Part shown: positions 1 through 63,894 of the stretch, in pieces | How the letters are laid out: each line of letters starts with the position of its first letter | Position numbering within the stretch: the stretch's first letter is position 1 | NCBI GenBank assembly: GCA_964360605.1 | Contig: CAYHXN010000001.1 | Location: 15,494-79,387 of the forward strand | Length of the DNA stretch: 63,894 bases | Origin: an uncultured Candidatus Saccharibacteria bacterium | GTDB lineage: Bacteria > Patescibacteriota > Minisyncoccia > UBA6257 > WO2-44-18 | Direction: 5' to 3' | Program-made: the position numbers and the translations under genes | Notes under the pieces: model-generated | What the model saw: the letters and a program-made list of their open reading frames with translations, nothing else | Told to the model about the DNA's origin: nothing | Database searches by the model: none

Positions 1-845
1 CGGCGGCCAGTCTGCTTTTCCAATCGTTCCAAAACAGGATCAATCATGTATTCAATAACCGGCTTACGTTGGTAAATAGCGTTGATGCCAATTGTTGAAA
101 ACTGGCTGACTATTAAATCCATTGCCGGCATAATATCATCGGCGCTCTTGTATGCCGAGGAATCAATGATGCGTACCAACGAACCATCTAAAACCTCTTT
201 GTAAAAATTCGGGTCTGTTTTTAACGACTGATCGCCCGGGTGAAATCTTGGAATAAAAATAAAATGTCGTTTCGTAGCTTCTATGGCCATTCTAAGCGCC
301 TTAACAGTGTCTTGCAAAAGTCGCCGGTTCAGGTTACCGTCCTTGCCAAAAGCAGAAACAACGGCAATTTCCTCATCCGAAATACCAAGTTTCCCGCGAA
401 TATCCCCTCGGCTAGGATAATTGGATAAGTCGGCATAATCTTCCCAAATCGGCACTCCGGAAACTTCCGCCCGAGGGTATCCGATTTCCCGAGAAAACTC
501 TTTTTCAGTTTCATCCGGAACAAATACCACACTGCAGTCACGCTTCATTTCCTCTGGCATTTCCGAGCGGTTGTGCGCTCCGTAAGTGTCGGCGAAAATA
601 GCGTAAGGAATGCCCCTTTGCCGCGCTTGAACAATCACTGCCAGTTCATCGCTAATGTTCATGCTGGAAGTCGTCACCAACACCGCGTCCGGATTAAAAC
701 TCATCAAAGCTGGGGCGTAAATCATTGATTCGGGATCCTTTGAAAGTACTGCCGCCACTTCGTGATTGCGATCCGATAAAGCTGAAGCTACTCGAACCAA
801 ATTTTTCGCTGGCCCAATCGTACGAGCTACCAAAAGCGCCCTCAT
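1..845 (-). CDS. GT-B-fold-like protein, 3' end cut by the window edge; distant paralog of 1531..2637
   Basis: Absent from the ORF track because no stop lies in the window. Hand translation from the ATG at 843..845 stays open to position 1: MRALLVARTIGPAKNLVRVASALSDRNHEVAAVLSKD...RHFIFIPRFHPGDQSLK...DLIVSQFSTIGINAIYQRKPVIEY. It shares the overall pattern of ORF 1531..2637 (MRLLIAVDAPGPA..., ISRPHPRDENP, VIGMYSTNLVHAAYLRIPAI). Confidence 0.6.
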   Translation of the reverse strand, partial: MRALLVARTIGPAKNLVRVASALSDRNHEVAAVLSKDPESMIYAPALMSFNPDAVLVTTSSMNISDELAVIVQARQRGIPYAIFADTYGAHNRSEMPEEMKRDCSVVFVPDETEKEFSREIGYPRAEVSGVPIWEDYADLSNYPSRGDIRGKLGISDEEIAVVSAFGKDGNLNRRLLQDTVKALRMAIEATKRHFIFIPRFHPGDQSLKTDPNFYKEVLDGSLVRIIDSSAYKSADDIMPAMDLIVSQFSTIGINAIYQRKPVIEYMIDPVLERLEKQTGR

Positions 846-957
846 GACCCTACTCCTTATAAAATTGTAAAAGTGCTTTGCCAAAGGAACAGCCTTTAGC
901 AAACTGGGAAGATAATAACAAGAATCCTCCAAAATAGCAAATTAAAAGGTGGCCTAC

Positions 958-978
958 AAAAAACCGCCTTTGTGGCGG
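958..978 (-). terminator. Intrinsic terminator candidate downstream of 998..1435
   Basis: Minus-strand RNA reads CCGCC-ACAAA-GGCGG followed by UUUUUU. The stem is only 5 bp but all G/C. It starts 20 nt after the stop. Confidence 0.5.
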
Positions 979-997
979 CGTGCTGTAAGCACAATAA

Positions 998-1435
998 TCA
1001 GAATAAGCGAATCGCTACTTTGTTTTGCATGTTGTCGCTTACGGAATCCATAAGGAGAAAAATTACTCTGTTATCAGTATCTGCGTGCTCTTGAGCATGT
1101 CGTTTTATTTCTTGGAGAAGACCTTCTCCGTGAGCATTGTTACCCCACCCACAATCGCAGTATGCCTGCCAAAAAATACTCGGTTTATTAGCCTTCCAAG
1201 TTCCTATTCTATTAAGCGTCAAGATCGACTTTCTGCCGATAAGCTTCTTAATATCTGTCGTTCTAGTTTCTATTCGCAATTCTGGTCTAATCTTATCCCT
1301 ATTGACGTGTAGCTTAATATGATCGTCCAAGTTAGTTAAAAAACGGCGCTGATCAACACTAACCCAACCACAAATGTCGCAAACAACTCCAATAAAACTG
1401 TCCCTTACTACTATGCGCATAGTACGTAATTGCAT
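998..1435 (-). CDS. Hypothetical small protein with two Cys/His motif units (putative zinc binding)
   Basis: 145-aa ORF with two similar units, CDICGW...(x17)...HIKLH and CDCGW...(x15)...HAQEH. I recognise no family. It lies between two divergently oriented GT-B-like paralogs. Confidence 0.5.
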   Translation of the reverse strand: MQLRTMRIVVRDSFIGVVCDICGWVSVDQRRFLTNLDDHIKLHVNRDKIRPELRIETRTTDIKKLIGRKSILTLNRIGTWKANKPSIFWQAYCDCGWGNNAHGEGLLQEIKRHAQEHADTDNRVIFLLMDSVSDNMQNKVAIRLF

Positions 1436-1530
1436 AAAAGACCATTAAAATACTGGTGTTATTTTAACACTAATAGCGGTGTTTGTAAACAGACTAAAAA
1501 ATATCTCTGTTTTTTTGTTATAGTTTCTTT

Positions 1531-2637
1531 ATGAGACTACTAATTGCCGTTGACGCGCCCGGACCGGCGGAATTTATACGACCTGTTATTGGTTTGTTAA
1601 AAAGCAACCACCGCTACAGCGGGGCAAGCAAACGACATGAAATAAAAATAGTAACGGTTAAAGATTCGCCGACTAAAATTTTGGCGAAGTTCAGGCCGAC
1701 AAGATGCGATTCCGAAAAAGAGGCGGAAAAAATCTATAAAAAATTCCGGCCGGATGCGCTAATAATCGCTATGAGTTCTCTTGTGCTCGGACCACACGTA
1801 AATTTAAAATTTTCCGAATTGGCAAATAAGGGTAAAAAAACTGTTATTGGTTTTCAAGATTTCTGGGCTAATCATCGCTGGCCAACCAATAGAAAAATTT
1901 TATCGGTTTCCAAAGCAATTTTAGTTCCGGACGATCTAGCAGAAAATTTAATTCTGCAGGACGGATATAAAGGCAAGGTTCTCATTACCGGCAGTCCGGC
2001 CTTTGATAAGTTCCGAGAAATTTATGTTCCTAAAGAAAGAAAGCGACTAAGAAAAAAGTTGGGAATTCCGGAAGATTTTTTTGTTATTCTTCATGCCGGC
2101 ACCGGAACGCCTCAAAGCTGGAAAGAAGATGAAACGACTTTCAAATTTATCGCTAACACTATTAAAGAGCTCCAAAAAGAAGCTCATCGCATCGCTTTTA
2201 TATCCCGACCTCATCCCAGAGACGAAAATCCGGAACGATACAAAAAACTTGCTCCCGATTTAAAAATGATTGAAACAAAATCTATTCCTATCACAGAAGA
2301 ACTGGTTCCGGTCTCTGATGTCGTCATTGGAATGTATTCAACGAATCTGGTTCATGCCGCCTATCTTAGAATTCCCGCAATCAGCATTCTTTTACCAAAC
2401 GGCGGAATGCGGCGGCTTAAAAAGATTCATTTGGCAGATTTTCCTCCCAATGCCGCCGGAGCAACGGTGGGAATTTATAAGGCCTCCGTCCCCGCTCTTA
2501 AAAAAGAGTTGGAATTGATAATGATTGATCCGATACATAACGCCGTGATTAAAAAAGCCCAAGAGCGGTTTTTCCCAATCCTTAAAGAAACGGCCGCCAA
2601 AAAAGTTTTGGGGTCAATTCTTTCTTTGATTAATTAA
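1531..2637 (+). CDS. GT-B-fold-like hypothetical protein (glycosyl/phosphoglycosyl transferase-like)
   Basis: 368-aa ORF with an N-terminal Rossmann-like start (MRLLIAVDAPGP), VLITGSPAFDKF, RPHPRDE and a VVIGMYSTNLVHAAYLRIPAI segment typical of the C-terminal half of GT-B enzymes. Paralogous to the partial ORF 1..845. Confidence 0.55.
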   Translation: MRLLIAVDAPGPAEFIRPVIGLLKSNHRYSGASKRHEIKIVTVKDSPTKILAKFRPTRCDSEKEAEKIYKKFRPDALIIAMSSLVLGPHVNLKFSELANKGKKTVIGFQDFWANHRWPTNRKILSVSKAILVPDDLAENLILQDGYKGKVLITGSPAFDKFREIYVPKERKRLRKKLGIPEDFFVILHAGTGTPQSWKEDETTFKFIANTIKELQKEAHRIAFISRPHPRDENPERYKKLAPDLKMIETKSIPITEELVPVSDVVIGMYSTNLVHAAYLRIPAISILLPNGGMRRLKKIHLADFPPNAAGATVGIYKASVPALKKELELIMIDPIHNAVIKKAQERFFPILKETAAKKVLGSILSLIN

Positions 2638-2674
2638 GCGCTATTTTTATTTTTTCAAACTTATTTTCAAACCC

Positions 2675-2708
2675 GTCATTCTAACATTCTATAGAATGTT
2701 AGAATGAC
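2675..2708. promoter_or_regulatory. 34-nt perfect palindrome; candidate operator or RNA hairpin
   Basis: GTCATTCTAACATTCTA|TAGAATGTTAGAATGAC. No U-tract on either strand. The 24-nt core TCTAACATTCTATAGAATGTTAGA is shared with 3012..3051. It sits between the convergent stops of 1531..2637 and the ArsR-like gene. Confidence 0.5.
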
Positions 2709-2724
2709 ATTGAGCTAACTAAAA

Positions 2725-2994
2725 TCAAAGCTTGCTGATTAAATTTAAAAACTTAGCACCCAGCGGAGAAAGAATATGTATTACTGACCGAGAACGATAG
2801 TTCTTTTCAATCAAACCGGAGCGATGCAGTGTCGACGCATGCTGAGCGATTGTTTTAAAATGCGCTTCTAATCCATCGGAGATTGCCGATAGCGATAACC
2901 CCGGCTCTTGCTTCAATAAAAATAAGATTTTTAGTCGCCAATGATTGGCCCCGCCTTTAATCATCTTTTCCAAAGCTCGGAATTTATCTGTCAT
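2725..2994 (-). CDS. ArsR/SmtB-family winged-helix transcriptional regulator
   Basis: MTDKFRALEKMIKGGANHWRLKILFLLKQEPGLSLSAISDGLEAHFKTIAQHASTLHRSGLIEKNYRSRSV matches the ArsR pattern (ANxxRLxIL ... HL/TLxxxGLI). The start was moved to the ATG at 2994 because the track's N-terminal extension runs into the upstream palindrome. Confidence 0.8.
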   Translation of the reverse strand: MTDKFRALEKMIKGGANHWRLKILFLLKQEPGLSLSAISDGLEAHFKTIAQHASTLHRSGLIEKNYRSRSVIHILSPLGAKFLNLISKL

Positions 2995-3011
2995 ATTATT
3001 ACAACTTAAGA

Positions 3012-3051
3012 TACCACACTCTAACATTCTATAGAATGTTAGAGTGTGGTA
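3012..3051. promoter_or_regulatory. 40-nt perfect palindrome; candidate operator upstream of the ArsR-like gene
   Basis: TACCACACTCTAACATTCTA|TAGAATGTTAGAGTGTGGTA. It lies 18-57 nt upstream of the regulator ATG and 28 nt downstream of the neuB1 stop. There is no U-tract. Confidence 0.5.
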
Positions 3052-3078
3052 AAAGTAAAATTGAATTAGAATTGGAAC

Positions 3079-4200
3079 TTAAACTAGACGGTTAAGTGTG
3101 ATGGGGTCGTATTTTTTTAGTGCCTGCGCGGTTTTCTTTCCGATTACCTCTTCGTATTTTTCCGATGGCAATCCACCCGCGTATTGTTGCGGCCGCATAG
3201 CATAGACCATCTCCGAAGTTAAAGTTGCACCGGCCGGAATATCTTGCCCCGCCATTAAAGATTTTCTAAAAAGCGGGCGGAAGACAGCCTCACCTTCTTG
3301 TAAAACTTTGGCTTTGCTCCCCGATCCTTTTTTAGCAAAATCACTCTCCAAAACTTTTTGCTTTTCTTCAGCACTTTCAAGAACTTTATTAACCCCATTA
3401 ACTAAATCACTTAATTCCTGCGGCGTCATAGAAACTTTATGGTCAGAACCCCATAAAGTCCGCGACATGGAAAAATGCTTTTCTAAAATCGTCGCGCCCA
3501 TCGCTACCGCAACTAAATCCGGCTCTATGCCAATAGAGTGGTCGGAGAAACCGATTGGCATATCAAATTTTTCTTTGTAAAAATCAATTGTTTTAAGATG
3601 AAGCTCTTCCGGCGGGCAGGGATATTTAGAGACACAGTGAAGAAGCGCCACTCTTGGATTTTTCGCTCTTAAAAAATTAATCGCCTTCTCAACCTCCTCT
3701 AAAGTGCTCATTCCGGAAGAAATAATAATCGGTTTTCCGCTATTGCGCATGTAATCTAACATCACAAAATCCAAAATATCACCGGAGCCGATTTTCCAAA
3801 GATCAACGCCAACCTCGTCTAAAATTTTTGCCGCGCCGTGCGACATCGGCGTAGAAAAGAAAACAATTCCCTTCTTTTCGCAATGGGCTTTAAGCGGCTT
3901 CCAAAATTCGTTGATTGGAGTCGCTTTATTATTGCGCGTAACCCAACGGTATCGGTCGCTTCCTTTAAAATGCGGCGAAACAACATTAATATTCAGCTGT
4001 TCATCATCAACATTATGAGTTTGAAACTTAATCGCGTCCGCGCCGGCTTTGGCCGCTTCATCCACTAATTGCATAGCGTTTTTCAGATATTCTTCTACCG
4101 GCCGATCTTCTTCGGTTTGAATAAAATTCTTACCAGCTTCAGCAATTATAAAAACACCTTTTTGTATTTTTTCCCAAATTTTTTCTTGTACGTTTTGCAT
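3079..4200 (-). CDS. NeuB-family nonulosonic acid (sialic-acid-type) synthase, divergent copy, with SAF-like C-terminal domain
   Basis: IIAEAGKNF...AKAGADAIKFQTH, HCVSKYPCPPEELHLKTI, GFSDHSIGIEPDLVAVAMGATILEKHF and a C-terminal SAF-like region (LMAGQDIPAGATLTSEMV). It departs from the canonical AEAGVNHNGD motif seen in the second copy. Confidence 0.8.
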   Translation of the reverse strand: MQNVQEKIWEKIQKGVFIIAEAGKNFIQTEEDRPVEEYLKNAMQLVDEAAKAGADAIKFQTHNVDDEQLNINVVSPHFKGSDRYRWVTRNNKATPINEFWKPLKAHCEKKGIVFFSTPMSHGAAKILDEVGVDLWKIGSGDILDFVMLDYMRNSGKPIIISSGMSTLEEVEKAINFLRAKNPRVALLHCVSKYPCPPEELHLKTIDFYKEKFDMPIGFSDHSIGIEPDLVAVAMGATILEKHFSMSRTLWGSDHKVSMTPQELSDLVNGVNKVLESAEEKQKVLESDFAKKGSGSKAKVLQEGEAVFRPLFRKSLMAGQDIPAGATLTSEMVYAMRPQQYAGGLPSEKYEEVIGKKTAQALKKYDPITLNRLV

Positions 4201-4298
4201 AAGATTTAATATATTTATTAAGTGACCTTAAATTATAGAAACCTTATCACGAAATGCCGCACCAATGCGCAGGTTCACGATGGATATAAATTACCAAC

Positions 4299-4324
4299 TA
4301 AAAAGCGGTGCGTCAAGCACCGCT
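4299..4324 (-). terminator. Intrinsic terminator of the oxidoreductase cassette
   Basis: Minus-strand RNA reads AGCGGUGC-UUGAC-GCACCGCU followed by UUUUUAG, 10 nt after the stop at 4334. Confidence 0.75.
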
Positions 4325-4333
4325 CCGGATAGA

Positions 4334-5404
4334 TTAAGAATACGTTTGCAGTTCTCTGGGTATTTCCAGCCACGCACCATTCACTTTCGCAGATTGGAAT
4401 GCCAACGTACACGCCGCAGCAACATTCATACCATGATACACGGTGTGGCGCCGAACTGCCTTATCGCTGTTACACACGGGGTTGATCAAGTCGATCAAAT
4501 GCATACGCTTGTAAAGTAGCTTGTTATAATCGCCCCATTCCGCAACACTGGGCTCCGGCGTGAATTGTTCTCGTTCTCCGTTCACAAATAATCGGTCCTC
4601 TAAGGGATCTGGGCTATAAAGCAACGCGCCATTCTTAAATTGGAGTGATTGGGAAACGGTTCTATGCTGGAATGGACTTACATCATTTTGCACTGCAAGA
4701 CAGATATGCCACTGGACATAAGTACCGTCAGCAAATTCAAGCCCGCCCTCCATCGTGTCGTAACCGCCGTAATTGTCCAGATTCTCGTGGTATGTCAGCA
4801 CTTGGCCCGCCGCACGTACTCGAGTAATTGGCGAATCGTTGAATAAAAGAAGGGTCATAAAGTTGTGGCTTAAGCCGCCGGCGCACGGATTGTATGCGTG
4901 CTCAGTACGCCACTTACCGCCACCCATAATTCGATCACATCGCCACATGGTATACCACGTGCTTCCTGTCACCAATTTACCCAATCGGCCACGTTGTTCG
5001 TATGTCGCCAATACCGGATTAGCAAAACTGTATTTCTCACTAAAAAGTAGCTTACCGGGATATGCAATTGCTAACTCGGCGAATTGAAACAGATCATCCA
5101 AGCTCGTTGCGAGCGGTTTTTCAACAAAAACGAACTTGCCGGATTCCAGTGCAATTTTGGCAGGCTTTAAGTGCTCGACGTCGGGGGTTGCGATGATCAC
5201 GAGCTCAATGGGATGTTTGAGTAATTCTTTTACATCAGCACATTCGGCAACTTTTTCACCAAGTTCTTTGATAGCGTTTTTGCGCGCATTGTCTTCTAAA
5301 TCACATAAAGCAGCAATACGAGCCTGTTTTTGGCCAAGACTCTGTAGCGAGCGGAGATTGCTAAGACCGCCGTCACCAAGGCCAACAATACCAACATTAA
5401 GCAT
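4334..5404 (-). CDS. Gfo/Idh/MocA-family NAD(P)-dependent oxidoreductase
   Basis: MLNVGIVGLGDGG...ARIAALCD...LVIIATPDVEHLKPAKIALESGKFVFVEKPLA. The start is set at 5404, which is preceded by AGGAGAGAGA. Confidence 0.85.
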   Translation of the reverse strand: MLNVGIVGLGDGGLSNLRSLQSLGQKQARIAALCDLEDNARKNAIKELGEKVAECADVKELLKHPIELVIIATPDVEHLKPAKIALESGKFVFVEKPLATSLDDLFQFAELAIAYPGKLLFSEKYSFANPVLATYEQRGRLGKLVTGSTWYTMWRCDRIMGGGKWRTEHAYNPCAGGLSHNFMTLLLFNDSPITRVRAAGQVLTYHENLDNYGGYDTMEGGLEFADGTYVQWHICLAVQNDVSPFQHRTVSQSLQFKNGALLYSPDPLEDRLFVNGEREQFTPEPSVAEWGDYNKLLYKRMHLIDLINPVCNSDKAVRRHTVYHGMNVAAACTLAFQSAKVNGAWLEIPRELQTYS

Positions 5405-5582
5405 TCTCTCTCCTGTCAAAAAACCTGCTGAAAGTGTACCGCGATAATAATTAAGAGTCAATAAAAGTTCTACGTCCCATCTGCTATTCCAGACAGGGCG
5501 GGGTTCAGGAAACGTCCTGACTACGTCAAAACAAGGCCATTTCTTATAAATTTTCTAGACGCAGAAGGTTACTTTCACCAAA

Positions 5583-5770
5583 TTCATCTGCTCAACATTA
5601 TGAGTCTGAAATTTAATCGCGTCGGCACCCGCTTTGGCCGCTTCATCCACTAATTGCATAGCGTTTTTCAGATATTCTTCCACCGGCCGAGCTTCTTCGG
5701 TTTGAATAAAATTCTTCCCCGCCTCGGCGATAATAAAAACGCCTTTTTGTATTTTTTCTCAAATATTCAT
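5583..5770 (-). pseudogene. 5' remnant of a neuB homolog (about 60 codons), inactivated
   Basis: By hand alignment it matches 4011..4200 (the neuB1 5' end) at about nine in ten positions. It would encode ...EKIQKGVFIIAEAGKNFIQTEEARPVEEYLKNAMQLVDEAAKAGADAIKFQTHNV. The codon equivalent to Trp in neuB1 (TGG) is TGA here, and homology ends abruptly near 5583. Confidence 0.8.
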
Positions 5771-5776
5771 AAAGAA

Positions 5777-6664
5777 TTACGAAAATAATATAGCAATAAC
5801 ACCTGAAATGGCAATCCCCGCTCCCAATAATTTTTTAGCGATACCCTTCTCATCAAAAAACAGCCAGCCCCACAAAACTCCAAACAAAATTCCGGTTCGT
5901 TTGATAGCTATTGTGTAAGAAGCAAATCCGGCAAGAAGAGCGGAATTATGAAAAATGCTGCTAAGGGCAATGATTGTTCCTAAAAGAAATAAAATCCAGA
6001 CATTACCGAATAATTTTTTTTCCGGCGGAACGACATTTCCATTCCTCACCAAAATTCTCTTGTACCGAAAAAGCAAATAAAAAAGACAACAGATAGCCAT
6101 AACTAATGAACCTATTGCCGGAGAAAAAAACACGTCCGAGTGCTGGGTAGCAATTTTGTCAAAATTTACAGTAATGGAAAAAATAAAAGCCACTAATATT
6201 CCAAGAAAGTTTCCCTTTTTAAAATCTAAAACCGCGCTTTCTTCCCGCCGTTGGGAAATAAACCATAGGCCGAAAATCGTCAGCAAAACCCCTAAAATTC
6301 CGAATAAAGACGGAGCTTCTCCTAAAAATATAAAAGAGGTGATGAGAAGGAACACCGGCGTCAAGAGAATCATTGAATAAACGGAAGAGAATTCTCCAAC
6401 CTCGTAAGCTTTTAGCATGAGGGGGAAAGAAATGAAATTTAAAACACCGGTAATAAAAATTGCCAGCCAAAAACGGCTGTCAACCGCCGGAAATCCCACG
6501 AAAAAATAAGAAACTATAAAAAGTAGCGAGGAAGCAGTGGCGGAAGCAATAAAGGTAATGGAGTACTTGGAATAACTAGTTAATTTCAAAGCAAGTTTTT
6601 GGGTTGCTTGAGTCCAAGAATTAGTAAACGCCGACCCTAACGCTAAAAGAAACCAAGTAAGCAT
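5777..6664 (-). CDS. EamA/DMT-superfamily membrane transporter
   Basis: 295 aa and about 10 hydrophobic segments, built as two EamA-like halves (…FISFPLMLKAYEVGEFSSVYSMILLTPVFLLITSFIFLGE… and …ALLAGFASYTIAIKRTGILFGVLWGWLFFDEK…). Confidence 0.75.
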   Translation of the reverse strand: MLTWFLLALGSAFTNSWTQATQKLALKLTSYSKYSITFIASATASSLLFIVSYFFVGFPAVDSRFWLAIFITGVLNFISFPLMLKAYEVGEFSSVYSMILLTPVFLLITSFIFLGEAPSLFGILGVLLTIFGLWFISQRREESAVLDFKKGNFLGILVAFIFSITVNFDKIATQHSDVFFSPAIGSLVMAICCLFYLLFRYKRILVRNGNVVPPEKKLFGNVWILFLLGTIIALSSIFHNSALLAGFASYTIAIKRTGILFGVLWGWLFFDEKGIAKKLLGAGIAISGVIAILFS

Positions 6665-6711
6665 GAACTAATTCTAATAAAAAATCCTCGCCAAAGCGAG
6701 GATTGCAAAAT

Positions 6712-7659
6712 TTAACGACTATTAGCAACCGCCTTTTTACGGAAAAGCGATGCCGTAAATTCCCAAGTAGTTTTGTCCATAAGAACAAAAGCTCCGAAGA
6801 AGAATAGTATACCCATAATTTTTCCAAGAGTCAGTTGTTCGCCGAAAAATATCACTCCTCCGATCATCGCGGTTATCAGATAAGAGCCGTTCATCACAAG
6901 TTTTTTTAGAGCAATAGTGGCACCGCCTTTATAACTCAATAGGTTAAAGGCCCACATACCCACAACGACAAAACCGCAAAGTGCGCCGACTATCCAAAGC
7001 TTACCTAAAGAAAAATCTGTAAGAAGATGAAGGGAGCCAAAAATCGCAAGACCGATAACCGCGCAAACCAGCGTAGTGAAACCGCCCCAGAAATTTTTTA
7101 CGAACGCGTCAACTGCTTTTACTTTCTGGGTAATCCCCTGGTTAATCGCAACGCTTATAGTAATGCCCAGCGACATCCAAACCCAAACCGGCTGGGCTAA
7201 TGCTTCGCTTAAAGACGGAAATCCCAGAACGGCATATCCGGCCAAAATCGCCACCGCTATAGCAAGCCACTGACGAGCTTTCAATGAATGCTTGAAAAAT
7301 ATCCAATCAATGAAAGCGCCGGGAATAATGGAAAGAGTAATAATAAAAGTATTCACTCCAATATCACCGTTATAAACGAAAACTAGAAAAGACAGAATAG
7401 TGGAAATAAAAGCGAACAGGCCGAATAAACAAGAACCAAGGACCTGGCTCGCACTCGGAAATAATGATTTGCGTTGAGCTTTGACTACTCCGATGCCGCA
7501 AACTACCTGCACAATAGAAACCACCGCCGTCGTAAAAAGAGCATTAGGAGCATTCGCCGCCGCAACGCCGATTACTTTTTGCATCATCTTGGAAATCGTT
7601 TTCGTTGCCGATTCCAACAAAGTCCATCGCATCCACTTCTCGCCTACTTGAAGAGCCAT
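6712..7659 (-). CDS. Polytopic membrane protein, DMT/sugar-transporter-like
   Basis: 315 aa, about 10 predicted helices and a two-half architecture ending in GGVIFFGEQLT, which resembles the EamA C-terminal motif. The family assignment is tentative. Confidence 0.55.
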   Translation of the reverse strand: MALQVGEKWMRWTLLESATKTISKMMQKVIGVAAANAPNALFTTAVVSIVQVVCGIGVVKAQRKSLFPSASQVLGSCLFGLFAFISTILSFLVFVYNGDIGVNTFIITLSIIPGAFIDWIFFKHSLKARQWLAIAVAILAGYAVLGFPSLSEALAQPVWVWMSLGITISVAINQGITQKVKAVDAFVKNFWGGFTTLVCAVIGLAIFGSLHLLTDFSLGKLWIVGALCGFVVVGMWAFNLLSYKGGATIALKKLVMNGSYLITAMIGGVIFFGEQLTLGKIMGILFFFGAFVLMDKTTWEFTASLFRKKAVANSR

Positions 7660-7717
7660 TATTCACCTTTGAAAAAACCGATATTAGTATAGACAGGTTT
7701 CAAAAAAAATCAAGCTT

Positions 7718-7744
7718 ATAAAAAATCCCCTAAATTTTGGGGAT
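7718..7744 (-). terminator. Intrinsic terminator candidate overlapping the cupin gene stop
   Basis: Minus-strand RNA reads AUCCCC-(8-nt loop)-GGGGAU followed by UUUUUUAU. Confidence 0.55.
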
Positions 7745-8161
7745 TTTTATAATTACAAGCCGCGCGGTTTTTTCACAAAGATGCTGATGCGACTGGCCGG
7801 CAGGAATCCAAAGCCAATCGCCGGGTTTCAAAATTGATTCAGTACCGCCTTTAATTTCTTTTGCTTTAACTTCTCTTTTGTCTTCGGTGCCATCGGGAAG
7901 TTTTTTAAACCATGGTTCGACAAGCTCACCACCATATATGAATTTCACTTCGCCTTCCAAACATAACCAAAGATCACCTTCATGCTGGTGAATTTCCGCC
8001 TCATTACTCAAAACCTCATGATCCTCCAAAACATTGAATGGCAATTTATTCGCCGCCGCCAAAGATTTCAACGGCTCCAGTAATTTTTTACCTTGAGTCG
8101 GCACGAACGCCAATGTTTTATCAATTTCTTCTTTTCTAACTAAAACGCATTTTTGTTCCAT
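7730..8161 (-). CDS. Cupin-domain protein
   Basis: 143 aa with HQHEGDLWLCLEGEVKF and GDWLWIPAGQSHQH, which fit the two cupin motifs. Confidence 0.7.
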   Translation of the reverse strand: MEQKCVLVRKEEIDKTLAFVPTQGKKLLEPLKSLAAANKLPFNVLEDHEVLSNEAEIHQHEGDLWLCLEGEVKFIYGGELVEPWFKKLPDGTEDKREVKAKEIKGGTESILKPGDWLWIPAGQSHQHLCEKTARLVIIKIPKI

Positions 8162-8172
8162 AAAAGTAAGTA

Positions 8173-8256
8173 CTAATTACGAATAAGTACCAATTAGGCT
8201 AATGGTAAATACTAATGCTATTAGTCATTAGCTTAATTAGCATCATTAGTAATTAG
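8173..8256. repeat. Dense cluster of the pentamer CTAAT/ATTAG (9 copies in 84 nt)
   Basis: Direct count. CTAAT starts at 8173, 8199 and 8212. ATTAG starts at 8193, 8220, 8227, 8236, 8245 and 8252, and the last five are spaced 7, 9, 9 and 7 nt apart. The cluster fills the gap between the 2-hydroxyacid dehydrogenase stop and the cupin start. Confidence 0.7.
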
Positions 8257-9187
8257 TATTGAAGTGTTTTTTAACCAAATCCGCGATAAATTCTTCGGTG
8301 ATTTGCATCGCGTCATAGGTCGCCCCGCCGATATGAGGAACAACGATTAAGTTGTACTGACCGCTTTTTGTCATCTGCCAAAGTTCGCTTTTGGGGAGAT
8401 GCGCGCCACTGCCATCCTCGTCCCACATCACATCCACCGCCGCACCAGCGATCCATTTGTTTTTTAAAGCCATCTCTAGCGCCCCTATTTCCACTATTTC
8501 CGCGCGAGCCGTGTTCACTAAGTAAGCCGTGGGCTTCATCGTTTTTAAATGATTTTCTTTAACCAAGTTTTTTGTATCATCAGTTAATAAAACGTGCAAT
8601 GAAATCACGTCCGATTGCTTAAAAAGTTCTTCCATGGAAACTTTCTCAACACCATAACGCATCATAGTGGCGGCATCTATGTGAGGGTCGGCGGCGATCA
8701 CTTTCATGTCCATTGCTTTCCCATACCGAGCAACCATTTTACCAAGCCGCCCCAAACCTAAAATACCTAAAGTCTGTCCGGCTAACTGATAGCCCTTAAA
8801 TTGATCGCGATCCCAACCACCGGCTTTAACGTGTTCGTAAGCCTGTGGAATTTTTCTAACTAAAGCCAGGATCAGTCCCAAAGTTTCTTCTGCCGTGGAA
8901 GTAATCTTGTCCAAAAAATCTGTGTGTCCGCGTAAAGAAATTATTTTAATCCCCCGCTTTTCCGCCTCAACAATATCTATATGATTCAAGCCAGTGGTGG
9001 GCGAAGCGATGATTTTTAAGTTGGGCATTTTATCCATCCAGGATTTATCAATCTTATATTTTAGACGGACCACTACAATTTCGGTATCAACTGTCGGCTC
9101 GCCGCCCAAAACTACTTCACCGAGAGATTTATAAATCTCAATGGCCTTAGGAGAATAATCTTGCGGTTCTGTAATAAGTATTTTCAT
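8246..9187 (-). CDS. D-isomer-specific 2-hydroxyacid dehydrogenase family (phosphoglycerate-dehydrogenase-like)
   Basis: GQTLGILGLGRLGKMVARYGKAMDMKVIAADP NAD-binding motif, plus LVNTARAEIV and VPHIGGAT. Confidence 0.85.
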   Translation of the reverse strand: MKILITEPQDYSPKAIEIYKSLGEVVLGGEPTVDTEIVVVRLKYKIDKSWMDKMPNLKIIASPTTGLNHIDIVEAEKRGIKIISLRGHTDFLDKITSTAEETLGLILALVRKIPQAYEHVKAGGWDRDQFKGYQLAGQTLGILGLGRLGKMVARYGKAMDMKVIAADPHIDAATMMRYGVEKVSMEELFKQSDVISLHVLLTDDTKNLVKENHLKTMKPTAYLVNTARAEIVEIGALEMALKNKWIAGAAVDVMWDEDGSGAHLPKSELWQMTKSGQYNLIVVPHIGGATYDAMQITEEFIADLVKKHFNTNY

Positions 9188-9192
9188 AGAAG

Positions 9193-9220
9193 TTCCTAAT
9201 TCCTAATTCCTAATTCCTAA
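9193..9220. repeat. Perfect tandem heptamer (TTCCTAA)x4, which is (TTAGGAA)x4 on the coding strand
   Basis: Read directly. It spans the neuA1 stop codon (9203..9205), encodes the C-terminus ...LGIRN*, and ends 6 nt upstream of the ATG of 8246..9187. Each unit carries an SD-like AGGAA. Confidence 0.9.
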
Positions 9221-9943
9221 TTTATGTAATGCCTTTTCCGCTTCGTCCCAATCCGCTGGAACATTAATGTCGCAAACATATTTTAGATCAATCAAAAGCG
9301 GCGCGGTTTTTTCTCCATAAAAATTCGGATTCTCCGAATGAAACAATAAATCGGTTTTGAAAAGATAAACTGAACCGACACTCCAGTAAGATTTTTCCAA
9401 ATCCTGGCGACGAGCTACTCGTTTATAAATTGGCTCACCGGCCGGCATTATCAATTTCAATGTCCCCGATCCATCTAAAACCATAGCTTTACGGTGATGA
9501 AAATTTTCCGGTATCTCCGAAACGCTCAAAACCGAGTCGGCGCCGGTTTTTTTAATTAACTCCACCGCTTCTTTTATCTGAAACGCCTGCCGAAGAGGCG
9601 AAGTCGGCTGGAGAATCATCACGTAATCCGGATTATATTTTTCGTTTTCTTTCAGCCATCGAACAGCGTGTTGCATTACCGGCAGATGAGCGCTTTTGTC
9701 TTCGGCTAAATCTTTTGGACGCATAAATGGCACTTCGCAACCATATTCGCGACCAATTTTGGCAATCGCTTCGTCGTCGGTGGAAAGAATAAGACGATCA
9801 ATGGCGCCGGATTGCTTTGCCGCCTCAATGGTATAAGCAATTAGCGGCTTACCTAAAAGCGGTTTGATATTTTTCCCCGGAATTCCTTTAGAACCGCCGC
9901 GGGCGGTGATAACTCCTAAGACTTTAACTATTGGTTTTTTCAT
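9203..9943 (-). CDS. neuA: Acylneuraminate cytidylyltransferase (CMP-nonulosonic acid synthetase), copy 1
   Basis: VLGVITARGGSKGIPGKNIKPLLGKPLIAYTIEAAKQSGAIDRLILSTDD...QPTSPLR is the classic CTP_transf_3 pattern. Confidence 0.9.
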   Translation of the reverse strand: MKKPIVKVLGVITARGGSKGIPGKNIKPLLGKPLIAYTIEAAKQSGAIDRLILSTDDEAIAKIGREYGCEVPFMRPKDLAEDKSAHLPVMQHAVRWLKENEKYNPDYVMILQPTSPLRQAFQIKEAVELIKKTGADSVLSVSEIPENFHHRKAMVLDGSGTLKLIMPAGEPIYKRVARRQDLEKSYWSVGSVYLFKTDLLFHSENPNFYGEKTAPLLIDLKYVCDINVPADWDEAEKALHKLGIRN

Positions 9944-11105
9944 AAAAACGTTTTTGCGAATACAGTTTAGTCTTACTCAAAACCTCCATTATTTTTTTAC
10001 TGGTGCCAGGCCTGTAATAAATATTAGATTTTGGATACGCTCCGTGAGTAATCTGTTTTTGGATTGCTTTTTTAATTTCTTGTTTGTTGTAACCGACATC
10101 TAAAACGTTTGGTCCACGCAGGCGACCATTCTGACGACTTCCGATATTTACTACCGGCACACCCAGAAAAGAACATTCTTTAATACCGGCGGAAGAGTTA
10201 CCGACAAGAACGCTCGATCGCCGCAAAAGAGCAACGAAATCCTCCGGAAGTAAGTCGGTGATGAATCGGATTTTTTTGTTTTTCAATTTTCCTTGCTCGC
10301 GATAAACACGAATGGCTTTGGAAATTTCATTAGTACCAGCATCGCTGTTGGGCCAAAAAACGACTGTCGGCAAATTTATATCATCAACGGCTTCTAGGGT
10401 CATTTCCATATTCCGACGATTATTTTTCTCCGTAGTCACGGGGTGCTGCATCAACATTAAAAATGGCTTCTTCGTATCTATTTGAGCGCCTAAACCGCTT
10501 TTATTAACCAATCCCCCGTCCAACTTCGGGTCAACTAAAGAAGCAAATTCCGTATCCGGAGACCCGACATTAAACACGTTCCGCGGGTTTTCTCCCATCT
10601 GAATCACTCGACGACGCGCGTCTTCGTTGGTCACAAAATGAATATGCGAAAGCTTAGTAATAGCGTGCCGAACACTCTCATCGATTGTGCCAGTCAAATC
10701 TCCCCCCTCTAAATGCGCCACGGTTTTATTTAAATAAGCCGATACCATCGCTACTGCTAATTGTTCAAAACGATCCCCACGAATCAAAACAATGTCCGGA
10801 TTAAGTTTGTACAAAGAATTAGCGAATTCCAGCGCGGTCAATCCGGCGGTCTTGGCCATCGTTATGTGACTTCCTCCGTCAATAACATTAAAAAGCGTCT
10901 CGTTCACGGTAAATCCCGCCTCCCGCATGGCAGGTAAAAAACGCTCCCCGTATTTATCCAATAAGATTGAGCCCCCAGCCACTAATTGAAGCTCTAACCG
11001 AGGGTTTTTCTGAAGAAGCGATAAAAGACGCTTTTGCCTGGCGTAGTGAATACGACTCATGATTGGGAAGCAAATTTTACGTTTCTCTTTGGTTTTTTTA
11101 GACAT
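9924..11105 (-). CDS. neuC: UDP-N-acetylglucosamine 2-epimerase, NeuC-like (probably hydrolysing)
   Basis: 393 aa with VAHLEGGDLTGTIDESVRHAITKLSHIHFV and GNSSAGIKECSFLGVPVVNIGSRQ. It overlaps neuA1 by 20 nt. Confidence 0.8.
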   Translation of the reverse strand: MSKKTKEKRKICFPIMSRIHYARQKRLLSLLQKNPRLELQLVAGGSILLDKYGERFLPAMREAGFTVNETLFNVIDGGSHITMAKTAGLTALEFANSLYKLNPDIVLIRGDRFEQLAVAMVSAYLNKTVAHLEGGDLTGTIDESVRHAITKLSHIHFVTNEDARRRVIQMGENPRNVFNVGSPDTEFASLVDPKLDGGLVNKSGLGAQIDTKKPFLMLMQHPVTTEKNNRRNMEMTLEAVDDINLPTVVFWPNSDAGTNEISKAIRVYREQGKLKNKKIRFITDLLPEDFVALLRRSSVLVGNSSAGIKECSFLGVPVVNIGSRQNGRLRGPNVLDVGYNKQEIKKAIQKQITHGAYPKSNIYYRPGTSKKIMEVLSKTKLYSQKRFYEKTNS

Positions 11106-11156
11106 ATTTTAAGTATCTCTATATAAACGTAAAAAACCGCAATAGTCAAAGCAGGT

Positions 11157-12470
11157 TTAAAGAGCCTGCTCCCCTTCTTTAGTAACAAGATGGGGATAGG
11201 GCATTGGGAAAAACAGCCGCCCACCCATTTTTAAGTACTCTTTTTCGCGCTTTATCAGCTCGTCTTTAAAAAACCAAATGAGAACGAGCATGCTTGCTGG
11301 ATTCATTGCCCGCGCCGTTTCTTCAGAAATGAGTTCAATATCCGTACCCAAGGTTCGCAAGCCAACTTTTTCCGGATTCCGCTCGCTGATGCATGGAAGC
11401 AGATCTTTGGTAATATTAAAAAATTGGATTAAGACATTTCCTTTAGTGGAAGCTCCCAAACCGATAACGCTTCGTCCAGCTTGCTTCTCTTCCAAAAGAA
11501 ATTGCAGAGTTTTATTTTTGAGCTCATCAATTTTTTTAGAAAATTCCTTATAAGGTTCCGGGCTGATCAAATTCATTGCATCTTCTGTGGCGTAAATTTT
11601 CTTCAGATTTTCTGACGGCGAACGTTCGGAATTCCGATGCGCCGCAAAAACTCTCAAACTGCCACCGTTTACATCGTTCAAGGAAGCGTCAAAAATTTCC
11701 AAATCATGCCGTTTAAGCAAATTTTCCAAAGCCCGTATTGTGTAATACTCCAAATGCTCGTGGCAAACATCATAAAAATTGAGTGTCTTTAGAGAAGTTG
11801 GTAAATAACTTAACTGAATACACCAAACACCATCAGGAGCCAAAATAGATTTTACTTCATTAACAAAAGCATTTGGGTCATCAAGATCGTAAAACATGGC
11901 CACGGAGGTGATTGCTTTAAACAAAACATTACCGGCTGTTTTTTGAACACTGGTTTTGGAAAAATAATCAGTAATTATTTTACAGTCCGCGTCTAAGGCC
12001 ACCGGAGTAATATTGGTAGCCGGATCAATACCGATTTTTTTAACACCGGCGGGAAAATAATTTAGCATTGTTCCATCATTGCAACCGATGTCTAGAATCC
12101 AATCTCCCGCATCCAACCGAACTTTGGAGTTAAGGTCATTGACTAAATCCTTTAACGCTTCCCGCATCATGGGATTGGTTTGGGAACGATAAAAATAATT
12201 TCGGTACATTAAATCCCGCTCTACTGTTTCCCTAAGCTGAACTAAACCGCAATCGCGGCAAAGCATAACTATCAAAGGAATTTTAATTTTTGCTAAATCG
12301 TTATTTTCATTACTTTTTACGAAAGCCGAAGCTAAATACTGCTCTCCAAAATTAAGAACTTCCGTCAAATTAGGATTTTTACAAATACGGCAGGCACCAA
12401 TGTTTTGATAATAATTTTTCACAGTTATCTTTTGAAAATTTCTTTCACAAGAACCATAAGTATCTCCCAT
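11157..12470 (-). CDS. SAM-dependent sugar C-methyltransferase-like enzyme (Zn-ribbon N-terminus, class I MTase, C-methyltransferase C-terminal domain)
   Basis: CRICKNPNL...CRDCGLVQL zinc-ribbon pair, then the ILDIGCNDG SAM motif and a long C-terminal domain, as in NDP-hexose C-methyltransferases. Confidence 0.7.
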   Translation of the reverse strand: MGDTYGSCERNFQKITVKNYYQNIGACRICKNPNLTEVLNFGEQYLASAFVKSNENNDLAKIKIPLIVMLCRDCGLVQLRETVERDLMYRNYFYRSQTNPMMREALKDLVNDLNSKVRLDAGDWILDIGCNDGTMLNYFPAGVKKIGIDPATNITPVALDADCKIITDYFSKTSVQKTAGNVLFKAITSVAMFYDLDDPNAFVNEVKSILAPDGVWCIQLSYLPTSLKTLNFYDVCHEHLEYYTIRALENLLKRHDLEIFDASLNDVNGGSLRVFAAHRNSERSPSENLKKIYATEDAMNLISPEPYKEFSKKIDELKNKTLQFLLEEKQAGRSVIGLGASTKGNVLIQFFNITKDLLPCISERNPEKVGLRTLGTDIELISEETARAMNPASMLVLIWFFKDELIKREKEYLKMGGRLFFPMPYPHLVTKEGEQAL

Positions 12471-13090
12471 CCGGTTTTAAACGGTTTCATCTTGCGCACT
12501 CCGCCGATTCTTTCCGGTTCGTCGGCGGGAATTTCCGCTATTTTTAATTTCTTCTTCGCGAATTGGATTGGCATTTGAATTGACCAAGATAATCCCAAAG
12601 CATTCATATTCAACCGTCGAAACGCATCTTTACGATAGCCGCGAAATCCCACTAAAACATCGGTATAAGTAGCGCCAAACAAAAAATTTACCAGTTTAGT
12701 AAACGCCCAGTTGCCCTTAGAAGTTAAAAAGTCGTCGTCATAGCTTTTGGCCCCGGCTTTATAACGTGAAGCAATTACAAAATCATATCCTTCCGCGAGC
12801 TTAGCGACCACTTCCGGTATTTTTTCTGGCAATGAATTGCCGTCAGGAGGGAACTCAATCACGAAATCTCCCGTCGCGATTTCCGACCCTTGTTTCATGC
12901 CCGTTCCATAGCCCCGACCGCGTTGAGCGTGCACTAAATAACCTTGCTCTTTGCAATATTCAATAGTGCCGTCGGTAGATCCTCCATCCACAACAATAAT
13001 TTCGTCAACCCATTCCTTTTTAATTTTAGGCAAAACCGCCTGAACAGCCGTTATTTCATTAAGAGTTGGGGCCAATAAAGTTACTTTCAT
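12425..13090 (-). CDS. Family 2 glycosyltransferase, soluble DPM1/polyprenyl-phosphate-sugar-synthase-like
   Basis: [12 protein letters not shown]...IIVVDGGSTDGT...GDFVIEFPPDGN. Start chosen at MKV (13090). There are no C-terminal TM helices. Confidence 0.75.
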   Translation of the reverse strand: MKVTLLAPTLNEITAVQAVLPKIKKEWVDEIIVVDGGSTDGTIEYCKEQGYLVHAQRGRGYGTGMKQGSEIATGDFVIEFPPDGNSLPEKIPEVVAKLAEGYDFVIASRYKAGAKSYDDDFLTSKGNWAFTKLVNFLFGATYTDVLVGFRGYRKDAFRRLNMNALGLSWSIQMPIQFAKKKLKIAEIPADEPERIGGVRKMKPFKTGWEILMVLVKEIFKR

Positions 13091-14066
13091 GTTTAATCCT
13101 TTCCAATTTATACCAATCAATAGTTTTTTGCAATCCTTTTTCTAACGAAAACACGGCCTGAAATCCAATTTTTTCTTTAGCCTTTCTAGTATCACAAGTG
13201 CGGCGTGGCTGACCGTCCGGCTTGGAAGTATCAAAAAGGATTTTTGCCTGACTGCCAGTTAATTTCAATAATAATTTTGCCAACTCACCAATAGTTATTT
13301 CTTCGCTACTGCCGATGTTTAACGGATCCGCGACGGCGTATTTCTCGCAAGTCTCCAACAGTCCCCTAGCAAAATCTTCCACAAAAAGAAAAGAGCGTGT
13401 TTGGTTTCCGCTCCCCCAAACCGTTAAGGGATTATCGCCATCAAAAACGCGTTTAATTAGTCCCGGAATCACGTGTTGAAACGGAGCAAAAAAATCATCG
13501 CGGGGGCCATAACAATTATAGGGACGGGCGATTGCCACCTTCATTCCAAATTCTTCCGCGTAAGCGTGACCAAGATACTCCGCCATGCGTTTTGACCAAC
13601 CGTATCCGGCATTAGCCGACTCTGGTTGGTCCTTAAACCCTTCCTCTTCTGGAGTCGGATGAGAAGTATCGCGCGGATAAACACAAGCAGAACTAACCAC
13701 TAAAAATCTTTCTACCTTAGCGTCTTTAGCAGAATCAATAACTGTTAAAAACATTCGCATGTTATCACGAAACAAACTAGCGTGATGTTGCATGCTATGC
13801 GCGATACCGCCCCCTTTAGCAGCGGCTAAATTTAGAACAATTTCCTGACCGCGCATTAGACGGTCAACCGAAGGCCGATCAGCTAAATCAGCTTCCACTA
13901 AATTAATCTGTTTGCGAACCGATTCTAAAAATCCTGCCGATGAACCGGGAAAAACCGGTACCGTTACCTTAGCGCCTTGTCCTACTAATATTTCTACTAA
14001 ATGGCTACCAACAAAACCGGCGCCGCCGGTCACCAATATTTTTTTGCCGCTATAAAACAAGGCCAT
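13059..14066 (-). CDS. Extended-SDR NAD-dependent epimerase/reductase, GDP-fucose-synthase-like
   Basis: [26 protein letters not shown] (YxxxK) and [22 protein letters not shown]. It overlaps gmd by 17 nt. Confidence 0.8.
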
Positions 14067-15036
14067 GTTCTTTGAAATCGTGTTCCAACATGATCTTTAT
14101 TAAACTTTTAAACTTTACTTTCGGTTCCCAGCCCAACTTGTTTTTCGCCTTAGAATAATCGCCGCGCAATTCCGGCGTTTCTGATGGCCGGTGATAACGT
14201 GGATCAATTTCCACGCATTGCTTCCAATCCATTCCGGCCAACTTAAAAGATTCTTCCACAAATTCTCTAACGGTATGGGATTCTCCGGTTGCCACAACAT
14301 AGTCATCCGGTTCCGGCTGTTGGAGCATCAACCACATCGCTTCCACATATTCCGGCGCGTAACCCCAATCCCGAATGGCATCTAAGTTTCCCAAATACAA
14401 TTTTTTATCTAACCCAGCCTTTATCCGGGCAACACCGTTAGTAATCTTTTTGGAAACGAAGCTTTCTCCGCGCCGCGGGGACTCATGATTAAACAAAATC
14501 CCGTTCACGATAAACAGGCCGTAGGCCTCCCGATAATTTTTAGCAATCCAATAAGAAAATGCCTTAGCGCAAGCGTAAGGACTACGCGGGTGAAAAGGCG
14601 TATTTTCATTCTGCGGACTTTGTTTTGCCAAACCAAACATTTCCGAAGAAGAAGCTTGATAAAATTTGGTTTTAAGACCACTTTCACGAATTGCCTCCAA
14701 TAAACGCAAAGTTCCCAACGCCGTAATGTCGGTGGTGTATTCCGGAATGTCAAAACTCACCCGTACATGACTTTGAGCGCCAAGATTATAAATTTCATCC
14801 GGCTGGATTTTTTGCAATAAACGGGCCAAAGAACTCCCGTCGGCCAAATCTCCGTAATGCAAATGTAAACGGCTATCCGAATCATGGAGCCGATGCGGAA
14901 TATGACTAATACGCTTGGTATTAAAAGAACTGGAGCGGCGCATTATACCGTGAACTTCATAACCCTTAGAAATAAGGAATTCCGCTAAATAGGAACCATC
15001 TTGTCCGGTAACTCCCGTAACAAAAGCTTTTTTCAT
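14050..15036 (-). CDS. gmd: GDP-mannose 4,6-dehydratase
   Basis: [43 protein letters not shown]..., [22 protein letters not shown] and [15 protein letters not shown] are highly characteristic. Confidence 0.92.
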
Positions 15037-15079
15037 ATATTGGGTATTGTGCTATCTAGATAAGAATCGGTCAAGCGAA

Positions 15080-16978
15080 TTAACGACGGATCGCGTAAAT
15101 TTTAACAAGGGAATTCTTATAGATCAACGAGAGCCCCGAGTCATTTTCTAAGGAACGAATGGCTAACTGCTCCTCCATAGGTCCTACAAAAACATAATCT
15201 GCTGGCACCGCTTGCCAATTAACTTTCAAATCTTGATAACGCCTAATCAATTCTTCAATTTTTTCCCCGCGCTTCTTGGTAATAATCTCACGATCCGCTC
15301 CAGACAAAAACTGGTGGAAAGAACCATAGCGGCTAGGGAAATAATTTCCGTAAAGATTGCCGAAACTGTCGTTTAAATTACTCCCCTTGTCTGGAAAACA
15401 TTCATAACTTTCACAACCGGCATCTAATTGGCCGGCCAACCGTTTACGCAAAGTTTCTCCCGAAACCCCAAAAAGTTTGTGGCTAGTCAGATACCGGTCT
15501 TCCATTTCTTGCATACTCATTAAGGTGGTAAACGCTGTCGGCAGATACGGCCGCGCGGCTGTGTGACTGGTTAAATAAAACGAGGTCATAGTTGAAGGAG
15601 AAATAATTTTTGGCTCGCCGGGAATGTTTTCTTTAATCCAATCCCACGATTCGGCAACTTCACCGGGGAAACGATAATAATCAACCAAATGCGACTGAAG
15701 GCAGCAGTTTATATAAACAATGTTCACTATTTTTTTAGTAATCAGCATCGCGCTTAAAACTAAAAAGATTCCAACAATAATTTTTTCCGCCGACCGCCAG
15801 CGTGCTTCTATCCGCTTTATAATTTCAAAAATCACAGCGAAGGAAACTATAAAAATTGCTGGCGCAATCGGTCGGCGGAAAAAATGAGGCACCGGAGAAA
15901 AACCGGCTACCAGCTGAACGTTCCAGACTAAAAACATGGCTGAGATTAAAGCCAAAAGGAAAATGGCCATGTTTTTATCTCGCCGCCAAAACGTCGCCCA
16001 AACGACTACCGCTAACCCGATGTAAAAAGCATAATCAGCTAAATTACCGACATCTATTCCCACTACCCGCCCGAAGGCCACGCCAGCTCGGTAAGTAAAA
16101 TCAGAAGAGGTCGGCAAAGCGCTGAATTGCAAATATCCGACTACGTAAGGCAGAATCGCGATCGCGAACGCAATCAAAAACCAGATAAAATACCTCAAGC
16201 GATTTGGGTCATACTTGCGGAAAATTAACGAATAAACAAAAAGTGTCCCCCAAGCAATAGTCCAATAAACCCAGTGATGAAAATAGGTGTAAAAAATTAG
16301 TCCAGAAAAAATTCCCGCCCAAACTGCTTTTACCCGGCTCGGTGAACGCCAAAATAAAAAGAATAATGCGATAGCGGCAAGATAAATCGGATAAGTCAAA
16401 AGAGGTTCGTCAACTCGGGCAAGATAAAGCTGGTCAAATTGGGTGCGAACAAACGGAAAAAAGTTATTCAAAAAAAACGCCTGAAACTCCGCTAAGCCCT
16501 GCCACTTATAAAAAGGAAGTTTTAAGACAATCGGCGTTAGCGTCCCCGTCAATCCGAGGAACAAAGCTTTGGCGCGAGAAGCGGTAAAAAGCCAGCCCAG
16601 CCAGTAAAAAAGCGCGAAGATTGCCCCAACAAAGAAAAACTGCGCGCCCAGATAAGCCGAATCAGTATTTCCACCAAACAAAACTAGAAAGGGAGCGAAT
16701 AAAGCCGGCGGCAAAGGATTTTGAACAGTGGGCAATTGATGATCGCCGTAAAGTTCCGATGGCGGAAAATGCCCTTCGTAAACTTCCCGAGCCCTACCCA
16801 AATATGCCTGCAAAGAATCACGATAAGTTTTATATTGCGCTAAAACAAAACGCTGGCCGTTTTCTTCAAAATTCCTTTTCACCGCTAGAGGCGGACCAAT
16901 ATAAACAAAACCGACTGACACGGCAGCCACGATTACTAAAATTAAATGGGGTTTAATGGCCTGAAAACTAAATCTCAT
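15080..16978 (-). CDS. Large polytopic membrane protein, paralog family A (GT-C-like glycosyltransferase candidate)
   Basis: 632 aa with more than 10 hydrophobic segments and a C-terminal soluble domain. A conserved first loop (REVYEGHFPPSELYGD) and the motifs FFPFVRT, ARVDEPL, FYTYFHHWVYW and VWNVQLVAGFSP are shared with 38680..40542 and 61364..63275. Confidence 0.55.
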   Translation of the reverse strand: MRFSFQAIKPHLILVIVAAVSVGFVYIGPPLAVKRNFEENGQRFVLAQYKTYRDSLQAYLGRAREVYEGHFPPSELYGDHQLPTVQNPLPPALFAPFLVLFGGNTDSAYLGAQFFFVGAIFALFYWLGWLFTASRAKALFLGLTGTLTPIVLKLPFYKWQGLAEFQAFFLNNFFPFVRTQFDQLYLARVDEPLLTYPIYLAAIALFFLFWRSPSRVKAVWAGIFSGLIFYTYFHHWVYWTIAWGTLFVYSLIFRKYDPNRLRYFIWFLIAFAIAILPYVVGYLQFSALPTSSDFTYRAGVAFGRVVGIDVGNLADYAFYIGLAVVVWATFWRRDKNMAIFLLALISAMFLVWNVQLVAGFSPVPHFFRRPIAPAIFIVSFAVIFEIIKRIEARWRSAEKIIVGIFLVLSAMLITKKIVNIVYINCCLQSHLVDYYRFPGEVAESWDWIKENIPGEPKIISPSTMTSFYLTSHTAARPYLPTAFTTLMSMQEMEDRYLTSHKLFGVSGETLRKRLAGQLDAGCESYECFPDKGSNLNDSFGNLYGNYFPSRYGSFHQFLSGADREIITKKRGEKIEELIRRYQDLKVNWQAVPADYVFVGPMEEQLAIRSLENDSGLSLIYKNSLVKIYAIRR

Positions 16979-16999
16979 ATTTGAGATGAACTCTAAGTT

Positions 17000-18061
17000 C
17001 TAATAAGCACGGTCCTGATCGCCTCCTCCTTTAGTAGTATACCAGTTGTACAAATCCCAAGTCCTAGAATTGTCTAAACTTTTGCCGATTTTCACGGCAA
17101 AGTTTAAATAACGGCGTTTGGCGCTAACTGGATTAAAAAGCAGCGGAACCTCGTTGTAGCCGACCCGCTCTCCATCAATAAAACCGGCGGCGCTCAAAGA
17201 ATCGCGGTGGAACGGGCCACTGGAAAAATAATCAATAAAATCCAAACCGGAAGCGCGGCAAAAATCAACTACTCCGCCGATGGCAAACAGCTCGGCTTCT
17301 TCGTCAGAAATGAAATCAATAAGTCTGCCGACTTTAATTCCCAGTGGCCCGCTTTCCGTCTTCGGCTCTTCAATCCGTAAAATTGCCAGTGCTTTAATTT
17401 CTTCTCCGCTTTTTACAGCCAACATCCGGTATTTAATCAAAGGATTGCGAGCATAACGCCAATTTAGATAAACCGCGTTGCGTTCAATGGCGATTGGATA
17501 ACGATTCTGAATCTTATGCCAGAAAATATCCGTTTCTTTGCTAAATTCGGTTACTTCATCAAAGTGCCAATTTTTTTCGGTATTAATTTTGTGCGATGAA
17601 GCGGGTAGATCATAAAGCGCGTTTTTAGGATTAATGACATATAAATAGCGTTTTAGATTCTCTCCTTTCCAGCCGGCTTTCATAAAAATCGGCCAGGCCG
17701 TTTCATTAATAGTGTGATCTAAGGCAAGATCGGCAAGCGCCGCCGCTTTTTCCATCAATAAATATCCGTAGCCCAAACTTCTCAAGGATTTTTTAACGAT
17801 TAAATTACAGAGCGAAACACCAGAAACTGTTTGGCCGAAAAAGTTAAATGGGGACGCGAATAAACCAAAAGTACCAACCAGCGTTTCGCTGGAATCAAAT
17901 AAACCAAGCGATTCGTAGGATTCTTTGTTCAAATTAAATGGCCCGTCAAACTGCCAATCATAATAAATTTTGTTGGTTAAAATGTGGCCGGGCTTGTATT
18001 CCGCTTCATTAAAAGCGCGCAGTTTTTCCCATTCAGATTTTTTTATTGGCCTTATTTCCAT
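17000..18061 (-). CDS. Two-domain GNAT/Fem-like acyl(aminoacyl)transferase candidate
   Basis: 353 aa and soluble. The N-terminal half has a GNAT-like beta-strand and helix (CNLIVKKSLRSLGYGYLLMEKAA). The second half looks like a repeat of the fold. Assignment is by resemblance only. Confidence 0.45.
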   Translation of the reverse strand: MEIRPIKKSEWEKLRAFNEAEYKPGHILTNKIYYDWQFDGPFNLNKESYESLGLFDSSETLVGTFGLFASPFNFFGQTVSGVSLCNLIVKKSLRSLGYGYLLMEKAAALADLALDHTINETAWPIFMKAGWKGENLKRYLYVINPKNALYDLPASSHKINTEKNWHFDEVTEFSKETDIFWHKIQNRYPIAIERNAVYLNWRYARNPLIKYRMLAVKSGEEIKALAILRIEEPKTESGPLGIKVGRLIDFISDEEAELFAIGGVVDFCRASGLDFIDYFSSGPFHRDSLSAAGFIDGERVGYNEVPLLFNPVSAKRRYLNFAVKIGKSLDNSRTWDLYNWYTTKGGGDQDRAY

Positions 18062-18077
18062 AGTTCTTATTTATTAT

Positions 18078-18098
18078 TTCCTAATTCCTATTTCCCAG
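18078..18098. repeat. Degenerate tandem heptamer TTCCTAA-TTCCTAT-TTCCCAG at a gene junction
   Basis: Read directly. It overlaps the DltC-like stop (C-terminus ...LGNRN*) and lies upstream of the GNAT-like start at 18061. The unit is related to the 9193..9220 array. Confidence 0.6.
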
Positions 18099-18320
18099 TT
18101 CTTTAATTCCCGTAATAATAGTATTTATAGAATTAAAATTTTCCGTTGTAAGTCTTTCCATATCCAGCTTCACGCCCAACTCTTTTTCAATAAAATCTAT
18201 CAACTTAATCATCGTGAAAGAATCCAAAACCCCGCCCGCGATTAAATCAACGTCTTCATTGCCAATTTTCTTCTGCGTTTCTTTTTCTAAAAATTTTGTA
18301 ACCTTGTTTTTAATATCCAT
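18081..18320 (-). CDS. DltC-like acyl/aminoacyl carrier protein
   Basis: 79 aa from the ATG at 18320. AGGVLDSFTMIKLIDFIEKELGV closely resembles the Ser-attachment region of D-alanyl carrier proteins (…LLDSFGTVELL…). Confidence 0.8.
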   Translation of the reverse strand: MDIKNKVTKFLEKETQKKIGNEDVDLIAGGVLDSFTMIKLIDFIEKELGVKLDMERLTTENFNSINTIITGIKELGNRN

Positions 18321-18328
18321 GTCGCTTG

Positions 18329-19855
18329 TCACTTGTTAATTGTCACTTGTATTTCTTCTCTTAATTTAACTCTATCAATTTTTCCTGTGCTGGTCTTTGG
18401 TAATTCCCGCCGATGAATTTCATCGGGTATCAAATACTGCGGCACTAATTTCGCCAAATCTTTTTTAATTTCCTCAACGCTTTTAGTTTCTTTTAAATTT
18501 ACGAAGGCGTTCAATTTATTGCCCCCGCTTTCTAAATCGAAAACCGCAATAGCCGCCGATTCATTGACGTAGGGCAAAGAATTCAACGCGGCTTCCACGT
18601 CCCCCAACTCAACACGATTACCTCGTATTTTTACCTGATTGTCTTTCCGGCCAATAAATTCATAATTCCCGTCTTCGCGGAGCCGTACTAAATCGCCGGT
18701 TTTATAAATAATCCCGCCATCCGACTTAAACGGATGCTTTATAAAAGAAATCGCCGTCCGTTCCGGATCGTTCCAATACCCCTTGCCGACTCCTAGCCCG
18801 TCAACATAAAGCTCTCCCACCTCACTCGGTTTGGCTAAAAAACCGCTATCGGTTACCGCGAAAATTTCCATTCCGCCGGTCGCTTTGCCAATTGGAACAA
18901 ATTTAGAAAAATCAGTCGGCGGTTCTTTTATTATATAAAAAGAGCACTGAACGGTTGTTTCGGTGGGTCCGTATAAGTTCACAAAGGTCTTTTCCGAAAA
19001 TGCCGTCATCCATTCAGCTAAGAATTTTGACGGAAATCCTTCTCCGTTAAATAAAACTTTGGTTAAGTTTTGCATCCGCCCAGGTTTTACCAGCCCCGCA
19101 ATAGCCAGATGAACCATTACCGACGGAACAGAATTCCAAATAGTCAGCCGATTTTCTTCAATAAATTTAATCAGCTGGCCCGGAAATAAAGAATATTCCT
19201 CCGGCACTAGAAACAAGGTCGCACCGGCTTTCCAGGCGCAATATAAATCAAAAGTAGAAAGATCGAAATGTAGCGGCGGATGCTGAGACATTTTGTCCAT
19301 ATGAGTAATACCCAGTTCACTCACTGCCCAATCGGTGGCGTTGATAATATTTGCATGAGTAATCATTACGCCCTTAGGTTTTCCGGTGGATCCGGAGGTG
19401 TAAAGAATGTAAGCCAAATCGGAACTTTCGTTTTTATAAGCCAAAGGCGCTGTCGGCTGATCACTTACGAAATCTTTTTCACTGTCCAAATTGAAAATAC
19501 CGGCAAAGGTTTCCACTAAAGGCAGGCTAGCGTTATCACAAATAACTAACCTTGGAGCAACATCGTTAACAATCTGTTGAAGTCGCGCCACCGGTGCTTT
19601 GGCGTTAAGCGGAACGTAAACTGCGTCAGCTTTGAGAGTGCCGAGAATAGCGTTAACGGCCTTTAAGGATTTGCTTAAACAAAAACCGACTCGATCACCG
19701 CGTTTCACTCCACGAGCTTTTAACGCTCGCGCCAACTGGTTACTTGTGCTATCTAATTCGGTATAAGTAATTTTCACACCCTTAAAAATTACCGCTGGGT
19801 GGTCAGGATATTTTTGCGATGATTCTTCAAAATATTGTTGAATTAGTTTAATCAT
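18329..19855 (-). CDS. Stand-alone adenylation enzyme (ANL superfamily), DltA-like carrier-protein ligase
   Basis: 508 aa with LAYILYTSGSTGKPKGVMITH, YGPTETT, YKTGDLVR and GRKDNQVKIRGNRVELGDVE. The size and lack of other domains match DltA-type enzymes. Confidence 0.85.
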   Translation of the reverse strand: MIKLIQQYFEESSQKYPDHPAVIFKGVKITYTELDSTSNQLARALKARGVKRGDRVGFCLSKSLKAVNAILGTLKADAVYVPLNAKAPVARLQQIVNDVAPRLVICDNASLPLVETFAGIFNLDSEKDFVSDQPTAPLAYKNESSDLAYILYTSGSTGKPKGVMITHANIINATDWAVSELGITHMDKMSQHPPLHFDLSTFDLYCAWKAGATLFLVPEEYSLFPGQLIKFIEENRLTIWNSVPSVMVHLAIAGLVKPGRMQNLTKVLFNGEGFPSKFLAEWMTAFSEKTFVNLYGPTETTVQCSFYIIKEPPTDFSKFVPIGKATGGMEIFAVTDSGFLAKPSEVGELYVDGLGVGKGYWNDPERTAISFIKHPFKSDGGIIYKTGDLVRLREDGNYEFIGRKDNQVKIRGNRVELGDVEAALNSLPYVNESAAIAVFDLESGGNKLNAFVNLKETKSVEEIKKDLAKLVPQYLIPDEIHRRELPKTSTGKIDRVKLREEIQVTINK

Positions 19856-19860
19856 GGCCG

Positions 19861-20265
19861 TTAGGAATTAGTCATTAAAGCAACTGCGGTAGCGTAATCT
19901 TTCGTATGAGAAATGGAAATAAGTACCTGAATCTTGCCGCCTGTGGCGAGCCTCGCCTTCTGAAAAATTATTGAATCGGTGGCGGGAAAACTTGAAACTT
20001 GAAGCTTAACCCTTGGACTTCCATCTTTTTTATTTAAAATTTCAATATTTTTCGCTTTATAAATCGTGCTCCCCAACGATTTAATCACTGCTTCTTTAGC
20101 GGCAAATTTACCGGCAAAATGCTGGTGGGGATTAGATTTAGAAAGACAATATTTTATTTCTTGGTCGGTAAAAATCTTTGTATAAAAACTCTGATTTTTC
20201 ACGTAAGGTATTTTCCGAAACTTTTTTACCTCTACTATATCTATACCTACATTTTTTATTTTCAT
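19861..20265 (-). CDS. acpS: Holo-[acyl-carrier-protein] synthase (4'-phosphopantetheinyl transferase)
   Basis: 134 aa with GIDIVEVKKF...FTDQEIKYC...HFAGKFAAKEAVIKSLG...ISISHTKDYATAVA. Confidence 0.85.
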   Translation of the reverse strand: MKIKNVGIDIVEVKKFRKIPYVKNQSFYTKIFTDQEIKYCLSKSNPHQHFAGKFAAKEAVIKSLGSTIYKAKNIEILNKKDGSPRVKLQVSSFPATDSIIFQKARLATGGKIQVLISISHTKDYATAVALMTNS

Positions 20266-21614
20266 AATTGGTTCAAAATGAACTGGGTAATTCGCTCACC
20301 CGCCTTACCATCTAATTGGCAACACTGCTCCTCCACCAAACGCCTTCGTCCCTCTCGATCTAAAGATGGGTTTTCTAAATACTGATTTATTTGATTTATA
20401 AGCTCCTGCCTGTTTCTAGGATAGGCAATACCGCCGGTAAGCACCGCTTTAGCGTAGTGAGTCATTTTATAAAAATAAGTTGGGGATTTAGAGGCAAGCT
20501 CCTTTTCCCTTACCTCAAAATTAATATTGATAACTGGTTTATCAAAAACCGCCGCGTCAATACTCATACTGGAAGCGTAGCAAATAAAAACGTCCGTGTT
20601 GGCCAACGTATCCGTAAGACCGCGAATATCCTCAAAGCTCATATCCCAATCTACTCCCCGCTTGGAAGAAAAACGGATTCCCGGCAAGTCGTACTTAAGA
20701 CGCGGGCGCTTAATCAATTCATCTTTATCGGTAAAATCGTTCGGTTGGAAACGAACAAGTAGCTGGGCGTTTCTAATCTCACCGCTTTCTGTCGCGGAAC
20801 TCAACAGGTCAATAATATCCCAATCAGAGTTACTAAACGCTTTTCCCATTGGAGCGTAAACAATAAGTTTTTTATTCAAATCTAAGCCTTTTTTGGAAAG
20901 AAATACGTCGCGCGACACTGGCTTGTAATTAATATGCCAATCGTATTGTGGAATACCAGTAACGCAAATATCTTCCCGAGCCATATCCGCGTGACAGATT
21001 GCCTCCTCTTCCACTAAATGGTTAAAAACTATTAACTTATCCGGAAGTAATCTCAAGCTGTTGCGGGCTGTTAATTTATCCCAAGAATTAATAAAACCGA
21101 TGGTTGGAACGTCTCTATGCATCGCTTCCCGCAATAGATGCGCTTCTAAATCATCAAATAGGTGAGCTAAGAAAACTACCGATGGTTTATATTTTTCAAA
21201 ATACCCAGAAAAAGTTCGGTCTTTAACCAAAAAATAATCTAGCGCTCTCGCTACTTTCCGGAAAAAACGGCGGGCCAGCAATCTATTCAGTGCCCAATTA
21301 ATCCAATAGCGCGGGTAGCTTATGCCTGTTTCTAATGCCATTTTACGCCGCAAGTCCACAGTTTCCGTCCGCAATAAGAAGAATTTCAAACCAGAAAAAA
21401 ACTTATCCCACCCCCGAAGAACCGGAGCCGAAACCGATTCGTAAATTACATTGGGATTAGAAAATTCTTTTTGATAGTAGGCGGCCCGCTCTAGCGTTCC
21501 CACAAAAAAAACTATTCGCACCGCCGGTTGTTTTACAAGATTTTTATAAATATCGGTACGCAAAATATTCTTCGCTTCCACGCCCTGAAAGATAGTAATG
21601 AATATTGTTTTCAT
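20262..21614 (-). CDS. TagB/TagF-like GT-B protein (CDP-glycerol glycerophosphotransferase-like), paralog 1 of 4
   Basis: 450 aa with LIVYAPMGK, TDVFICYASSMSIDAAVFDKPVININ and a C-terminal NPSLDREGRRRLVEEQCCQLDGKAGERI tail that resembles the Glyphos_transf family. Clear paralog of 42405..43772, 43776..45131 and 57061..58395. Confidence 0.5.
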   Translation of the reverse strand: MKTIFITIFQGVEAKNILRTDIYKNLVKQPAVRIVFFVGTLERAAYYQKEFSNPNVIYESVSAPVLRGWDKFFSGLKFFLLRTETVDLRRKMALETGISYPRYWINWALNRLLARRFFRKVARALDYFLVKDRTFSGYFEKYKPSVVFLAHLFDDLEAHLLREAMHRDVPTIGFINSWDKLTARNSLRLLPDKLIVFNHLVEEEAICHADMAREDICVTGIPQYDWHINYKPVSRDVFLSKKGLDLNKKLIVYAPMGKAFSNSDWDIIDLLSSATESGEIRNAQLLVRFQPNDFTDKDELIKRPRLKYDLPGIRFSSKRGVDWDMSFEDIRGLTDTLANTDVFICYASSMSIDAAVFDKPVININFEVREKELASKSPTYFYKMTHYAKAVLTGGIAYPRNRQELINQINQYLENPSLDREGRRRLVEEQCCQLDGKAGERITQFILNQL

Positions 21615-21619
21615 ACATT

Positions 21620-21646
21620 AAAAAAAATCTCCGATGATTCGGAGAT
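21620..21646 (-). terminator. Intrinsic terminator after the transaldolase-like gene
   Basis: Minus-strand RNA reads AUCUCCGA-AUCA-UCGGAGAU followed by U8. The U-tract ends only 5 nt before the ATG of 20262..21614. Confidence 0.75.
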
Positions 21647-21681
21647 TTCTAAGTTTTATTATAATCTATTTTTACTAGATT

Positions 21682-22350
21682 TTAAAGCATTCCGGCATCA
21701 CGCAAAAATTGCTCTTGAGTCTCCACGCTTTTCTTCTGGTAAATAATTTTTGGCATAAATTTAGGCGGAACAGTAACAATATGAACTCCCGCTTCGTAAA
21801 CGTCAAAAACATCCCGAGCCTCCCTAATACTTCCGGCAATAATTTCAGATTTTAGATTGCAGTCATCAAGCTCTTTTCGAGTTTTTTTTATTGTGGCCAA
21901 TCCGTCGGAACCCATGTCTATAATACGCCGATAAAGCAAGCTAACGTATTTCGCGCCCGCTTTTGCGGCCCAAAATGCTTGATGCCAATCCACGCAAGCG
22001 GTGCAATTTACCGTAATTCCTGAATCACTTAACTTGTGGACCACCCCTAAACGGTCCGTCCCATCCACGCCCAAAATCGGAATTTTGATTGCCAACCCGG
22101 AATAATTTAATACTCGGATAAAATAATCAGCCTGCCTTAACATTGCCCCCGGAGTATCGCCAAACACTTCCACGCTCAGAGAAATTGGCTCCTTGCTATA
22201 AGCTCGTATCGCTTCAATAATTTTTTTCCAAATGGGAATAGGATTTTTCTTTTTTACCAAAGAAGGGTTAGTGGTAATTCCATCTAAAATCCCGGTTTTT
22301 AACCATTTTTCTATTTCTCCAAGGTCTGCCGTATCTAGAAAGATTTTCAT
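21682..22350 (-). CDS. Transaldolase-family protein (TalC / fructose-6-phosphate aldolase type)
   Basis: MKIFLDTADLGEIEKWLKTGILDGITTNPSLV...IKIPI...ITVNCTAC...AKAGAKYVSLLYRRIID. The start at 22350 is preceded by GAGG. Confidence 0.85.
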   Translation of the reverse strand: MKIFLDTADLGEIEKWLKTGILDGITTNPSLVKKKNPIPIWKKIIEAIRAYSKEPISLSVEVFGDTPGAMLRQADYFIRVLNYSGLAIKIPILGVDGTDRLGVVHKLSDSGITVNCTACVDWHQAFWAAKAGAKYVSLLYRRIIDMGSDGLATIKKTRKELDDCNLKSEIIAGSIREARDVFDVYEAGVHIVTVPPKFMPKIIYQKKSVETQEQFLRDAGML

Positions 22351-22399
22351 CTTTACCTCAAAAGTTCTGTTATTAAAATAGCCGTAAAAAAAAGCGGCG

Positions 22400-23035
22400 T
22401 CAATGGCCGCTATTTTCAAATTCTTTGATTTTGTTTTTAAGGCAGAAAATAATTAAGTGCTGGATAACGACCTGAAAAGACTCCACGAGAGCGGTTTTTA
22501 GTTCCTTATTGGTAACAATGCGAATAGGCGCGTCCACCATCTCTAAAAGCGGGCCGCCGCCGGCTATCGCAATCGTTTGACCGCCGACATCTTTAATTTT
22601 TTGGATTCCCTTAAGCAAATTCTGAGACCACTTTCCACCTAAATCCGAACCCTCTCCGCCATTTACGCTCAATCCGATACCAACCCCGCCACCCTCATAG
22701 TAATTGTCCAACCAAGCAGTAAAGTAATCCTCTTTCGCCCTATCGTTTACGATCGCGGTACTGTGCGGGATATTATCCCACAAAGTTAGGGCATGTATTC
22801 CCCTCTGTCCAGGAACGTCATTAATGGTCTTTGCCAGATCACCGGCAAAATGGGAGGCGGTGGAAGCCGATCCGCCGTTGCCTAAAATATAAACTTTCCG
22901 TCTGTCCTCCCACGCCTCAAAAAGAATCTGGATTGCTTTTTCTATCTCCACCGCTTGCCCTTCTAGCTTTTTAGATATCTCGCTGGAATGCTTTAAGTAA
23001 TTTAAAATAAATTCCCGATCGTCGTTTTCTTTCAC
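22400..23035 (-). CDS. SIS-domain sugar-phosphate isomerase, GmhA-like (sedoheptulose-7-phosphate isomerase candidate)
   Basis: KVYILGNGGSASTASHFAGDL matches the GmhA/SIS motif. A GTG start is preceded by GGAG. Confidence 0.7.
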   Translation of the reverse strand: MKENDDREFILNYLKHSSEISKKLEGQAVEIEKAIQILFEAWEDRRKVYILGNGGSASTASHFAGDLAKTINDVPGQRGIHALTLWDNIPHSTAIVNDRAKEDYFTAWLDNYYEGGGVGIGLSVNGGEGSDLGGKWSQNLLKGIQKIKDVGGQTIAIAGGGPLLEMVDAPIRIVTNKELKTALVESFQVVIQHLIIFCLKNKIKEFENSGH

Positions 23036-23099
23036 CGTATTGCTCCGAAAAAGTGCTGCTTATAACGTAAACAAGCGCGACCTTCGGGTCAATATTGAC

Positions 23100-23122
23100 A
23101 AAAAATCCCGAATGTATCGGGA
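23100..23122 (-). terminator. Intrinsic terminator after the SDR gene 23133..23975
   Basis: Minus-strand RNA reads UCCCGA-UACAU-UCGGGA followed by U6. Confidence 0.65.
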
Positions 23123-23132
23123 CTCTTTTAAT

Positions 23133-23975
23133 CTACCAGCTCTTTCCGCGATGCTCCGGTTTCACCCGGCGCATATTATATATGTCGGTGCTCTGTAAAT
23201 CATTAAGATGACCAGGAAACTCTTTATATTTATCGTGTAAAGCGCTCAAATATTTTCCGGTAACACCGGTCGCTTCCGGAGACGCCAGCCAAAAAATTAA
23301 CTGGGCGGCTTTTTCCGGCGGTACTCCGCCATCGGATTTTTGTTTAACCGAACGCTCCCAAATCTCCTTACCCACCTTTCCCTCTCCCGCTAACAAGAGA
23401 TTGTCCAGAAACTTTGTATTTACTCCTCCCGGAGCAATAGCATTTACATAAATTTTATAACTCTTTAACTCATCACCCAAACTTTCAGTAAAGCGAATAA
23501 TCGCGCCCTTGGAAGAGCTGTAGGCGGTGAAACGCGGTAAAGCTCCGTCGCCGCCTCCAGAAAAATTCACGATCCGGCCACCGCCCTGCTTTTTCATAAA
23601 CGGTATGGTCATTTTACACATTGCTACCGTGCCGAAAACATTAATATCAAAAGTTTTTTTCCATTCCGCTAAATCGTTATCAGCTAATTCGCCTATCGGC
23701 CCATAAATACCGGCGGCATTAACTAGTACATCCAAACGACCGTCAAAACTCTTTTCTATATAAGACTGAATTTTAGAAACGTCATTGGCGCTGGAAACGT
23801 CCGCCACTAAAACATTAATCGTTGGAGAAATCTTAGAAAGTTCGGCTTTAGTTGACTCTAATTCGCTTAGGGTTCTAGAAACTATTAAAATGTGGTCGCC
23901 ATTGCGCGCAAAATCGGCGGCTACGGCTTTCCCGATACCCCTGCCCCCACCAGTTATTATCACGTTTCTAAACAT
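23133..23975 (-). CDS. Short-chain dehydrogenase/reductase (classical SDR)
   Basis: VIITGGGRGIGKAVA, NAAGI and YSSSKGAI (YxxxK). Confidence 0.85.
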   Translation of the reverse strand: MFRNVIITGGGRGIGKAVAADFARNGDHILIVSRTLSELESTKAELSKISPTINVLVADVSSANDVSKIQSYIEKSFDGRLDVLVNAAGIYGPIGELADNDLAEWKKTFDINVFGTVAMCKMTIPFMKKQGGGRIVNFSGGGDGALPRFTAYSSSKGAIIRFTESLGDELKSYKIYVNAIAPGGVNTKFLDNLLLAGEGKVGKEIWERSVKQKSDGGVPPEKAAQLIFWLASPEATGVTGKYLSALHDKYKEFPGHLNDLQSTDIYNMRRVKPEHRGKSW

Positions 23976-23996
23976 AATTATCTTTTAAAATACTTT

Positions 23997-25109
23997 TTAT
24001 ATTTTAACAATTTTTTGTTTTTTGAGAAGCTTCTCGCTAGCTTGCCAATATTTTTTTGCTTCTGGATATTGCTTGATCCAACTTACGTATTCTTTAACAT
24101 TATCTTTTAATTCATACTTGGACGACCAACCTAATTGTTTTAGTTTAGAAATATCCATTATTTGATGACGCGGCGTATTAAGACGGTATTCTCCGACAAT
24201 CACCGGTTTGAAAGGAATATTAGCCTCTTTCGCGACTAACCGAGCCACATCCAAGACAGTGGTAACTTTCCCGCTTCCGATATTAAAGGCTTCGTAATCC
24301 GCGCGTGAATCGGTTAATACTTTCAGATGAGCAGAGGTTACGTCTTTAATATTAACAAAATCCCTAATCTGTTTCCCATCCTCGTGAATACTTAACGGCT
24401 GACCCGATAATCCTTGAACAGCGAACGCCCTTAACGCGCCGGAATAAAAATGGCGGAAGGATTGGCGCGGTCCATGGACGATTGAGTAACGTACCGCCAC
24501 CGTGGGAATCTGATAGATTTTTCCAAGCACCAAAGCGGTCCGTTCAGACGCTAACTTAGAAATTCCGTAGGGAATCTGCGGATTCAGCGTGTCATCTTCT
24601 TTCTCTGGTAAGGGCCGAACAATACTACCGTCAATAGGACAGCGCATCTCCCAGTCTTTTTTCCGCAATTGTTTTTCGGAACGATGCTGAAGATACAAAG
24701 TCTTGTGCTTAGAACAATTATATTTCCCCTCTCCGTAAACCGATTGCGAAGAAGTAATGATTATTTTTTGGATCGGCAGTCTTTTCTCAACGATAATCTC
24801 GTAAATCATCGCCGTACTAGCCGTATTGGTAGCAAAATACGTACTAAAATCCAGCCGATAATCCATGTAGGCCGCGAGATGAAAAACATAATCAACGCCA
24901 GCCAAAGATTTTTCTAAATCCTTGCGTTCCCTAACGTCGCCTTTAATGAATTCCGATTTTTTGTTAAACCATTCTGGTAATTTTCCGTTGTGGGTTGGCG
25001 GTGCCAAATTATCCAAGACTCGCACCGCGTAACCGGCTCCTATAAGGCCATCTACTAGATGCGAACCGATAAAACCGGCACCGCCAGTTACTAGAACAAG
25101 TCCTTTCAT
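23997..25109 (-). CDS. NAD-dependent nucleotide-sugar epimerase/dehydratase (extended SDR)
   Basis: [18 protein letters not shown] and YGISKLASE (YxxxK). At 370 aa it carries an insertion relative to typical 4-epimerases. Confidence 0.85.
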   Translation of the reverse strand: MKGLVLVTGGAGFIGSHLVDGLIGAGYAVRVLDNLAPPTHNGKLPEWFNKKSEFIKGDVRERKDLEKSLAGVDYVFHLAAYMDYRLDFSTYFATNTASTAMIYEIIVEKRLPIQKIIITSSQSVYGEGKYNCSKHKTLYLQHRSEKQLRKKDWEMRCPIDGSIVRPLPEKEDDTLNPQIPYGISKLASERTALVLGKIYQIPTVAVRYSIVHGPRQSFRHFYSGALRAFAVQGLSGQPLSIHEDGKQIRDFVNIKDVTSAHLKVLTDSRADYEAFNIGSGKVTTVLDVARLVAKEANIPFKPVIVGEYRLNTPRHQIMDISKLKQLGWSSKYELKDNVKEYVSWIKQYPEAKKYWQASEKLLKKQKIVKI

Positions 25110-25125
25110 ATCATTTTAATATAGG

Positions 25126-25155
25126 AAAAAAAAATCCCGAGTTCAAGCTCGAGAT
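25126..25155 (-). terminator. Intrinsic terminator overlapping the HAD gene stop
   Basis: Minus-strand RNA reads AUCUCGAG-CUUGAA-CUCGGGAU (one G-U pair) followed by U9. Confidence 0.75.
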
Positions 25156-25853
25156 TGGGCAGATTCTTCGTTCAAATTTTTTATCAAAGCAGGGGTGTTA
25201 ATCTCATCCCAATTCATAAATACTCTATGCGCACCCGCTTCCACTAAGGCGTTCACCGTATCCGGCCGATTGTATATAGGCATACCGATAGTCAAACACC
25301 CAACAGTTACCGCTCCCAAAATACCACGCGGCGAGTCTTCAAAAACAAGCTGTTCCGTGGTGTTCACTCCGGCTCTTTCGGCAGTTTCATCCCAAACATC
25401 CGGAGATGGCTTCAATTGCTTAACATCATCTCGGAGAACAACTAAACGGGGATCAAAATACTTATCCAGCCCGGAACTCTCCATCAGCATCTTAGCGTAT
25501 TTTTCAGTGGTTAAACTCCCAACAGTCATTTTATAGTCGTTGCGCTTCAACCATTCTAAAACTTCAACTAATCCTGAACGGGCAACGATCTTAGACTTTT
25601 CCAAAAACTTTTCGTAATGGCTTTTATCCAACTCTAAAATTAACTTCCAATCAACCGGAGAGGGGGCTAGAGCCGCTATTTCTTTCGCGATGTCTTCATC
25701 CGGCCCGCCGATAAAATGGGGAATTTTCTGAAAACAATCCTCCATTGTTAGCTTCACACCGACAATGGAAGCGGCCGCGATGTGGGCGTTGTGATGAGCG
25801 GCTTCCACGTTGACCATTGTTCCTTCTAAATCAAAAGCCACCGCTTTTATCAT
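25143..25853 (-). CDS. HAD-superfamily hydrolase (beta-phosphoglucomutase/phosphatase-like, subfamily IA)
   Basis: AVAFDLEGTMV (DxD/E motif I), GSLTT and FEDSPRGILGA. Confidence 0.8.
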   Translation of the reverse strand: MIKAVAFDLEGTMVNVEAAHHNAHIAAASIVGVKLTMEDCFQKIPHFIGGPDEDIAKEIAALAPSPVDWKLILELDKSHYEKFLEKSKIVARSGLVEVLEWLKRNDYKMTVGSLTTEKYAKMLMESSGLDKYFDPRLVVLRDDVKQLKPSPDVWDETAERAGVNTTEQLVFEDSPRGILGAVTVGCLTIGMPIYNRPDTVNALVEAGAHRVFMNWDEINTPALIKNLNEESAQSRA

Positions 25854-25959
25854 TGAAAACCTCTTTAAAAAATCTGCTGTCAGAATAACTTATTACTCTT
25901 AATAAGGCAATCCCTGTTATAAATTCACCTATCATTAAATAGTCCGCGTGATTCGCGTA

Positions 25960-26964
25960 TTATTTCAAGTTATGTTTATATATTTTTTCTACGATTTTTA
26001 AAACTTCGTAAGCGTCTTGACCGGTTGGGATACCTTTTTTGCCTTGAACAGCCTTCCAAAACGCCGCTAACTCTCTCGCGAACGAATCCTCTTTCTGCTC
26101 GTTTTGGAAAATTATTGTTTCTTCTTTCGGCGGCTTGAGAAATTCTGGGTCGCGGTAGCCAATAGTTAATTTTTCCGGACCATTATAGCGCTGATCTAGC
26201 CCATCGATGATGAGGTGACCCTTCTCGCCGAAAATTTCAAACGAATGCACCCATTTCCAGTTTGTCCAACTAACATGAATTTGGGCGACCTTCCGATCTT
26301 TTGTTCTTAGAAGCGCGAAACCGTTATCTTCCACCCCGTTTTTCCAAAAAAGTTTTTCGGCAAAACCATTCACGTCTTTAAAATCTCCTAAAAACCAACG
26401 CGCCATGTCTATCATATGAACGCCCTGGTCAATTAATTCCCCGCCGCCACTGATTTCTTTTTGAAAACGCCATTCTTTAGAATAACCGGGCCGGCCTCCA
26501 AAACCATAGCGCGCCCGAATAAATAAAATTTTTCCGATTTCGCCCGCTTCCATTCGCCGCCTCGCCTCTAAAAAAGCAGGGTGGTAACGATGATTAAAAC
26601 CCACCATGTAAATCAATTTCTTTTTGTACGCTAGTCCAATATTTGTTTTGATTTCCCTAGAATTTATTCCCGCCGGTTTTTCGCACAACACATGTTTTCC
26701 CGACTTCAAAGCCGCCGCTGAAATAGAAGCCAACCATTTATGCGGTGTAGCCACCACGACACCAGTGATATCCGGACGCCTCAATACTTCTTTATAATCC
26801 GCTACCGCGATACAACCGGTAAATTCCTTAGCAATAGCGGAAGCCTTTTTTGGATCAACGTCCGCTACCGCTACCAAACGCGCCGATTTTGTTTTTTCGG
26901 CGGCGGCGGCCCACACTTTGCCAATTCCACCGGCACCGATTAACGCTAAAGAGGGTTTTGCCAT
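25960..26964 (-). CDS. Gfo/Idh/MocA-family oxidoreductase (nucleotide-sugar 3-dehydrogenase-like)
   Basis: LALIGAGGIGKVWA...VVVATPHKWLASISAAALKSGKHVLCEKP. Confidence 0.85.
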   Translation of the reverse strand: MAKPSLALIGAGGIGKVWAAAAEKTKSARLVAVADVDPKKASAIAKEFTGCIAVADYKEVLRRPDITGVVVATPHKWLASISAAALKSGKHVLCEKPAGINSREIKTNIGLAYKKKLIYMVGFNHRYHPAFLEARRRMEAGEIGKILFIRARYGFGGRPGYSKEWRFQKEISGGGELIDQGVHMIDMARWFLGDFKDVNGFAEKLFWKNGVEDNGFALLRTKDRKVAQIHVSWTNWKWVHSFEIFGEKGHLIIDGLDQRYNGPEKLTIGYRDPEFLKPPKEETIIFQNEQKEDSFARELAAFWKAVQGKKGIPTGQDAYEVLKIVEKIYKHNLK

Positions 26965-26967
26965 AAG

Positions 26968-28248
26968 TTAAACCATGCCACGACCGACTCCTAAATATTT
27001 AAAACCGGCCTGTTTAATCGCCGCCTCTTTTTCGTGGAAAAAATTACGGGTGTCAAAAAAAATTGCTGGCTCCTTCATGAGTGATCGGGCTCGGGAAAAA
27101 TCCAAGCCAAAAAGTTCGGGCCAAGGCGTAATCACTAACACCGCCTCACATCCGGAAAGCGTCTCATAAAGATCGCTGATAAATCCGGTTTTTTTTACGA
27201 ATGGGTCATGCAAGTTAAGTTTAGCGCCCATTTTTCTTAAATCACGAACGATTTCTAAAGCCAACGAACGACGCAACGTGGTTGTGCCCGGTTTGTAAGT
27301 CAGCCCAAGAACGGCGATGCTTTTACCCGCGATGCTGCCTAAATGCTTCTCCAGCTTCTCATAGACGATTTTTTTACGATGCTTATTTTTTTTCATCACC
27401 GCCGCAATCACCGGCATACTAATGCCGTGTTCTACCGCCGCGGCTAATAAAAATCGGAGATCGCGTCCCAACGTTCCACCAGAAAATCCGATATTGGCGT
27501 CAATATAAGCCTTTTGGCCGATACGCGGATCGCTCCGCAACGCTTTAGAAATTTTTACAATATCCGCTCCGACTTGTTCACATAAATCGGCTATATCGTA
27601 AGTAAAACTTAACGAAGTAGCAAGAAAAGAGTTGAGCGCGTGCTTAACCATTTCAGCTTCAGTCGGGTTCATGGTCATAATATTAGTGTTCAAGCCCCCG
27701 AACACCGCTCGCATCGTCTCAAAAGCAGATTCGTTTTCGGCGCCAACTACAATCCGACTTGCCTCAAAAAAACTTTTTACGGCTTGGCCCAGTTGTAGAT
27801 TCTCCGGCGTATACACATATTCAAACTTGATACGCGGATTTTTTTCATGCAAAAACTTTTTAACCTTACCGGAAGTACCTACCGGCATCTGACTGGAAAC
27901 AACTACGTAGGCACCGTCACGCAAATGAGGAGCAATTTTCCCGAAAGTCTTAAAAATACTTTGTAAACGCGCGGTATCCGTGCGGTCAATTGGAGTATCC
28001 AAAGTCAGCCACACCGCGTCACAATCGGATATTTTAGAAAAGTCTGTGGTATAAGCAAGACGTCCGGCCTTCCGATTTTTCACCAATAAATCTTGTAGGC
28101 CTGGCTCTGCTAAAGGCGGGGTATTATTATTTAAATTCTTCACCGCTTGCTTATCGGTATCTATCCCAATAACCGTATGCCCAAGCTCCGCTAGACCAGC
28201 CGAATATATTTCTCCTAAATGCCATAAACCGACAACCGCTATTTTCAT
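26968..28248 (-). CDS. UDP-glucose/GDP-mannose dehydrogenase family nucleotide-sugar 6-dehydrogenase
   Basis: MKIAVVGLWHLGEIYSAGLAELGHTVIGID, GFSGGTLGRDL (with T in place of the family's usual catalytic Cys) and LGLTYKPGTTTLRRS. Start set at MKIAVVG. Confidence 0.85.
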   Translation of the reverse strand: MKIAVVGLWHLGEIYSAGLAELGHTVIGIDTDKQAVKNLNNNTPPLAEPGLQDLLVKNRKAGRLAYTTDFSKISDCDAVWLTLDTPIDRTDTARLQSIFKTFGKIAPHLRDGAYVVVSSQMPVGTSGKVKKFLHEKNPRIKFEYVYTPENLQLGQAVKSFFEASRIVVGAENESAFETMRAVFGGLNTNIMTMNPTEAEMVKHALNSFLATSLSFTYDIADLCEQVGADIVKISKALRSDPRIGQKAYIDANIGFSGGTLGRDLRFLLAAAVEHGISMPVIAAVMKKNKHRKKIVYEKLEKHLGSIAGKSIAVLGLTYKPGTTTLRRSLALEIVRDLRKMGAKLNLHDPFVKKTGFISDLYETLSGCEAVLVITPWPELFGLDFSRARSLMKEPAIFFDTRNFFHEKEAAIKQAGFKYLGVGRGMV

Positions 28249-28263
28249 TCTTAAAAACATAAC

Positions 28264-28293
28264 AAAAAAACCCGCCCCCTACAATTGGGCGAG
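28264..28293 (-). terminator. Intrinsic terminator candidate overlapping the epimerase gene stop
   Basis: Minus-strand RNA reads CUCGCCC-(9-nt loop)-GGGCGGG (one G-U pair) followed by U7. Confidence 0.55.
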
Positions 28294-29187
28294 TTGTTCT
28301 TTAATCCACTGTTCAACGCTGATTTTCGGTTCCCATCCTAATATCTTTTTTGCCTTGCTAATATCCGCAAGCCAATCATTTTCTTCTTTTTGTCCAGGAA
28401 GGCGCTCTGTAGTTCCTCCTACCAGCTCGGCGATTTCAACAACGCTGTGATTTTTTCCGCTACCGATGTTTATTATTTCACCCTTACTAATTTTCTTGTT
28501 TTCTATCGCCAAAGCAGTTGCTTTTATCACATCATCCACATGAATAAAGTCCCGACGCTGTTTGCCGCTGCCAATAATTTGGATTGGCTTGCCTTCAATT
28601 TTCTGTCTTAAAAATCTTTCAATAATACAAGGCGGATCAGTCATACCGGCGAGCGCTCGGTCGGCCCCGAATACATTAAAATAACGCAATCGGACGGTTT
28701 CTATAAATTTTGCTCCTGCCATTTCTTTACATAAAACTTCTCCTAAATACTTAGTTTGCGCATAAGGATTCAATGGCCTTACTCTGGCGTTTTCTTTCCA
28801 GGGCAGTCGCGGATTATCTCCATACGCCTGCGCAGAAGCTGCGTACACTACTCTTTTAATGCCGCACTCTACCGCTGTCACAAGAACGTTCAAGGTGCCA
28901 CCAACATTGATTCTGTAGGCAATGCTTGGATTTTCGGCACATTTTTTCATTTTACTGTAAGCCGCCAGATGAAAAACACCGTCTGCGTCTCTAAAAGCAA
29001 TCCTCAAAGAATCAGTACTGGTAATACTTCCCAAAACAAGATCTATTCCCTTGTTTTTCAAACTATCGGACATCCAGGTCGGACAAAATTCATCAAGAAC
29101 TTTTACTTGATGGCCCTGCCCTTTTAAATATTCTGCTAATTTAGAGCCGATAAATCCTGCACCTCCAGTAACGACGAAATTACTCAC
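28279..29187 (-). CDS. NAD-dependent nucleotide-sugar epimerase (extended SDR)
   Basis: FVVTGGAGFIGSKLAEYL, YAQTKYLGE (YxxxK) and RYFNVFG. Confidence 0.85.
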   Translation of the reverse strand: MSNFVVTGGAGFIGSKLAEYLKGQGHQVKVLDEFCPTWMSDSLKNKGIDLVLGSITSTDSLRIAFRDADGVFHLAAYSKMKKCAENPSIAYRINVGGTLNVLVTAVECGIKRVVYAASAQAYGDNPRLPWKENARVRPLNPYAQTKYLGEVLCKEMAGAKFIETVRLRYFNVFGADRALAGMTDPPCIIERFLRQKIEGKPIQIIGSGKQRRDFIHVDDVIKATALAIENKKISKGEIINIGSGKNHSVVEIAELVGGTTERLPGQKEENDWLADISKAKKILGWEPKISVEQWIKEQLAQL

Positions 29188-29749
29188 TTAACTGACCTCC
29201 TTCAATTGCCAAGTGACCAAGAATCCCGGCTAAAGTCGCCAGGTCCTTTATACGGCCGTCAGCAATCATTTCCAAAACCTCTTTTTTGGATACCAATACC
29301 GCTTCTAATCCTTGAACCTCGTCACCTTTAACTCTATTTTCAACCGGAACACAATCCATAGCTAAAAAAATGTGGCATGGGTTATCGCATCGGTCAGTCA
29401 AGGGATAAAAATGGACCCCCAAAGATACAAGTTTGTTGGGCTTGTAGCCGATTTCTTCGTTCATTTCCCGTAATCCCGCGGCAATCCAACCTTCTCCGTA
29501 TTCCCTGCCCCCAGCTACTCCCTCAACGGACATTCCCGCGACGGGCCGGCATTGGCGAGTTAAAATAAATCTTCCATCCACAAGACGGGCGATTATCATT
29601 ATATAACCACCGCTTTTAGAAGTTATTCTTAAAAAATTTCTAATTTCCTTTCCGTTGTTAAAAAGAACATCTACTATTTCCGCTTTCACCCATTTGTCGT
29701 CATGCAAAATTTCTTGCACCTTTATAGTCCGATCGGTGGCAAACTCCAT
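29180..29749 (-). CDS. Nudix hydrolase, NudF/NudK-like (NDP-sugar pyrophosphatase type)
   Basis: Intact Nudix box GGREYGEGWIAAGLREMNEEIGY (Gx5Ex7REUxEExGU) in 189 aa. Paralogous to both halves of 31533..32660. Confidence 0.85.
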   Translation of the reverse strand: MEFATDRTIKVQEILHDDKWVKAEIVDVLFNNGKEIRNFLRITSKSGGYIMIIARLVDGRFILTRQCRPVAGMSVEGVAGGREYGEGWIAAGLREMNEEIGYKPNKLVSLGVHFYPLTDRCDNPCHIFLAMDCVPVENRVKGDEVQGLEAVLVSKKEVLEMIADGRIKDLATLAGILGHLAIEGGQLSE

Positions 29750-29805
29750 TCTTCACCACATCAAATAACTGCTAAAAAAATAACATGTTTTTTTTAAATT
29801 ATCAA

Positions 29806-29829
29806 TAAAAAGCCCGCCTAGGAGGCGGG
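29806..29829 (-). terminator. Intrinsic terminator overlapping the radical SAM gene stop
   Basis: Minus-strand RNA reads CCCGCCU-CCU-AGGCGGG followed by CUUUUUAUU. Confidence 0.7.
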
Positions 29830-31392
29830 TTCTGATTTATCTTCTTTCGGATCTTTCTTTAATGCGCCGGTACTCCATCTGTTGCCAATGTTACGCTGAA
29901 GTCTCTTTTCAACATAATTTCGAGGATTAACCGTTTCCCACAAATATTGTTTAAGCTCTAATAAGCGTTCGGGCGAAACAACTGTATTTTTCATCACTGG
30001 TTTGAACCAGTTCATAAAGTCCGGATCAAAGTCGGGAGTTAAATGCCCGTTAGCAATGGCGTAATCGTAAAGCTGGCTTCCAGGAAAAGGAATGGGACAA
30101 AAAAATGAACAGTGTTTTGCTCCCGCATCTACCATTCGTTTTCCATAAGCAGCACTATTTCGCATTTCCTCTTCGGTTTCGTCGGGAAAACCAATCATCA
30201 TATTCACCGAACACGTAATACCGACGTCAACGGCAATTCTAGCCATTTCAATAAGATCCATTGTCTCCAAATGAAGTTTGGATGTAGCATATTTATCCAG
30301 AATCCGCTGGCTGGCGGATTCTACTGGGAAAACAATATGGTCAAAGCCGCTGGCTTTTAAAATTTCCATATAATCACGGTCAGTTTCTAATTTGCCCGTT
30401 TTTTTATTGCGCACCAGGAAATGAACCAAGTTAACCCCGTTAACATCAACAATATGTAAATCCTCACCGCGCAGTTTTGTGAAAATCTGTTTAACACGAG
30501 ATTTCTTGGCCAGCAAACTATCATCTTCAAAATAGACTTTTACAACATTCAACTTTTTAAGAATCTTAATTTCTTCTAATACTCTCTCTACAGATTTGAG
30601 TCGGAGGTTCCCAATATCCTCAAGAAATTCGCGTTCTTTAGAAATATGGCAATAACTGCATTTAAATGGGCAACCGCGAGAGGTCATGATCGGAGCATAA
30701 ACGTATCTTCGATTAGTAAAACTATCGTCAAAATTACCGTGAGGTGAATTGATGGCAGCATATTTGTCCAGAGGTAATTTATGCCAAGCCGGAATCGGCA
30801 ACTCGTCCAAATTCATTTTTGTATCTCCCGGCGCGAGCGGAGTCTTAACAATCTTTCCATCTTTTACAAACATTATTCCACTCACCGTTTCCCATGGCGC
30901 TTTCTTTTCCCAAGCACGAACAATTTTCACAATTATTTCCTCGCCTTCGCTGTAACAAATTACATCAAGGCACCCGCTTGCAAAAAAACGGTCCGATAAA
31001 TTGCGGGCATTTACGCCGCCACTGATAACTAAAATATCTGGACTTACTTCTTTAGCCGCTTTCGCCACCTCCAAAGCCATTTTAGTTTGGGGAGTAAAAT
31101 TGGAATGAATCCCTACAACGTTATAGCCTCCCTTGGCGATTAGCTCTTTCATTTCTTCGTAATTCATTCCGATTCGAATCAGTCCGTTTTCCTGCTGAAC
31201 AACGCGATAAAAAGTTTGTTCCAAGGTTTGTTCTTTCGTTCCTACCGAGGCATCAACAACATCATTCTCAATTCCCGCTTTATCTAAAGCTGCAGCAAGA
31301 TACAATGGACCAAGCGATCCGTCCGGTCTCGGCATTTCCTGCGGATTCAACTGATTTGGTGGATAAATTAACAAAACTTTCGGTTGAGTCAT
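29818..31392 (-). CDS. Cobalamin-binding-domain radical SAM enzyme (class B, methyltransferase-like)
   Basis: An N-terminal B12-binding-like Rossmann region (VLLIYPP...VVGIHSNFTPQ...ILVISGGVNA) is followed by TSRGCPFKCSYCH (CxxxCxxC). 524 aa, with the AGGAGAAGA SD upstream. Confidence 0.85.
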   Translation of the reverse strand: MTQPKVLLIYPPNQLNPQEMPRPDGSLGPLYLAAALDKAGIENDVVDASVGTKEQTLEQTFYRVVQQENGLIRIGMNYEEMKELIAKGGYNVVGIHSNFTPQTKMALEVAKAAKEVSPDILVISGGVNARNLSDRFFASGCLDVICYSEGEEIIVKIVRAWEKKAPWETVSGIMFVKDGKIVKTPLAPGDTKMNLDELPIPAWHKLPLDKYAAINSPHGNFDDSFTNRRYVYAPIMTSRGCPFKCSYCHISKEREFLEDIGNLRLKSVERVLEEIKILKKLNVVKVYFEDDSLLAKKSRVKQIFTKLRGEDLHIVDVNGVNLVHFLVRNKKTGKLETDRDYMEILKASGFDHIVFPVESASQRILDKYATSKLHLETMDLIEMARIAVDVGITCSVNMMIGFPDETEEEMRNSAAYGKRMVDAGAKHCSFFCPIPFPGSQLYDYAIANGHLTPDFDPDFMNWFKPVMKNTVVSPERLLELKQYLWETVNPRNYVEKRLQRNIGNRWSTGALKKDPKEDKSEPAS

Positions 31393-31485
31393 TCTTCTCC
31401 TAACTATAAAAATGCTAACTGTATAATAACTTTAATTTTTAAAATTGTCTAATAATAGTTCTTCTTAATTATTAAAAAATTGGAA

Positions 31486-31514
31486 TTTAAAAATACCACG
31501 ATAATTCGTGGTAT
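31486..31514 (-). terminator. Hairpin terminator after the tandem-Nudix gene (U-tracts on both strands)
   Basis: AUACCACGA-(4-nt loop)-UCGUGGUAU, a 9-bp stem flanked by A-runs and T-runs. Confidence 0.7.
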
Positions 31515-31532
31515 TTATTTTTGTAACTATTC

Positions 31533-32660
31533 TTAGCGACTCAAACCAACGGCAAATAATGTGGCGGCAGTTGAAAGGTCCCGAATTTTTCCGGACTCAA
31601 TCATTTGCAAACTTTTTTCCCTGGAACAAATAAAATTGCCGATGCCTTGAACCTCGTCACCAAGCGGCTGGTCATCAGTTGTTTTGCAATCAAGTGCTAG
31701 AAATAAGTGGCAAGGGTTAAAATACATATCAGTCACCGGATGAAAAACACCCAGCGGAACCATCTGACCAGCAACAAGTTTTGCTTCTTCCGCCAGTTCG
31801 CGGGCTGCGGCATCATACCAACTCTCTCCTTCTTCACGACCTCCAGCAACCAGTTCTGTGCTTAAGCCATCAACTATCTTGCATTGTTTTGTGAAAACAA
31901 AACTTCCATCAGGTAAAACCGGCAAAACCGCGACATACCCGTCTCCCTTACCCGAACAAATAAAAGTATTCTCACATAACGTCTTTCCGTCATAAAACAC
32001 ATCCACTAAATCGGCCTGAATCCACTTATCATTATGGATATTCTTTTTGACAACTCGCCGGACAAGCGCGGTATTGTCACGTATATTCGCTAAACAACGA
32101 TCGAAGTCAGGTAATTGTAATTTTATCTTTTGAGTCCCAAGATAATAGAAAATGGCCGTAATCGTTGCCATGTCATTGACTTCGCCAACTCGAAGCATTT
32201 CTAAAACATCTTCATGAGGACGATACAGACCAACCTCCGTACTACGAGTCCTGCCTTCGCTATAGTCCCCAAAGGCCAGAAAGATCGCGCATCGATGATC
32301 GGCTCGTCCAGAAAGCGGAGTGAATTCTCCCACTTTAATAATTTTTCTAGATATGAAGCCAAGATGCCGACCCAATGCATTACTAACCTCTAAAACCCAA
32401 GATCTCCTAGAAACTTTATTAACCAAAAAAAGTTCCTTACTCGGACCAGAAACGGGATTAATTTTATTTTCCAATAAAATCCGGCCGTCTGGTAGAATTG
32501 GCAACACCGTGCCGTAACAACGTGGCTTTCTAGAAATACGCACAAAATTATTAATAGCTTTATCATTATTAAATTCTGCTCTTACCGTATCAGCTTTGAC
32601 TCCCCCGTCTTCATAAAGACACTTCTCTAGAATCACCCGACGGCTAGTCGCAATCTGCAA
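31533..32660 (-). CDS. Tandem Nudix-fold protein: degenerate N-terminal module plus intact C-terminal Nudix module
   Basis: The C-terminal half has GGREEGESWYDAAARELAEEAKL. The N-terminal half aligns to the same fold (MQIATSRRVILEKCLYEDGGVKADTV... against MEFATDRTIKVQEILHDDKWVKAEIV...), but its box region reads LVNKVSRRSWVLEVSNALGRHLGF and lacks the REx2EE glutamates. The TTG start is supported by the paralog alignment. Confidence 0.75.
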   Translation of the reverse strand: MQIATSRRVILEKCLYEDGGVKADTVRAEFNNDKAINNFVRISRKPRCYGTVLPILPDGRILLENKINPVSGPSKELFLVNKVSRRSWVLEVSNALGRHLGFISRKIIKVGEFTPLSGRADHRCAIFLAFGDYSEGRTRSTEVGLYRPHEDVLEMLRVGEVNDMATITAIFYYLGTQKIKLQLPDFDRCLANIRDNTALVRRVVKKNIHNDKWIQADLVDVFYDGKTLCENTFICSGKGDGYVAVLPVLPDGSFVFTKQCKIVDGLSTELVAGGREEGESWYDAAARELAEEAKLVAGQMVPLGVFHPVTDMYFNPCHLFLALDCKTTDDQPLGDEVQGIGNFICSREKSLQMIESGKIRDLSTAATLFAVGLSR

Positions 32661-32674
32661 ATTTTTACCCAGTC

Positions 32675-32696
32675 AAAAAACTACTAGTAATAGTAG
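32675..32696 (-). terminator. Weak intrinsic terminator candidate downstream of the histidine phosphatase gene
   Basis: Minus-strand RNA reads CUACUA-UUAC-UAGUAG followed by U6. The stem is AU-rich and lies about 80 nt after the stop. Confidence 0.35.
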
Positions 32697-32776
32697 GGCA
32701 TTTTTTTATTTTGTCAAGAAAGGAAGGAAAGTAATTTTGCATGAAAAAAGGCCGGTTTTTTGAATTTTAAGAATTA

Positions 32777-33340
32777 TTACACAAAATCAATTTCACGAAA
32801 ATTGCCACGAACCAAATCTGGAAGATAACCTAAACCCTTAAGTAAGGTATTCAGCCCTCGTCCGTGGCCAACAAGTAAAATTAGTTCGTCGGGATATTGT
32901 CGAACATAACCCTGAACTGCGGAAATGTGACGCTTAAAAACTCCGTTCTCGTTTTCGCCTCCAAAATCGCTAAAGTCATAAGAAGTCATAATCCCTCGTT
33001 GATGATCCGTTCCCAAAACAAAATCACGCACCTTTGGATAAAGTTTTTCCGCTTCATCTCTCATCATTCCTTCCAAAATTCCGTGATTGCATTCTCGCAA
33101 CCGCGGGTCGGTAAAAAACGAAACCCCCATAATCTTTGAAATTGTCTCCGCGGTTTCTGACGCCCTATGTAGGTCAGAACTGATTATGCGATTGATTTTT
33201 GAATAAGCCAATTTCAATTTTTCGGCGATCTCTTTTGACTGCCTTCGGCCATTTTCGTTCAACAATGTATCGCTGTGCCCTTGAATTCTATGAATAACGT
33301 TCCAATCGGTTTCGCAGTGTCTTATAAGTATAAATTTCAT
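32777..33340 (-). CDS. Histidine phosphatase superfamily (phosphoglycerate-mutase-like) phosphatase
   Basis: MKFILIRHCETDWN...IQGHSD...SSDLHRASETA...GHG. The start was moved to 33340. The track's longer ORF would overlap the divergent gene at 33429. Confidence 0.8.
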   Translation of the reverse strand: MKFILIRHCETDWNVIHRIQGHSDTLLNENGRRQSKEIAEKLKLAYSKINRIISSDLHRASETAETISKIMGVSFFTDPRLRECNHGILEGMMRDEAEKLYPKVRDFVLGTDHQRGIMTSYDFSDFGGENENGVFKRHISAVQGYVRQYPDELILLVGHGRGLNTLLKGLGYLPDLVRGNFREIDFV

Positions 33341-33428
33341 AATACCTACAAAATAATAAGAGATTATGGCAATTTTGTAAATATTTTTTATTGTTGTTTT
33401 TTTATTATTTATAGTACCTTTTAAGGTA

Positions 33429-34007
33429 ATGGCTGATAAACCAAAAATTATAGCGATTGTCGGCATGGCTTACTCTGGTAAAAACACGTTAGCCAATCTT
33501 CTATCCAAGAAATTGGGCATTCTTCATGTAGACATAGATGATGTCAGAACGGCTATATTCGGACTGGAAGAGCACCCAAAACCTGATCCGACTTTGGTTG
33601 ATCTATCCCCGATAAGAAAATTAGATCAGCTACCGCGTAAGCTTAGCTATAAAGCTATTCTTTTTTTTGCTGAAAAGTTTTCGGAACTTGGAAAATCCGT
33701 CATCATCAGTGCTACTTTCAGTCAATTTGAAACTCGGGAAAAATTGCGAAGTATCGCTAAAACGAATGGTGCCGAATTAAAATTAATCAAATGCGAGTTT
33801 TTAAATGATACCAAGGAAGAAGTAGAAAAAAGAATAGCGAGTAGACAATTTGGAAAAAATTCACTTTCGTTAATAGTGAATTATGACCAATATCTTTGGC
33901 AAAAATCTATTGAGAAGCCTTTTCAAGAAAATCACTTTCTTATTGATACAAGCCATTCTCCAGAAATTTGTTTAAAAAAAGCGCTAGAATACATAAATTC
34001 AGACTAA
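33429..34007 (+). CDS. P-loop kinase-like protein (AAA_33/gluconate-kinase-like)
   Basis: IAIVGMAYSGKNTLANLL Walker-A-like motif in 192 aa. The substrate is unknown. Confidence 0.55.
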   Translation: MADKPKIIAIVGMAYSGKNTLANLLSKKLGILHVDIDDVRTAIFGLEEHPKPDPTLVDLSPIRKLDQLPRKLSYKAILFFAEKFSELGKSVIISATFSQFETREKLRSIAKTNGAELKLIKCEFLNDTKEEVEKRIASRQFGKNSLSLIVNYDQYLWQKSIEKPFQENHFLIDTSHSPEICLKKALEYINSD

Positions 34008-34018
34008 CAATTGATTGT

Positions 34019-34042
34019 AAAAAAAACCCGCTTTTGCGGGTT
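34019..34042. terminator. Bidirectional intrinsic terminator between convergent genes
   Basis: An A8 run, then AACCCGC-UUUU-GCGGGUU. On the minus strand the hairpin is followed by U8. On the plus strand it is followed by UUUAAG. Confidence 0.8.
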
Positions 34043-34869
34043 TAAGAATCTTTCAAATATTCGGCAGTTGTTTCTGAAAGCCATGGCGCGACGAAGTGGC
34101 GTTGCGTATATAAAGCCAAATTCTCGTATCCGCCCCAATGATTCAATGCTGGAGTATAAAGCCCGTATTGGAAACCGCGGTTGAAATACAAAGCTAGGGA
34201 ATAATCCGGGGATAAACCCTGATCGCTTGTAAATTTGCGGTTACCTAGAATAACCAGTTTTTCTATCAACGCCACAAGGTCTCCATTTTCAGCCGAATCA
34301 TTTTCGGTGAAAATGAAACATTGTCCGGCCCTAATTCCTCCAACCGCAACGCTTAAGTTATTTTTCTGTAAAATAACCAGATTGGGGTAATTTTTATAGG
34401 TTTGCCTTATTTCTTCCAAAAATTCCGGAGTTCCATCACCCTCTATTTCATAAATTACATGGTAATGAAGATGAGAAACGTTCTGGCCTCCAAAAGTTCC
34501 TATATGAACCGTAATAAAAAACGGTTTTGAAGAGCGTTCTTGAGCGGCTTTAGTGCCAATTTCTATCGCCTCTGTGATTTTTTCTGCGTCGCCTAAACTT
34601 CTTAACTTTTCTTTAGGCCAGCAAGTGTCCGGAATGACTAACCCATGAAATTCAAAAGGCGTATAAGCATTTTGAACGAGGCGCCAACGTCCGTTGAAAT
34701 AGCTTCCTAAAACAGTCTGCGGTTTTTTGCAAAACGGGCAGTTTTCCGAATCCACAACAATATCTTGCTGCCAAGGACGACTTAGTTTAATAGTAAGACG
34801 GCTGCCGCCGGCGATGCTCTTTAATCCTCCGGGCCAAACGTAAAAACGTGCCTTTGACTCATTTTCCAT
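34042..34869 (-). CDS. HIT-superfamily nucleotidyltransferase/phosphorylase (GalT / Ap4A-phosphorylase-like)
   Basis: CPFCKK near the N-terminus and the histidine triad GGQNVSHLHYHVI. 275 aa. Confidence 0.6.
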   Translation of the reverse strand: MENESKARFYVWPGGLKSIAGGSRLTIKLSRPWQQDIVVDSENCPFCKKPQTVLGSYFNGRWRLVQNAYTPFEFHGLVIPDTCWPKEKLRSLGDAEKITEAIEIGTKAAQERSSKPFFITVHIGTFGGQNVSHLHYHVIYEIEGDGTPEFLEEIRQTYKNYPNLVILQKNNLSVAVGGIRAGQCFIFTENDSAENGDLVALIEKLVILGNRKFTSDQGLSPDYSLALYFNRGFQYGLYTPALNHWGGYENLALYTQRHFVAPWLSETTAEYLKDS

Positions 34870-34916
34870 CTCCTATACTCCTTTCAAAGAACAATGCTAA
34901 GAAAATACCGCCTTTT

Positions 34917-35909
34917 TTAGCGTTCGTCAATAACTTGAGTTCCTTCGTCAACGAATTGGAATGGATAAACAGTGCCACCCGCCGCTGTTATACCTCTTTT
35001 AAAATTCTCTTGTTTTTTAGACGGAACATAAAAATAAACAAATCCGCCGGCACCAGCGCCAATAATTTTTGCCCCCGTCGCTCCCAACTGGTATCCAGTA
35101 TCAATAAATCTATCCAACTTTTCGTTGGTACAGCTTATATAACACTTCTTTTTTGCCGCTAATAAATTATTAATATTCCCCACGAAATCATCCACTCGTC
35201 CTTCCACTAAAAATCCGCGTAGTTGGTCGCCCAACTTTACAAACGAAGCGATGTCGGCAAAAATCGCCTCCGAAGTCTCAAAACGCTTATTCACTACGTT
35301 TAAAACTTCGCTTGCGGATCTCTTCATACCGCTAAAAACTAGAACTAGTTCGTTTTCCAATCTTTTCCGGGTGTTTTCAGAAAAATCAAGTTTATTCACG
35401 ACCACGCTCCCGTCTTTTTCAAAAACCAAATGAAGAATTCCGCCAAAAGCCGCCATATACTGGTCGTATTTACCGATTGGTGCCTTAAGTTTGTTGATTT
35501 CTAGATCAGCCGCTTCCTCGGCTAGATCACGCGGTGAACGAACCGTACCCTTAAAAGCATGGAGCGCGTTTAGTAAGCCCACAGTGAAAGCTCCCGACGA
35601 ACCCAAGCCAGAACCCGGCGGTATATCGGAAGTGGAAACAATATTAATGCCACCGTTAAAACCGTGGTCTGATAACGCCTGTCGAATAATGGAATTTTTT
35701 ACTTCTGCCGAGGAAGCCACATTTTCAATGCCTTCTGGATAGTTCAAAGTAATCCGATCATCATCACGCTGGGAAACTTTTACCGTCACAAATTTGTTTA
35801 TAGTGGCGCCGCACGCGGTACCGCCGTAGCGTTTCACATACGGCACAAGATCACTACCACCAGTCAAAGTCATTCTGAAGGGGGTTTTTGTTGTAACGCT
35901 TTTTCTCAT
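34917..35909 (-). CDS. GHMP-family sugar(-phosphate) kinase, HddA-like
   Basis: TPFRMTLTGGSDLVPYVKRYGGTACGATINKF and the GHMP motif PPGSGLGSSGAF. 330 aa, as in D-glycero-D-manno-heptose-7-phosphate and fucose kinases. Confidence 0.75.
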   Translation of the reverse strand: MRKSVTTKTPFRMTLTGGSDLVPYVKRYGGTACGATINKFVTVKVSQRDDDRITLNYPEGIENVASSAEVKNSIIRQALSDHGFNGGINIVSTSDIPPGSGLGSSGAFTVGLLNALHAFKGTVRSPRDLAEEAADLEINKLKAPIGKYDQYMAAFGGILHLVFEKDGSVVVNKLDFSENTRKRLENELVLVFSGMKRSASEVLNVVNKRFETSEAIFADIASFVKLGDQLRGFLVEGRVDDFVGNINNLLAAKKKCYISCTNEKLDRFIDTGYQLGATGAKIIGAGAGGFVYFYVPSKKQENFKRGITAAGGTVYPFQFVDEGTQVIDER

Positions 35910-36006
35910 AATTAACTATCTTAATTTAATTTTTAAAATTAGGTCTGTCAATTTTGACTTTTTTAAAAATTAGTTGTAAAATCTTATCGGACTTTTGAAA
36001 GGAATA

Positions 36007-36957
36007 ATGATGATGCTGAGTCAGGGTGGCAAAAAACTGGCAGTTGCTTTGGCGCACGTAGGAGTTAGGGCGAAAAGACATTGGGTTAATAGAGATTTAA
36101 CCGTAGGTCAAAGTTTCAATAATCGCCCCGAAGAAGCCATGGATTTTTTCACTACTTTAGATATCGAATTAGATTCTTTCATAGTGAATGAGATTAGAGC
36201 AGAGTTTTCCATAGATCGATTTCTCACCGAAGAAGGCGCTACCCTTGCTGAAAGAAATGCTGTGGGTGGTAAAAGAGCGGTGATTGATTCATTAGATGGC
36301 TCTTCTAATTTTGCCACCTATCGTCCGGATTTCGGTATCAGTATAGCAATAGAAAACAACGGCTCTCCAATACTGGCTGGTGTAATTACGCCAGCACGCG
36401 GAGAATTATTGTTAGCAGAAAAAGATCGTGGGACTCATTTGATTTCCTGGTATGAAAAAGGAATGGGGGAAGTTTTGGATATGATTGAACAAGAAACGAG
36501 CGTAAAAAAAGTGAGTTTTCAATCATTCGCACTGAAAAATAAAAAGCGATTAGCTTCTCCTCTCCAAACCAGCAGAGTTTATGTCCATACCGGAAAACGA
36601 CGTAATTTTGAACTTTCTCCGGACGACAAGTGGAATACAATTTATTCAAAATTAGCCAACCCGGCATGCAGTTTCTGTTGTTCCGTTGCTCTAGTGGAAG
36701 TAGCTTTGGGGAAATTAGACGGCGCGGCTATCGCTTATCAAAATCACTGGGATTATGCCGCGGGAAGATTACTAGTAGAAGAAGCGGGTGGGTGTTTTGA
36801 GGCTTGGGATAGAAGTTGGAACAAACAACTTACGGATAAAGACTTAGCTGAAGCCCACGCTACCAAAGACGAAAATAAAAATGAATGGCTCTGTCATATT
36901 CTTGCCGCAGGGACACCCGAACTTTTAGCCGCTCTTCGTAGTCATTTCGTTTCTTAG
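36007..36957 (+). CDS. Inositol-monophosphatase-family sugar phosphatase
   Basis: VIDSLDGSSNF and WDYAAGRLLVEEAGG motifs. ATG at 36007 after AAAGGA (the track starts at a TTG at 35995). Confidence 0.8.
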   Translation: MMMLSQGGKKLAVALAHVGVRAKRHWVNRDLTVGQSFNNRPEEAMDFFTTLDIELDSFIVNEIRAEFSIDRFLTEEGATLAERNAVGGKRAVIDSLDGSSNFATYRPDFGISIAIENNGSPILAGVITPARGELLLAEKDRGTHLISWYEKGMGEVLDMIEQETSVKKVSFQSFALKNKKRLASPLQTSRVYVHTGKRRNFELSPDDKWNTIYSKLANPACSFCCSVALVEVALGKLDGAAIAYQNHWDYAAGRLLVEEAGGCFEAWDRSWNKQLTDKDLAEAHATKDENKNEWLCHILAAGTPELLAALRSHFVS

Positions 36958-36965
36958 AATTTACG

Positions 36966-36991
36966 CCGCGCTATACAGCGCGGATTTTTTT
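36966..36991 (+). terminator. Intrinsic terminator after the IMPase-like gene
   Basis: CCGCGCU-AUAC-AGCGCGG followed by AUUUUUUUAU. Confidence 0.8.
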
Positions 36992-37011
36992 ATCTAAAAT
37001 AAACTTGAATT

Positions 37012-37839
37012 ATGAAAACGACAGTTAAAAGAGCGGTTTTATTGGTAGCGGGTAAAGGAACGAGGATTATGCCGCTTACTCTCCATCAGCCGAAAGGCAT
37101 GGTGGGTATAGTAGACCGGCCAATGATCCACTACATTATTGACGAACTGGCTTCCAACGGCATAAAGAAAATTTTATTGGTAACCTCCCCCAAACAACCG
37201 CAATTTAAAAAATACGCCGATTACTTACAAAAAGACCCCGAGTGGAAAACTTTGGGAGTTAAAATAAGTTTCGCGGTTCAGAAAAAACCCATAGGCAGCG
37301 CCGACGCGCTTTTAAAAGCTCGGAGGTTTTTGGGGCCAGAGCCGTTCTTGCTTTATTTTTGCGATGACTTATTGGATGATCAGACATCGCCGACAAAGAA
37401 TTTTTTGAATCTTTTTCAAAAGTTTCAACACCCGATTTTAATTTTAGAAAAGATTCCCAAGAACCTGATTGAAAAATACGGCGTAGTTAAAGCCAAAAAA
37501 ATAACGGGTGGGTTATATCAAATTTCCGACATAGTGGAAAAACCAAAAATTAAAGAAGCGCCGTCTAATATCGGGGCCATGGGACGTTATTTACTGACAC
37601 CGGAAATTTTTAAATATATATACAAAGCGCAAACGCTCATGAAAGACAAAAAAGAAATCGCCGTAGCAGACGCCTTAAAACTTTATTTTGCCGACGGCGG
37701 TAAGGCCTACGGCTGGATTTTTAAGGGAGAACACTTTGATGCCGGTTCTAAGATAGGAATTTTAAAAGCCCAAGTACATTTTGGCTTAAAACATCCGGAA
37801 TTTCGCCAACAATTTCTCCGCTTCCTAAAAAACTTTTAA
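37012..37839 (+). CDS. Sugar-1-phosphate nucleotidyltransferase, GalU-like
   Basis: AVLLVAGKGTRIMPLTLHQPKGMVGIVDRPMIHYIIDEL resembles the GalU/UGPase N-terminus (AAGLGTRFLPATKxxPKEML). 275 aa. Confidence 0.8.
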   Translation: MKTTVKRAVLLVAGKGTRIMPLTLHQPKGMVGIVDRPMIHYIIDELASNGIKKILLVTSPKQPQFKKYADYLQKDPEWKTLGVKISFAVQKKPIGSADALLKARRFLGPEPFLLYFCDDLLDDQTSPTKNFLNLFQKFQHPILILEKIPKNLIEKYGVVKAKKITGGLYQISDIVEKPKIKEAPSNIGAMGRYLLTPEIFKYIYKAQTLMKDKKEIAVADALKLYFADGGKAYGWIFKGEHFDAGSKIGILKAQVHFGLKHPEFRQQFLRFLKNF

Positions 37840-37852
37840 ACAGTAAAATTAT

Positions 37853-38671
37853 TTACTTTTTCCTTGCGATAAAAGAAAAGCCGGCGGTGATTGTTTCCGC
37901 GGCCGGGTGATGAATTAAAAGATAGTCAATAATTTTAAACGGAGAAGTTAAAATAACCATTGTCATCCAAATAAGATCCTTTAAAAACTTATTACCGAAA
38001 GAAAAAGCCAGAGCTACCCATTCCTGAAAAACGGACAATAAAGCGCACGTCGGACCAACGTCCGGCTTCATTTCCAACATTTCAAAATCTTTAAAGAGTG
38101 CCCTTAAGCCATCGGCAGTCCAACGGTAATAATCTTTCGGGGAGGGGTGGTAAGGAGTAATAAAATTAGTGGAAAGGTACAAAACACCGCCGGGCTTTAA
38201 AACCCGGTGAATTTCCTTGGCAACCTGAACGGGATCTTTCATATGTTCCAATACCCAAGCAAAAATAACGCCGTCCACGGAATTGTCCGCAAATGGCAGA
38301 TCGTGAGCGTCGGCCAGCACGTCTACCATCTCCCACGGATAAATATCCACATTCACAATTTCCGGATGAAGGCGACGATTGCCGGAGCCGATTTCCAAAA
38401 CCAAAGCCCCCCGAGGAACATATTTAAAAAGATCTTTAGGCTGTTTTCCTAAAAAAATTGCAGGGGCGACAAAATAAAAGATGAATGAGTACAGCCAGGG
38501 AATTTTTTTAAGAGCGGTTTTGAGTGTATTGATAAATCCTGTGTGAAGATCGCCACGTATTTCTTTATAACCGGCATCTGCAATAAAAAGAGGCTTGCCG
38601 GCAATCAAACGCTCTGGCGGCTTTTTAAAACGAACCGCCGGAGGCAAGGTTTTTTTAAAATCTTGGTTCAT
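37853..38671 (-). CDS. Class I SAM-dependent methyltransferase flanked by hydrophobic segments, paralog 1
   Basis: LEIGSGNRRL...DAHDLPFADNSVDGVIFAWVLEHMKDP...LKPGGVLYL, with an N-terminal LYSFIFYFVAPAIFLG and a C-terminal hydrophobic tail. By eye about half its residues are identical to 54746..55549. Confidence 0.75.
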   Translation of the reverse strand: MNQDFKKTLPPAVRFKKPPERLIAGKPLFIADAGYKEIRGDLHTGFINTLKTALKKIPWLYSFIFYFVAPAIFLGKQPKDLFKYVPRGALVLEIGSGNRRLHPEIVNVDIYPWEMVDVLADAHDLPFADNSVDGVIFAWVLEHMKDPVQVAKEIHRVLKPGGVLYLSTNFITPYHPSPKDYYRWTADGLRALFKDFEMLEMKPDVGPTCALLSVFQEWVALAFSFGNKFLKDLIWMTMVILTSPFKIIDYLLIHHPAAETITAGFSFIARKK

Positions 38672-38679
38672 AAAATTAG

Positions 38680-40542
38680 CTATTTCTTAATTCTAAAAAT
38701 TTCCACATCGCCAGAATGGTATATCAATTCTAATGACGGATTCGATTTTAAATCAATGCCGGTAAAATCTTTCTCCCAAGGTCCATAATATACATACTCC
38801 GCCGCTAAATCTTTCCAAGCGATATCTAACGTCCGATAACGCTTTATCAACTCTCGTATTTTTTCATCAATAATTTCTCGGCGCTCCGGGTCGCCGGTAT
38901 CAAGAAAATACAGTTGGTAAACATAAACCCTGGTATCGCGAAGATTGCTTAAAGCGTACGGCTGGTCACAATTAGCACGGCAAACTAATCCCTTGCCGCT
39001 CCGAAAGCGTTTTTCCAATACCTCTTCGGAAACACCAAAAAGCTTGTTAGCGGTCAAATACCGCTCTTCCATTTCAAAATTAGAAATCGGGGTAATGCCT
39101 CCCCAGGGAAGAAATGGCCGGCTGGAAGTAAAGGCAGTTAGATAAATTGAAGTCAGCAGCGATGGTGATATCACGCGCGATTCCCCTAGTTCTTTCTCCA
39201 TCCACTGCCAAGATCGCAAAGCGTCCTCGGGAAGCATGTAAGAACTGGAGATTTCTTTCGGCGGATTGATAAACGCCAGAGCGTTAACTATTTTTTTAGA
39301 AACAGATAACAATATCAATACAACTAAACCCGCCGCGAAGAATTTTTTATACTTTGGCGCGCGCTCCAACCATCGCGTAATCCAAACGTAAAACAAATCA
39401 AAAATAGCGATAAAAATCAGCGGATTAATACCGCGCGGCCAGTGATCGGAGTGCGGTACAAAACCTAAAACTATTTGAATATTCCAAACCAATACCGCGG
39501 CTCCCAAAAAAGCCCAATGAATAACCGCTCGTTTTCTTGTTTCGGAATTTTTCCAAAAAGTCAGATAAATTAAAACCGCTAAAACAAGGTAAACAAGATA
39601 GTGCGGCCAAACCTCAAGCCGGAAAGCGGAACCGATTTCTAAGCCTAACCGATTAAGATAGTCTGTTCCCGTTGGCAACGCTTTAATCCGAAAATAATTA
39701 ACAAAATAAGGAACACTAACCAAAATTATTGTCCCCACTAAGACGAAATAATTCTTGAATCGTTCTGGTTCGCGACGATACCAAATTAACGTTGCTAAAA
39801 ATAATAATCCCAGTACACCTATCCAATACACCCAAATATGGAAATAGGTATAAAACAATAGGCCGGCAAAAATTCCTGCTACCAGCGCTATGTTGCGGGA
39901 TGGACGAAGCCAAAACTTTAAAAACAAAGCGATAGCCGGCAAATAAATAAGGTGAGTCAGTATGGGATGATCCACGCGGGAAAAAAACAACCGCGGCAAT
40001 GTTGTTTTTACAAACGGGAAAAAATTTTTAATAACTATTTTGGCAAAATCTCCTATCCCCCAAAAGGCCTCGGTAGCTACCAAGGAAATGGGGGTTAAAA
40101 TCCCCACGAACGCGAAAAATGCCGACCAAAACCGATTTCCCTTAAATAAAACACTTCCGATCCACCAAAAGAAAGTGAAAAGGATAGCGGGAAGAATAAA
40201 GCTGGCCAAAAGATAAGCATTGTTAAGATCCATTCCGGCCACTCGGATGAATAAAGAATAGATTATCGGCGGAAGTGGCGGATAAATATTGGGTAGACTG
40301 TAATCAAAAAAAAGGTCGCTAGGTGGAATATGGCCTTCCGCCGCTTCTCGGGCAAATTGGAAGTAGGAGTCGCCGCCATCATGAAGCTCGGTAAATTGGG
40401 AAAGGACGAAGGTGCGTCCATCGGTATTAACCGCTCGTTTAATCAAAAGTTGCGGAGCTACATAAAGAATACCGATTAAAAAGGAACAGCTAGTTACTAG
40501 AATGACGGTACGCCAATTAATGTTTCCAAAAAATCGGCTCAT
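38680..40542 (-). CDS. Large polytopic membrane protein, paralog family B (GT-C-like glycosyltransferase candidate)
   Basis: 620 aa with REAAEGHIPPSDLFFD, FFPFVKT, SRVDHPIL, FYTYFHIWVYW, VWNIQIVLGFVP and the C-terminal YVYYGPWEKDF...IFRIKK. Its start overlaps the GT2 stop by 4 nt. Confidence 0.55.
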   Translation of the reverse strand: MSRFFGNINWRTVILVTSCSFLIGILYVAPQLLIKRAVNTDGRTFVLSQFTELHDGGDSYFQFAREAAEGHIPPSDLFFDYSLPNIYPPLPPIIYSLFIRVAGMDLNNAYLLASFILPAILFTFFWWIGSVLFKGNRFWSAFFAFVGILTPISLVATEAFWGIGDFAKIVIKNFFPFVKTTLPRLFFSRVDHPILTHLIYLPAIALFLKFWLRPSRNIALVAGIFAGLLFYTYFHIWVYWIGVLGLLFLATLIWYRREPERFKNYFVLVGTIILVSVPYFVNYFRIKALPTGTDYLNRLGLEIGSAFRLEVWPHYLVYLVLAVLIYLTFWKNSETRKRAVIHWAFLGAAVLVWNIQIVLGFVPHSDHWPRGINPLIFIAIFDLFYVWITRWLERAPKYKKFFAAGLVVLILLSVSKKIVNALAFINPPKEISSSYMLPEDALRSWQWMEKELGESRVISPSLLTSIYLTAFTSSRPFLPWGGITPISNFEMEERYLTANKLFGVSEEVLEKRFRSGKGLVCRANCDQPYALSNLRDTRVYVYQLYFLDTGDPERREIIDEKIRELIKRYRTLDIAWKDLAAEYVYYGPWEKDFTGIDLKSNPSLELIYHSGDVEIFRIKK

Positions 40543-41459
40543 CTCTCAATAATTTCTCTGATAGTATAAGGACGCTCTTCTTTTGATTCGTAATAAATTC
40601 TCCATAATATTTCTGTCAAAATCCCAATTATAAAAAGGAATAGGCCGCCAACGGTAAACATAGCTACAACAATCAGCAAAGATGTTCCGGCACTAATTGG
40701 TAGACCGAAACCTATTGAAGCTAGAAGCCCGACTACTGCCAACGCGGCTATTCCCCAAAATAAAAATCCTAGAGCGCTAAAAAAAACCATAGGGCGCATA
40801 TTCGGATGCAAAAAACGAACTACAAAAAGATCCGCTATCGCTTTGACGCCAGACATCCAAAGATGCGTAGACACACCGGATTTTCTTTCATGATGAGTAA
40901 CCTCTACTTCCGCTACTTTGGCGCCACGATAGAAAACAGAAACTGCCAAAAAAACATGCTGTATGCCATACATGTTTATACCATCTAAGAATTTTTTCTT
41001 ATAGGCCTTTAGAGCGCAGGCGTGATCGTGAAGATTCAATCCGCTGACCGTACGTGTTAACCAATTAGCAAGACGGGAGTGAATTCTCCGGGCAAGATTA
41101 TCGTGACGATCCTTTCTCCATCCAGCCACTACATCGTAACCCTCATCCATTTTCGCTAAAAGCTTCGGAATGTCTCTGGGGTCATTTTGCAAATCTCCAT
41201 CCATAATAATCACAATGTCTCCCTTGGCGGTTTTAATACCCGCATCCAAAGTTAAAGTCTGTCCAAATTTCCTTGTCAAAGTAATAATTTTAATCGGCGA
41301 AAGAGTTTTTAGAATTGCCGGGGTTTCGTCGATTGAACCGCTATCCACAACAATAATTTCATAAGGCACGCCCAACTTCTCTAACGTTTCTTTATTTAAA
41401 CGGTGAAGCTCTCTAATGTTGCCAGCTTCATTGTAAACCGGAATAATAACGGAAATCAT
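40539..41459 (-). CDS. Polyprenyl-phosphate glycosyltransferase (GT2 with two C-terminal TM helices; GtrB/CsbB/ArnC/DPM1-like)
   Basis: ISVIIPVYNEAGNI, IIVVDSGSIDET, IIMDGDLQNDP and C-terminal helices (MVFFSALGFLFWGIAALAVVGLL... and LLIVVAMFTVGGLFLFIIGIL). Confidence 0.88.
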   Translation of the reverse strand: MISVIIPVYNEAGNIRELHRLNKETLEKLGVPYEIIVVDSGSIDETPAILKTLSPIKIITLTRKFGQTLTLDAGIKTAKGDIVIIMDGDLQNDPRDIPKLLAKMDEGYDVVAGWRKDRHDNLARRIHSRLANWLTRTVSGLNLHDHACALKAYKKKFLDGINMYGIQHVFLAVSVFYRGAKVAEVEVTHHERKSGVSTHLWMSGVKAIADLFVVRFLHPNMRPMVFFSALGFLFWGIAALAVVGLLASIGFGLPISAGTSLLIVVAMFTVGGLFLFIIGILTEILWRIYYESKEERPYTIREIIER

Positions 41460-41500
41460 GAAGTTTATTATGGCTCAAACATTTAGGACACGCAAGGTTG

Positions 41501-42418
41501 TTATAAAAACTTACGCACATCCGTTGCGTCAAAACGCGGAATTAAAAACGGGTGATCGTTAAGAGATACTCCTCTCCGCTCAATAGTAAACGCGTAACGA
41601 AAACCTTCTCCAGCTAAAATAGTTTTAGCTAATTCACCGTAACGTCCATGGGGATAGGAAAAGGTTTCTGGTTTTTTTCCTATCAGCCCCGTCAATACTT
41701 CTTGGGAAATCTGAAGTTCGTTTTTCATAACTGATTCGTTAATGATGTCAAAAGCGTAGTGGCTGTGCGAATGATTACCGATGGTCATGCCACGTTTCTG
41801 TAAATCTAAAATCTCCTTCGGGCTCATGAAAAGCTCTTGAGCAATCTTTGCTTCATCCAAATGAATCTGCTTGAAACAAAAACGCAAAAACTGGGCTTTG
41901 ATGTCTTCGGGAAGCGCAATCAATGTTTCTTTCATATTGGCAGTCATCGGTTCTTCGTGCGGACGTCGTTCCATTAATCGCCGGTCTTTCGGAATGCGGT
42001 ATCGTTCCGCTAAGTCAGGATAAAATTCGTCCATAAAGCCATGAATAGCATCAATCATGGCGGAAGCGGACATCCGAGACAATAAGATGTGGGTTTTATG
42101 AGCAACCGGCAACCTACCTTCATAGACAGAAGTAATCGGAAAAAAGGCGGCGGTAGCGCCGTATTTTTCCAATATAGGAAGTGCATTGATATATTGGTCT
42201 TTCAATCCATCGTCAAAAGTAATGGCGCAGAATGATCCGGGACGATTCGCTTTAGCGGCTTCACAAACTTCCGTCGCGGAAACGATTTTGTAACGGGAAG
42301 ATAGCAAGCTGATCTGCCAATCAAATTCTTTAATCTCGCAAGGATAAATACCGGAAAACTTTGGATTCGGGTCTTCAACGTAATGATAATTAACGATTAT
42401 GTACTTATCTTTTTCCAT
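41501..42418 (-). CDS. Polysaccharide deacetylase (NodB-homology domain)
   Basis: ITFDDGLKDQY and GNHSHSHY motifs. Start set at MEKDKY (42418). Confidence 0.8.
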   Translation of the reverse strand: MEKDKYIIVNYHYVEDPNPKFSGIYPCEIKEFDWQISLLSSRYKIVSATEVCEAAKANRPGSFCAITFDDGLKDQYINALPILEKYGATAAFFPITSVYEGRLPVAHKTHILLSRMSASAMIDAIHGFMDEFYPDLAERYRIPKDRRLMERRPHEEPMTANMKETLIALPEDIKAQFLRFCFKQIHLDEAKIAQELFMSPKEILDLQKRGMTIGNHSHSHYAFDIINESVMKNELQISQEVLTGLIGKKPETFSYPHGRYGELAKTILAGEGFRYAFTIERRGVSLNDHPFLIPRFDATDVRKFL

Positions 42419-43772
42419 TTTGATTCTTGGTATTTGATATGATTTTATCCAGAAAATCCACACTGCGCTTATAAGAAAGACCGTCAGTAAAACCTACGTA
42501 CGATTGTACAATCTGCCGACGCTCCTCCCGATCTGCTTCTGGATTCTCAAGATAAAAATTAATTAACCGCGGCAAATCCTCGTCAGTCTTGGCCAGACGA
42601 ACCGCCCCGCTGCGGTAAATCGGCTCATAATGATTGAATTCGTACGCTAGCGCGAAGCGGCCCAGAAAACCGATGTTGATTATCGGCTTATTAAACACGC
42701 AGGCCTCAATAGAAATAGTGGAAGCATAATTAATATTTAAATCGGTGTATTTCAGAGAATACTTAAGGTTTAAAAGATCTTTGTAATTCATTTCTACTCG
42801 CCCATCCGTTCCCGATCCTGATTTTTCAATATATAAATCCGGTACGGCAAAAAATTCTCGGTAATTTTCATAAATATCAAGCGGGTGAATCCGAACGAAT
42901 AAATTAACATAAGGAATTTTTTTATCCTCTCTTAATTTAATTAAGTCATGAATATATTTTTTTTGAAAAGGGTAGGCCTTAGTCACGGTTGTATGAAAAA
43001 TCGTCCGGTAAGCCGGATTAAGGCCTTTGGATTTTAAAAATTCTTCGCGCGTTGGTTCGTTTGGAATATTTCCAAAATAAGGATCGAAGCGCGGCGTTCC
43101 GGAAACAAAAACCCGATCCGCAGAATAACGATGAATATCTATGGCTTCTTGTTTCATAATTTCGTTCCAAGCCACTAAATAATTCGTCTTACGGATGTGT
43201 TTGCAATTCATTGTTAAGTTGTCCCAGCTGAAATTCACGGCCACGGTAGGTATACGCAATCGCCGGGCTTCGTTGATAATTTCCGCTTCCCATCCGTCAA
43301 ACCCCGGCGTGGCAGTCGCAATCAAAGCCGGCTTATGTTCTGCCGCTAACTGCCGGAAAGCTCTAGCTTTGGGCGCCAAAAGCCGTTCTAAATTTGTGAA
43401 AAAATCCGCGGTTAGTAATTTCGCGAATGGCTTCCCTAAAAAACGTAGCAACCGCCGTTTTCGGTTCTCCAAATAATTCGGCCGTTTGTACCAATGCCGA
43501 ATAGAAATCAAATAATCAAATTCATTCACCAAAGAAATTCTCAGAAATTTTAAAAATTCCCAAAATTTTGGGTTGGCAGACAGCAATTTCACATAACTTA
43601 AATCCGGCGATTGGAAATAACCGCGACTTACCGCCGTTTCGGAATCAATAGTCGGATTAATAACAACTACCCGATATTGGTCGACTAAGTATTGAATATA
43701 GTTAGTGCGTAAAAGATCGCTGGCGGCTATGGGATTGGGTATAACTAAAAATAAAGAGGTTTTCATAATCAA
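42405..43772 (-). CDS. TagB/TagF-like GT-B protein, paralog 2 of 4
   Basis: LFVRIHPLD, TDLNINYASTISIEACVFNKPIINI and NPEADREERRQIVQSYVGFTDGLSYKRSVDFL. In tandem with paralog 3. Confidence 0.5.
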   Translation of the reverse strand: MIMKTSLFLVIPNPIAASDLLRTNYIQYLVDQYRVVVINPTIDSETAVSRGYFQSPDLSYVKLLSANPKFWEFLKFLRISLVNEFDYLISIRHWYKRPNYLENRKRRLLRFLGKPFAKLLTADFFTNLERLLAPKARAFRQLAAEHKPALIATATPGFDGWEAEIINEARRLRIPTVAVNFSWDNLTMNCKHIRKTNYLVAWNEIMKQEAIDIHRYSADRVFVSGTPRFDPYFGNIPNEPTREEFLKSKGLNPAYRTIFHTTVTKAYPFQKKYIHDLIKLREDKKIPYVNLFVRIHPLDIYENYREFFAVPDLYIEKSGSGTDGRVEMNYKDLLNLKYSLKYTDLNINYASTISIEACVFNKPIINIGFLGRFALAYEFNHYEPIYRSGAVRLAKTDEDLPRLINFYLENPEADREERRQIVQSYVGFTDGLSYKRSVDFLDKIISNTKNQNGKR

Positions 43773-43775
43773 AAA

Positions 43776-45131
43776 TTAAATTATTTTAGATAAGAGGTCT
43801 ACGTTACGCTGATAGGATTTTCCGTCTTGGAAAGCGAAAAACTTCTCGGCCACGCGTTTCCTGTTTCCCGAGTCCCGGGTAGGATTTTTGATATAGCTAT
43901 TAATGGCGGCTATCAAATCATCGTCATTTTGAGCGACAAAAACTGCTTTTTCGCGAATTAGCGGATAATAATATGATCCTTCATCAGAGTAATGCTTATT
44001 TTGAAAAAGCGCTGCCGGATCCATAAAATTAATTACCGGTTTGTCAAACAAAAACGATTCCAGCGAAATAGTGGATTTATGATTGATATTAATCTCGGTG
44101 TATGCCAAAGTTGCTTTTAAATTAATAAAGGAGTTTTTGGCGGACTCGCCCGGCGCAAATTCTTTATTAGCTTTAGTTAATCGCTCAATAGAAATGTCCT
44201 TTTCTCCGGCTAACGGACGATAAAATTCCGGGTCATCAAAAGGGTGAGGACGAACTAAAAAATTCACCCAAGGAATTTTCTTTTGATTTCTAGCAGAAAT
44301 AATTTTAGCCAAAACCTCCGGTTGGCGAGGAGCTCTGCCGCCGGACGCAAACAAAAGAGTGGGGTATTGGGGATTTAATCCCTTACTGGTTAAAAAGTCT
44401 TCGCGCGAAGGAAGCGGATGAGATTTATCAAAATATTTGTCAAATCTCATGCTGCCGGTTATAAAAATTTTTTCCGCAGGAAACCGGTGCACTTTCATAG
44501 CCGCTTCCTTAAGAACCTCGTTCCAAACAAACAAATAATCGGGCCTTCTGGACCTGACGCATTTAAACGAGGTGAGATTATCCCAGCTTAAATTTGTGGC
44601 TAAAGTCGGAATGCCAATTTTTTTTCCATAAAGAATAATTTCGGCATCAAAAATTTGTATGCCGGGCGTAGCGGTAACAAATAAACTGGGTTTGTATCTT
44701 TTGCAATATTCTTCCAATACTCTTGAGCGGCCCATTAAAAATGCTTCCAAACCAGTAAAAAAATTAATGGTCATCCAGCGAGCGAAGGGGGCTGAAAGCC
44801 AACGGAGTAACTTGGCCCGTTTGTCATTCTGAAAAGCCGGACTCCCATAATAAAATTGTAAACTGGAAACTTTACTAAATTCCCGAATGCAGGCAGTTCT
44901 TAAAAATTTAGTCACGGCAAAGAGCCGCGGATTCTGGACCGTCCAGCGAATGGACTCCGCGCCTACAGAAGCTAAGCGCCGGCTCACTTCTTCGTCAATG
45001 ACACTGCTAAAAACTAATACTTTATATTGAGAAGCCAAATATTGAATATAATTTGTCTTCAAAAGATCGGAGATAAATAAGGGATTTTTTAAAAAAAGAA
45101 AGATGGCTTTCTCGCGTTTGAGGTCTTGCAT
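43776..45131 (-). CDS. TagB/TagF-like GT-B protein, paralog 3 of 4
   Basis: FLVRPHPFD, TEININHKSTISLESFLFDKPVINF and NPTRDSGNRKRVAEKFFAFQDGKSYQRNVDLL. The start is set at MQDLKREK (45131) to avoid overlapping the divergent gene at 45175. Confidence 0.5.
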   Translation of the reverse strand: MQDLKREKAIFLFLKNPLFISDLLKTNYIQYLASQYKVLVFSSVIDEEVSRRLASVGAESIRWTVQNPRLFAVTKFLRTACIREFSKVSSLQFYYGSPAFQNDKRAKLLRWLSAPFARWMTINFFTGLEAFLMGRSRVLEEYCKRYKPSLFVTATPGIQIFDAEIILYGKKIGIPTLATNLSWDNLTSFKCVRSRRPDYLFVWNEVLKEAAMKVHRFPAEKIFITGSMRFDKYFDKSHPLPSREDFLTSKGLNPQYPTLLFASGGRAPRQPEVLAKIISARNQKKIPWVNFLVRPHPFDDPEFYRPLAGEKDISIERLTKANKEFAPGESAKNSFINLKATLAYTEININHKSTISLESFLFDKPVINFMDPAALFQNKHYSDEGSYYYPLIREKAVFVAQNDDDLIAAINSYIKNPTRDSGNRKRVAEKFFAFQDGKSYQRNVDLLSKII

Positions 45132-45174
45132 CACTGGAAAATTATGCCATATCGCGTTAATATAATCAAATAAA

Positions 45175-45894
45175 ATGACTGCTAAAAAAATCCAAGTTTT
45201 AGGAATAATCCCCGCCCGCGGCGGCTCTAAAAGCATTCCTTATAAAAACATAGCTGATGTCGGAGGAAAACCGCTAATTTATTACACAATCCGTGAGGCC
45301 AAAAAATCCAAACTTCTGGACGCTTTTATCGTTTCCACTGACGATCCCAAAATTGCGGCGGTAGCAAAAAAGTATGGCGCGGACGTCCCTTTTTTGCGGC
45401 CAGCGAAAATTTCGGGCGATCGATCAATAGACATTGAATTTATGCGCCACGCCCTAGACTGGGTCAAAAAAAATCGCGGCTGGGAACCGGAAATTTTAGT
45501 AAACTTACGCCCCACTTCTCCGCTCCGAACCGCCGAAGATATTAATAAGGTCATTGAAGTGGCGATAAAAAATAAGTGCAGTATCGTCAAAACTATTTCA
45601 CTGCCAACACCCTATAATCCGTTTAAAATGTGGTTGTTGGACGAAAATGGGGTAACCATGCAGCCGCTTTTACAAACAAAGCATTATAAGAAACTCGGCA
45701 CCGATGTTCCAAGGCAAATTTTGCCAAAAGCCTATTGGCAAAATGGGCTCGTAGACGCGTTGCGAGTTAAGAATATAAAAACCGGAACCATTTTTGCCGG
45801 TCCAATCGGAGGAGTCATTACTGATCCGGAGAAATCAATTGATCTTGATGAACCCCGCGATTTAAGAATTCTAGCCAAGAAGTTAAGAAGCTGA
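45175..45894 (+). CDS. Acylneuraminate cytidylyltransferase family (CMP-nonulosonic/ulosonic acid synthetase), copy 2
   Basis: VLGIIPARGGSKSIPYKNIADVGGKPLIYYTIREAKKSKLLDAFIVSTDD...RPTSPLR. Confidence 0.88.
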   Translation: MTAKKIQVLGIIPARGGSKSIPYKNIADVGGKPLIYYTIREAKKSKLLDAFIVSTDDPKIAAVAKKYGADVPFLRPAKISGDRSIDIEFMRHALDWVKKNRGWEPEILVNLRPTSPLRTAEDINKVIEVAIKNKCSIVKTISLPTPYNPFKMWLLDENGVTMQPLLQTKHYKKLGTDVPRQILPKAYWQNGLVDALRVKNIKTGTIFAGPIGGVITDPEKSIDLDEPRDLRILAKKLRS

Positions 45895-45939
45895 AAATCT
45901 ATATCATAGTTCCCGAGCTTGTAGAGAGACTACATTATT

Positions 45940-46710
45940 CTAAAGAGCTGTCCAACCGCCATCAACGATAAGATTTGCTCCGGTCATATAACTAGAAGCA
46001 TCGGACGCAAGAAACAAAATAGCGCCGTTGTATTCGTCCTTATTAGCCATTCTACCAAGAATAGTTCGGTCGCTATATTTTTTTACGAATTCCTGTTTTT
46101 GTCCCGCAAGAACTCCTCCCGGAGTAAGAGTGTTCACCCGAATACCGGTATCGCGCAAATAAGACGACAAACTGCGAGTGAAGTTGGGTACGGCACCCTT
46201 AACGCTGGAATAGCCAATTGATTTGAATTTACCCTCGTCATAAATCCGGTTATCGGGGGCTACTATGCCGTAGGTGGAACAAACATTAATAATCGAACCG
46301 CTCCGCTGTTTTTTCATTATTGGGATCACCGCTTGCGCGCAGATCAACATTCCGGTTAAACCGACGGCAATCTCTTTATTCCAAAGTTCAATCGGATAAT
46401 CTTCGTATGGGCTGAATTGTTTTGCTGATTCATCGGTATTCGGGACTGGATTCATCGCCGCGTTATTAATAAGAACATCAATCCGCCCAAGCTTGTTAAC
46501 TACGTCCCGCACCGCCTCATCCACGGATTTTTTCTGGGCAACGTCTACTTTGTAATATAGAAAATTGGGTTCGGAAAAACCTTCTTTGATGTCAAACAAA
46601 ACTACCTTAGCGCCGACGCCAAAAAGGACTTTCGCGTATTCCATACCCAACATACCGGTACCACCGGTGATTAGAACTACTTTATCTTTTAGAGAAAAAA
46701 GGTTGTTCAT
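45940..46710 (-). CDS. Short-chain dehydrogenase/reductase
   Basis: KVVLITGGTGMLGMEYA, NNAAMNP and YSSVKGAV (YxxxK). Confidence 0.85.
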   Translation of the reverse strand: MNNLFSLKDKVVLITGGTGMLGMEYAKVLFGVGAKVVLFDIKEGFSEPNFLYYKVDVAQKKSVDEAVRDVVNKLGRIDVLINNAAMNPVPNTDESAKQFSPYEDYPIELWNKEIAVGLTGMLICAQAVIPIMKKQRSGSIINVCSTYGIVAPDNRIYDEGKFKSIGYSSVKGAVPNFTRSLSSYLRDTGIRVNTLTPGGVLAGQKQEFVKKYSDRTILGRMANKDEYNGAILFLASDASSYMTGANLIVDGGWTAL

Positions 46711-46711
46711 A

Positions 46712-47716
46712 TCATAATTGTATAACTTTTTTATTTTTTATGGAGTCTTTCATTGTTAAAGCGATTTTCAATACCTCAGCGCCTTGCTCAAGACTAATCA
46801 ACGGATTTTCTTTCTTCTCAATACAGCTAATAAATTGTTTGGTTTCATCAAGAAACATCGAGTTTCTTTCAAATTCCGCCGGCTCTTTTACGAAAACCGA
46901 TTGGCTTCCGGCTTCAAACGGAATCAAGACTAAGGTTTTATCCTGATAATCCCAAATCATCCTACCCTTGCTTCCAGTAATTTCAAACCGACGCTTTGAC
47001 GGACGCTTGACGTAGTCCATATGAAGCGAAGCGGTGACTCCGGATCCGAATTGAAAAATTGCATCAACAACGCTATCTACTTCAATCTTCAACTCACTGT
47101 CTTGGTTTTCAAAAGCCACTACTTGCTTCGGCATACCGAAAAACCAATAAAGATAGTCAATGTCATGACTTTGGGTTAAGATAACTCCCCCACCTAGATC
47201 CGCGCGGGCCGCATAAGTTTTTAAATAATCTTCCCAGGAATGCCAGTCCGGCAGATATTCTCCAATTTCCGCGTGCGCGCTCAAAGCTCTTCCTATCTTT
47301 CCGCTATCAAGCCATTTTTTCATTTGTTGGAGTAATGGATGGAAACGGAAATTATAACCGACGTAACCGACTAAATTTTTCTTTTTAGCAAGCGAGATTA
47401 ACTCTTCTACGCCCTTCATGTCGTGCGACAATGGTTTCTCAAGAAAAACGTGCGCTCCACTCTCAATCGCTTTTTTGGCAGTTTCTAAATGAAAGGCGGT
47501 CGGATTAGTAATCACGACTGCGTCAGGTTTTTGCGCTAAAGCTTCATCAAAATCATAAAAAACTTTGGGGTTGTGTTCTTTAGAAAAATTGTCTATGAAA
47601 TCTTTATTGCAACCCTTTTGGGTACGATAAACTATGATATCGCCCGCTCTCAATTGTTTCAGATTACGATAATGCCTTTGACCAATAGAACCGAGACCGC
47701 AAACCAAGAATTTCAT
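46712..47716 (-). CDS. Gfo/Idh/MocA-family oxidoreductase
   Basis: MKFLVCGLGSIGQRH...AVVITNPTAFHLETAKKAIESGAHVFLEKPL. Start set at MKF (47716). Confidence 0.8.
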   Translation of the reverse strand: MKFLVCGLGSIGQRHYRNLKQLRAGDIIVYRTQKGCNKDFIDNFSKEHNPKVFYDFDEALAQKPDAVVITNPTAFHLETAKKAIESGAHVFLEKPLSHDMKGVEELISLAKKKNLVGYVGYNFRFHPLLQQMKKWLDSGKIGRALSAHAEIGEYLPDWHSWEDYLKTYAARADLGGGVILTQSHDIDYLYWFFGMPKQVVAFENQDSELKIEVDSVVDAIFQFGSGVTASLHMDYVKRPSKRRFEITGSKGRMIWDYQDKTLVLIPFEAGSQSVFVKEPAEFERNSMFLDETKQFISCIEKKENPLISLEQGAEVLKIALTMKDSIKNKKVIQL

Positions 47717-47751
47717 ACAGTCATATAATATGAACACAAATTCACTTTGTC

Positions 47752-47778
47752 AATAAAAATAGCTCAGTTGTACTGAGC
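47752..47778 (-). terminator. Intrinsic terminator candidate directly after the EamA-like gene
   Basis: Minus-strand RNA reads GCUCAG-UACAA-CUGAGC followed by UAUUUUUAUU. Confidence 0.6.
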
Positions 47779-48726
47779 CTACGAAATTCCTACGAGCAAC
47801 GCGCCAACAGCCATTATTATGCCGCCACCTAGCCGATTTTTAAAATTTAACTTCTCGCCCAAAAAGAAATAGGCAAGAATAATAGTCATTGGGATCTGCA
47901 AACGTTTTAGTGTGCCAACATATGGAACGATTGTTTCTTGAAACGCCATTGCATTGAGAATGCCGGCGACTGATAAAAGCACTCCAATCAATGAGATAAC
48001 AATGATGTGTCTAAAAGCAAATCTCCTGGGAGCACAACGGTCGCTAGTTTCTTTCTTTATTTCTTTACGCATGAAAGACATAAATAGGCAGGGCAGAGCA
48101 ACAATCAGCCATTTTACGGCGAGCGCAAATTTGATATCCGCGGTTCTAGCAATCAGACCATCATAATTAAGGGCCAATGCTCCTAAACAAGCCGCACCAA
48201 AAGCGTATCTGATACCGACGCTCTTACTTAACATCAAAAATGGGGCGAACCAGTCTTTCCAAGTAACCCTTCCTTCATTTTTTTTCTTTTTATTGAGAAA
48301 CTCCTGAATGTTAAGGATATAAACACCGATAATAAGAAGATAAATACCTATCCACCCGATCAATGAAGGTTTTTCTCCTAAAATAAGCAGGCTTAAAATA
48401 ATGACGATCGCGGGAGTGCTGGCAGCAATCGGGGTAACGAGGGAAACATCTTCCAAGGACCGAGACTTAGTAGAAAAATATTGTATCCCAATATTCAGAA
48501 GTCCGGTAGCAAAAACCGCAAACCAGAATCCGGACTTAATGTTTGTCTCCGCTCCTAATATCCACCAAATAGCAAAGAGAAATAAAGAACTTACCCCCGT
48601 GAAAAAACCAGTTAACAGCCACTCTCTTTTTCGCATACCGCCATCTAAAGCTTTTCTTGAAAAAATGTTGGACGTTGCATCCAAAGCCGCCCCGCCAGTC
48701 ACAAAAGCATAGGCATCACCGATCAT
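47779..48726 (-). CDS. EamA/DMT-superfamily membrane transporter
   Basis: 315 aa and about 10 helices. …VSLVTPIAASTPAIVIILSLLILGEKPS… and …YVGTLKRLQIPMTIILAYFFLGEK… are EamA-like repeat motifs. Confidence 0.75.
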   Translation of the reverse strand: MIGDAYAFVTGGAALDATSNIFSRKALDGGMRKREWLLTGFFTGVSSLFLFAIWWILGAETNIKSGFWFAVFATGLLNIGIQYFSTKSRSLEDVSLVTPIAASTPAIVIILSLLILGEKPSLIGWIGIYLLIIGVYILNIQEFLNKKKKNEGRVTWKDWFAPFLMLSKSVGIRYAFGAACLGALALNYDGLIARTADIKFALAVKWLIVALPCLFMSFMRKEIKKETSDRCAPRRFAFRHIIVISLIGVLLSVAGILNAMAFQETIVPYVGTLKRLQIPMTIILAYFFLGEKLNFKNRLGGGIIMAVGALLVGIS

Positions 48727-48798
48727 CAGTCTTCCTTTCAGCTAAAATGAACTGCCCATATTATATAGTAAAATCTTAACTATTGCAAGCGCGTTGCT

Positions 48799-49314
48799 TT
48801 AAACATCTAATTTAGCATCTTTTGCCATTAAAATCATCTCTGCTATTTCTCTAACTGCGTGCTGTCCGCCATTGGCTTTAGAAACATAGTTAGCCGATGC
48901 CTTAACCAAGGGATGTCCGTCCGCAACCGTCAGAGCTAAACCGGCATACTTTAAGCATAAAAGGTCGTTAATATCGTCCCCTATGTAAGCAACCTCGCTC
49001 TGAGACAGATTGTTTTCTGCGACAATCCTTCTTAAAATCTCCAGTTTGCCTTCCCCGCTTTCAATTCCCTGCCAAACAGGGATGTTTAATTTTTGACAGC
49101 GTGCCGCCACAACAAAATTTTTCTCTTTAGATAAAACCCCGACCATCAAGCCGTTCTTTTTAAGCAGCTCTATTCCCAAACCATCTTTCCGGCTGCAACG
49201 AACCGATTCTTTGCCATTCTCATCAACATATAAAAAACCGTCGGTCATTACGCCGTCAAAGTCAGTGGCCAATAACTTGATTTTTGCGAATTTAGCTTTT
49301 AATGCGGCATCCAT
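48799..49314 (-). CDS. KdsC-family HAD-IIIA phosphatase (ulosonate-phosphate phosphatase)
   Basis: LLATDFDGVMTDG...VAYIGDDINDL...GGQHAVREI in 171 aa, typical of KDO-8-P and KDN/Neu5Ac-9-P phosphatases. Confidence 0.8.
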   Translation of the reverse strand: MDAALKAKFAKIKLLATDFDGVMTDGFLYVDENGKESVRCSRKDGLGIELLKKNGLMVGVLSKEKNFVVAARCQKLNIPVWQGIESGEGKLEILRRIVAENNLSQSEVAYIGDDINDLLCLKYAGLALTVADGHPLVKASANYVSKANGGQHAVREIAEMILMAKDAKLDV

Positions 49315-49400
49315 AAATCAATTCCGGCTTTAGTGCCAGCTTCCTTTATAATCTATCAAAAAATTTTTAAAATGCCTATCTTCGTGTTATTTTTTGAATA

Positions 49401-51341
49401 ATGTCAACTTCAGCGTTAAAAAGGGTGCAGAAGAACCAAAACCTGTTGTATTACGCAGTTAATCATTATTTAAATTCGGAAAAGGAGGATTTGAAACTAA
49501 GTGAAAAGATCGTCAGTGGTTATAAAAAACTGCGCGGATTGTTCAAAGAATTAACCGCTCCTCAAACTATCCAAGCGCCTAGATTAAATTTGGAAGATTA
49601 TAAAAAAACTCCTTATTTTTCCACACTTGTAAAACTTTCCAAGCTGGCAAAAACCGAACTTGCTCCTTATATTAAAACTTTTTTTGTTCACGGCAGTTTG
49701 GCGACCATGGATTTTGTTCCAAAATTCAGCGATTTAGACACGCTAGTAATTTTGAAAAAAGAAACTTGTTCAAATCCCGAAAAACTCCAAGAGTTTCGCG
49801 AAAAACTCGTTAGGGCAAGAAAATTGCTCCAAGAAGTGGATCCGTTGGCACACCACGGGTTTATTTTTTGCGCCGAACAAAACTTAGACTATTACCCCCA
49901 GCATTATTTACCGGTTGCGGTTTTAAAATACGCTAAAATTTTACACGGCGTCGCAAAGCTAACCTTCCGTGTTCGTGATTCCCGCGAAGAAGCAAAAGAA
50001 AATTTTTATCACTATTACAATATCTTCCAAGACATTACAAAAACCGGCCAGATAACAAACAAACACGGCAGTGAATTATATAAATTCAAATGGTTTGTGA
50101 GCATGCTCCTTTTAATGCCCAGCCTATATCTTCAAGCCAAAGGAATTTATCTCTATAAAAAATATTCTTTTGATTTCGTGAAGCACCCGTTTTTATCCAA
50201 ACTTAGCTTGGTAAGAAAAGATTTTCAAAACGCTAAAAAGATTTTGGGCGACAACTATCTTAAAAAAGCGGTGGAGATGTTGGTGGATTGGGCATCTGAT
50301 CTGCAACAGTTAGAAAAAGACCCGAAATTTATCAACAATCCCAAGAAAATTGCTGTAAAAGTTTACGAAAGAGCCCGAAAAGAATTAATTAATCATTTCC
50401 AAAAAAATAACGACGTGGTCGCGCTTTACGAATATGGTTCGGTGCGCGCTCCGGGAATCAGCGACCTTGATCTAATTTTGGTGACGAAAAACCACCTAAA
50501 AAATCGATTCTATTATCCATCTGGCCCAAACATTGAAAAAGTTGCCAAAGGAACTCTGATGATGATGCCAGAAAATACCTTCTCTCAAATAAAGATGTTT
50601 GACGCAGTGCGTTTAAGAAAACTCTATGGAAAGTCCGTACCGCTCGCCAAGTTAGACAAAAAAACCGAGGGTTACCGAGAAATTGCCAGCGTCATTGACT
50701 GGCTTCCAGAAAGAATGATCCGATTGATTGGCATCCTAAAATCCAATCCCTTAGACGTTCAATACGCCTTGCGTTATACAAGGTCTTTTGCCTACTCGCT
50801 GGAACGGGCAGAAAAATTAACGCGCTTAGGCGCTTACGGAGAATTTATGCGTCGTCTCCGCGATCTCCGTGGCCGATGGCATCCTTCACGAGTTTCCGAA
50901 CTTACTTTGTTAATCAAAGATGGACTTTATCTTGGCTATGAAGCCCTGACCAAGTTTACAGAAAAATATTGCGGCGGATTTCAGGGTTCAACGGGACGTC
51001 TTACTTTTTTCTCAGGACAAATTTTGGAATTCTCCAAAAATCCCGCCGAGGTCTCTGCTGACTGGTCTCTCGCTTTTTCCAAAACCGAAGAAAAAAAGGT
51101 ATTTACTCCCGCGGCCTTGGCGGCTCAATTTACTGTTTATTCTAAACAACCCGGGGTTCTCGCTAAAGAGATGCGCCGCAAACTTCTACTCTCCGGCCCC
51201 ACCGAAATTATTGACGCTGGCTACCGAAATTTTTTGATAAAAAAAATGGCGCTTGCCACCCAATGCGCCGAATTTCTAATTAAGAACAAACTTAATTCGG
51301 GCCTCTATCGTTTCGGATTTTATCTTCCTAAACAGAAGTAG
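49401..51341 (+). CDS. Uncharacterised 646-aa protein with two pol-beta-type nucleotidyltransferase-like motifs
   Basis: Two GS...DxD signatures, FFVHGSLATMDFVPKFSDLDTLVIL and LYEYGSVRAPGISDLDLILV, each followed by a helical region. I recognise no other family. It is one of the few plus-strand genes in the window, and its 3' end overlaps neuB2 by 14 nt. Confidence 0.4.
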   Translation: MSTSALKRVQKNQNLLYYAVNHYLNSEKEDLKLSEKIVSGYKKLRGLFKELTAPQTIQAPRLNLEDYKKTPYFSTLVKLSKLAKTELAPYIKTFFVHGSLATMDFVPKFSDLDTLVILKKETCSNPEKLQEFREKLVRARKLLQEVDPLAHHGFIFCAEQNLDYYPQHYLPVAVLKYAKILHGVAKLTFRVRDSREEAKENFYHYYNIFQDITKTGQITNKHGSELYKFKWFVSMLLLMPSLYLQAKGIYLYKKYSFDFVKHPFLSKLSLVRKDFQNAKKILGDNYLKKAVEMLVDWASDLQQLEKDPKFINNPKKIAVKVYERARKELINHFQKNNDVVALYEYGSVRAPGISDLDLILVTKNHLKNRFYYPSGPNIEKVAKGTLMMMPENTFSQIKMFDAVRLRKLYGKSVPLAKLDKKTEGYREIASVIDWLPERMIRLIGILKSNPLDVQYALRYTRSFAYSLERAEKLTRLGAYGEFMRRLRDLRGRWHPSRVSELTLLIKDGLYLGYEALTKFTEKYCGGFQGSTGRLTFFSGQILEFSKNPAEVSADWSLAFSKTEEKKVFTPAALAAQFTVYSKQPGVLAKEMRRKLLLSGPTEIIDAGYRNFLIKKMALATQCAEFLIKNKLNSGLYRFGFYLPKQK

Positions 51342-52389
51342 GCCAATTAGCCGATTCTCCAGGCAGTAAATCGTCTTCAGCGAGGTCTTTTTGCGCGATA
51401 CGGCCGATTAGTTGCGGAATCAATGACGGCTTTAATCCGCTACCCGGCCCCTTGGTAGTTAACATGTCCGTTGTTATTGCCACGCCTTTAGGAATAGCCT
51501 TTTTCGCCACCACGCTTTTAGCCAGACGAATCCGGACTTCTTTTTCTTTATCGTTAATTAATTTCTCGCCATTCCCCAAAGCCGATTGAGTGTGACGAAT
51601 GTACTTAATCATTTTTTCCAAACCCTGTGGCTCCAAAGAAGCGGCGTGATCTGGACCAATCATGGTTCTGTCTATCGTAAAATGTTTCTCAATAACACAA
51701 GCCCCCAAAGCTACCGCCACCGCCGGAATAGCCACCCCCTTATCGTGACTAGAATAACCTACCGGCATACCAAAACGCTGTTTTAAGGTATCTATTACCC
51801 GCAAATTAACTTCTTCGTCTTGGCAGGGATAGTTGGAAACGCAGTGCAGTAAAATTAGTTGGTTGTTGTATTTAATAATTACCTTTACTGCTTCACTAAT
51901 TTCTTCAAGCGTAGCCATTCCGGTAGATAAAATCACCGGTTTCTTCTTCCTGGCGATATATTCCAATAAAGGAATGTTAGTAACATCCGCCGAAGCAATT
52001 TTAAAGAAAGGAACATCCAGCTCTTCAAGAAAATCCGCGCTTTTCAGATCCCAAGCGCTTCCAGAAAATAAAATATTTTCCCCGACCGCGAACTTTTGTA
52101 AATCCCGCCAATCCTCTTTAGAAAGCTCTAATTTTGCCCGATGCTCGCCGTAAGTCGGGCCCAAAGCGGTTGGCTTAATGTACGGAGCCGCCAAAGCGGC
52201 TTTTGTTAAAATGTCTTCGTTGGTTCGTTTTTGAAATTTCACCGCGTCGGCGCCGGAAGCCGCGGCGATTTCAATAAGTTTCTTAGCTAGAGCTGGATCA
52301 CCGTTATGATTCACTCCAGCTTCAGCGATAATAAAACACGGCTGTCCATCGCCCACTAATTTCGTGCCAATTTTAATTGTAGAGTTCAC
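51328..52389 (-). CDS. neuB: N-acetylneuraminate (nonulosonic acid) synthase, canonical NeuB with SAF domain
   Basis: CFIIAEAGVNHNGDPALAKKLIEIAAASGADAVKFQKR, HCVSNYPC, GYSSHDKGVAIPAVAVALGACVIEKHFT and a C-terminal SAF-like domain. Confidence 0.9.
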   Translation of the reverse strand: MNSTIKIGTKLVGDGQPCFIIAEAGVNHNGDPALAKKLIEIAAASGADAVKFQKRTNEDILTKAALAAPYIKPTALGPTYGEHRAKLELSKEDWRDLQKFAVGENILFSGSAWDLKSADFLEELDVPFFKIASADVTNIPLLEYIARKKKPVILSTGMATLEEISEAVKVIIKYNNQLILLHCVSNYPCQDEEVNLRVIDTLKQRFGMPVGYSSHDKGVAIPAVAVALGACVIEKHFTIDRTMIGPDHAASLEPQGLEKMIKYIRHTQSALGNGEKLINDKEKEVRIRLAKSVVAKKAIPKGVAITTDMLTTKGPGSGLKPSLIPQLIGRIAQKDLAEDDLLPGESANWPTSV

Positions 52390-52404
52390 GATAACAATCT
52401 TAAA

Positions 52405-54738
52405 TTACCGACCGGAAAAAATCAAACTTGGTCGAAACAAACTCCAGTAATCGTATTTAAAATGAACTTCGTGATTGCCGGGCGGAACAAAAATTCCCGG
52501 AAACACAGAATTGACCCGATACATTTTAACTTCCTGATCATCAATATAAGCGCGCCAGCCAGGGAGATAGTTTTGGGTAAAAACTAGAAACCGAGCTTCT
52601 TTAGAGGCAGTTTTTGCTTTAATCAACCCGTTTCCAGAAAACAAAATTTCTGTTTCGCCCCCAACCCCCTTGATAATATCTGGGCATCCATTACATTCCA
52701 CGAAAATACCCTTAAAACCGCTTTTTTTAAATGCTTGATATGCTTCTTGATCACTATTAACGTAACTGCTTACTGAAGCAAAATAAGCAGGCAGTTTAGC
52801 GCCGGTATTGTTGTAAAGCAAAGCCGGTAAATCGCTAATACGGCTTCCTTCAACAATCAGCGGGATAAGAGCCTGTCCCACGATTGGTAAATCAATTTTC
52901 GGATCAAAGTCTGGGTGATTAAATGGTAGATCTGTAAAAAAGTGGGTAATTCCTAAAAATTCCGTCAAAGAAATCCGTTCTGCTAGTAAATGGTATTTTT
53001 CCCTTACGGAATAATCCACGCCATCCGAAGCAAGAACGTAAACTTTATCCAATTTTTGCTCGCCGCCCGTAGCAGCCAACTGGCGCGTTCCTAGTAAAGC
53101 AAGCATTCTCGCCAAATTGGTGTTTAACAGGGGGTCATTGATTTCTAAATTAGGAACGCCATAAAGCAGTTGAAAATTCGGCCGGTAAGTTTTCAGTCCC
53201 AAAGACATTTCGTATAAACGGTCATTAACCGGAGGTTTAGCCGGCGAAAGAAAATTAAAAAAATAAAGATCGTCCCAATCGTCCACAAAAAGCGGGAGAA
53301 GCCGGTTTGAATATTGGCGCAAAAACGAAACTGTCGCCGGCTCCCTTTCGTAAATTTTTCGCGAAATCATGGTCGGAGCGTTAAAACGATAAAAAATAAG
53401 AATGAATTCCAAAGCCGCAATACTAATACAAGCCGCGGCCGCTAATTTGTAATTTTTCACAAAACCCAAAATTAAAACGGCTGTTGCTAAAAATATTAGG
53501 GACAGCAAAACCGAGTTTACAGTTTTAGGATGGAGAATAATGATTGTCAAAAAGATTATCCCAATAATGCCTGTTACAGTGATTAAATTTGGTAAAACTT
53601 TTTTAAAATCCTGTACTCGCAAACGCATTAAATAATCAAAACCGAAGCCGACTAATACCGCCGCCGCAAAAATTCCCACCAGCATAAAGCGGGCTGCTCC
53701 CTGAAACATGTTAAAAATTGGAAGTTTTACTAAAAGACCAAATAAGGGCGACCCCTGAATAGAAAGTGCGAGAGTTATTAAAAATACCCAACGGAAAAAT
53801 GAAACAAATTGGTTTTTCCTAATCCAAAAAGAAAAAATTAAAAATAAAACCGCTACCATTCCCATATAAAGGTAAGCGTCCAGCCCGCGATTAGGCGTCA
53901 AGTGAAAAAAATTCAATAATTCCAACGGCTTAATTGCGTACCCGGTATGACCAAAACCACTTGCCCGTTGTGAAAATTGAGCCACTACGTAAGCAGGAAC
54001 CAGCTGTAAAATCCCAATCAGCGTTCCAATTGTAAAGATAGCTACTAAAGGAGCAAGTAAGCGACGCAATCCTTGAATTGGCCGTTCTCCGCGCAGTCCA
54101 AAAAACAACGCGAATCCAAATCCGGCCGCAGCCATATATAAAATAGGATAGTAAGCCGCCGTCCACCAACCGTAACCGACTAACGCACCGCCCAAAAGAA
54201 TGAGCCAAAAACGTTTTTTGCGATCGCCGAGATAAAGCTCTCCCAAAATCCAAAACAGAACTGCCTGCTCAAAAATAGCGGAGCTCAACACCAAATCCCG
54301 AGCAAAATAAATATTGCCGATTAAATAAGCAAAGGCGGCAACGTAAGACCCGGCAATACTCGCCCCTATTTTTCGCAAGAAAAGGACTGTAAAGAAAAAG
54401 GCGGCGGTTAAAGTTAAAAACATTCCCCAATAATGAACGGTCACCGCCGGCAGAAAATATAAAAGTAAGTTTAAGGGAGCAAACGGAAAGCCGTTCATGG
54501 AAACAAAATTCGGAAAACCAACAGCGACATAAGAGTTCCAAAAAGGAGTACTGCCTTCCTGAAAAACTTTCTTGTAGAATGCTAACTGGGGAATCACCAA
54601 TTCCGTCGCATCAGTACCCATCACATGAGTACCAATTAAGGCGGGAAATAAAATCGCCGCAACAGCTAAAGCGGAAACAGCCAAAATCCCCCATCGCCGT
54701 TCAACTAAAATTTTGCAACGTTCTAAAAAACTTTCCAT
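52405..54738 (-). CDS. YfhO-like large polytopic membrane glycosyltransferase candidate
   Basis: About 777 aa with many TM segments. The N-terminal GTDATELVIPQLAFYKKVFQEGSTPFWNSYVAVGFPNF resembles the YfhO-family N-terminus, and there is a large C-terminal extracytoplasmic domain. The start at MESF (54738) is preceded by AGGAAAAAT. Confidence 0.6.
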   Translation of the reverse strand: MESFLERCKILVERRWGILAVSALAVAAILFPALIGTHVMGTDATELVIPQLAFYKKVFQEGSTPFWNSYVAVGFPNFVSMNGFPFAPLNLLLYFLPAVTVHYWGMFLTLTAAFFFTVLFLRKIGASIAGSYVAAFAYLIGNIYFARDLVLSSAIFEQAVLFWILGELYLGDRKKRFWLILLGGALVGYGWWTAAYYPILYMAAAGFGFALFFGLRGERPIQGLRRLLAPLVAIFTIGTLIGILQLVPAYVVAQFSQRASGFGHTGYAIKPLELLNFFHLTPNRGLDAYLYMGMVAVLFLIFSFWIRKNQFVSFFRWVFLITLALSIQGSPLFGLLVKLPIFNMFQGAARFMLVGIFAAAVLVGFGFDYLMRLRVQDFKKVLPNLITVTGIIGIIFLTIIILHPKTVNSVLLSLIFLATAVLILGFVKNYKLAAAACISIAALEFILIFYRFNAPTMISRKIYEREPATVSFLRQYSNRLLPLFVDDWDDLYFFNFLSPAKPPVNDRLYEMSLGLKTYRPNFQLLYGVPNLEINDPLLNTNLARMLALLGTRQLAATGGEQKLDKVYVLASDGVDYSVREKYHLLAERISLTEFLGITHFFTDLPFNHPDFDPKIDLPIVGQALIPLIVEGSRISDLPALLYNNTGAKLPAYFASVSSYVNSDQEAYQAFKKSGFKGIFVECNGCPDIIKGVGGETEILFSGNGLIKAKTASKEARFLVFTQNYLPGWRAYIDDQEVKMYRVNSVFPGIFVPPGNHEVHFKYDYWSLFRPSLIFSGR

Positions 54739-54745
54739 ATTTTTC

Positions 54746-55549
54746 CTATTTCTTTTTGGCAATTATATAAAAACCGGTGGAAATGTACTCGGCAGCCCGA
54801 TAATGAATAAGAATCAGGTCCAGCAACTTAATTGGAAAAGTAACTAACACTAAAAATATCCAGATAATGTCTTTTAAAATACTGATATTGAAAGACAGCG
54901 CTAAAGAAAGCCATTCCTGGGTAACAAACAAAAAGGCGGCTGTCGGTCCGATAATCGGTTTCAACTCCACTATTTCCATGTCTGCAAATAAAGATCGTAA
55001 GCCCTCCGCCGTCCAGCGGGAGTAGTCATGCGGCGAAGGATGAAACGGCATTAAGAAATTGGTTGCAAGATAAAGGTAGCCGCCGCTTTTTAGAACCCGT
55101 TTCATTTCTCCGACTGCCTGAAGTGGGTTTTTCAAATGTTCTAGAACCCAAGCAGAAACAACACCGTCCAACGAACCATCTTTAAAAGGTAAGTCGTGGG
55201 CATCTGCCAACACATCCACCTCTTCCCAAGGATGAATGTCTACGTTAATAATATCCGGATGCAAACGTCGGCTCCCGGAACCGATTTCCGCCACCTGTCC
55301 GTCAGTAGCAACAAGTTTAAGAATAGAAGAGGGCTTTTTTCCCAAAAATAAAGCTGGCGCTAAAACATAAAAAATAAAGGAGTAGAGTTTAGCGAATCGC
55401 CGCAAAAACGTTTTCAGACGTACAATAAAACCGGTGTGCAAATCCCGCGCCATCTGAACATAAGAATCCTCTTTTATAAAAAGCGGCTTTCCCTCAACAA
55501 ATTTTATAGGAGGTATTTTAAATTCTAAATGATCGATTCTTGATTGCAT
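54746..55549 (-). CDS. Class I SAM-dependent methyltransferase flanked by hydrophobic segments, paralog 2
   Basis: AEIGSGSRRL...DAHDLPFKDGSLDGVVSAWVLEHLKNP...LKSGGYLYL, with hydrophobic N-proximal and C-terminal segments. Paralog of 37853..38671. Confidence 0.75.
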   Translation of the reverse strand: MQSRIDHLEFKIPPIKFVEGKPLFIKEDSYVQMARDLHTGFIVRLKTFLRRFAKLYSFIFYVLAPALFLGKKPSSILKLVATDGQVAEIGSGSRRLHPDIINVDIHPWEEVDVLADAHDLPFKDGSLDGVVSAWVLEHLKNPLQAVGEMKRVLKSGGYLYLATNFLMPFHPSPHDYSRWTAEGLRSLFADMEIVELKPIIGPTAAFLFVTQEWLSLALSFNISILKDIIWIFLVLVTFPIKLLDLILIHYRAAEYISTGFYIIAKKK

Positions 55550-55564
55550 GGCTTGTATAATAAC

Positions 55565-56380
55565 TTATTTGCGTAGCGCGTAAATATAACCCCTTCTATG
55601 GTCTTCTCTTTTAATCGTTGTTTGATAATTAGCTGCCTTTAAATGGGCTAGCAACTTATTAATTATCTCTTTATCAGCCAAACCAAGAAATTCTGGTGAA
55701 TGGTATTCAAGCGCAATCTGGTCAATTTTCTTTAAAACTTCAATCGGCGTATTAAGTAAAATTTCGTACTCTGCGCCCTCGCAGTCTATTTTCAAAAAAT
55801 CGCATTTTGATATTTTATTTTCAATCAAAACCTCTGTCAATGTAAGGCAATTCACCTTGACGGCTTCTTTGGATTTTCTAATAAAGCCGTGGCCGCCGCT
55901 ATTAAGGTCGTCAATATATAAAATTCGCTCCTGATTACTGCCCGCAAGCGCCAAATTATAAGGCAATACGTTTGACGCATTGTTCAATAAAATATTGCGC
56001 TCTAAAACCTCATAATTTCTGGGAAGGGGCTCGAAGGCATAAACTTTACCCTCCTTAGCCTTGCGCGCGGCGCAAATAGTAAAAGTACCGATATGCGCGC
56101 CAACATCAATTATTGTGGCGTCTTCACTAAAATCCAAAGAATTTTTAAAATATTCTTTTTCAATAACGTTTTCAAAAACAGTATAGATATCTGCCAATTT
56201 TACCAGCAAATTATTGCCACGCACCCAAAACTCATAATCATCTATCTTTATTTTCTTAAACGGCGTGTTAATAAACCAAAAATTTGTCCAAAACCTAATA
56301 GGCCAAAACCCAAAAGTCTTCAGAAGAATCTGAAAAGCATAACTCGATGCGTAAATAATCCTAAGAAAATTTTTATGCAT
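55565..56380 (-). CDS. FkbM-family methyltransferase
   Basis: IIDVGAHIGTFTICAA...VYAFEPLPRNYEVLERN...CDFLKIDCEGAEYEIL. Confidence 0.85.
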   Translation of the reverse strand: MHKNFLRIIYASSYAFQILLKTFGFWPIRFWTNFWFINTPFKKIKIDDYEFWVRGNNLLVKLADIYTVFENVIEKEYFKNSLDFSEDATIIDVGAHIGTFTICAARKAKEGKVYAFEPLPRNYEVLERNILLNNASNVLPYNLALAGSNQERILYIDDLNSGGHGFIRKSKEAVKVNCLTLTEVLIENKISKCDFLKIDCEGAEYEILLNTPIEVLKKIDQIALEYHSPEFLGLADKEIINKLLAHLKAANYQTTIKREDHRRGYIYALRK

Positions 56381-56425
56381 GTTTTAATATATTACCTAAA
56401 ATTAAAAAGTTTTTAAGCTTGTTAA

Positions 56426-57058
56426 TCATTTTTCTAAAACGAAAAAGTGGTGGTATTTATTTAGGACAGGAGAAAATTCCTTTTTAATTTTAAAATGGTT
56501 TTTTATAATTTTCCGCACCTTATTCAGGCGGTATTTCCAAAAATCTATTTCCCAATAATGCTGGCCGGATACTTTTATGCCGCCGAATCTTAAGGGTAAT
56601 CGGATAAAAAAATCTAAAAAGGATTTATTAAAAATCGTGCGGATACCGGGAAACTTCAAAACCATTTCTTTGCCGGTGGATTTATAAGGCAACGATATAA
56701 TAACGTGCTTTGATGTAACCCGCTTCAATTCCGCGAGCGCTTTAGGAACGTCGTCCCAAGGGATATGTTCCAAAACTTCAAAAGCCGTTACTAAATCAAA
56801 TTCGCCGTTTTGTATCGGTAGCGACCTAATATCCGCCACGATGTCCGGATCTAAATTCTTATCAAAATCACAAGTCGTGACCGAATAGCCAAGTTTCTTT
56901 AAGTAATCAGAAAAAAATCCGCTACCCATTCCTATTTCAAGAATTTTTTTAGGCTCCAGTGAACGCGCAAGGTCGGTTTGATAAAAATAGGAAATAAAAC
57001 GTTCCAGATCATCGTATTTTTTCCGAAAATAGTGCTCCTTGTTAACTTGAGGTTCCAT
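56426..57058 (-). CDS. Class I SAM-dependent methyltransferase
   Basis: KILEIGMGSGFFSDYLKKLGYSVTTCDFD...FDLVTAFEVLEHIP. Confidence 0.8.
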   Translation of the reverse strand: MEPQVNKEHYFRKKYDDLERFISYFYQTDLARSLEPKKILEIGMGSGFFSDYLKKLGYSVTTCDFDKNLDPDIVADIRSLPIQNGEFDLVTAFEVLEHIPWDDVPKALAELKRVTSKHVIISLPYKSTGKEMVLKFPGIRTIFNKSFLDFFIRLPLRFGGIKVSGQHYWEIDFWKYRLNKVRKIIKNHFKIKKEFSPVLNKYHHFFVLEK

Positions 57059-57060
57059 AA

Positions 57061-58395
57061 TTAAATATTTTCTAAAATAAAATTTGCGATCCTTTGTCCA
57101 GCGGCGCCGTCTAATTTATAAACCTGCTCTTCTAAAACAGCTTGCCGCTGATTACGATCAGCTTGGGGATTAGATAAAAACTCTCGAACATTTTGAAATA
57201 GTTCTTCTTTATTGCGAGCCGGTCGCGCCCCGCCACCCCTTAACACATATTGAACGTGATCAAAATCTTTATTTTTAATAGCACTTTTAAGATACGGCAA
57301 GTTCTTTTCAAAACCATCAAAATAAATTAGAACGGACGGCTTTCCAAAAACCGCGGCGTCAATTACGACACTGGTTCCGCAGGCAACCAAAACGTCGCTA
57401 TGAAACAAAGAGTCGGCAAGCCACTCCGTATCTTTTTCGTCCAATTCAGAATCCCTAGAATAACCAGTTTTAAATTGATGCCCCGGCTGGTCAACGTAAA
57501 ATAGCTTGCTTGGCTTAAATCGCTCCAAGTTTACCTTATCGTTGGGGGTAAGACGAACTAGTACCTGCTCATTTAATTCTTTCAGAATCTCCATAATTTG
57601 CCAATCGTACTTAAAGAAACGGTCGCCGAAAGGAGAAAATAAAATTAGTTTTCGGGAAGGATCTAATCCGATACGCGAAAAAAATTCCTGCCGGTTCATT
57701 CGTCGGCCGTTGAAATAACGGTCGTACTGAGGAATTCCGCTGACAAAAACTTCTTCTAATTTCATAACATTGTGGCGAATGGCTTCGTTTTGAATTATGG
57801 CGTTATGTACTATTAACTTTTCGGGCTTAACACGAAATATGCCCTTGGTGGTTATATTGTCCCAAGAACGAATCATTCCAATAGCGCGAATCTCTCTTTT
57901 TCTAGCGGCGGCTAAAAAATGCACGTCGTCGTTATTAAAAACGTCCGTTACAAATACAGCAGCCGGTTGATACTTACTAAAATATGAATCTAAGTTTCTG
58001 GTATTAACACACAGACCGTCCAAAAATCTAATTAATTTTTTAAACGAATTAAACCTGCTAAAAATTTTTCTTAAAATAAAAGAAAGGGCAAATTTAAAAT
58101 AATTTTTATCGCGCCCCAGCTTTTCTCTTTTATGTATTGCTAAAGTTTGGCTATCTACTAAAGAAGAATTTAGATAAGTGAAAATAACGTCTTGCCGGCT
58201 TACTTTTTCGGCAACGATTCCTTCAATAGTCACGTTGGACCCAAAAAACCGTTCTTGAAAATAGTTTGTTTTGTAATCAGGAACAAAAATAACAATCCGT
58301 AAATCAGATTGCGATTTTAATATCTTAAAAACGTCGGTAGCAAGAATATTGCGCGAGATAAAAGGGTTAAAACTGGTTATAAACAAAGTTTTCAT
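57061..58395 (-). CDS. TagB/TagF-like GT-B protein, paralog 4 of 4
   Basis: MKTLFITSFNPFISRNILATDVF (compare paralog 1, MKTIFITIFQGVEAKNILRTDIY), SDVLVACGTSVVIDAAVFGKPSVLI and NPQADRNQRQAVLEEQVYKLDGAAGQRI. Confidence 0.5.
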   Translation of the reverse strand: MKTLFITSFNPFISRNILATDVFKILKSQSDLRIVIFVPDYKTNYFQERFFGSNVTIEGIVAEKVSRQDVIFTYLNSSLVDSQTLAIHKREKLGRDKNYFKFALSFILRKIFSRFNSFKKLIRFLDGLCVNTRNLDSYFSKYQPAAVFVTDVFNNDDVHFLAAARKREIRAIGMIRSWDNITTKGIFRVKPEKLIVHNAIIQNEAIRHNVMKLEEVFVSGIPQYDRYFNGRRMNRQEFFSRIGLDPSRKLILFSPFGDRFFKYDWQIMEILKELNEQVLVRLTPNDKVNLERFKPSKLFYVDQPGHQFKTGYSRDSELDEKDTEWLADSLFHSDVLVACGTSVVIDAAVFGKPSVLIYFDGFEKNLPYLKSAIKNKDFDHVQYVLRGGGARPARNKEELFQNVREFLSNPQADRNQRQAVLEEQVYKLDGAAGQRIANFILENI

Positions 58396-59210
58396 TATTT
58401 GGGAACCTCAATGATGGGCATTAACTTGTCTCGTCTTGTTTTGTTCTCTAAATAATTTTTCAGCATTCCATTAATAAAATTTTCTTTAAGCTTTAAGATG
58501 GCGGCGCCATTATAGTCCTTTTGTTTATAAAACTTCCCGGCGTCAAAACGCTGGGTTTGCGGGACAATTACTCCTTCATCGTAGCCGCGAATACAGCGAA
58601 TCAGCAACTCAAATCCGGAAATGACATTCTTATTGCTGATGTCTCTGGGGCCATCGTCTTTATTTACATTTTCCGGCCTAGATTGCCCCAATACGTCGCC
58701 ACTGTCTAATTTTTCAGTTACTAAATGAATCGTTGCTCCTAAACACTCGGGTTCGCTATTCACTAGTGGCCAAAAGGCATTGGCCCAACCTCTATAATAA
58801 GGCGTGAGGCCAAGATGTAGATTAATAATTTTCCCTTTATAAACAGAGAGGATTGCCCCCTTAACAACGCTGGCACTGAATAAAACGACGTATCTCGGAT
58901 TTAATTTTTGTATCCATTCTAAAATCTTCGGATCACCGCAAGTGCCGTAATCAATTCTTAAAATTTTTTCTTCCGGCAAAGGAAATTGAGTGGCATAACC
59001 GAAATATTCTTGTTCTTTTTCGGCGCATTCGCGATCGTAATCCTTAATTACCTTATCTTCTTCCGGCGTATCTCCGGATTTTAGGACTCTTCTACTCTCG
59101 GAAACCACGCCTAATAAATTGAAGTTGCGTTTTAAATAATCGGCCGCCATATGATGACGCCCTTGGTTGGAAGTAATTAAAATAATTGGGATAGATGATG
59201 GTTGATTCAT
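58395..59210 (-). CDS. Formyltransferase-family protein (N10-formyl-THF-dependent, atypical)
   Basis: IINLHLGLTPYYRGWAN...GATIHLVTEKLDSGDVL fits the Asn/His...Asp pattern of the formyl_trans_N domain. At 271 aa it is neither a typical Fmt nor a PurN. Confidence 0.65.
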   Translation of the reverse strand: MNQPSSIPIILITSNQGRHHMAADYLKRNFNLLGVVSESRRVLKSGDTPEEDKVIKDYDRECAEKEQEYFGYATQFPLPEEKILRIDYGTCGDPKILEWIQKLNPRYVVLFSASVVKGAILSVYKGKIINLHLGLTPYYRGWANAFWPLVNSEPECLGATIHLVTEKLDSGDVLGQSRPENVNKDDGPRDISNKNVISGFELLIRCIRGYDEGVIVPQTQRFDAGKFYKQKDYNGAAILKLKENFINGMLKNYLENKTRRDKLMPIIEVPK

Positions 59211-59213
59211 AAT

Positions 59214-60026
59214 TTAAGTCCGTTGTTTGTTTTTTGTGGCCGACAAAGAACATAATTGGTAAAAATTTTGGAATAACGCCGCGACTAAAATAGGGCCAGT
59301 GCCGCCCGGAGTAGGAGTATAAAAACCTAGCTTAGATAATTCTGGGTCACTGACGTCTAAATCACCGCGAACCTTTCCGTCAATCCGATCGTAGCCAAAA
59401 TCAATCACTCCCGCGCCGGCCTTCAAGGCCGCTGGTTTAATCAAACTAGCCTTGCCGACGCCGCTAATTACCAAATCAGCCCGAGATACTTCGGAAAGCC
59501 CACTTTTACTGTGGCAAACAATCAACTCGCGGCACTTCCCATTCAGCCAACTAATAATCGGCGCGCCGACTAGAAATCCTCGTCCTACTACCACTACAGT
59601 AAGGTTTTCTATGTTCCAAAATACTGTTTCTAAAATTGCCTTAATAACAATGACCGGCAAAGATTCTAAATCGGCTGGAGCAATTAGGGCATCAATATCT
59701 TTAGCCGGATTCAAAGCTGCGAGAATTTTATCACGATTAAAACGTGCGGGCAACGGAAGCTGAACCAGTACTCCGCCAACCCTTTCATCATTTCCTAAAT
59801 ATTTCATCTTCTGAATTACTTCACCTTCGGTAGTATCTTCGGCAAAACGATAAAGCTTAAATTTTAACCCCAACTCTTGAGCGGTTTTTTCTTTTTGTCG
59901 CAAAAAACTCTCGGATGAAAGGTTGTTCCCAATTAGAACCGCGGCCAATTCTTGGTCCGGCTTAGGTAAACCTTTTAAAGTAAAAATGATTTTGCGGGCA
60001 ATGTCCCGTCCCAAAATTACCGCCAT
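59214..60026 (-). CDS. folD: Bifunctional methylenetetrahydrofolate dehydrogenase/methenyl-THF cyclohydrolase
   Basis: LAAVLIGNNLSSESFLRQKEKTAQELG..., VLVQLPLP, VVVVGRGFLVGAPI and TPTPGGTGP. Confidence 0.88.
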   Translation of the reverse strand: MAVILGRDIARKIIFTLKGLPKPDQELAAVLIGNNLSSESFLRQKEKTAQELGLKFKLYRFAEDTTEGEVIQKMKYLGNDERVGGVLVQLPLPARFNRDKILAALNPAKDIDALIAPADLESLPVIVIKAILETVFWNIENLTVVVVGRGFLVGAPIISWLNGKCRELIVCHSKSGLSEVSRADLVISGVGKASLIKPAALKAGAGVIDFGYDRIDGKVRGDLDVSDPELSKLGFYTPTPGGTGPILVAALFQNFYQLCSLSATKNKQRT

Positions 60027-61264
60027 TTTTTAGAAATCGGAAACGCGCGGCATAACGCCTCGACTTCGGCGCGTATTGATTCGCGCTTTACTAAACATCT
60101 ATAAATGAAAGCGGCGATTTTCTTCATTTCCTGTTTACCCATGCCACGAGTAGTCACAGCCGGAGTACCTAAACGCAAACCCGATGGCAGAAAAGGCGAG
60201 GTGTCTCCAGTAATGGCATTACGGTTGGCGGTAATGCTATTTTCTTCCAAAATCTTTTCCGCCTGGAGACCCCCTAAACCCACACCGCGAACATCTAATA
60301 ACATTAAGTGGTTGTCTGTACCGCCGGTTACTAGCCGGAAGCCTAGTTTCACTAATTCTCCCGCTAACATAGCGGCATTTTCTAAAATCGATCGTTGATA
60401 GCGACGAAACAACGGTTGAGACGCTTCAAAAAACAACAGGGCTTTGGCCGCGGTGACATTATTATGGGGACCACCCTGAAATCCCGGAAACACTGACCGG
60501 TCTACTGCTTCCGCAATCGTCAAATCCGACCGACCCGTTAAAGGTTGTTTTCTAGAAAAGATTACCGCCCCTCTTGGTCCGCGAAGCGTTTTGTGAGTAG
60601 TCGTCATTACGACATCGCTATAAGGAAATGGTGTGGGGTGCAAACCAGCAGCAATCAGGCCGGCGATGTGGGAAATATCCGCCAAGTGGTAAGCGGTGAC
60701 ACTCCGCGCAATCATGCCAAACTTTTTAAAATCCAAAATGCGAGGATAAGCCGTCAATCCAGAAACAATCACTTTGGGCTTGTGTTTTTTAGCTAGAGCC
60801 GCAATCGCACGATAATCCAAACGTTCAGTTTTAACATCCACGCCGTAGTGGACAACACGATAGGCCTTACCGGAAAAACTGACCGAATGCCCATGCGTTA
60901 AGTGTCCGCCATCGCTTAAGCGCAAACCCATTAAAGTATCGCCGAAATTCATCAATGCTTGGTAAATCGCTAAATTAGCAGGCGAACCTGAATATGGCTG
61001 GACGTTGACCGCCCACTCCTTAGGATTTAATTTGAAAAGACGCAATGCCCGCTCTTGAGCTAAATTCTCAATCTTGTCGTAGTAAACATTGCCCGGATAA
61101 TAACGCTTGCCGGGATAACCCTCGGAATACTTATTAACCAATGGCGATCCTAAAACTTCCTGTATGTCTTCGGAAACGTAATTTTCTGAAGGAATCAAAT
61201 TAATCGTTAGCGCTTGACGTTTTTTTTCGGCAGCAATGAACTTAAAAAGCTGTGTATCTTTCAT
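60017..61264 (-). CDS. glyA: Serine hydroxymethyltransferase
   Basis: LIPSENYVSEDIQEVLGSPLVNKYSEGYPGKRYYPG, VVMTTTHKTLRGPRG and GFQGGPHNN. Start set at MKDTQ (61264). Its stop overlaps the folD start by 10 nt. Confidence 0.95.
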   Translation of the reverse strand: MKDTQLFKFIAAEKKRQALTINLIPSENYVSEDIQEVLGSPLVNKYSEGYPGKRYYPGNVYYDKIENLAQERALRLFKLNPKEWAVNVQPYSGSPANLAIYQALMNFGDTLMGLRLSDGGHLTHGHSVSFSGKAYRVVHYGVDVKTERLDYRAIAALAKKHKPKVIVSGLTAYPRILDFKKFGMIARSVTAYHLADISHIAGLIAAGLHPTPFPYSDVVMTTTHKTLRGPRGAVIFSRKQPLTGRSDLTIAEAVDRSVFPGFQGGPHNNVTAAKALLFFEASQPLFRRYQRSILENAAMLAGELVKLGFRLVTGGTDNHLMLLDVRGVGLGGLQAEKILEENSITANRNAITGDTSPFLPSGLRLGTPAVTTRGMGKQEMKKIAAFIYRCLVKRESIRAEVEALCRAFPISKKWR

Positions 61265-61342
61265 ATTCCAGTGATTAAAATTTAACACACCAAAACGACT
61301 TTTTCTACTGAAAATTAATGACCGGAAAACAATTTAAAATGA

Positions 61343-61351
61343 TGCTATAAT
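61343..61351 (+). promoter_or_regulatory. Extended -10-like element TGcTATAAT
   Basis: Read directly, 12 nt upstream of the ATG at 61364, with no SD-like sequence in between. Promoter function has not been tested. Confidence 0.3.
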
Positions 61352-61363
61352 TTGAAAATTAAC

Positions 61364-63275
61364 ATGCAATTGAAAGTTTTTATTTTCGCTTCGGCGATTT
61401 TAGTAGGACTATTGTACGTTCTGCCGCAATTAGTCGTAGCTAAACATCTTTCTAACGAAGGACGCTATTTTGCCCTAAATTTTGAAGTTTATCGCGACGA
61501 ATTATTTTACCTAACAAGAGCTCGGGAAGTTTATGACGGTCACTTTCCTCCTTTAGACCCATATTTTGATGAACAAAATCCCAATATCCAAAACCCCCTA
61601 CCTTCGGGCATTTTAGCCGTACTTTTCACTGTCTTCGGCGGTGATCCTGTCAGAACTTTTTTAACAGCCGAGTTCATATTCTCGGGAATTATTTTCTTGC
61701 TCCTTTACATACTCGGCAAACAACTTTTCCAATCGCCGCTGTGGGCAATTTCTTTCGCGTATATAACAATTTTAACGCCAATGGCGCTTCGCATCCTTAA
61801 CTTCCATGGGGCCTAGTTTTTCAGAAATATTTACTGATTTTAACAGCGACGGCTGGGCCGTTTCCTTACGGGAATTTTTCGGCTACTTCGTCAAACAATT
61901 TCTGCCTTTCGTGAACACTCAAATTGAAAAACTGTATTTCGCGCGCTTGGATTATCCGCTGATCGTTTTTCCATTTTATCTTTTAGCAATTATTTCATTG
62001 GTGATCTTCTGGAAAAAACCGTCGGTCAAAACCGCTGTAATTGCCGGTGCGACGGCTGGGTTTTTGTTTTACAGTTATTTTCATTTTTGGGTTTATTGGT
62101 CCGTAGTTATAGTATTGTTGTTTATCTACGCGGTAATTAAAAAACAGAGTGATGAAATTAGGTTTAAGCACTTTTTAATCTTATTAGCAGTTTTTTCAGT
62201 GATTGCGGTGCCGTATTTCATAAATTATTTCCAGTTTCAGAATTCTGGAACCGAAGACATGGTTCTTCGTTTAGGTATTGCCCAAGGATATGTTCCCGGC
62301 TTAGCTACGCTTGGCTATGCCTATCTAACTTATGGAGTATTAGCAATCGTAATCTATTCTTTGTATTGGAAAAAACGGCTTGAAAATCCAGATTATGGCC
62401 GACAGGCGATTCTCTTCTGGGCATTGCTTGCGGCAATGGTTGTTATCTGGAATATCCAAATAATCCTAGGCTACGTTCCCGCTCCCAATAACTGGCGGCG
62501 CACTATTAGCCCGATAATGTTCGTTCTGCTCTGGAGTTTCCTTTTTGAATTATACTCCCGAGGTATTCTGCGTTGGCAAAAAATCAAAACTGTCGCGGCT
62601 TGTCTATTAGTTACCGCGACCATCTTGGTTATTGCCAAAAAAATTGTCAATGTGGCGGTAATCGCCCGCCAGCCAGATCCGCGTATTGTAGAAGGACAGA
62701 CTCTGCCGAAAGAAATTTTGGATTCCTGGCGTTGGATTAATGAAAATCTTGAACCGGAGCCGAAAATTATGACAAATTCGTTTATATCGTCGCTGTACTT
62801 AGGATCACACACTGGCGCCCGCCCATACTTACCAATTGGCATCCTTACGCCAATGCCCACGGAAGTTCTAGAAAACCGCTTTTTAATTGCTCATCGCTTA
62901 TTAGAAACTCCGGTGAATCAACTCGCTCAAATCCTTCACAATACCGCTTCTGCCGATTGCCAAAAGGTTTCTTGTATTACCAACACCGAAGACAATCTTA
63001 ATAAAAATGTTTGGCATCTATATGGACACTATTTCCGTAGCCAAGGAGATATTAATAGCTATCTCAACCGTCCGCTGACTATTACCGAAACTGATATTTT
63101 AGACTTAGTGGAGCGGTATAGAAAAACCGCCGCTAACTGGAAAGACGTTGATGCTGACTATTTGTATTTTGGCCCCTGGGAACAGCAATTAAATGGCGGC
63201 AAGAATACCGTTAGTAATAATCTTCAGCCGATCTACAATAACAAGCTAGTTAAAATTTATCGCGTCAACCATTAA
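61364..63275 (+). pseudogene. Third paralog of the GT-C-like membrane protein family, interrupted by a frameshift at a G4 run
   Basis: ORFs 61352..61816 and 61806..63275 together match the full length of paralogs A and B: REVYDGHFPPLDPYFDE in the first, and FLPFVNT, ARLDYPL, FYSYFHFWVYW, VIWNIQIILGYVP and YLYFGPWEQQ in the second. Removing one G from GGGG at 61808..61811 fuses them (…NFHG-PSFSEIF…). Confidence 0.6.
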
Positions 63276-63894
63276 ATACTTGGCCTCCGAAAAAAATATA
63301 AATCAGAGTAGGTTTTAGCTATTTTTTCCCAAGACATTTCTTTAGCCAAAATTAACGATTCTTTAGAAAAGGAATTCCGTAAATCCACGTCGGATAAAAT
63401 TTTTTCTGCGGCCTGAGCGGCGCTTTGAATATCGGTAGGATCAACTAAAATCCCGTTTTTGCCGTCCCGGACCGCATCTTCGGCACTGGTATCTTTCGCT
63501 CCGACTACCGGCAATCCCGCGGCGGCGGCTTCCAGAAAAACCAACCCGAAGCCTTCAATATCTTTATTAATATCCTGAGGAAGTAAGACGAAAAGTTCCG
63601 CGTTTTTATAAACCGAGATTAATTCTTCCTCTGTTAAATTTTCCAAAAATATCACTCGGTTCTCTAATTTTAAATTTTTAATTTTAAATTTTAAATTTTG
63701 GTGCTCTGGCCCCTTCCCCACAATCACATACTTTAAGTCGCTTAATTCCTTATTTCCTGATTCCCTAATTCCTTTTAACAATTCCGCAAATGCCGCAATA
63801 GAATATTCAAACCCCTTGCGTTTCTTTAAAGCACCGACGCTTAAAATATATGGCTTCTGAATTTTTAATTTTAAATTTTTAATTTTAAATTTAT
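63272..63894 (-). CDS. GT4 (GT-B) glycosyltransferase, C-terminal part; 5' end beyond the window
   Basis: GFGLVFLEAAAAGLPVVGAKDTSAEDAVRDGKNGILV (the EX7E region). The track's start at 63781 is an internal TTG. Hand translation stays open to 63894 (...KPYILSVGALKKRKGFEYSIAAFAEL...). Confidence 0.8.
   Translation of the reverse strand, partial: KFKIKNLKLKIQKPYILSVGALKKRKGFEYSIAAFAELLKGIRESGNKELSDLKYVIVGKGPEHQNLKFKIKNLKLENRVIFLENLTEEELISVYKNAELFVLLPQDINKDIEGFGLVFLEAAAAGLPVVGAKDTSAEDAVRDGKNGILVDPTDIQSAAQAAEKILSDVDLRNSFSKESLILAKEMSWEKIAKTYSDLYFFRRPSI
63665..63691. repeat. 27-nt perfect direct repeat, copy 1 (inside the GT4 gene)
   Basis: TAATTTTAAATTTTTAATTTTAAATTT, identical to 63866..63892. 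It encodes KFKIKNLKL on the minus strand. Confidence 0.9.
63866..63892. repeat. 27-nt perfect direct repeat, copy 2 (inside the GT4 gene)
   Basis: Identical to 63665..63691. The offset is 201 nt (67 codons), so both copies are read in the same frame. Confidence 0.9.

Follow-up and report, generated by a model that had tools for sequence, protein, structure and literature searches.

Twin perfect palindromes around a small ArsR-fold regulator gene as probable operators of an autoregulated protein in Patescibacteria

Two perfect palindromes with a common core stand on either side of a gene for a small regulator in an uncultured member of the Patescibacteria, and the question raised by this locus is what such a pair is for. 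Patescibacteria (the candidate phyla radiation) account for a large share of bacterial diversity, are mostly uncultured and encode very few regulators. The sequence-only reading of this locus offered two answers, namely that the palindromes are operators through which an ArsR-type protein controls its own gene, or that they are RNA hairpins which insulate this gene from a neighbouring neuB transcript. We have weighed these and other explanations using the 63.9-kb window (the whole stretch of DNA that was analysed), the assembly to which it belongs (G000; 641 kb in 38 contigs, 42% G+C) and relatives that are all Patescibacteria MAGs. The features on which the argument turns are as follows.

1531-2637, plus strand: GT-B-like gene, convergent with the regulator gene and ending at 2637
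2675..2708, no strand assigned: downstream palindrome (O-down), GTCATTCTAACATTCTATAGAATGTTAGAATGAC, 34 nt, perfect (17+17)
2725..2994, minus strand: regulator gene, 89 aa, predicted ArsR/SmtB-fold winged helix, ATG at 2994, stop codon at 2725-2727
3012..3051, no strand assigned: upstream palindrome (O-up), TACCACACTCTAACATTCTATAGAATGTTAGAGTGTGGTA, 40 nt, perfect (20+20)
3018..3053, minus strand: promoter-like elements over O-up, a -35-like TTTACC (3053-3048), 16 nt, and a -10 TAGAAT (3031-3026)
3026-3018, minus strand: extended -10-like TGTTAGAGT, within the O-up palindrome

The lengths, coordinates and sequences of the palindromes proved to be exactly as first described, including the 24-nt core TCTAACATTCTATAGAATGTTAGA common to both (2680-2703 and 3020-3043), and over 30 nt the two are 93% identical. 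The claim that this core is unique to the two sites also stands, even with up to three mismatches allowed across the window; 100 shuffles gave 0 matches and the chance expectation is zero. O-up lies 18-57 nt upstream of the ATG of this minus-strand gene and 28 nt from the end of neuB, whose stop is at 3079, and O-down starts 16-17 nt past the regulator's stop codon, in the gap between two convergent genes, a placement which likewise agrees with the initial description. Each arm of O-up holds two heptads (AGAATGT and AGAGTGT), and the core can be written as TTCTAACATTCT-AT-AGAATGTTAGAA, a literal 12-2-12 inverted repeat over the regulator gene's own promoter-like elements. The centres of O-up and O-down are 340 bp apart. 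Elsewhere in the window, between two GT-B-like genes, there is a 145-aa Cys/His-rich ORF (998-1435, minus strand) with no Pfam match at E <= 0.01.

What kind of protein does the gene between the palindromes encode? Its Pfam HTH_5 match is marginal (22.3 bits against a cut-off of 22). When a profile of 49 orthologs was compared with the PDB the best match was HlyU (4k2e, E = 1.5e-7), followed by ArsR, CadC and PagR. The AF2 model (pLDDT 94.3) has the topology a1-a2-a3-aR-b1-b2-a5, with helices at residues 2-15, 18-29, 35-42, 46-58 and 77-87 and strands at 62-67 and 70-75. Its top Foldseek match is CzrA (TM 0.90, rmsd 1.5 A over 89 columns), SmtB, PagR, HlyU, NolR and CadC are also found, and TM values to non-metal regulators of the HlyU/NolR/PagR type are 0.77-0.90. 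On this predicted structure the protein belongs to the ArsR/SmtB fold family. Homologs are numerous, with 654 cluster representatives at E <= 1e-3 in a full HMMER scan, as compared with only 4 proteins recovered by a word-based search.

The sequence-only reading had taken the protein to be of a metal-sensor family, and this holds at the level of the fold only. There is no cysteine in the 89-aa sequence, His, Asp and Glu are missing from helix a5 (PLGAKFLNLISKL), neither of the known ArsR/SmtB metal-site types (alpha-3/alpha-3N Cys and alpha-5) was found, no efflux or metallothionein gene adjoins the regulator, and the best sequence matches are to the non-metal HlyU. Nothing, then, marks the protein as a metal sensor, metal sensing is not supported, and it is without evident sensor residues.

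The arrangement seen in the window recurs in relatives. Across the Patescibacteria 80 loci were fetched, from which 64 orthologous genes were parsed, and 47 of the 64 have sites on both sides. Around these 64 genes there are 55 upstream sites, with the mode of their centres at -42 from the ATG, and 54 downstream sites, with a modal centre at +7 past the end of the stop codon. The usual downstream site of an ortholog overlies the stop codon, its left arm encoding ...KTF-stop (AAA ACA TTC TAA), and the locus in this window is a variant that has a TATA centre and its downstream site shifted 16 nt past the stop. The site consensus, acAACATTC[C/T]AACATTCT-GC-AGAATGTT[G/A]GAATGTTgt, has a pair of heptads in each arm. 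Throughout the class little or no variation is seen in the arms as far as position 17, which fits sequence-specific recognition and not a mere stem. The distance between sites has its mode at 319-321 bp in the orthologs and shows no clear helical phase (resultant length 0.31-0.39 at periods of 10-11 bp). The exact 24-nt core is found in 39 stretches from other Patescibacteria species (about 0.002 expected by chance, by our own arithmetic), mostly in short gaps between a stop codon and the next start, just upstream of gene starts. Sequence comparison thus indicates that the site-gene-site layout is conserved across the class, and full-text searching of the literature found no description of this layout, or of any regulator/operator pair, in Patescibacteria.

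The genes beside the cassette are of many kinds. The 118 neighbours of the 64 loci fall into about 100 Pfam families, no conserved partner gene is found among them, and the commonest family, DUF559/MTES_1575 endonuclease-like, accounts for 5 neighbours. A further suggestion of the sequence-only reading, that the regulator controls the sugar cluster in which it lies, is not supported by this variety of neighbours, by the lack of further sites in the window, or by the sequence fetched around neuB of the same-genus G004 and of G001 and G005, in which there is neither regulator nor site. In these three genomes of the family the gene order around neuB differs from that in the window. Individual loci have features of their own. 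In G019 (L034, G019:C3:153000-158400) an ExoX-like exonuclease gene stands on one side of the cassette and, one gene removed on the other side, there is a PIF1-like helicase gene after which comes a further site, and a PIF1-like helicase adjoins the cassette in two more loci; in L015 (G020:C7) a tandem (ACGTATA)n run lies between the regulator's stop codon and the downstream palindrome.

If the palindromes are sites for the protein, the two might be expected to vary together. The 21 genomes of the family contain 20 homologs, nearly all preceded by a palindrome that lies 5-36 nt from the ATG, and the type of site tracks the branch of the protein, each type adjoining its own subfamily's gene. 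Specifically, there are; 1) ACATTCT..AGAATGT sites at orthologs of the window protein; 2) GTGTTCT, ACGTTCT, ATGTTCT or ATATTCT sites in a paralog subfamily (G000:C12 and its relatives); 3) CAAACT..AGTTTG sites in another branch of homologs; and, 4) TTCGnnCGAA sites in distant ArsR-like branches. A simple recognition-helix code was considered and rejected, as G005 and G019 share the helix TISEHTRRL and yet have ATGTTCT and ACATTCT sites respectively; this difference must therefore be read elsewhere, perhaps by the wing.

Protein and sites also occur together. In 151 genomes drawn evenly from the class, where a reversed control pattern gave no matches, 25 have the protein and sites, 7 the protein only, 11 sites only and 108 neither (odds ratio 35, Fisher p = 4.6e-14), and within the family the corresponding counts are 10, 0, 4 and 7 (p = 0.004). 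Perfect sites for which no cognate gene was detected are thus found in 11 genomes of the class, and in G011 and G016 within the family, and such sites speak against simple operators. Some of these orphans may reflect assembly loss, since the cassette is often on tiny contigs or contig ends, as it is in several other MAGs, and palindromes may break assemblies and hide copies.

The position of the upstream site is itself informative. A promoter consensus scan of the window gave 3 matches against 2.0 expected, which is weak by itself. In the orthologs, the right arm of the upstream site provides a -35-like TTGGAA hexamer 17 nt before a TGnTAnnnT -10, and this -10 sits 6-9 nt before the ATG, a position that suggests leaderless or near-leaderless transcripts. 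Because the upstream site lies over promoter-like elements, a protein bound there would occlude the promoter, which is the classical geometry of an autorepressor. O-down also carries a candidate outward-facing promoter (TGTTAGAAT).

We propose that the palindrome pair are cognate double-stranded DNA sites, that is operators, of a non-metal ArsR-fold protein that controls its own gene and has a small regulon, and from the sequence evidence we would place the probability of this at roughly 0.7. The operator answer of the sequence-only reading is in this way strengthened by what we observe: an architecture that is conserved, a site type that co-varies with the protein subfamily, co-occurrence of the two, a fitting fold, and overlap with promoter-like elements. 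From these we infer binding, probably as a dimer or pair of dimers, with two AGAATGT-type heptads per arm around a 2-bp centre extending the 12-2-12 core to about 17-2-17. At the upstream site, over the putative promoter, the protein would most likely repress its own synthesis.

The regulon may extend beyond the locus. A search of the whole genome for the core found a third perfect copy on another contig (G000:C14:6011-6048, 38 nt, TAATCATTCTAACATTCTATAGAATGTTAGAATGATTA), making three in the assembly. Its neighbours are scpB on one side and a Peptidase_S11 (D-Ala-D-Ala carboxypeptidase) gene on the other, and its outer TAGAAT, 7 nt before the likely ATG of the latter, looks from its sequence like a promoter of the leaderless type. 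The same protein would also act at this copy.

The role of the downstream site can be given with low certainty only, with a loop, a roadblock or boundary, and an outward promoter all being possible. The candidate that it serves as promoter or operator of the next gene was rejected: 44 loci have a co-directional next gene and 19 a convergent one, about the proportions usual across the genome, and the convergent loci retain the site. The unrelated neighbours, together with this retention in convergent cases, indicate that the downstream site belongs to the regulator cassette, and in the window O-down faces a convergent gene with no obvious target, a point against the operator reading. As a fixed part of the cassette it most likely would strengthen repression by bridging over 340 bp to the upstream site, or, where the gene ends, bound protein may form a roadblock or boundary. 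We favour cooperative binding or a roadblock.

How does this arrangement compare with known systems? The non-metal regulators of the ArsR/SmtB family, such as HlyU (Vibrio), NolR (Sinorhizobium), PagR (Bacillus anthracis) and BigR/SqrR, bind inverted repeats as dimers of a small winged-helix protein, and several control their own genes. The window protein has the same fold and size; however, the thiol/persulfide switch of HlyU, BigR and SqrR cannot apply to a protein without cysteines, the site here is perfect and of far greater length (34-40 bp, with a pair of heptads in each arm), and there is a conserved second site at the 3' end of the gene as well as copies inside coding regions. With SmtB, CzrA and CadC it shares a 12-2-12 inverted repeat over its own predicted promoter, and CzrA is its best structural match, but it is without their alpha-3N and alpha-5 metal ligands. 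Operators of lambda CI (OR and OL either side of cI-rexAB), lac (O1-O2) and gal (OE-OI) cooperate by DNA looping, and here too a repressor gene would have one operator at its promoter and another downstream, although the second site is only about 320-340 bp away, at or over the regulator's own stop codon, and no helical phasing is seen. The kind of system is a known one; the variant is an unusual one, of which the searched literature gave no description, with a site at the stop codon, copies in frame within genes, and concerted evolution of symmetric sites.

These unusual features allow a different explanation, in which the palindromes are a self-propagating or actively homogenised element, functionally like REP/REPIN with its RAYT (TnpA-REP), and regulation is secondary. 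Gene conversion, repair on a hairpin template or a nuclease would place copies at new positions, some of them in frame within essential genes, and the winged-helix protein would serve to recognise or maintain the element. We consider this explanation unlikely, but it accounts for several observations which a plain operator does not, and these are set out below. As with REP/RAYT, a gene is bracketed by cognate palindromes, there are dispersed copies, matching is type by type and evolution is concerted. Relatives have 1-16 copies per genome, some of them inside genes, so that dispersal of the core as a repeat over unrelated loci, which the sequence-only reading had held would count against operators, is borne out in part. 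The unrelated neighbours of the cassette point the same way. On the other hand, REP/RAYT systems have tens to hundreds of extragenic copies, compared with 3 in this 641-kb assembly, and copies here are in frame in genes and in many cases at promoters. Nor is there a nuclease or HUH/Y1 motif in the 89-aa protein, in which only winged-helix families and folds were found.

The symmetry of the sites extends past the conserved core. Each of the three copies has outer arms of its own (GT.., TAAT.. and TACCA..) and is nonetheless perfectly symmetric. Class-wide, among sites that are perfect to position 19, complementary pairs at positions 20-23 have a frequency of 0.5-0.7 against a background of 0.27. 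A dimer that reads half-sites does not need such symmetry in the outer arms. In downstream sites the T at position 10 of the left arm is fixed by the stop codon, and the right arm matches it with A in 38 of 42, whereas position 10 is mostly C/G in upstream sites. This too would favour such an element.

The copies within genes are best described with the paralog in view. This regulator (G000:C12:2770-3093, 89 aa, 41% identity to the window protein) is preceded, at a distance of 14 nt, by a perfect palindrome of its own of 38-42 nt (AATCTATTCTAGTGTTCTTAAGAACACTAGAATAGATT), and the last part of its gene, just before thrC, contains a degenerate copy. The order shikimate kinase-site-regulator-site-thrC is kept in G004 and G005, with G020 keeping the regulator-thrC part, and the upstream palindrome also encodes the shikimate kinase C-terminus (..SILVFLRTLE-stop). 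Palindromes of the paralog type lie in frame within murD (G000:C24:4371-4414, ..KIYSSVLKNTRID..) and within an O-antigen-ligase-like (Wzy_C) gene (G000:C5:23150-23187, ..AIYSNVLENIRID..), positions which carry sites in other genera too, each of its own genome's type. Counted over genomes, in-frame copies at orthologous positions are found in the Wzy_C gene in 6, murD in 3, ychF in 3 and an ArgS-like gene in 2, and they encode (Q/S)HS(N/H)(I/V)L(K/E/Q)NV(R/G)M. In the present genome ychF is cut at a contig start (G000:C23:1-202), downstream of the position where relatives carry the in-frame site, and it is because the gene is cut by the contig end that no ychF copy is seen here.

The in-frame copies appear to have replaced native sequence. 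The ychF copy aligns to T. thermophilus YchF (PDB 2dby) with no insertion or added length, and the mnmA region is equally long with and without a site, so that for these two genes insertion of the kind known as Rickettsia RPE-like or MITE was rejected as the origin. No target-site duplication was seen and no empty-site allele was found. Replacement of this kind agrees with an element that is written in place, but the lack of duplications and empty sites does not, and the occurrence of intragenic copies at orthologous positions across genera indicates old vertical inheritance and not recent jumps.

Copies within a genome also change in concert, each being closer to the other copies of its genome than to its orthologous counterpart in a sister genome. 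In G016 the sites of the ligase-like gene and of ychF are identical over 36 nt, while the orthologous sites of G017, from the same genus, differ from these at about 5-6 positions each, and the sites of G000 and G004 follow each genome's own type. The central hexamer is likewise specific to the genome (CTATAG here, CTCGAG in G016, CTGCAG in most of the class). Neither change in concert nor a place in frame inside conserved genes would be expected of independent operators, and both would fit active homogenisation; the concerted change could, however, stem from co-evolution with the specificity of the protein or from genome-wide selection on the central 6-bp restriction-type palindrome, and the unexplained features as a whole could also reflect quasi-palindrome correction by template switching.

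In its fullest form this alternative would make protein and palindromes a genome-wide, self-maintaining cis-element system, a nuclease-free ArsR-fold partnership like REPIN/RAYT. Through gene conversion or hairpin-templated repair, possibly set off by binding of the protein to extruded cruciform DNA, perfect sites of 34-50 bp would serve as templates for one another and stay uniform in each genome; murD, ychF, O-antigen-ligase-like and ArgS-like genes would have received theirs in frame, and each site would double as a compact promoter/operator. We regard this also as doubtful.

Palindromes are not confined to this regulator. The genome has about a dozen other perfect palindromes of at least 30 nt, in several families. 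Two genes for PaaX_M/Cas2-like proteins of 189 and 183 aa (G000:C26:1640-2680 and G000:C4:20906-21522) are flanked or followed by palindromes of their own, which are perfect, 30-46 nt long and contain TATAAT-like hexamers; they are a second regulator family with a self-bracketing layout in the same genome. A perfect palindrome of 32 nt at G000:C16:9585-9616 runs up to the ATG of an HTH_17 gene, next to which comes a Fic/Doc gene; the two genes are likely a toxin-antitoxin-type pair and the palindrome their operator. At G000:C3:14114-14133 and 14236-14259 there are two parS-like palindromes (TGTTTCACGTGAAACA), separated by 122 bp.

The second answer of the sequence-only reading was that the palindromes act as RNA, either as terminators without a U-tract or as processing or stability elements, insulating the regulator from the neuB and glycosyltransferase transcripts. 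The predicted stems are indeed very stable (-31 and -24 kcal/mol; z = -9.0 and -6.9), one palindrome lies just after neuB and the other between convergent genes, and copies in other species are often a few nt past a stop codon. Intrinsic (Rho-independent) terminators differ in having a G+C-rich stem and a T-run: both stems here are A+T-rich, and a scan of 2500-3200 confirmed that no T-run follows either palindrome and found no terminator-like site with a T-run on either strand. The class-wide conservation of the arm sequence, its change with protein subfamily and the co-occurrence of sites with the protein also argue against a hairpin, as do the sites inside essential genes, where termination would be harmful. 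Moreover, among the arm mismatches of 118 distinct sites, read on the sense strand, there are 31 of G.U type, 26 of A.C type and 40 transversions; an RNA stem would tolerate G.U, and the lack of a G.U bias argues that symmetry is kept at the level of DNA. We therefore disfavour RNA hairpins and judge them very improbable. Chance or an assembly artefact can practically be dismissed: chimeric assembly can yield perfect palindromes, and in this bin contigs do end close to such sites, but both palindromes lie inside a 79-kb contig, shuffles gave 0 matches and the same layout is found in dozens of independent assemblies from different studies.

We thus return to twin operators of an autoregulated ArsR-fold protein as the preferred reading. 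It would provide, for the Patescibacteria, a regulator/site pair that can be tested with an 89-aa protein and a 34-40-bp site conserved across the class, and the candidate regulon touches cell-wall genes, namely those for the D-Ala-D-Ala carboxypeptidase, murD and the O-antigen-ligase-like protein. If active copying were to prove true, then the site at the stop codon, the in-frame copies and the concerted symmetry would bear on how reduced genomes gain and maintain their binding sites.

Follow-up and report, generated by a model that had tools for sequence, protein, structure and literature searches.

Three related polytopic membrane proteins, A, B and C, are encoded in the 63,894-nt stretch of DNA analysed here (the window). 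We consider it likely that they are extracytoplasmic GT-C_A transferases, each the last enzyme of a transmembrane glycosylation system of the GtrA/GtrB/GtrC type. The genes are:

15080..16978, minus strand: paralog A, 632 aa, membrane protein with a predicted GT-C fold, 11 predicted TM helices and a C-terminal extracytoplasmic domain of ~205 aa
38680..40542, minus strand: paralog B, 620 aa, of the same family as A (38% identity to A; profile E 3e-235)
61352..61816, plus strand: N-terminal piece of paralog C, 154 aa, with TM1, the acidic first loop, TM2 and TM3 (profile positions 3-153)
61806..63275, plus strand: C-terminal piece of paralog C, 489 aa, with the rest of the TM helices plus the C-terminal domain (profile positions 157-627)

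In pairwise BLASTP the proteins align over their full lengths, with 38% identity for A versus B (E 7e-136), 36% for A versus C (2e-139) and 34% for B versus C (8e-121). By sequence comparison, chance is excluded by a wide margin and the three are true paralogs, as an initial annotation of this DNA had proposed; the open reading frames that it described are all present. It began the N-terminal piece of C at an ATG (61364), and we place the start at a TTG (61352). All of the motifs that it listed as shared could be located, C deviating slightly in two of them (FLPFVNT for FFPFV.T and IWNIQ for VWN.Q). When the window was searched with a profile built from A homologs, exactly three copies of the family were found. 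A, B and C represent three old orthogroups, and hence they most likely differ from one another in donor, acceptor or linkage.

Neither Pfam nor NCBIfam contains a family that matches A, B or C above cutoff; only sub-threshold noise was seen (DUF5985, Acyl_transf_3, a holin family and vanZ). No Pfam family was found above cutoff in 26 family members either, although PMT_2 (PF13231) appeared below threshold in two of them (best E 5e-4) and Acyl_transf_3 gave weak, stray matches in three. P0177 matched PMT_2 with an E of 0.009. STT3 and YfhO (PF09586) had no Pfam match in A, B, C or the 26 members; an S-W-x-W motif takes the place of WWDYG, and alignment of the family with the window's own YfhO-like family by hhalign gave a probability of 1%. 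Searches of PDB chain sequences with A and with profiles A1 and A2 returned nothing meaningful. The earlier description of the family as unrecognised, and not obviously PMT, ArnT, STT3 or YfhO, thus holds. It comprises ~1,300 clusters at 50% identity, whose existing labels are 'hypothetical' or a name taken from a fused domain. All named members come from the Patescibacteria, to which the family is apparently restricted. Repeating the word-indexed homolog search with a broad alignment, A2, added almost no new members; the GTDB genome scan used profile A1 and hence samples close relatives only.

Structural comparison places A among GT-C enzymes. It was modelled with AlphaFold2 (pLDDT 86.5, pTM 0.89), and the model was compared with the PDB using Foldseek. 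All 23 matches at E<=1e-3 are GT-C enzymes, as are those ranked 24-28, so that the best 28 matches are all GT-C. They include STT3 (2e-7), DPY19 (8e-7), PglB (6e-6), AftA (1e-5) and ArnT (2e-4), followed by AglB, AftD, ALG3, Pmt4 and EmbC. STT3, DPY19 and PglB make up the eleven top matches, and ArnT ranks 19th, but E-values differ little between GT-C classes. The resemblance is distant, with TM-scores of only 0.34-0.48 (the highest for AftA), rmsd of 9-16 Å and identities of 9-13% in the structural alignments. The first match outside GT-C has a probability of 0.07 and a TM-score of ~0.1, and none exceeds 0.2 or 0.13, respectively. Transporter, Wzy or ligase folds, which would have spoken against the GT-C-like fold initially proposed, are absent from the PDB matches of the A model.

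In GT-C_A enzymes, the N-terminal module consists of TM1, two juxtamembrane helices (JM1 and JM2) in the first outside loop, and TM2-7, and a conserved Asp at JM1's tip is essential for catalysis (PMC12041299). The A model has two short helices (49-58 and 60-67 by DSSP) in the first loop, after TM1 and before the next TM helices, where JM1 and JM2 would be expected. On this model, we assign A, B and C to the GT-C glycosyltransferase fold, class GT-C_A. They resemble the solved members of that class (STT3/PglB/AglB of GT66, DPY19 of GT98, AftA/AftB/AftD/Emb, ArnT of GT83 and PMT of GT39) in overall predicted fold, in the long outside loop after TM1 with its two short helices and conserved acids, and in carrying an outside domain at the C-terminus; AftB, too, combines 11 TM helices with a cap domain. 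They differ from these enzymes in the low identities and TM-scores (<=0.48) and in the C-terminal domain, which when isolated (pLDDT 88) has no significant structural neighbour in Foldseek. Its best, non-significant match is the C-terminal domain of PglB (E 0.15, TM-score 0.26).

A model with 11 TM helices, the N-terminus inside and the C-terminus outside agrees with charge distribution. Across 26 sequences, K+R density ranges from 0.26 to 0.47 in the five short loops placed inside and from 0 to 0.11 in those placed outside. Moreover, the domains fused directly before TM1 in homologs are cytoplasmic ones (GT2, methyltransferase or GT4) or a four-TM GtrA. The positive-inside rule and these fusions together predict that the acidic first loop and the C-terminal domain are extracytoplasmic. 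The outward-facing loop had been anticipated in the initial annotation; a cytoplasmic placement was not found. The number of TM helices is not exact, owing to a short helix at 89-100.

To score conservation, we used 58 sequences with identities down to ~20%. D54, inside helix 49-58, is Asp in 48 of the 58 and is followed by E or D in 41; E65, D/E68 and D/E75 are also conserved, with an acid at position 75 in 55/58. Elsewhere, R297 is conserved at 97%, N353 and Q355 at 95% and G359 at 100%, and E491, R495, Y595 and E602 are conserved as well. W447 is invariant (58/58); it belongs to the S-W-x-W motif (SWDWI in A), ~20 residues past the last TM helix. Conserved acidic and basic residues of the family are located in outside loops.

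The neighbourhoods of A and B contain enzymes of the kind expected to load and supply a lipid-linked sugar:

40539..41459, minus strand: GT2 paired with B, of the type that makes polyprenyl-phosphate sugars, with two TM helices at its C-terminus
12425..13120, minus strand: candidate GT2 partner of A, DPMS/AglJ-like, two genes downstream of A
14050..15036, minus strand: GDP-mannose 4,6-dehydratase (Gmd; Pfam GDP_Man_Dehyd, 1.7e-142), between A and its GT2
13059..14066, minus strand: Fcl-like epimerase/reductase in the same interval (sub-cutoff NCBIfam match to GDP-L-fucose synthase, 9e-56)
11157..12470, minus strand: sugar C-methyltransferase (Pfam Methyltransf_14, _13 and _23), downstream of the A-block GT2; also in locus L004
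37853..38671, minus strand: membrane-anchored SAM methyltransferase (Pfam), immediately downstream of B
47779..48726 (minus strand), 5777..6664 and 6712..7659: EamA/DMT transporters (Pfam EamA), the sole candidates in the window for a lipid-sugar flippase

The GT2 of B overlaps the start of B in an ATGA stop/start. Its full-length PDB matches are ArnC (1e-43), GtrB sll0501 (1e-25) and DPMS (5e-19), and its best NCBIfam matches, all below equivalog cutoffs, are ArnC (1.5e-47), PgfS and AglJ. The candidate partner of A, co-directional with it, matches DPMS (1e-11) and ArnC (2e-7) in the PDB and, in NCBIfam, AglJ (7e-35) and dolichyl-phosphate hexose transferase (2e-24). These matches agree with the initial annotation on both the proximity and the type of the GT2s. 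Orthologs of the A-block GT2 lie downstream of A-type genes in three other loci (L004, L007, L009; E 1e-112 to 1e-118). The order of the Gmd and Fcl-like genes recurs in L004, and the two enzymes probably supply a GDP-6-deoxyhexose. Orthologs of the methyltransferase beside B adjoin B-type genes in L019 and L024, and methyltransferase-family domains are fused to family members P0111 and P0140. A 59%-identical paralog of this methyltransferase adjoins the YfhO-like gene in the window.

Similar associations extend across the family. Of 26 distinct loci, 19 have a GT2 gene no more than 6 kb away; C-type genes mostly have none adjoining. Six members carry a fused GT2 (P0025, P0028, P0030, P0039, P0051 and P0112); that of P0025 matches DPMS (8e-16) and ArnC (3e-15). 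GtrA is fused to P0132 and to the C-type N-terminal pieces in L001 and L027. Tandem pairs of family genes occur in L012 and L020, and EamA genes are found near homologs in L006, L008 and L017. In the window, phmmer and Pfam scans of most ORFs found no GtrA homolog. Coupling and fusion to GT2s, together with fusion to GtrA, strongly link the family to a donor that is most likely a polyprenyl-phosphate sugar.

Three-component transmembrane glycosylation is represented by GtrA/GtrB/GtrC of Shigella and Salmonella and by CsbB/GtcA/YfhO and CsdA-F/CflA of Firmicutes, with several GT-A/GT-C pairs per genome (PMC8035078; PMC11127046). The family shares with these systems a polytopic GT-C whose acidic loop lies outside and to which a membrane-linked polyprenyl-phosphate-sugar synthase GT2 is joined, as a neighbour or by fusion, the tie to GtrA (by fusion, in relatives) and the presence of several GT2/GT-C pairs per genome. 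It differs in that no relation of its GT-C to YfhO (hhalign 1%) or to Pfam GT-C families is detectable at the sequence level, no GtrA gene was found in the window, two genes encode one of the paralogs, and the host belongs to the Patescibacteria. There are also parallels with ArnC/ArnT and DPMS. ArnC is the closest full-length match of the GT2 beside B, and DPMS with a GtrA-like TM domain is a further case of GtrA-type domains fused to pathway enzymes. A formyltransferase/FolD/SHMT trio adjoins C and recalls the ArnA-type formylation that precedes ArnC, the sugar and the connection to C being speculative. However, ArnT is only the 19th structural match of A, and the monoderm patescibacterial cell has no lipid A.

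In the first step that we propose, polyprenyl phosphate would receive a sugar from a nucleotide sugar through a cytoplasmic ArnC/GtrB/DPMS-type GT2. This enzyme would be the translationally coupled 40539..41459 in the case of B and probably 12425..13120 in that of A, where the Gmd and reductase encoded in between would provide a GDP-6-deoxyhexose. The lipid-phosphate sugar would then be flipped, by GtrA in some relatives and possibly by an EamA protein here. At the outer leaflet, the GT-C enzyme would take the donor and pass the single sugar on to an acceptor bound by its C-terminal outside domain (~205 aa), C acting as two polypeptides. The putative active site comprises the acidic first loop (the D54/E55-type 'DE', E65, D/E68 and D/E75) plus R297, N353 and Q355. 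The acceptor may be a surface glycan or glycoprotein of a nonulosonic-acid-rich envelope.

The window is filled by a nonulosonic-acid-rich envelope island. Neighbouring 'Glyphos_transf'-like genes were considered as TagF-like teichoic-acid polymerases, and a teichoic-acid-like polymer as the acceptor. Both ideas were dropped: NCBIfam points to the BFO_1060 and TIGR04396 families, BFO_1060 is tied in the literature to nonulosonic-acid transfer, and TagF was not found in the PDB sequence search.

Might the acceptors instead be proteins, such as pilins, S-layer or other surface proteins? This alternative differs from the GtrC-type proposal only in the acceptor if the enzymes resemble DPY19 or PMT and use polyprenyl-phosphate monosaccharides, and also in the donor, a pyrophosphate-linked oligosaccharide, if they resemble the oligosaccharyltransferases (OSTs) STT3 and PglB. 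We regard it as unlikely, though it is the strongest competitor. The eleven top structural matches are protein-modifying enzymes, and the insignificant best match of the C-terminal domain is to PglB. OSTs carry WWDYG in the C-terminal domain, at roughly the place where W447 falls in the family, ~20 residues past the last TM helix. In addition, the GT2 beside B also resembles PgfS and AglJ, and the BFO_1060 family is implicated in synthesis of the protein O-glycan of Tannerella forsythia. On the other hand, WWDYG is absent, no Pfam STT3, PMT or Dpy19 profile matches above cutoff, and the top TM-score belongs to AftA, a glycan-building enzyme. Coupling and fusion to monophosphate-sugar synthases and GtrA further argue against en bloc transfer from a pyrophosphate-linked oligosaccharide.

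AftA and AftD, both significant matches, raise another alternative, in which Aft/Emb-like synthases assemble a polymer outside, processively or stepwise, from polyprenyl-phosphate sugars rather than decorating a pre-made acceptor. Three paralogs per genome and the tandem pairs recall Aft/Emb sets, and an 11-TM core with an outside cap domain is the architecture of AftB too (PMC12041299). We nonetheless think chain building improbable, as tight 1:1 pairing with a GT2 and fusion to GtrA are the signature of side-chain decoration (PMC8035078), and Foldseek found no match resembling a carbohydrate-binding module for the C-terminal domain.

For C, the question arises whether the gene is a pseudogene in decay or carries a frameshift introduced during assembly, leaving only A and B functional. 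Its two frames overlap at a G-run (catggggcc), where sequencing errors are typical, and accidental breaks do happen, as an A-type homolog in L023 is broken elsewhere. Yet the C-terminal piece lies in the +1 frame with its ATG 11 nt before the stop of the N-terminal piece, and five other loci (L001, L025, L026, L027 and L028) share with the window the break point (profile 153/156), the +1 offset and the embedded ATG, which precedes the stop by 11-14 nt. Protein identity between these split loci is 38-54%, and both pieces are intact in all. The residue carrying the 'AT' of the junction ATG varies (H, Y or N), but the ATG itself is kept. Two lineages have the N-terminal piece fused to GtrA, and stand-alone homologs of the C-terminal piece (P0031-P0033, 486-489 aa) exist, with separate database clusters (P0031, P0033, P0055 and P0070). 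These data make a pseudogene or frameshift error very unlikely. By sequence, C is a conserved two-gene form, and it probably yields two polypeptides. Programmed +1 frameshifting at the junction is also unlikely, since the surrounding sequence is neither slippery nor SD-like and the ATG is conserved.

That the proteins are not glycosyltransferases at all, but transporters, Wzy-type polymerases or ligases, or structural membrane proteins only superficially like GT-C, would fit the lack of sequence homology to characterised enzymes and the stray Acyl_transf_3 matches, but is scarcely credible given the negligible scores of non-GT-C structures, the conserved charged residues in outside loops and the repeated fusion to GT2 and GtrA. 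The lipid-donor-dependent GT-C interpretation of the initial annotation is thus supported; neither fold nor topology refuted it. Our analysis adds that the split of C is a conserved form and that the family is apparently confined to Patescibacteria.

Patescibacteria (CPR) form a huge, almost uncultured share of bacterial diversity, and their surface mediates attachment to host cells. To our knowledge, the chemistry of this surface is essentially unknown, and we found no paper in the literature on GT-C enzymes or envelope glycosylation in the group. The system is not of a new kind, its logic being that of the known three-component scheme. What is gained, for a family of ~1,300 clusters, is a fold, a topology, an inferred donor class and partner enzymes, and candidate catalytic residues are now available for mutation.

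We further put forward, as a proposal for which the balance falls just on the doubtful side, that C-type proteins are naturally split, two-subunit GT-C enzymes. The TM1/JM/TM2-3 module would be kept separate through stop/start coupling and, in some lineages, fused to GtrA; with A and B, C would form an ancient, apparently Patescibacteria-specific triad that builds or decorates the envelope glycans of such ultrasmall cells. We know of no split GT-C described so far. If the proposal is true, fusion of the catalytic-loop module to GtrA would suggest that the flipped lipid-sugar is handed straight to the active site. The split cuts the core module of a GT-C enzyme in two, sometimes with the flippase attached, and may thereby offer a handle on how the donor is delivered to GT-C enzymes.

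The three paralogous membrane proteins, A, B and C, lie at the positions proposed in the initial annotation:

15080..16978 (−), paralog A, 632 aa
38680..40542 (−), paralog B, 620 aa
61352..61816 and 61806..63275 (+), paralog C, two overlapping frames

Full-length BLASTP bears out their proposed paralogy, with 38% identity for A and B (E 7e-136), 36% for A and C (E 2e-139), and 34% for B and C (E 8e-121). All shared motifs quoted earlier were found, C deviating by one residue in two of them, and a profile of A's homologs matched A, B and C only among the ORFs of the window. The family was initially described as unrecognised, and this holds: none of the three proteins matched Pfam-A or NCBIfam above cutoff, and PDB sequence searches with A and two profiles gave no meaningful match. 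PMT_2 matched 2 of 26 family members weakly (best E 5e-4). Database names of members are either 'hypothetical protein' or that of a fused domain.

An AlphaFold2 model of A built from 26 sequences was confident (pLDDT 86.5, pTM 0.89). When it was compared to the PDB with Foldseek, all 23 matches at E ≤ 1e-3 were GT-C enzymes (STT3/OST, DPY19, PglB, AftA, ArnT and AglB), with AftD, ALG3, Pmt4 and EmbC ranked just after; the earliest unrelated fold had a probability of 0.07 and a TM-score near 0.1. TM-scores to GT-C structures are modest (0.34–0.48), as would be expected from one GT-C family to another. The first loop of the predicted model forms two short helices (49–58 and 60–67), consistent with the JM1/JM2 helices that define GT-C_A enzymes (PMC12041299). 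The C-terminal ∼205 residues, modelled alone, were again confident (pLDDT 88.3), and Foldseek found no significant structural neighbour of this isolated domain, the top match being the PglB C-terminal domain at an insignificant E of 0.15.

Topology was assigned from the helices of A's model and 26 aligned sequences. The scheme has 11 TM helices, N-in/C-out, the exact count being slightly uncertain given a short hydrophobic helix (89–100), and K+R density is 0.26–0.47 in the five short cytoplasmic loops versus 0–0.11 in the outside loops. Independent backing comes from relatives with a GT2, SAM-methyltransferase, GT4 or four-helix GtrA domain fused immediately ahead of TM1. Based on the K+R distribution and these fusions, the acidic loop is predicted to face outward, as anticipated, together with the FFPFVRT/RVDEP loop, the FYTYFH turn, the VWNVQ segment and the C-terminal domain. 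In a set of 58 sequences reaching as low as ∼20% identity, conserved positions include the first-loop residues D54 (usually with E/D next), E65, D/E68 and D/E75; Y230 and Y232; D293 and R297; N353, Q355 and G359; and, within the C-terminal domain, W447, T473, E491, R495, Y595 and E602. The analogy to GT-C_A enzymes suggests D54, or the acidic residues beside it, as candidate catalytic or donor-binding residues and R297 as a candidate phosphate ligand.

B overlaps, by an ATGA stop/start, a GT2 gene (40539..41459, −) whose PDB matches to ArnC (1e-43), GtrB (1e-25) and archaeal DPMS (5e-19) span the whole length, including two C-terminal TM helices; in NCBIfam it hits ArnC, PgfS and AglJ, each below the equivalog cutoff. 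Directly downstream of A are genes for a GDP-mannose 4,6-dehydratase, an Fcl-like reductase and then a DPMS/AglJ-like GT2 (12425..13120, −). This order is seen again beside A-type genes elsewhere, and such a GT2 lies ≤6 kb away in 19 of 26 distinct related loci. In 11 of the 150 best family representatives, an N-terminal extension of about 140 to 380 residues precedes the family domain. Seven were scanned in Pfam (GT2 in three, methyltransferase in two, GtrA and GT4 in one each), and an eighth extended member, P0182, is named 'Glycosyltransferase 2-like domain-containing' in UniRef; the GT2 domain of one fusion, P0025, best matches DPMS and ArnC. Through these 'Rosetta-stone' fusions and the coupling within operons, the family is linked to the three-component glycosylation scheme already described (PMC8035078, PMC11127046). 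Given the GT-C-only Foldseek matches, the predicted outward acidic loop and the GT2 links, the original observation stands, as does its interpretation as GT-C-like, probably lipid-donor-dependent transferases, and A, B and C represent a new unnamed family whose fold and system logic are both familiar.

The pieces of C cover positions 3–153 and 157–627 of the profile from A's homologs, and hence nothing is lost at the junction. The break point (profile 153/156), the +1 offset of the frames, and an ATG embedded 11–14 nt ahead of the upstream stop are shared with five other loci (L001, L025, L026, L027 and L028; 38–54% protein identity), in all of which both pieces are intact. The amino acid over the embedded ATG varies (H, Y or N); the ATG itself is retained. 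In L001 and L027 the N-piece carries a fused GtrA domain, and C-pieces alone form their own database clusters. The recurring break point, offset and ATG speak strongly against random damage. That the +1 offset is instead bridged by a frameshift, fusing the pieces rather than leaving two polypeptides, is unlikely. No Shine-Dalgarno-like sequence precedes the junction ATG, and hence termination-reinitiation coupling is the likely route of C-piece translation. An A-type homolog (L023 1345..3271) is broken elsewhere, at profile ∼300, probably by an accidental frameshift.

An exhaustive profile search yielded 1,285 family clusters (50% identity, E ≤ 1e-3), 288 of them at E ≤ 1e-30. All named members are Patescibacteria (Parcubacteria, Harrisonbacteria, Yanofskybacteria, Uhrbacteria, Kaiserbacteria, Lloydbacteria and Minisyncoccia), as are the 23 GTDB loci found, some under the generic assembly label 'uncultured Candidatus Saccharibacteria', itself a Patescibacteria lineage. 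Because the genome scan sampled close relatives only, restriction to this phylum is no more than likely. A, B and C define three orthogroups, and Parcubacteria Gr01-1014_3 has one gene of each (L007, L019, L026) with neighbours as in the window. Two other Patescibacteria genomes carry tandem head-to-tail pairs, one A-like and one B-like (L012 4074..7860; L020 5938..9710). A GT-B gene in L005 and in L015 is preceded by a 67-aa remnant (5970..6173 in L005) whose match to the family is confined to its C-terminal end.

The window is a single large surface-glycan island. It includes nonulosonic-acid genes (two NeuB, one NeuC-like epimerase, two CMP-sugar synthetases), several enzymes that modify sugars, and a YfhO-like GT-C distinct from A, B and C:

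1531..2637 (+); 20262..21614, 42405..43772, 43776..45236 and 57061..58395 (−), five paralogous GT-B genes
17000..18061 (−), 353-aa ORF directly upstream of A
18329..20265 (−), AMP-binding (adenylating) enzyme and 4'-phosphopantetheinyl transferase
29818..31392 (−), B12-binding radical SAM enzyme
49401..51341 (+), 646-aa protein, Pol-beta-type nucleotidyltransferase domain only
52405..54762 (−), YfhO-like fourth GT-C candidate, 785-aa membrane protein (Pfam YfhO 6e-11, last 55 residues)
54746..55549 (−), membrane-anchored methyltransferase, preceding the YfhO-like gene with a 17-nt overlap
58395..61288 (−), formyltransferase, FolD and SHMT in a row beside C

Profile-profile comparison of the YfhO-like protein with the A/B/C family found no homology. 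The methyltransferase next to the YfhO-like gene is 59% identical to the one downstream of B, such that methyltransferase/GT-C pairing recurs in two different GT-C families. The formyltransferase is ArnA-like (3e-12) and also resembles dTDP-4-amino-4,6-dideoxyglucose formyltransferase; the three-gene row suggests an N-formylated amino sugar with a local formyl-tetrahydrofolate supply. The adenylating enzyme and its partner, placed between a GT-B gene and A's upstream gene, may direct carrier-protein-dependent acylation or aminoacylation of a surface glycan. In Pfam, the upstream ORF gave only a marginal GNAT match (E 0.003). The radical SAM and 646-aa genes are both embedded in the island, and L005 and L006 likewise have a radical SAM gene of similar type close to family members.

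The five GT-B genes match Pfam Glyphos_transf weakly and score better against NCBIfam BFO_1060 and TIGR04396; one of them matches polysialyltransferase. BFO_1060 is linked in the literature to the transfer of pseudaminic or legionaminic acid onto a protein O-glycan (PMC5420450). With the nonulosonic-acid genes nearby, the five probably transfer nonulosonic acids instead of polymerising teichoic acid, and a teichoic-acid reading is withdrawn. As for the acceptor of A, B and C, decoration of glycan side chains is the most probable of three roles. A protein acceptor is possible but less favoured. The Foldseek order leans slightly to protein-modifying GT-Cs, but AftA holds the highest TM-score. 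A chain-building role is quite improbable.

What distinguishes the family is a C-terminal domain that is new, a GT-C core whose division into two genes is conserved and in some cases flippase-fused, an ancient three-paralog set, and an apparent restriction to Patescibacteria.

What the first reader, a model, noticed from the sequence alone, without database searches (positions are those of the whole stretch)
17000..20265. dlt-like carrier-protein decoration module without DltB/DltD, with a dedicated AcpS and a two-domain GNAT/Fem-like protein
**Seen.** Four tightly packed co-directional genes encode:
- a holo-ACP synthase (GIDIVEV...);
- a 508-aa stand-alone adenylation enzyme (YTSGSTGKPKG, YGPTETT, YKTGDLVR);
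- a 79-aa carrier protein whose Ser region, GGVLDSFTMIKLIDFIE, resembles D-alanyl carrier protein DltC;
- a 353-aa soluble protein that looks like a duplicated GNAT fold.

The module is translationally linked to a TagF-like gene upstream (4-nt overlap at 20262..20265). It is followed by a GT-C-like membrane protein.

**Established.** In canonical D-alanylation, DltA loads DltC, and the membrane proteins DltB (MBOAT) and DltD move the D-alanyl group to teichoic acid. Neither is present in this window.

**Inference.** The GNAT/Fem-like protein may replace DltB and DltD. It would transfer an aminoacyl or acyl group from the carrier protein to a sugar or polymer on the cytoplasmic side. That would be a distinct route for aminoacylating an envelope glycopolymer.
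Basis: partly seen in the sequence, partly recalled or inferred. Interest (0 to 1): 0.75.

Follow-up and report, generated by a model that had tools for sequence, protein, structure and literature searches.

The report
Carrier-protein aminoacyl module for surface sugars
A Patescibacteria (CPR) glycan locus holds a conserved cassette that probably loads a small amino acid onto its own carrier protein and passes it, through an uncharacterised double-GNAT transferase, to a surface sugar; it resembles teichoic-acid D-alanylation but is not a Dlt system.

Summary
The four genes are real and sit where stated on the minus strand. They are AcpS (19861..20265), a stand-alone amino-acid adenylation enzyme (18329..19855), a DltC-like carrier protein (18081..18332) and a 353-aa soluble protein (17000..18061).

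- **The 353-aa protein.** Its AF2 model (pLDDT 93.7) is a duplicated GNAT fold. The best structural match is N-myristoyltransferase. No FemAB model matches it by sequence.
- **Conservation.** AcpS–A–CP–dupGNAT recurs in 12 other Patescibacteria loci. In the closer subfamily an orthologous TagF-like gene precedes it.
- **Fusions.** In the wider family (about 3,000 representative clusters at E≤1e-10) the dupGNAT is fused to a carrier protein, to an AMP-ligase, or to FkbH plus ACP. This supports a carrier-protein-borne acyl donor.
- **Adenylation pocket.** The code DLFNLNLVQK keeps Asp235 and Lys517, so an α-amino acid is expected. It is not DltA's D-Ala code (5/10 identical). It is closest to the NRPS Cys cluster, which its source derives from Ala- and Gly-type domains (7/10).
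- **Dlt components.** No DltB or DltD is present in the window. The rest of the genome could not be searched.
- **Context.** The neighbours point to nonulosonic-acid glycans more than to teichoic acid.

This is a new variant of carrier-protein-dependent glycan acylation. The acceptor is unknown.

The parts
20262..21614 (-). TagF/TagB-like GT-B transferase (450 aa), first gene of the conserved five-gene block. Its stop overlaps the AcpS start by 4 nt.
   Evidence: PF04464 scores 37.7 bits against a cutoff of 22.1, and there is a sub-threshold NCBIfam BFO_1060 family hit. Specific orthologs (410-690 bits, against 95-290 for paralogs) lie upstream of AcpS in L001, L005, L006, L011-L015 and L017, directly or with one intervening gene (a dupGNAT paralog in L001, a small GNAT in L005 and L006).
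19861..20265 (-). Holo-carrier-protein synthase (AcpS-type phosphopantetheinyl transferase, 134 aa)
   Evidence: PF01648 59.7 bits; TIGR00556 85.8 > 45.35; TIGR00516 64.9 > 59.8. It is present in all 12 other Patescibacteria cassette loci, in L010, and next to the dupGNAT in L022.
18329..19855 (-). Stand-alone amino-acid adenylation enzyme (508 aa). Pocket code: D198 L199 F202 N241 L268 N270 L294 V302 Q303 K492, equivalent to GrsA positions 235/236/239/278/299/301/322/330/331/517.
   Evidence: TIGR01733 scores 397.2 > 317.4. DltA models score 306-309 bits, below cutoffs of 476 and 560. The code is conserved in the window and the 12 other cassette loci.
18081..18332 (-). Carrier protein (83 aa from GTG, or 79 aa from the ATG at 18320) with the Ser attachment site in GGVLDSFTM
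   Evidence: PF00550 scores 21.2 > 20.8. The best NCBIfam hit is DltC NF003464 at 38.6 < 68. The Ser is invariant in an alignment of 15 cassette carrier proteins.
17000..18061 (-). Duplicated-GNAT (dupGNAT) acyl/aminoacyl transferase, 353 aa, soluble. The N-terminal GNAT carries R94-x-x-G97-x-G99. The C-terminal tail K344-G-G-G-D348-Q-D350-R351 is conserved.
   Evidence: AF2 pLDDT 93.7, pTM 0.91. Foldseek top 50 hits are N-myristoyltransferases plus one Eis-like GNAT, E about 1e-13, TM 0.50-0.56.
15080..16978 (-). GT-C-fold membrane protein (632 aa) directly downstream. It is a neighbour, not a conserved partner of the cassette.
   Evidence: No Pfam or NCBIfam family reached its curated cutoff; the only hit was a sub-threshold Pfam DUF5985 match, 21.0 < 27.3. 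AF2 pLDDT 87.4. Foldseek top 27 hits are all GT-C enzymes (DPY19, STT3/PglB, AftA, ArnT, AglB), E 1e-6 to 3e-2 (24 at E≤1e-3). An ortholog lies directly downstream of the dupGNAT only in L005; in L006 one lies about 2 kb downstream, after two other genes.
21623..21686 (-). Terminator-like hairpin (21650..21623) and promoter-like site (21686..21658) just upstream of the TagF-like start. This is a possible start of the transcription unit.
   Evidence: Consensus scans only. Not evidence of function.
9203..11105 (-). NeuC-like UDP-GlcNAc 2-epimerase (9924..11105) and NeuA-like CMP-ulosonic acid synthetase (9203..9943). These are the recurrent neighbours of the cassette.
   Evidence: PF02350 238 bits and PF02348 86 bits. 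Orthologs follow the dupGNAT directly in L013, L014 and L015. They lie within 10 kb in 10 of the 11 loci with sufficient flank.

Best explanation
This is a cytoplasmic, carrier-protein-dependent aminoacylation cassette for a surface glycan.

1. AcpS converts the 79-83-aa carrier protein to its holo form. This step is inferred from family membership.
2. The stand-alone adenylation enzyme activates a small α-amino acid and loads it as a thioester on the carrier protein. The pocket is closest to the NRPS Cys cluster, which its source derives from Ala- and Gly-type domains; the exact residue and its chirality are unknown. This step is inferred from motifs and from Asp235/Lys517.
3. The double-GNAT protein binds the aminoacyl-phosphopantetheine arm in its N-terminal GNAT domain (R-x-x-G-x-G). 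It transfers the aminoacyl group to an amine or hydroxyl of a sugar acceptor, which is probably anionic. The donor part is supported by synteny and by gene fusions. The acceptor part is inferred.
4. The acceptor is most likely a nonulosonic-acid-type or other amino sugar, or its nucleotide-linked precursor. It would be handled by the co-conserved TagF/BFO_1060-like transferase. The acceptor is less likely to be a poly(alditol-phosphate) teichoic acid.

No membrane MBOAT step is needed because the transfer happens before export.
For: - **Gene identities and packing:**
- **Pocket:** the code DLFNLNLVQK keeps Asp235 and Lys517. It is conserved as D-L-F-(N/D)-(L/F/C)-N-(L/M)-V-Q-K in the window and the 12 other cassette loci. 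It is identical at 7 of 10 positions to the Cys-cluster signature D235 L236 N278 L/M299 L/M322 I/V330 K517; that paper traces the cluster to Ala- and Gly-type domains (PMC12283262).
- **dupGNAT fold:** AF2 pLDDT 93.7. Foldseek hits N-myristoyltransferases at E about 1e-13 and TM 0.50-0.56.
- **GNAT membership:** all 31 aligned members hit GNAT Pfam models at E≤1. R94, G97 and G99 are invariant.
- **Synteny:** AcpS-A-CP-dupGNAT is conserved in 12 other Patescibacteria loci at 38-61% identity.
- **Fusions in the wider family** (241 representatives at E≤1e-30 and 3,080 at E≤1e-10):
  - PP-binding+dupGNAT (P0126, P0129)
  - AMP-binding+dupGNAT (P0139)
  - FkbH+ACP+dupGNAT (P0130, P0215)
  - the same parts unfused in L020 and L022
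- **Acceptor charge:** Arg138, 194, 202, 229, 246 and 351 and the D-x-D-x-D-R tail are conserved family-wide. This fits an anionic acceptor.
- **NulO context:** NeuC/NeuA/NeuB lie in or next to the block. The TagF-like gene resembles the Tannerella Pse/Leg transferase family.
Against: - Nothing here shows chemistry. The donor amino acid, the acceptor and the bond type (amide or ester) are not determined.
- The dupGNAT could use an acyl-CoA instead of the carrier protein.
- The window lacks a DegT-type aminotransferase, so a free sugar amine would need de-N-acetylation. A CE4 deacetylase is present, but 24 kb away (41501..42463).
- One close locus (L006) shows no NeuC or NeuA within 10 kb.
- The last four residues of the dupGNAT model have low confidence, so a catalytic role for the tail is only an analogy with N-myristoyltransferase.
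- E-values for the GNAT hit on the window protein alone are sub-threshold.
Confidence: 0.62

Rival explanations
1. This would be a Dlt replacement: D-alanine (or another amino acid) is loaded on a DltC-like protein and esterified by the double-GNAT protein, in the cytoplasm, onto a poly(alditol-phosphate) teichoic-acid-like polymer made by the TagF-like enzyme.
For: - The carrier protein's best NCBIfam hit is DltC (E 8e-10).
- DltA models are among the top hits of the A enzyme.
- An orthologous PF04464 TagF-like gene is translationally coupled to AcpS and conserved in the block.
- Five TagF-like paralogs lie in the window.
- No DltB or DltD is present in the window.
- Patescibacteria are thought to have Gram-positive-like envelopes (own knowledge).
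Against: - DltA and DltC equivalog scores are far below their cutoffs.
- The pocket shares only 5 of 10 residues with DltA, and Cys269 is Asn here.
- NRPS A domains and PltF score higher than DltA.
- No TagD-type (PF01467) glycerol-3-phosphate cytidylyltransferase was found in the window.
- The TagF-like protein also resembles CMP-nonulosonic-acid transferases.
- In the 38%-identity subfamily (L003, L007) the cassette sits inside Pse/Leg-type operons with no adjacent TagF ortholog.
Confidence: 0.13
2. Type II NRPS-like tailoring. The amino acid is chemically modified while tethered to the carrier protein (methylated, formylated, oxidised). Only the modified acyl group is then transferred by the dupGNAT. 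Alternatively, the product is a small N-acyl metabolite and not a glycan decoration.
For: - In the pocket region the best PDB relative is the type II prolyl-carrier-protein ligase PltF (91 bits, against 57 for DltA).
- Tailoring-type genes sit inside or beside cassettes in other loci:
  - FolD and a formyltransferase in L001
  - methyltransferases in L003 and L007
  - PdxA in L010
  - a methyltransferase and a B12-radical SAM enzyme between FkbH, CP and dupGNAT in L022
Against: - In the window itself no tailoring gene lies inside the cassette.
- Every locus examined is a glycan locus with glycosyltransferases and nucleotide-sugar genes. A free metabolite is therefore unlikely.
- The neighbouring formyl-, acetyl- and methyltransferases could equally cap the amino group after transfer.
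Confidence: 0.13
3. The double-GNAT protein is an ordinary CoA-dependent N-acetyl/acyl transferase of the sugar pathway. The aminoacyl-carrier protein is used by a different, unidentified enzyme, for example a membrane protein encoded elsewhere.
For: - The R-x-x-G-x-G motif binds CoA as well as a phosphopantetheine arm.
- The AMP-ligase fused to the dupGNAT in P0139 is of the fatty-acyl-CoA-ligase type and has no carrier domain.
- The whole genome could not be searched for DltB/DltD-type partners.
Against: - Direct CP-dupGNAT and FkbH-ACP-dupGNAT fusions exist.
- CP and dupGNAT genes are adjacent or overlapping in 11 of the 12 other cassette loci, and separated only by FolD in L001.
- AcpS lies next to the dupGNAT in L022.
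- No other candidate transferase is conserved with the cassette.
Confidence: 0.1

Closest known systems
Dlt D-alanylation system (DltA, DltC, DltB, DltD, DltX) of Firmicutes
   Same: - It has a stand-alone adenylation enzyme plus a small dedicated carrier protein.
- The carrier protein's Ser region resembles that of DltC.
- It serves an envelope glycopolymer locus.
   Different: - DltA and DltC equivalog models are not met.
- The D-Ala pocket is not conserved (5/10 identical, Cys269 replaced by Asn).
- No MBOAT (DltB) and no DltD lie in the window.
- The predicted transfer enzyme is a soluble cytoplasmic double GNAT.
- A dedicated AcpS is part of the cassette.
- The acceptor is not shown to be teichoic acid.
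AlmEFG glycine modification of Vibrio cholerae lipid A (own knowledge; AlmE = PDB 4OXI)
   Same: - This is a Dlt-like A enzyme plus carrier protein that works without DltB or DltD.
- A cytoplasm-facing acyltransferase puts a small amino acid on a glycolipid.
- AlmE is among the PDB relatives of the pocket region (54 bits).
   Different: - AlmG belongs to the lysophospholipid-acyltransferase family and is membrane-bound.
- Here the transferase is a soluble double GNAT of an uncharacterised family.
- The context is a nonulosonic-acid and heptose glycan locus, not lipid A.
NodB / NodA / NodF-NodE of rhizobia (own knowledge)
   Same: - The logic is to remove an N-acetyl group with a CE4 deacetylase and then N-acylate the freed amine from a dedicated carrier protein.
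- CE4 genes lie next to or inside the cassette in L003, L007, L008 and L010, and near it in L011 and L020.
   Different: - NodA has a different fold and transfers a fatty acyl group.
- In the window the CE4 gene is 24 kb away.
- The donor here is an amino acid.
N-myristoyltransferase and other duplicated-GNAT enzymes (FemX, MprF C-terminal domain)
   Same: - The predicted fold is two tandem GNAT domains. N-myristoyltransferases fill nearly all of the top 50 Foldseek hits.
- The N-terminal domain carries the pantetheine-pyrophosphate motif.
- The strongly conserved extreme C-terminus recalls the catalytic C-terminal carboxylate of N-myristoyltransferase (own knowledge; this is an analogy only).
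   Different: - There is no sequence similarity: 9-13% identity, and no PDB chain at E<0.01.
- No FemAB hit appeared, and NMT Pfam hits are only insignificant.
- The donor is predicted to be a carrier-protein thioester, not CoA or tRNA.
- The acceptor is a sugar, not a peptide or a lipid.
Campylobacter jejuni flagellar glycosylation locus (cj1299-cj1308: ACPs, FkbH-domain cj1302, an amino-acid-activating enzyme)
   Same: - Acyl-carrier-protein chemistry is embedded in a pseudaminic/legionaminic-acid decoration locus.
- cj1302 is an FkbH-domain gene (PMC7099621), and Cj1308 is a putative ACP (PMC6338021).
- Dimethylglyceric-acid-modified Pse is produced there.
- This parallels the FkbH-ACP-dupGNAT and A-CP-dupGNAT modules found here.
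   Different: - The Campylobacter genes are known only by annotation, and I know of no assigned transferase. The description of Cj1307 as an 'amino acid activating enzyme' is from memory.
- No dupGNAT homolog was shown there.

Membership tests
Dlt system | DltA: D-alanine-specific carrier-protein ligase (NCBIfam TIGR01734 / NF003417) | tested here: not met
   Scores are 306.1 against a cutoff of 559.85, and 309.5 against 476. The pocket DLFNLNLVQK compares with B. cereus DltA DLMTLCTVAK at 5 of 10 identical.
Dlt system | DltC: D-alanyl carrier protein (NF003464 / TIGR01688) | tested here: not met
   Scores are 38.6 against a cutoff of 68, and 24.9 against 52.35. DltC is the best-scoring named family, but the scores are below threshold.
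Dlt system | DltB (MBOAT) and DltD encoded with dltA and dltC | tested here: not met
   Neither an MBOAT nor a DltD Pfam hit appeared on the window ORFs of at least 120 aa on the coding strands; the four antisense ORFs inside scanned genes were not scanned. Pfam listings for the flanks of L001, L003 and L005-L007 show none either. The rest of the genome is not testable with these tools.
NRPS-type amino-acid adenylation domain | TIGR01733 above its cutoff, with Asp235 and Lys517 present | tested here: met
   The score is 397.2 > 317.4. D198 and K492 align to GrsA 235 and 517.
AcpS-type phosphopantetheinyl transferase | PF01648 / TIGR00556 / TIGR00516 above their cutoffs | tested here: met
   Scores are 59.7 > 25, 85.8 > 45.35 and 64.9 > 59.8.
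GNAT superfamily | GNAT fold with the R/Q-x-x-G-x-G/A pantetheine-pyrophosphate motif | tested here: met
   The window protein alone is sub-threshold (18.2 < 20.7). All 31 of 31 aligned members match PF00583 at E≤1, with a best E of 1.8e-9. R94, G97 and G99 are invariant. The AF2/Foldseek probability is 1.00 to two-GNAT enzymes.
FemABX family | Sequence membership (Pfam FemAB) and an aminoacyl-tRNA donor | tested here: not met
   No FemAB hit appeared at E≤1 in any of the 31 members. No Fem structure appeared in the profile search of PDB sequences or in the top 50 Foldseek hits. Donor use is not testable here.
N-myristoyltransferase family | Sequence membership (PF01233 / PF02799) | tested here: not met
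   Only 3 of 31 members give insignificant PF01233 hits, with a best E of 0.077. The fold is similar (TM 0.50-0.56) at 9-13% identity.
TagF/TagB glycerophosphotransferase family | PF04464 above its cutoff; CDP-alditol donor | tested here: inconclusive
   PF04464 scores 37.7 > 22.1, over residues 211-447 only. The TarF equivalog scores 21 against a cutoff of 550. There is also a BFO_1060 (Pse/Leg transferase) family hit of 49.3 against a cutoff of 200. Donor specificity is not testable.
GT-C glycosyltransferases (632-aa neighbour) | GT-C membrane fold | tested here: met
   The AF2 model has pLDDT 87.4. The top 27 Foldseek hits are all GT-C enzymes, E 1e-6 to 3e-2 (24 at E≤1e-3), TM 0.26-0.49. 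No family was found by sequence.

The most novel reading that the evidence does not exclude
The double-GNAT family found here has about 3,000 representative clusters and no Pfam model for its C-terminal half. It also has no NCBIfam model and no solved structure. It may be the missing class of transferases that install non-acetyl acyl groups (aminoacyl, glyceroyl and others) on nonulosonic acids and related surface sugars. The acyl groups would come from dedicated carrier proteins, with interchangeable loaders (an amino-acid adenylation enzyme, FkbH, or a fatty-acyl ligase). In Patescibacteria it would put a small amino acid on the cell-surface glycan, entirely in the cytoplasm.
Probability: 0.35. 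Interest if true: 0.78.

Novelty: new variant of a known kind. Interest (0 to 1): 0.6.

Why it matters
- **Gap in enzymology.** Amino-acid and other unusual acyl substituents are common on bacterial surface sugars. Examples are N-alanyl, N-glyceroyl and N-hydroxybutyryl groups on nonulosonic acids and 6-deoxyamino sugars. The enzymes that install them are largely unassigned. The Tannerella literature says so explicitly for nonulosonic-acid modifications (PMC5378307).
- **A testable candidate.** A soluble transferase family that reads acyl groups off dedicated carrier proteins would fill that gap.
- **Dlt/AlmEFG logic extended.** It would add a third, structurally unrelated transfer enzyme to this kind of system.
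- **CPR surfaces.** It would give a first concrete handle on the surface chemistry of Patescibacteria, whose envelopes are almost unknown.
- **Tractability.** The four proteins are small and soluble, so the hypothesis can be tested directly in vitro.

Tried and rejected
- **Rfam and tRNA scans of the window.** Nothing was found.
- **Literature searches.** Six searches found no description of this cassette:
  - Patescibacteria plus teichoic acid
  - DltA/DltC/GNAT
  - FkbH/GNAT/O-antigen
  - aminoacyl carrier protein plus nucleotide sugar
  - nonulosonic/alanyl/carrier protein
  - FkbH plus pseudaminic
- **The Lipocone preprint.** It mentions Patescibacteria and teichoic acid but not this system.
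- **Exact-string search for the pocket code.** No paper held the window code or the DltA code. It did lead to a paper describing the Cys-cluster signatures and their Ala- and Gly-type origins.
- **Word-indexed protein searches.** They suggested a tiny Patescibacteria-only family of 66 clusters. The exhaustive HMMER search overturned this, with 3,080 representatives at E≤1e-10.
- **Structure prediction of the 632-aa protein with locus-derived sequences.** It was redone with database homologs.
- **One Pfam call.** It failed on bad coordinates.
- **Conserved GT-C partnership.** Considered and rejected. A GT-C directly follows the dupGNAT only in the window and L005 (one lies about 2 kb downstream in L006), although PMT_2-type GT-C genes follow it in L003 and L008.
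- **'Fem-like' classification.** Rejected.
- **Fatty-acyl or aryl-acid pocket.** Rejected, because Asp235 is kept.

Full report
**What is there.** The window is a Patescibacteria (CPR) metagenome-assembled contig. The 353-aa protein is 100% identical to 'MAG: hypothetical protein AAB885_01730 [Patescibacteria group bacterium]'. GC is about 41%. Nearly all genes lie on the minus strand.

The genes of the finding are exactly where stated:
- TagF-like, 20262..21614
- AcpS, 19861..20265
- adenylation enzyme, 18329..19855
- carrier protein, 18081..18332 (83 aa from GTG, 79 aa from the next ATG)
- 353-aa soluble protein, 17000..18061
- 632-aa membrane protein, 15080..16978

The TagF-like stop and the AcpS start overlap as ATGA. 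The other junctions are 5 nt apart, a 4-nt overlap and 19 nt apart. A terminator-like hairpin and a promoter-like site lie just upstream of the TagF-like start. These come from a consensus scan only.

**Family assignments.**
- AcpS passes PF01648, TIGR00556 and TIGR00516.
- The 508-aa enzyme passes the amino-acid adenylation model TIGR01733 (397 > 317). It fails both DltA models (306 and 309 bits, against cutoffs of 560 and 476).
- Against PDB sequences, its best relatives over the whole length are NRPS adenylation domains and the prolyl-carrier-protein ligase PltF (about 284 bits). DltA scores 190-212 bits.
- The carrier protein just passes PF00550. Its best named relative is DltC, but below the cutoff (38.6 < 68).
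- Its Ser is invariant in 15 cassette carrier proteins.

**The adenylation pocket.** I anchored on the A4 (FDxS) and A5 (NxYGPTE) motifs and on HMMER alignments to PltF and B. cereus DltA. The ten specificity positions read D L F N L N L V Q K.
- In the window and the 12 other cassette loci the code is D-L-F-(N/D)-(L/F/C)-N-(L/M)-V-Q-K. One substrate is therefore conserved.
- Asp235 and Lys517 are kept, which argues for an α-amino acid and against a fatty or aryl acid.
- DltA reads DLMTLCTVAK, which is 5 of 10 identical. The Cys that shapes its D-Ala pocket (own knowledge) is Asn here.
- PltF reads DLLYLALVCK, which is 6 of 10 identical.
- A published survey describes a Cys-activating cluster whose signature is D235 L236 Y/W239 N278 L/M299 L/M322 I/V330 W331 K517. 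It attributes the first four positions to Ala-type domains and the rest to Gly-type domains (PMC12283262). The window code is identical at 7 of 10 positions and has an aromatic residue at 239.
- I therefore infer a small amino acid. I cannot say which one, or which enantiomer.

**The 353-aa protein.**
- On its own it gives only a sub-threshold GNAT hit.
- An alignment of 31 homologs gave a confident AF2 model (pLDDT 93.7, pTM 0.91).
- The 50 best Foldseek matches in the PDB are N-myristoyltransferases plus one Eis-like GNAT (E about 1e-13, TM 0.50-0.56, 9-13% identity). This is a duplicated GNAT fold.
- All 31 members hit GNAT Pfam models at E≤1. None hits FemAB, and NMT hits are insignificant.
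- A profile search of PDB sequences finds nothing better than E = 0.013.
- The N-terminal GNAT carries an invariant R94-x-x-G97-x-G99. In GNATs this motif binds the pantetheine pyrophosphate (established knowledge of the superfamily).
- Across 117 distant full-length representatives the conserved positions include six arginines and a C-terminal W-Y-I-T-K-G-D-G-D-x-D-R-P-N tail. I read the arginines as a hint of an anionic acceptor. The tail is a possible parallel to the catalytic C-terminus of N-myristoyltransferase. Both readings are inference.

**Is the module real? Synteny.**
- Look-ups and a scan of 185,579 species genomes gave 12 further Patescibacteria loci: L001, L003, L005-L007, L011-L015 and L017, with L016, L018 and L019 as duplicates.
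- Local phmmer mapping shows AcpS-A-CP-dupGNAT in all of them.
- In the subfamily with at least 44% identity (the window plus nine loci), a specific ortholog of the window's TagF-like gene precedes AcpS. It scores 410-690 bits, against 95-290 for paralogs.
- NeuC- and NeuA-like genes follow the dupGNAT directly in L013-L015. They lie within 10 kb in 10 of the 11 loci with enough flank.
- In the 38%-identity subfamily (L003, L007) the cassette sits inside Pse/Leg-type operons (PseB-like, DegT, NeuB, NeuC, NeuA). It is flanked there by a CE4 deacetylase and a methyltransferase.
- The GT-C gene directly follows the dupGNAT only in the window and L005; in L006 an ortholog lies about 2 kb downstream.

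**Is the dupGNAT the partner of the carrier protein? Fusions.**
- The word-indexed searches suggested a small family of 66 clusters.
- An exhaustive HMMER search of 1.84 billion representatives found 241 at E≤1e-30, 3,080 at E≤1e-10 and 8,358 at E≤1e-3, matched over the full length.
- Among them are fusions:
  - PP-binding+dupGNAT (P0126, P0129)
  - fatty-acyl-ligase-type AMP-binding+dupGNAT (P0139)
  - FkbH+ACP+dupGNAT (P0130; P0215, named 'HAD-IIIC family phosphatase' from a Pirellulaceae MAG)
- Unfused versions also occur:
  - A/CP/dupGNAT next to NeuB, CE4 and a CMP-sugar synthetase in L020
  - TagF-like/FkbH/methyltransferase/CP/radical-SAM/dupGNAT/AcpS/KpsC-S-like in L022
  - AcpS/CE4/CP/A/.../dupGNAT/TagF-like in L010
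- In L010 and L020 the ligase lacks Asp235. The family therefore accepts different acyl groups, and the window's subfamily is the amino-acid one.
- These fusions are the strongest evidence here that the dupGNAT draws its acyl group from the carrier protein.

**Context of the window.** The Pfam scans covered the ORFs of at least 120 aa on the coding strands; the four that lie antisense inside scanned genes were left out. They found:
- no MBOAT/DltB and no DltD
- five TagF-like genes
- two NeuB genes, two CMP-ulosonic-acid synthetase genes and one NeuC
- a CE4 deacetylase (41501..42463)
- a YfhO-like protein
- a TagF-like/formyltransferase/FolD/SHMT set (57061..61288)
- a GDP-heptose-like set (transaldolase, SIS isomerase, HAD, GHMP kinase, nucleotidyltransferase)
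- GDP-mannose dehydratase and related genes

The TagF-like partner also hits the NCBIfam BFO_1060 family. That family is the Tannerella forsythia pseudaminic/legionaminic-acid-derivative transferases, which carry a TagB-like domain (PMC5420450). 'TagF-like' is therefore not evidence for a teichoic acid.

**The 632-aa neighbour.**
- It has no Pfam or NCBIfam family above a curated cutoff.
- There are three paralogs in the window.
- Homologs occur only in Patescibacteria-type MAGs, and three of them are fused to GT2.
- The AF2 model (pLDDT 87.4) matches only GT-C enzymes in its top 27 Foldseek hits.

**How it most likely works.**
1. AcpS primes the carrier protein.
2. The A enzyme loads a small amino acid.
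3. The soluble dupGNAT moves the amino acid to a sugar acceptor in the cytoplasm.

The donor side rests on family membership, synteny and fusions. The acceptor side is inference.

I favour a nonulosonic-acid-type or other amino sugar, or its nucleotide-linked precursor, as the acceptor, for three reasons:
- NeuC/NeuA/NeuB are the most constant neighbours.
- CE4 deacetylases recur next to the cassette. This parallels the NodB/NodA logic of removing an acetyl group and then re-acylating from a carrier protein (own knowledge).
- N-formyl-, N-acetyl- or methyl-transferases often flank the cassette. They would suit capping of a newly attached amino group.

**Comparison with known systems.**
- It works like Dlt and like Vibrio AlmEFG on the loading side.
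- It is not a Dlt system. The DltA, DltC, DltB and DltD criteria were each tested and not met within the window.
- Its transfer enzyme belongs to a family with no Pfam model for its C-terminal half, no NCBIfam model and no solved structure.
- The Campylobacter flagellar glycosylation locus is an annotation-level precedent for carrier-protein chemistry on nonulosonic acids. It has the FkbH-domain gene cj1302 (PMC7099621) and the putative ACP Cj1308 (PMC6338021).
- The Tannerella work states that the enzymes for such modifications are largely unknown (PMC5378307).

**Verdict.**
- Novelty: a new variant of a known kind.
- Interest: 0.6.

**Main uncertainties.**
- the identity of the amino acid
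- the acceptor and the bond type
- whether dltB- or dltD-like genes exist elsewhere in these genomes

Noticed in passing
window 15080..16978 (-), 38680..40542 (-), 61806..63275 (+): Three paralogous polytopic membrane proteins (33-38% identical) have no Pfam or NCBIfam family. The first has a GT-C fold by AF2 plus Foldseek. Homologs were seen only in Patescibacteria-type MAGs, and three of them are fused to a GT2 domain. This may be an undescribed GT-C family.
   Followed up: partly
window 1531..2637 (+), 20262..21614, 42405..43772, 43776..45236, 57061..58395 (-): There are five TagF/TagB-like (PF04464) paralogs in one 64-kb window. The first also gives weak hits to polysialyltransferase (PF07388). 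Together with two NeuB and two CMP-sugar synthetase genes, this suggests several ulosonic-acid transferases and not teichoic-acid polymerases.
   Followed up: partly
window 57061..61288 (-); L001 9194..11946: A one-carbon or formyl module is present: TagF-like, Formyl_trans_N, FolD, SHMT. In L001, FolD lies between the carrier protein and the dupGNAT, and the formyltransferase follows the dupGNAT. This hints at N-formylation of the sugar or of the attached amino acid.
   Followed up: no
window 21682..25853, 34917..37839: A GDP-heptose-like gene set is present: transaldolase, SIS (GmhA-like) isomerase, HAD phosphatase, GHMP kinase and a nucleotidyltransferase, together with a dehydratase/epimerase, an SDR and GFO oxidoreductases. 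The block directly upstream of the TagF-like gene is syntenic with L001.
   Followed up: no
L001 6054..7079: A second, divergent dupGNAT paralog (341 aa, 143 bits to the window protein) sits between the TagF-like gene and AcpS in the Parcubacteria Gr01-1014_3 locus. That cassette therefore has two transferases.
   Followed up: no
P0130, P0215, P0139, P0126, P0129; L009, L020, L022, L010: The wider dupGNAT family has interchangeable loaders: FkbH-ACP-dupGNAT fusions, a fatty-acyl-ligase-dupGNAT fusion and CP-dupGNAT fusions. Unfused FkbH or ligase versions also occur, in which the ligase lacks Asp235. One FkbH fusion (L009) lies in an exosortase-type polysaccharide locus.
   Followed up: partly
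L008 928..2978: Next to the ligase-dupGNAT fusion lie an Antibiotic_NAT gene and a DUF4910/DUF2172 gene. From memory, this pair resembles cj1296/97 and cj1295 of the Campylobacter flagellar glycosylation locus, and cj1295 is needed for the dimethylglyceric-acid form of pseudaminic acid (PMC7099621).
   Followed up: no
window 29818..31392 (-) and 49401..51341 (+): A B12-binding radical SAM enzyme (524 aa) lies within the glycan locus; similar genes appear in L003, L005, L010 and L022. There is also a 646-aa plus-strand protein with a Pol-beta-type nucleotidyltransferase domain. Neither has an obvious role.
   Followed up: no
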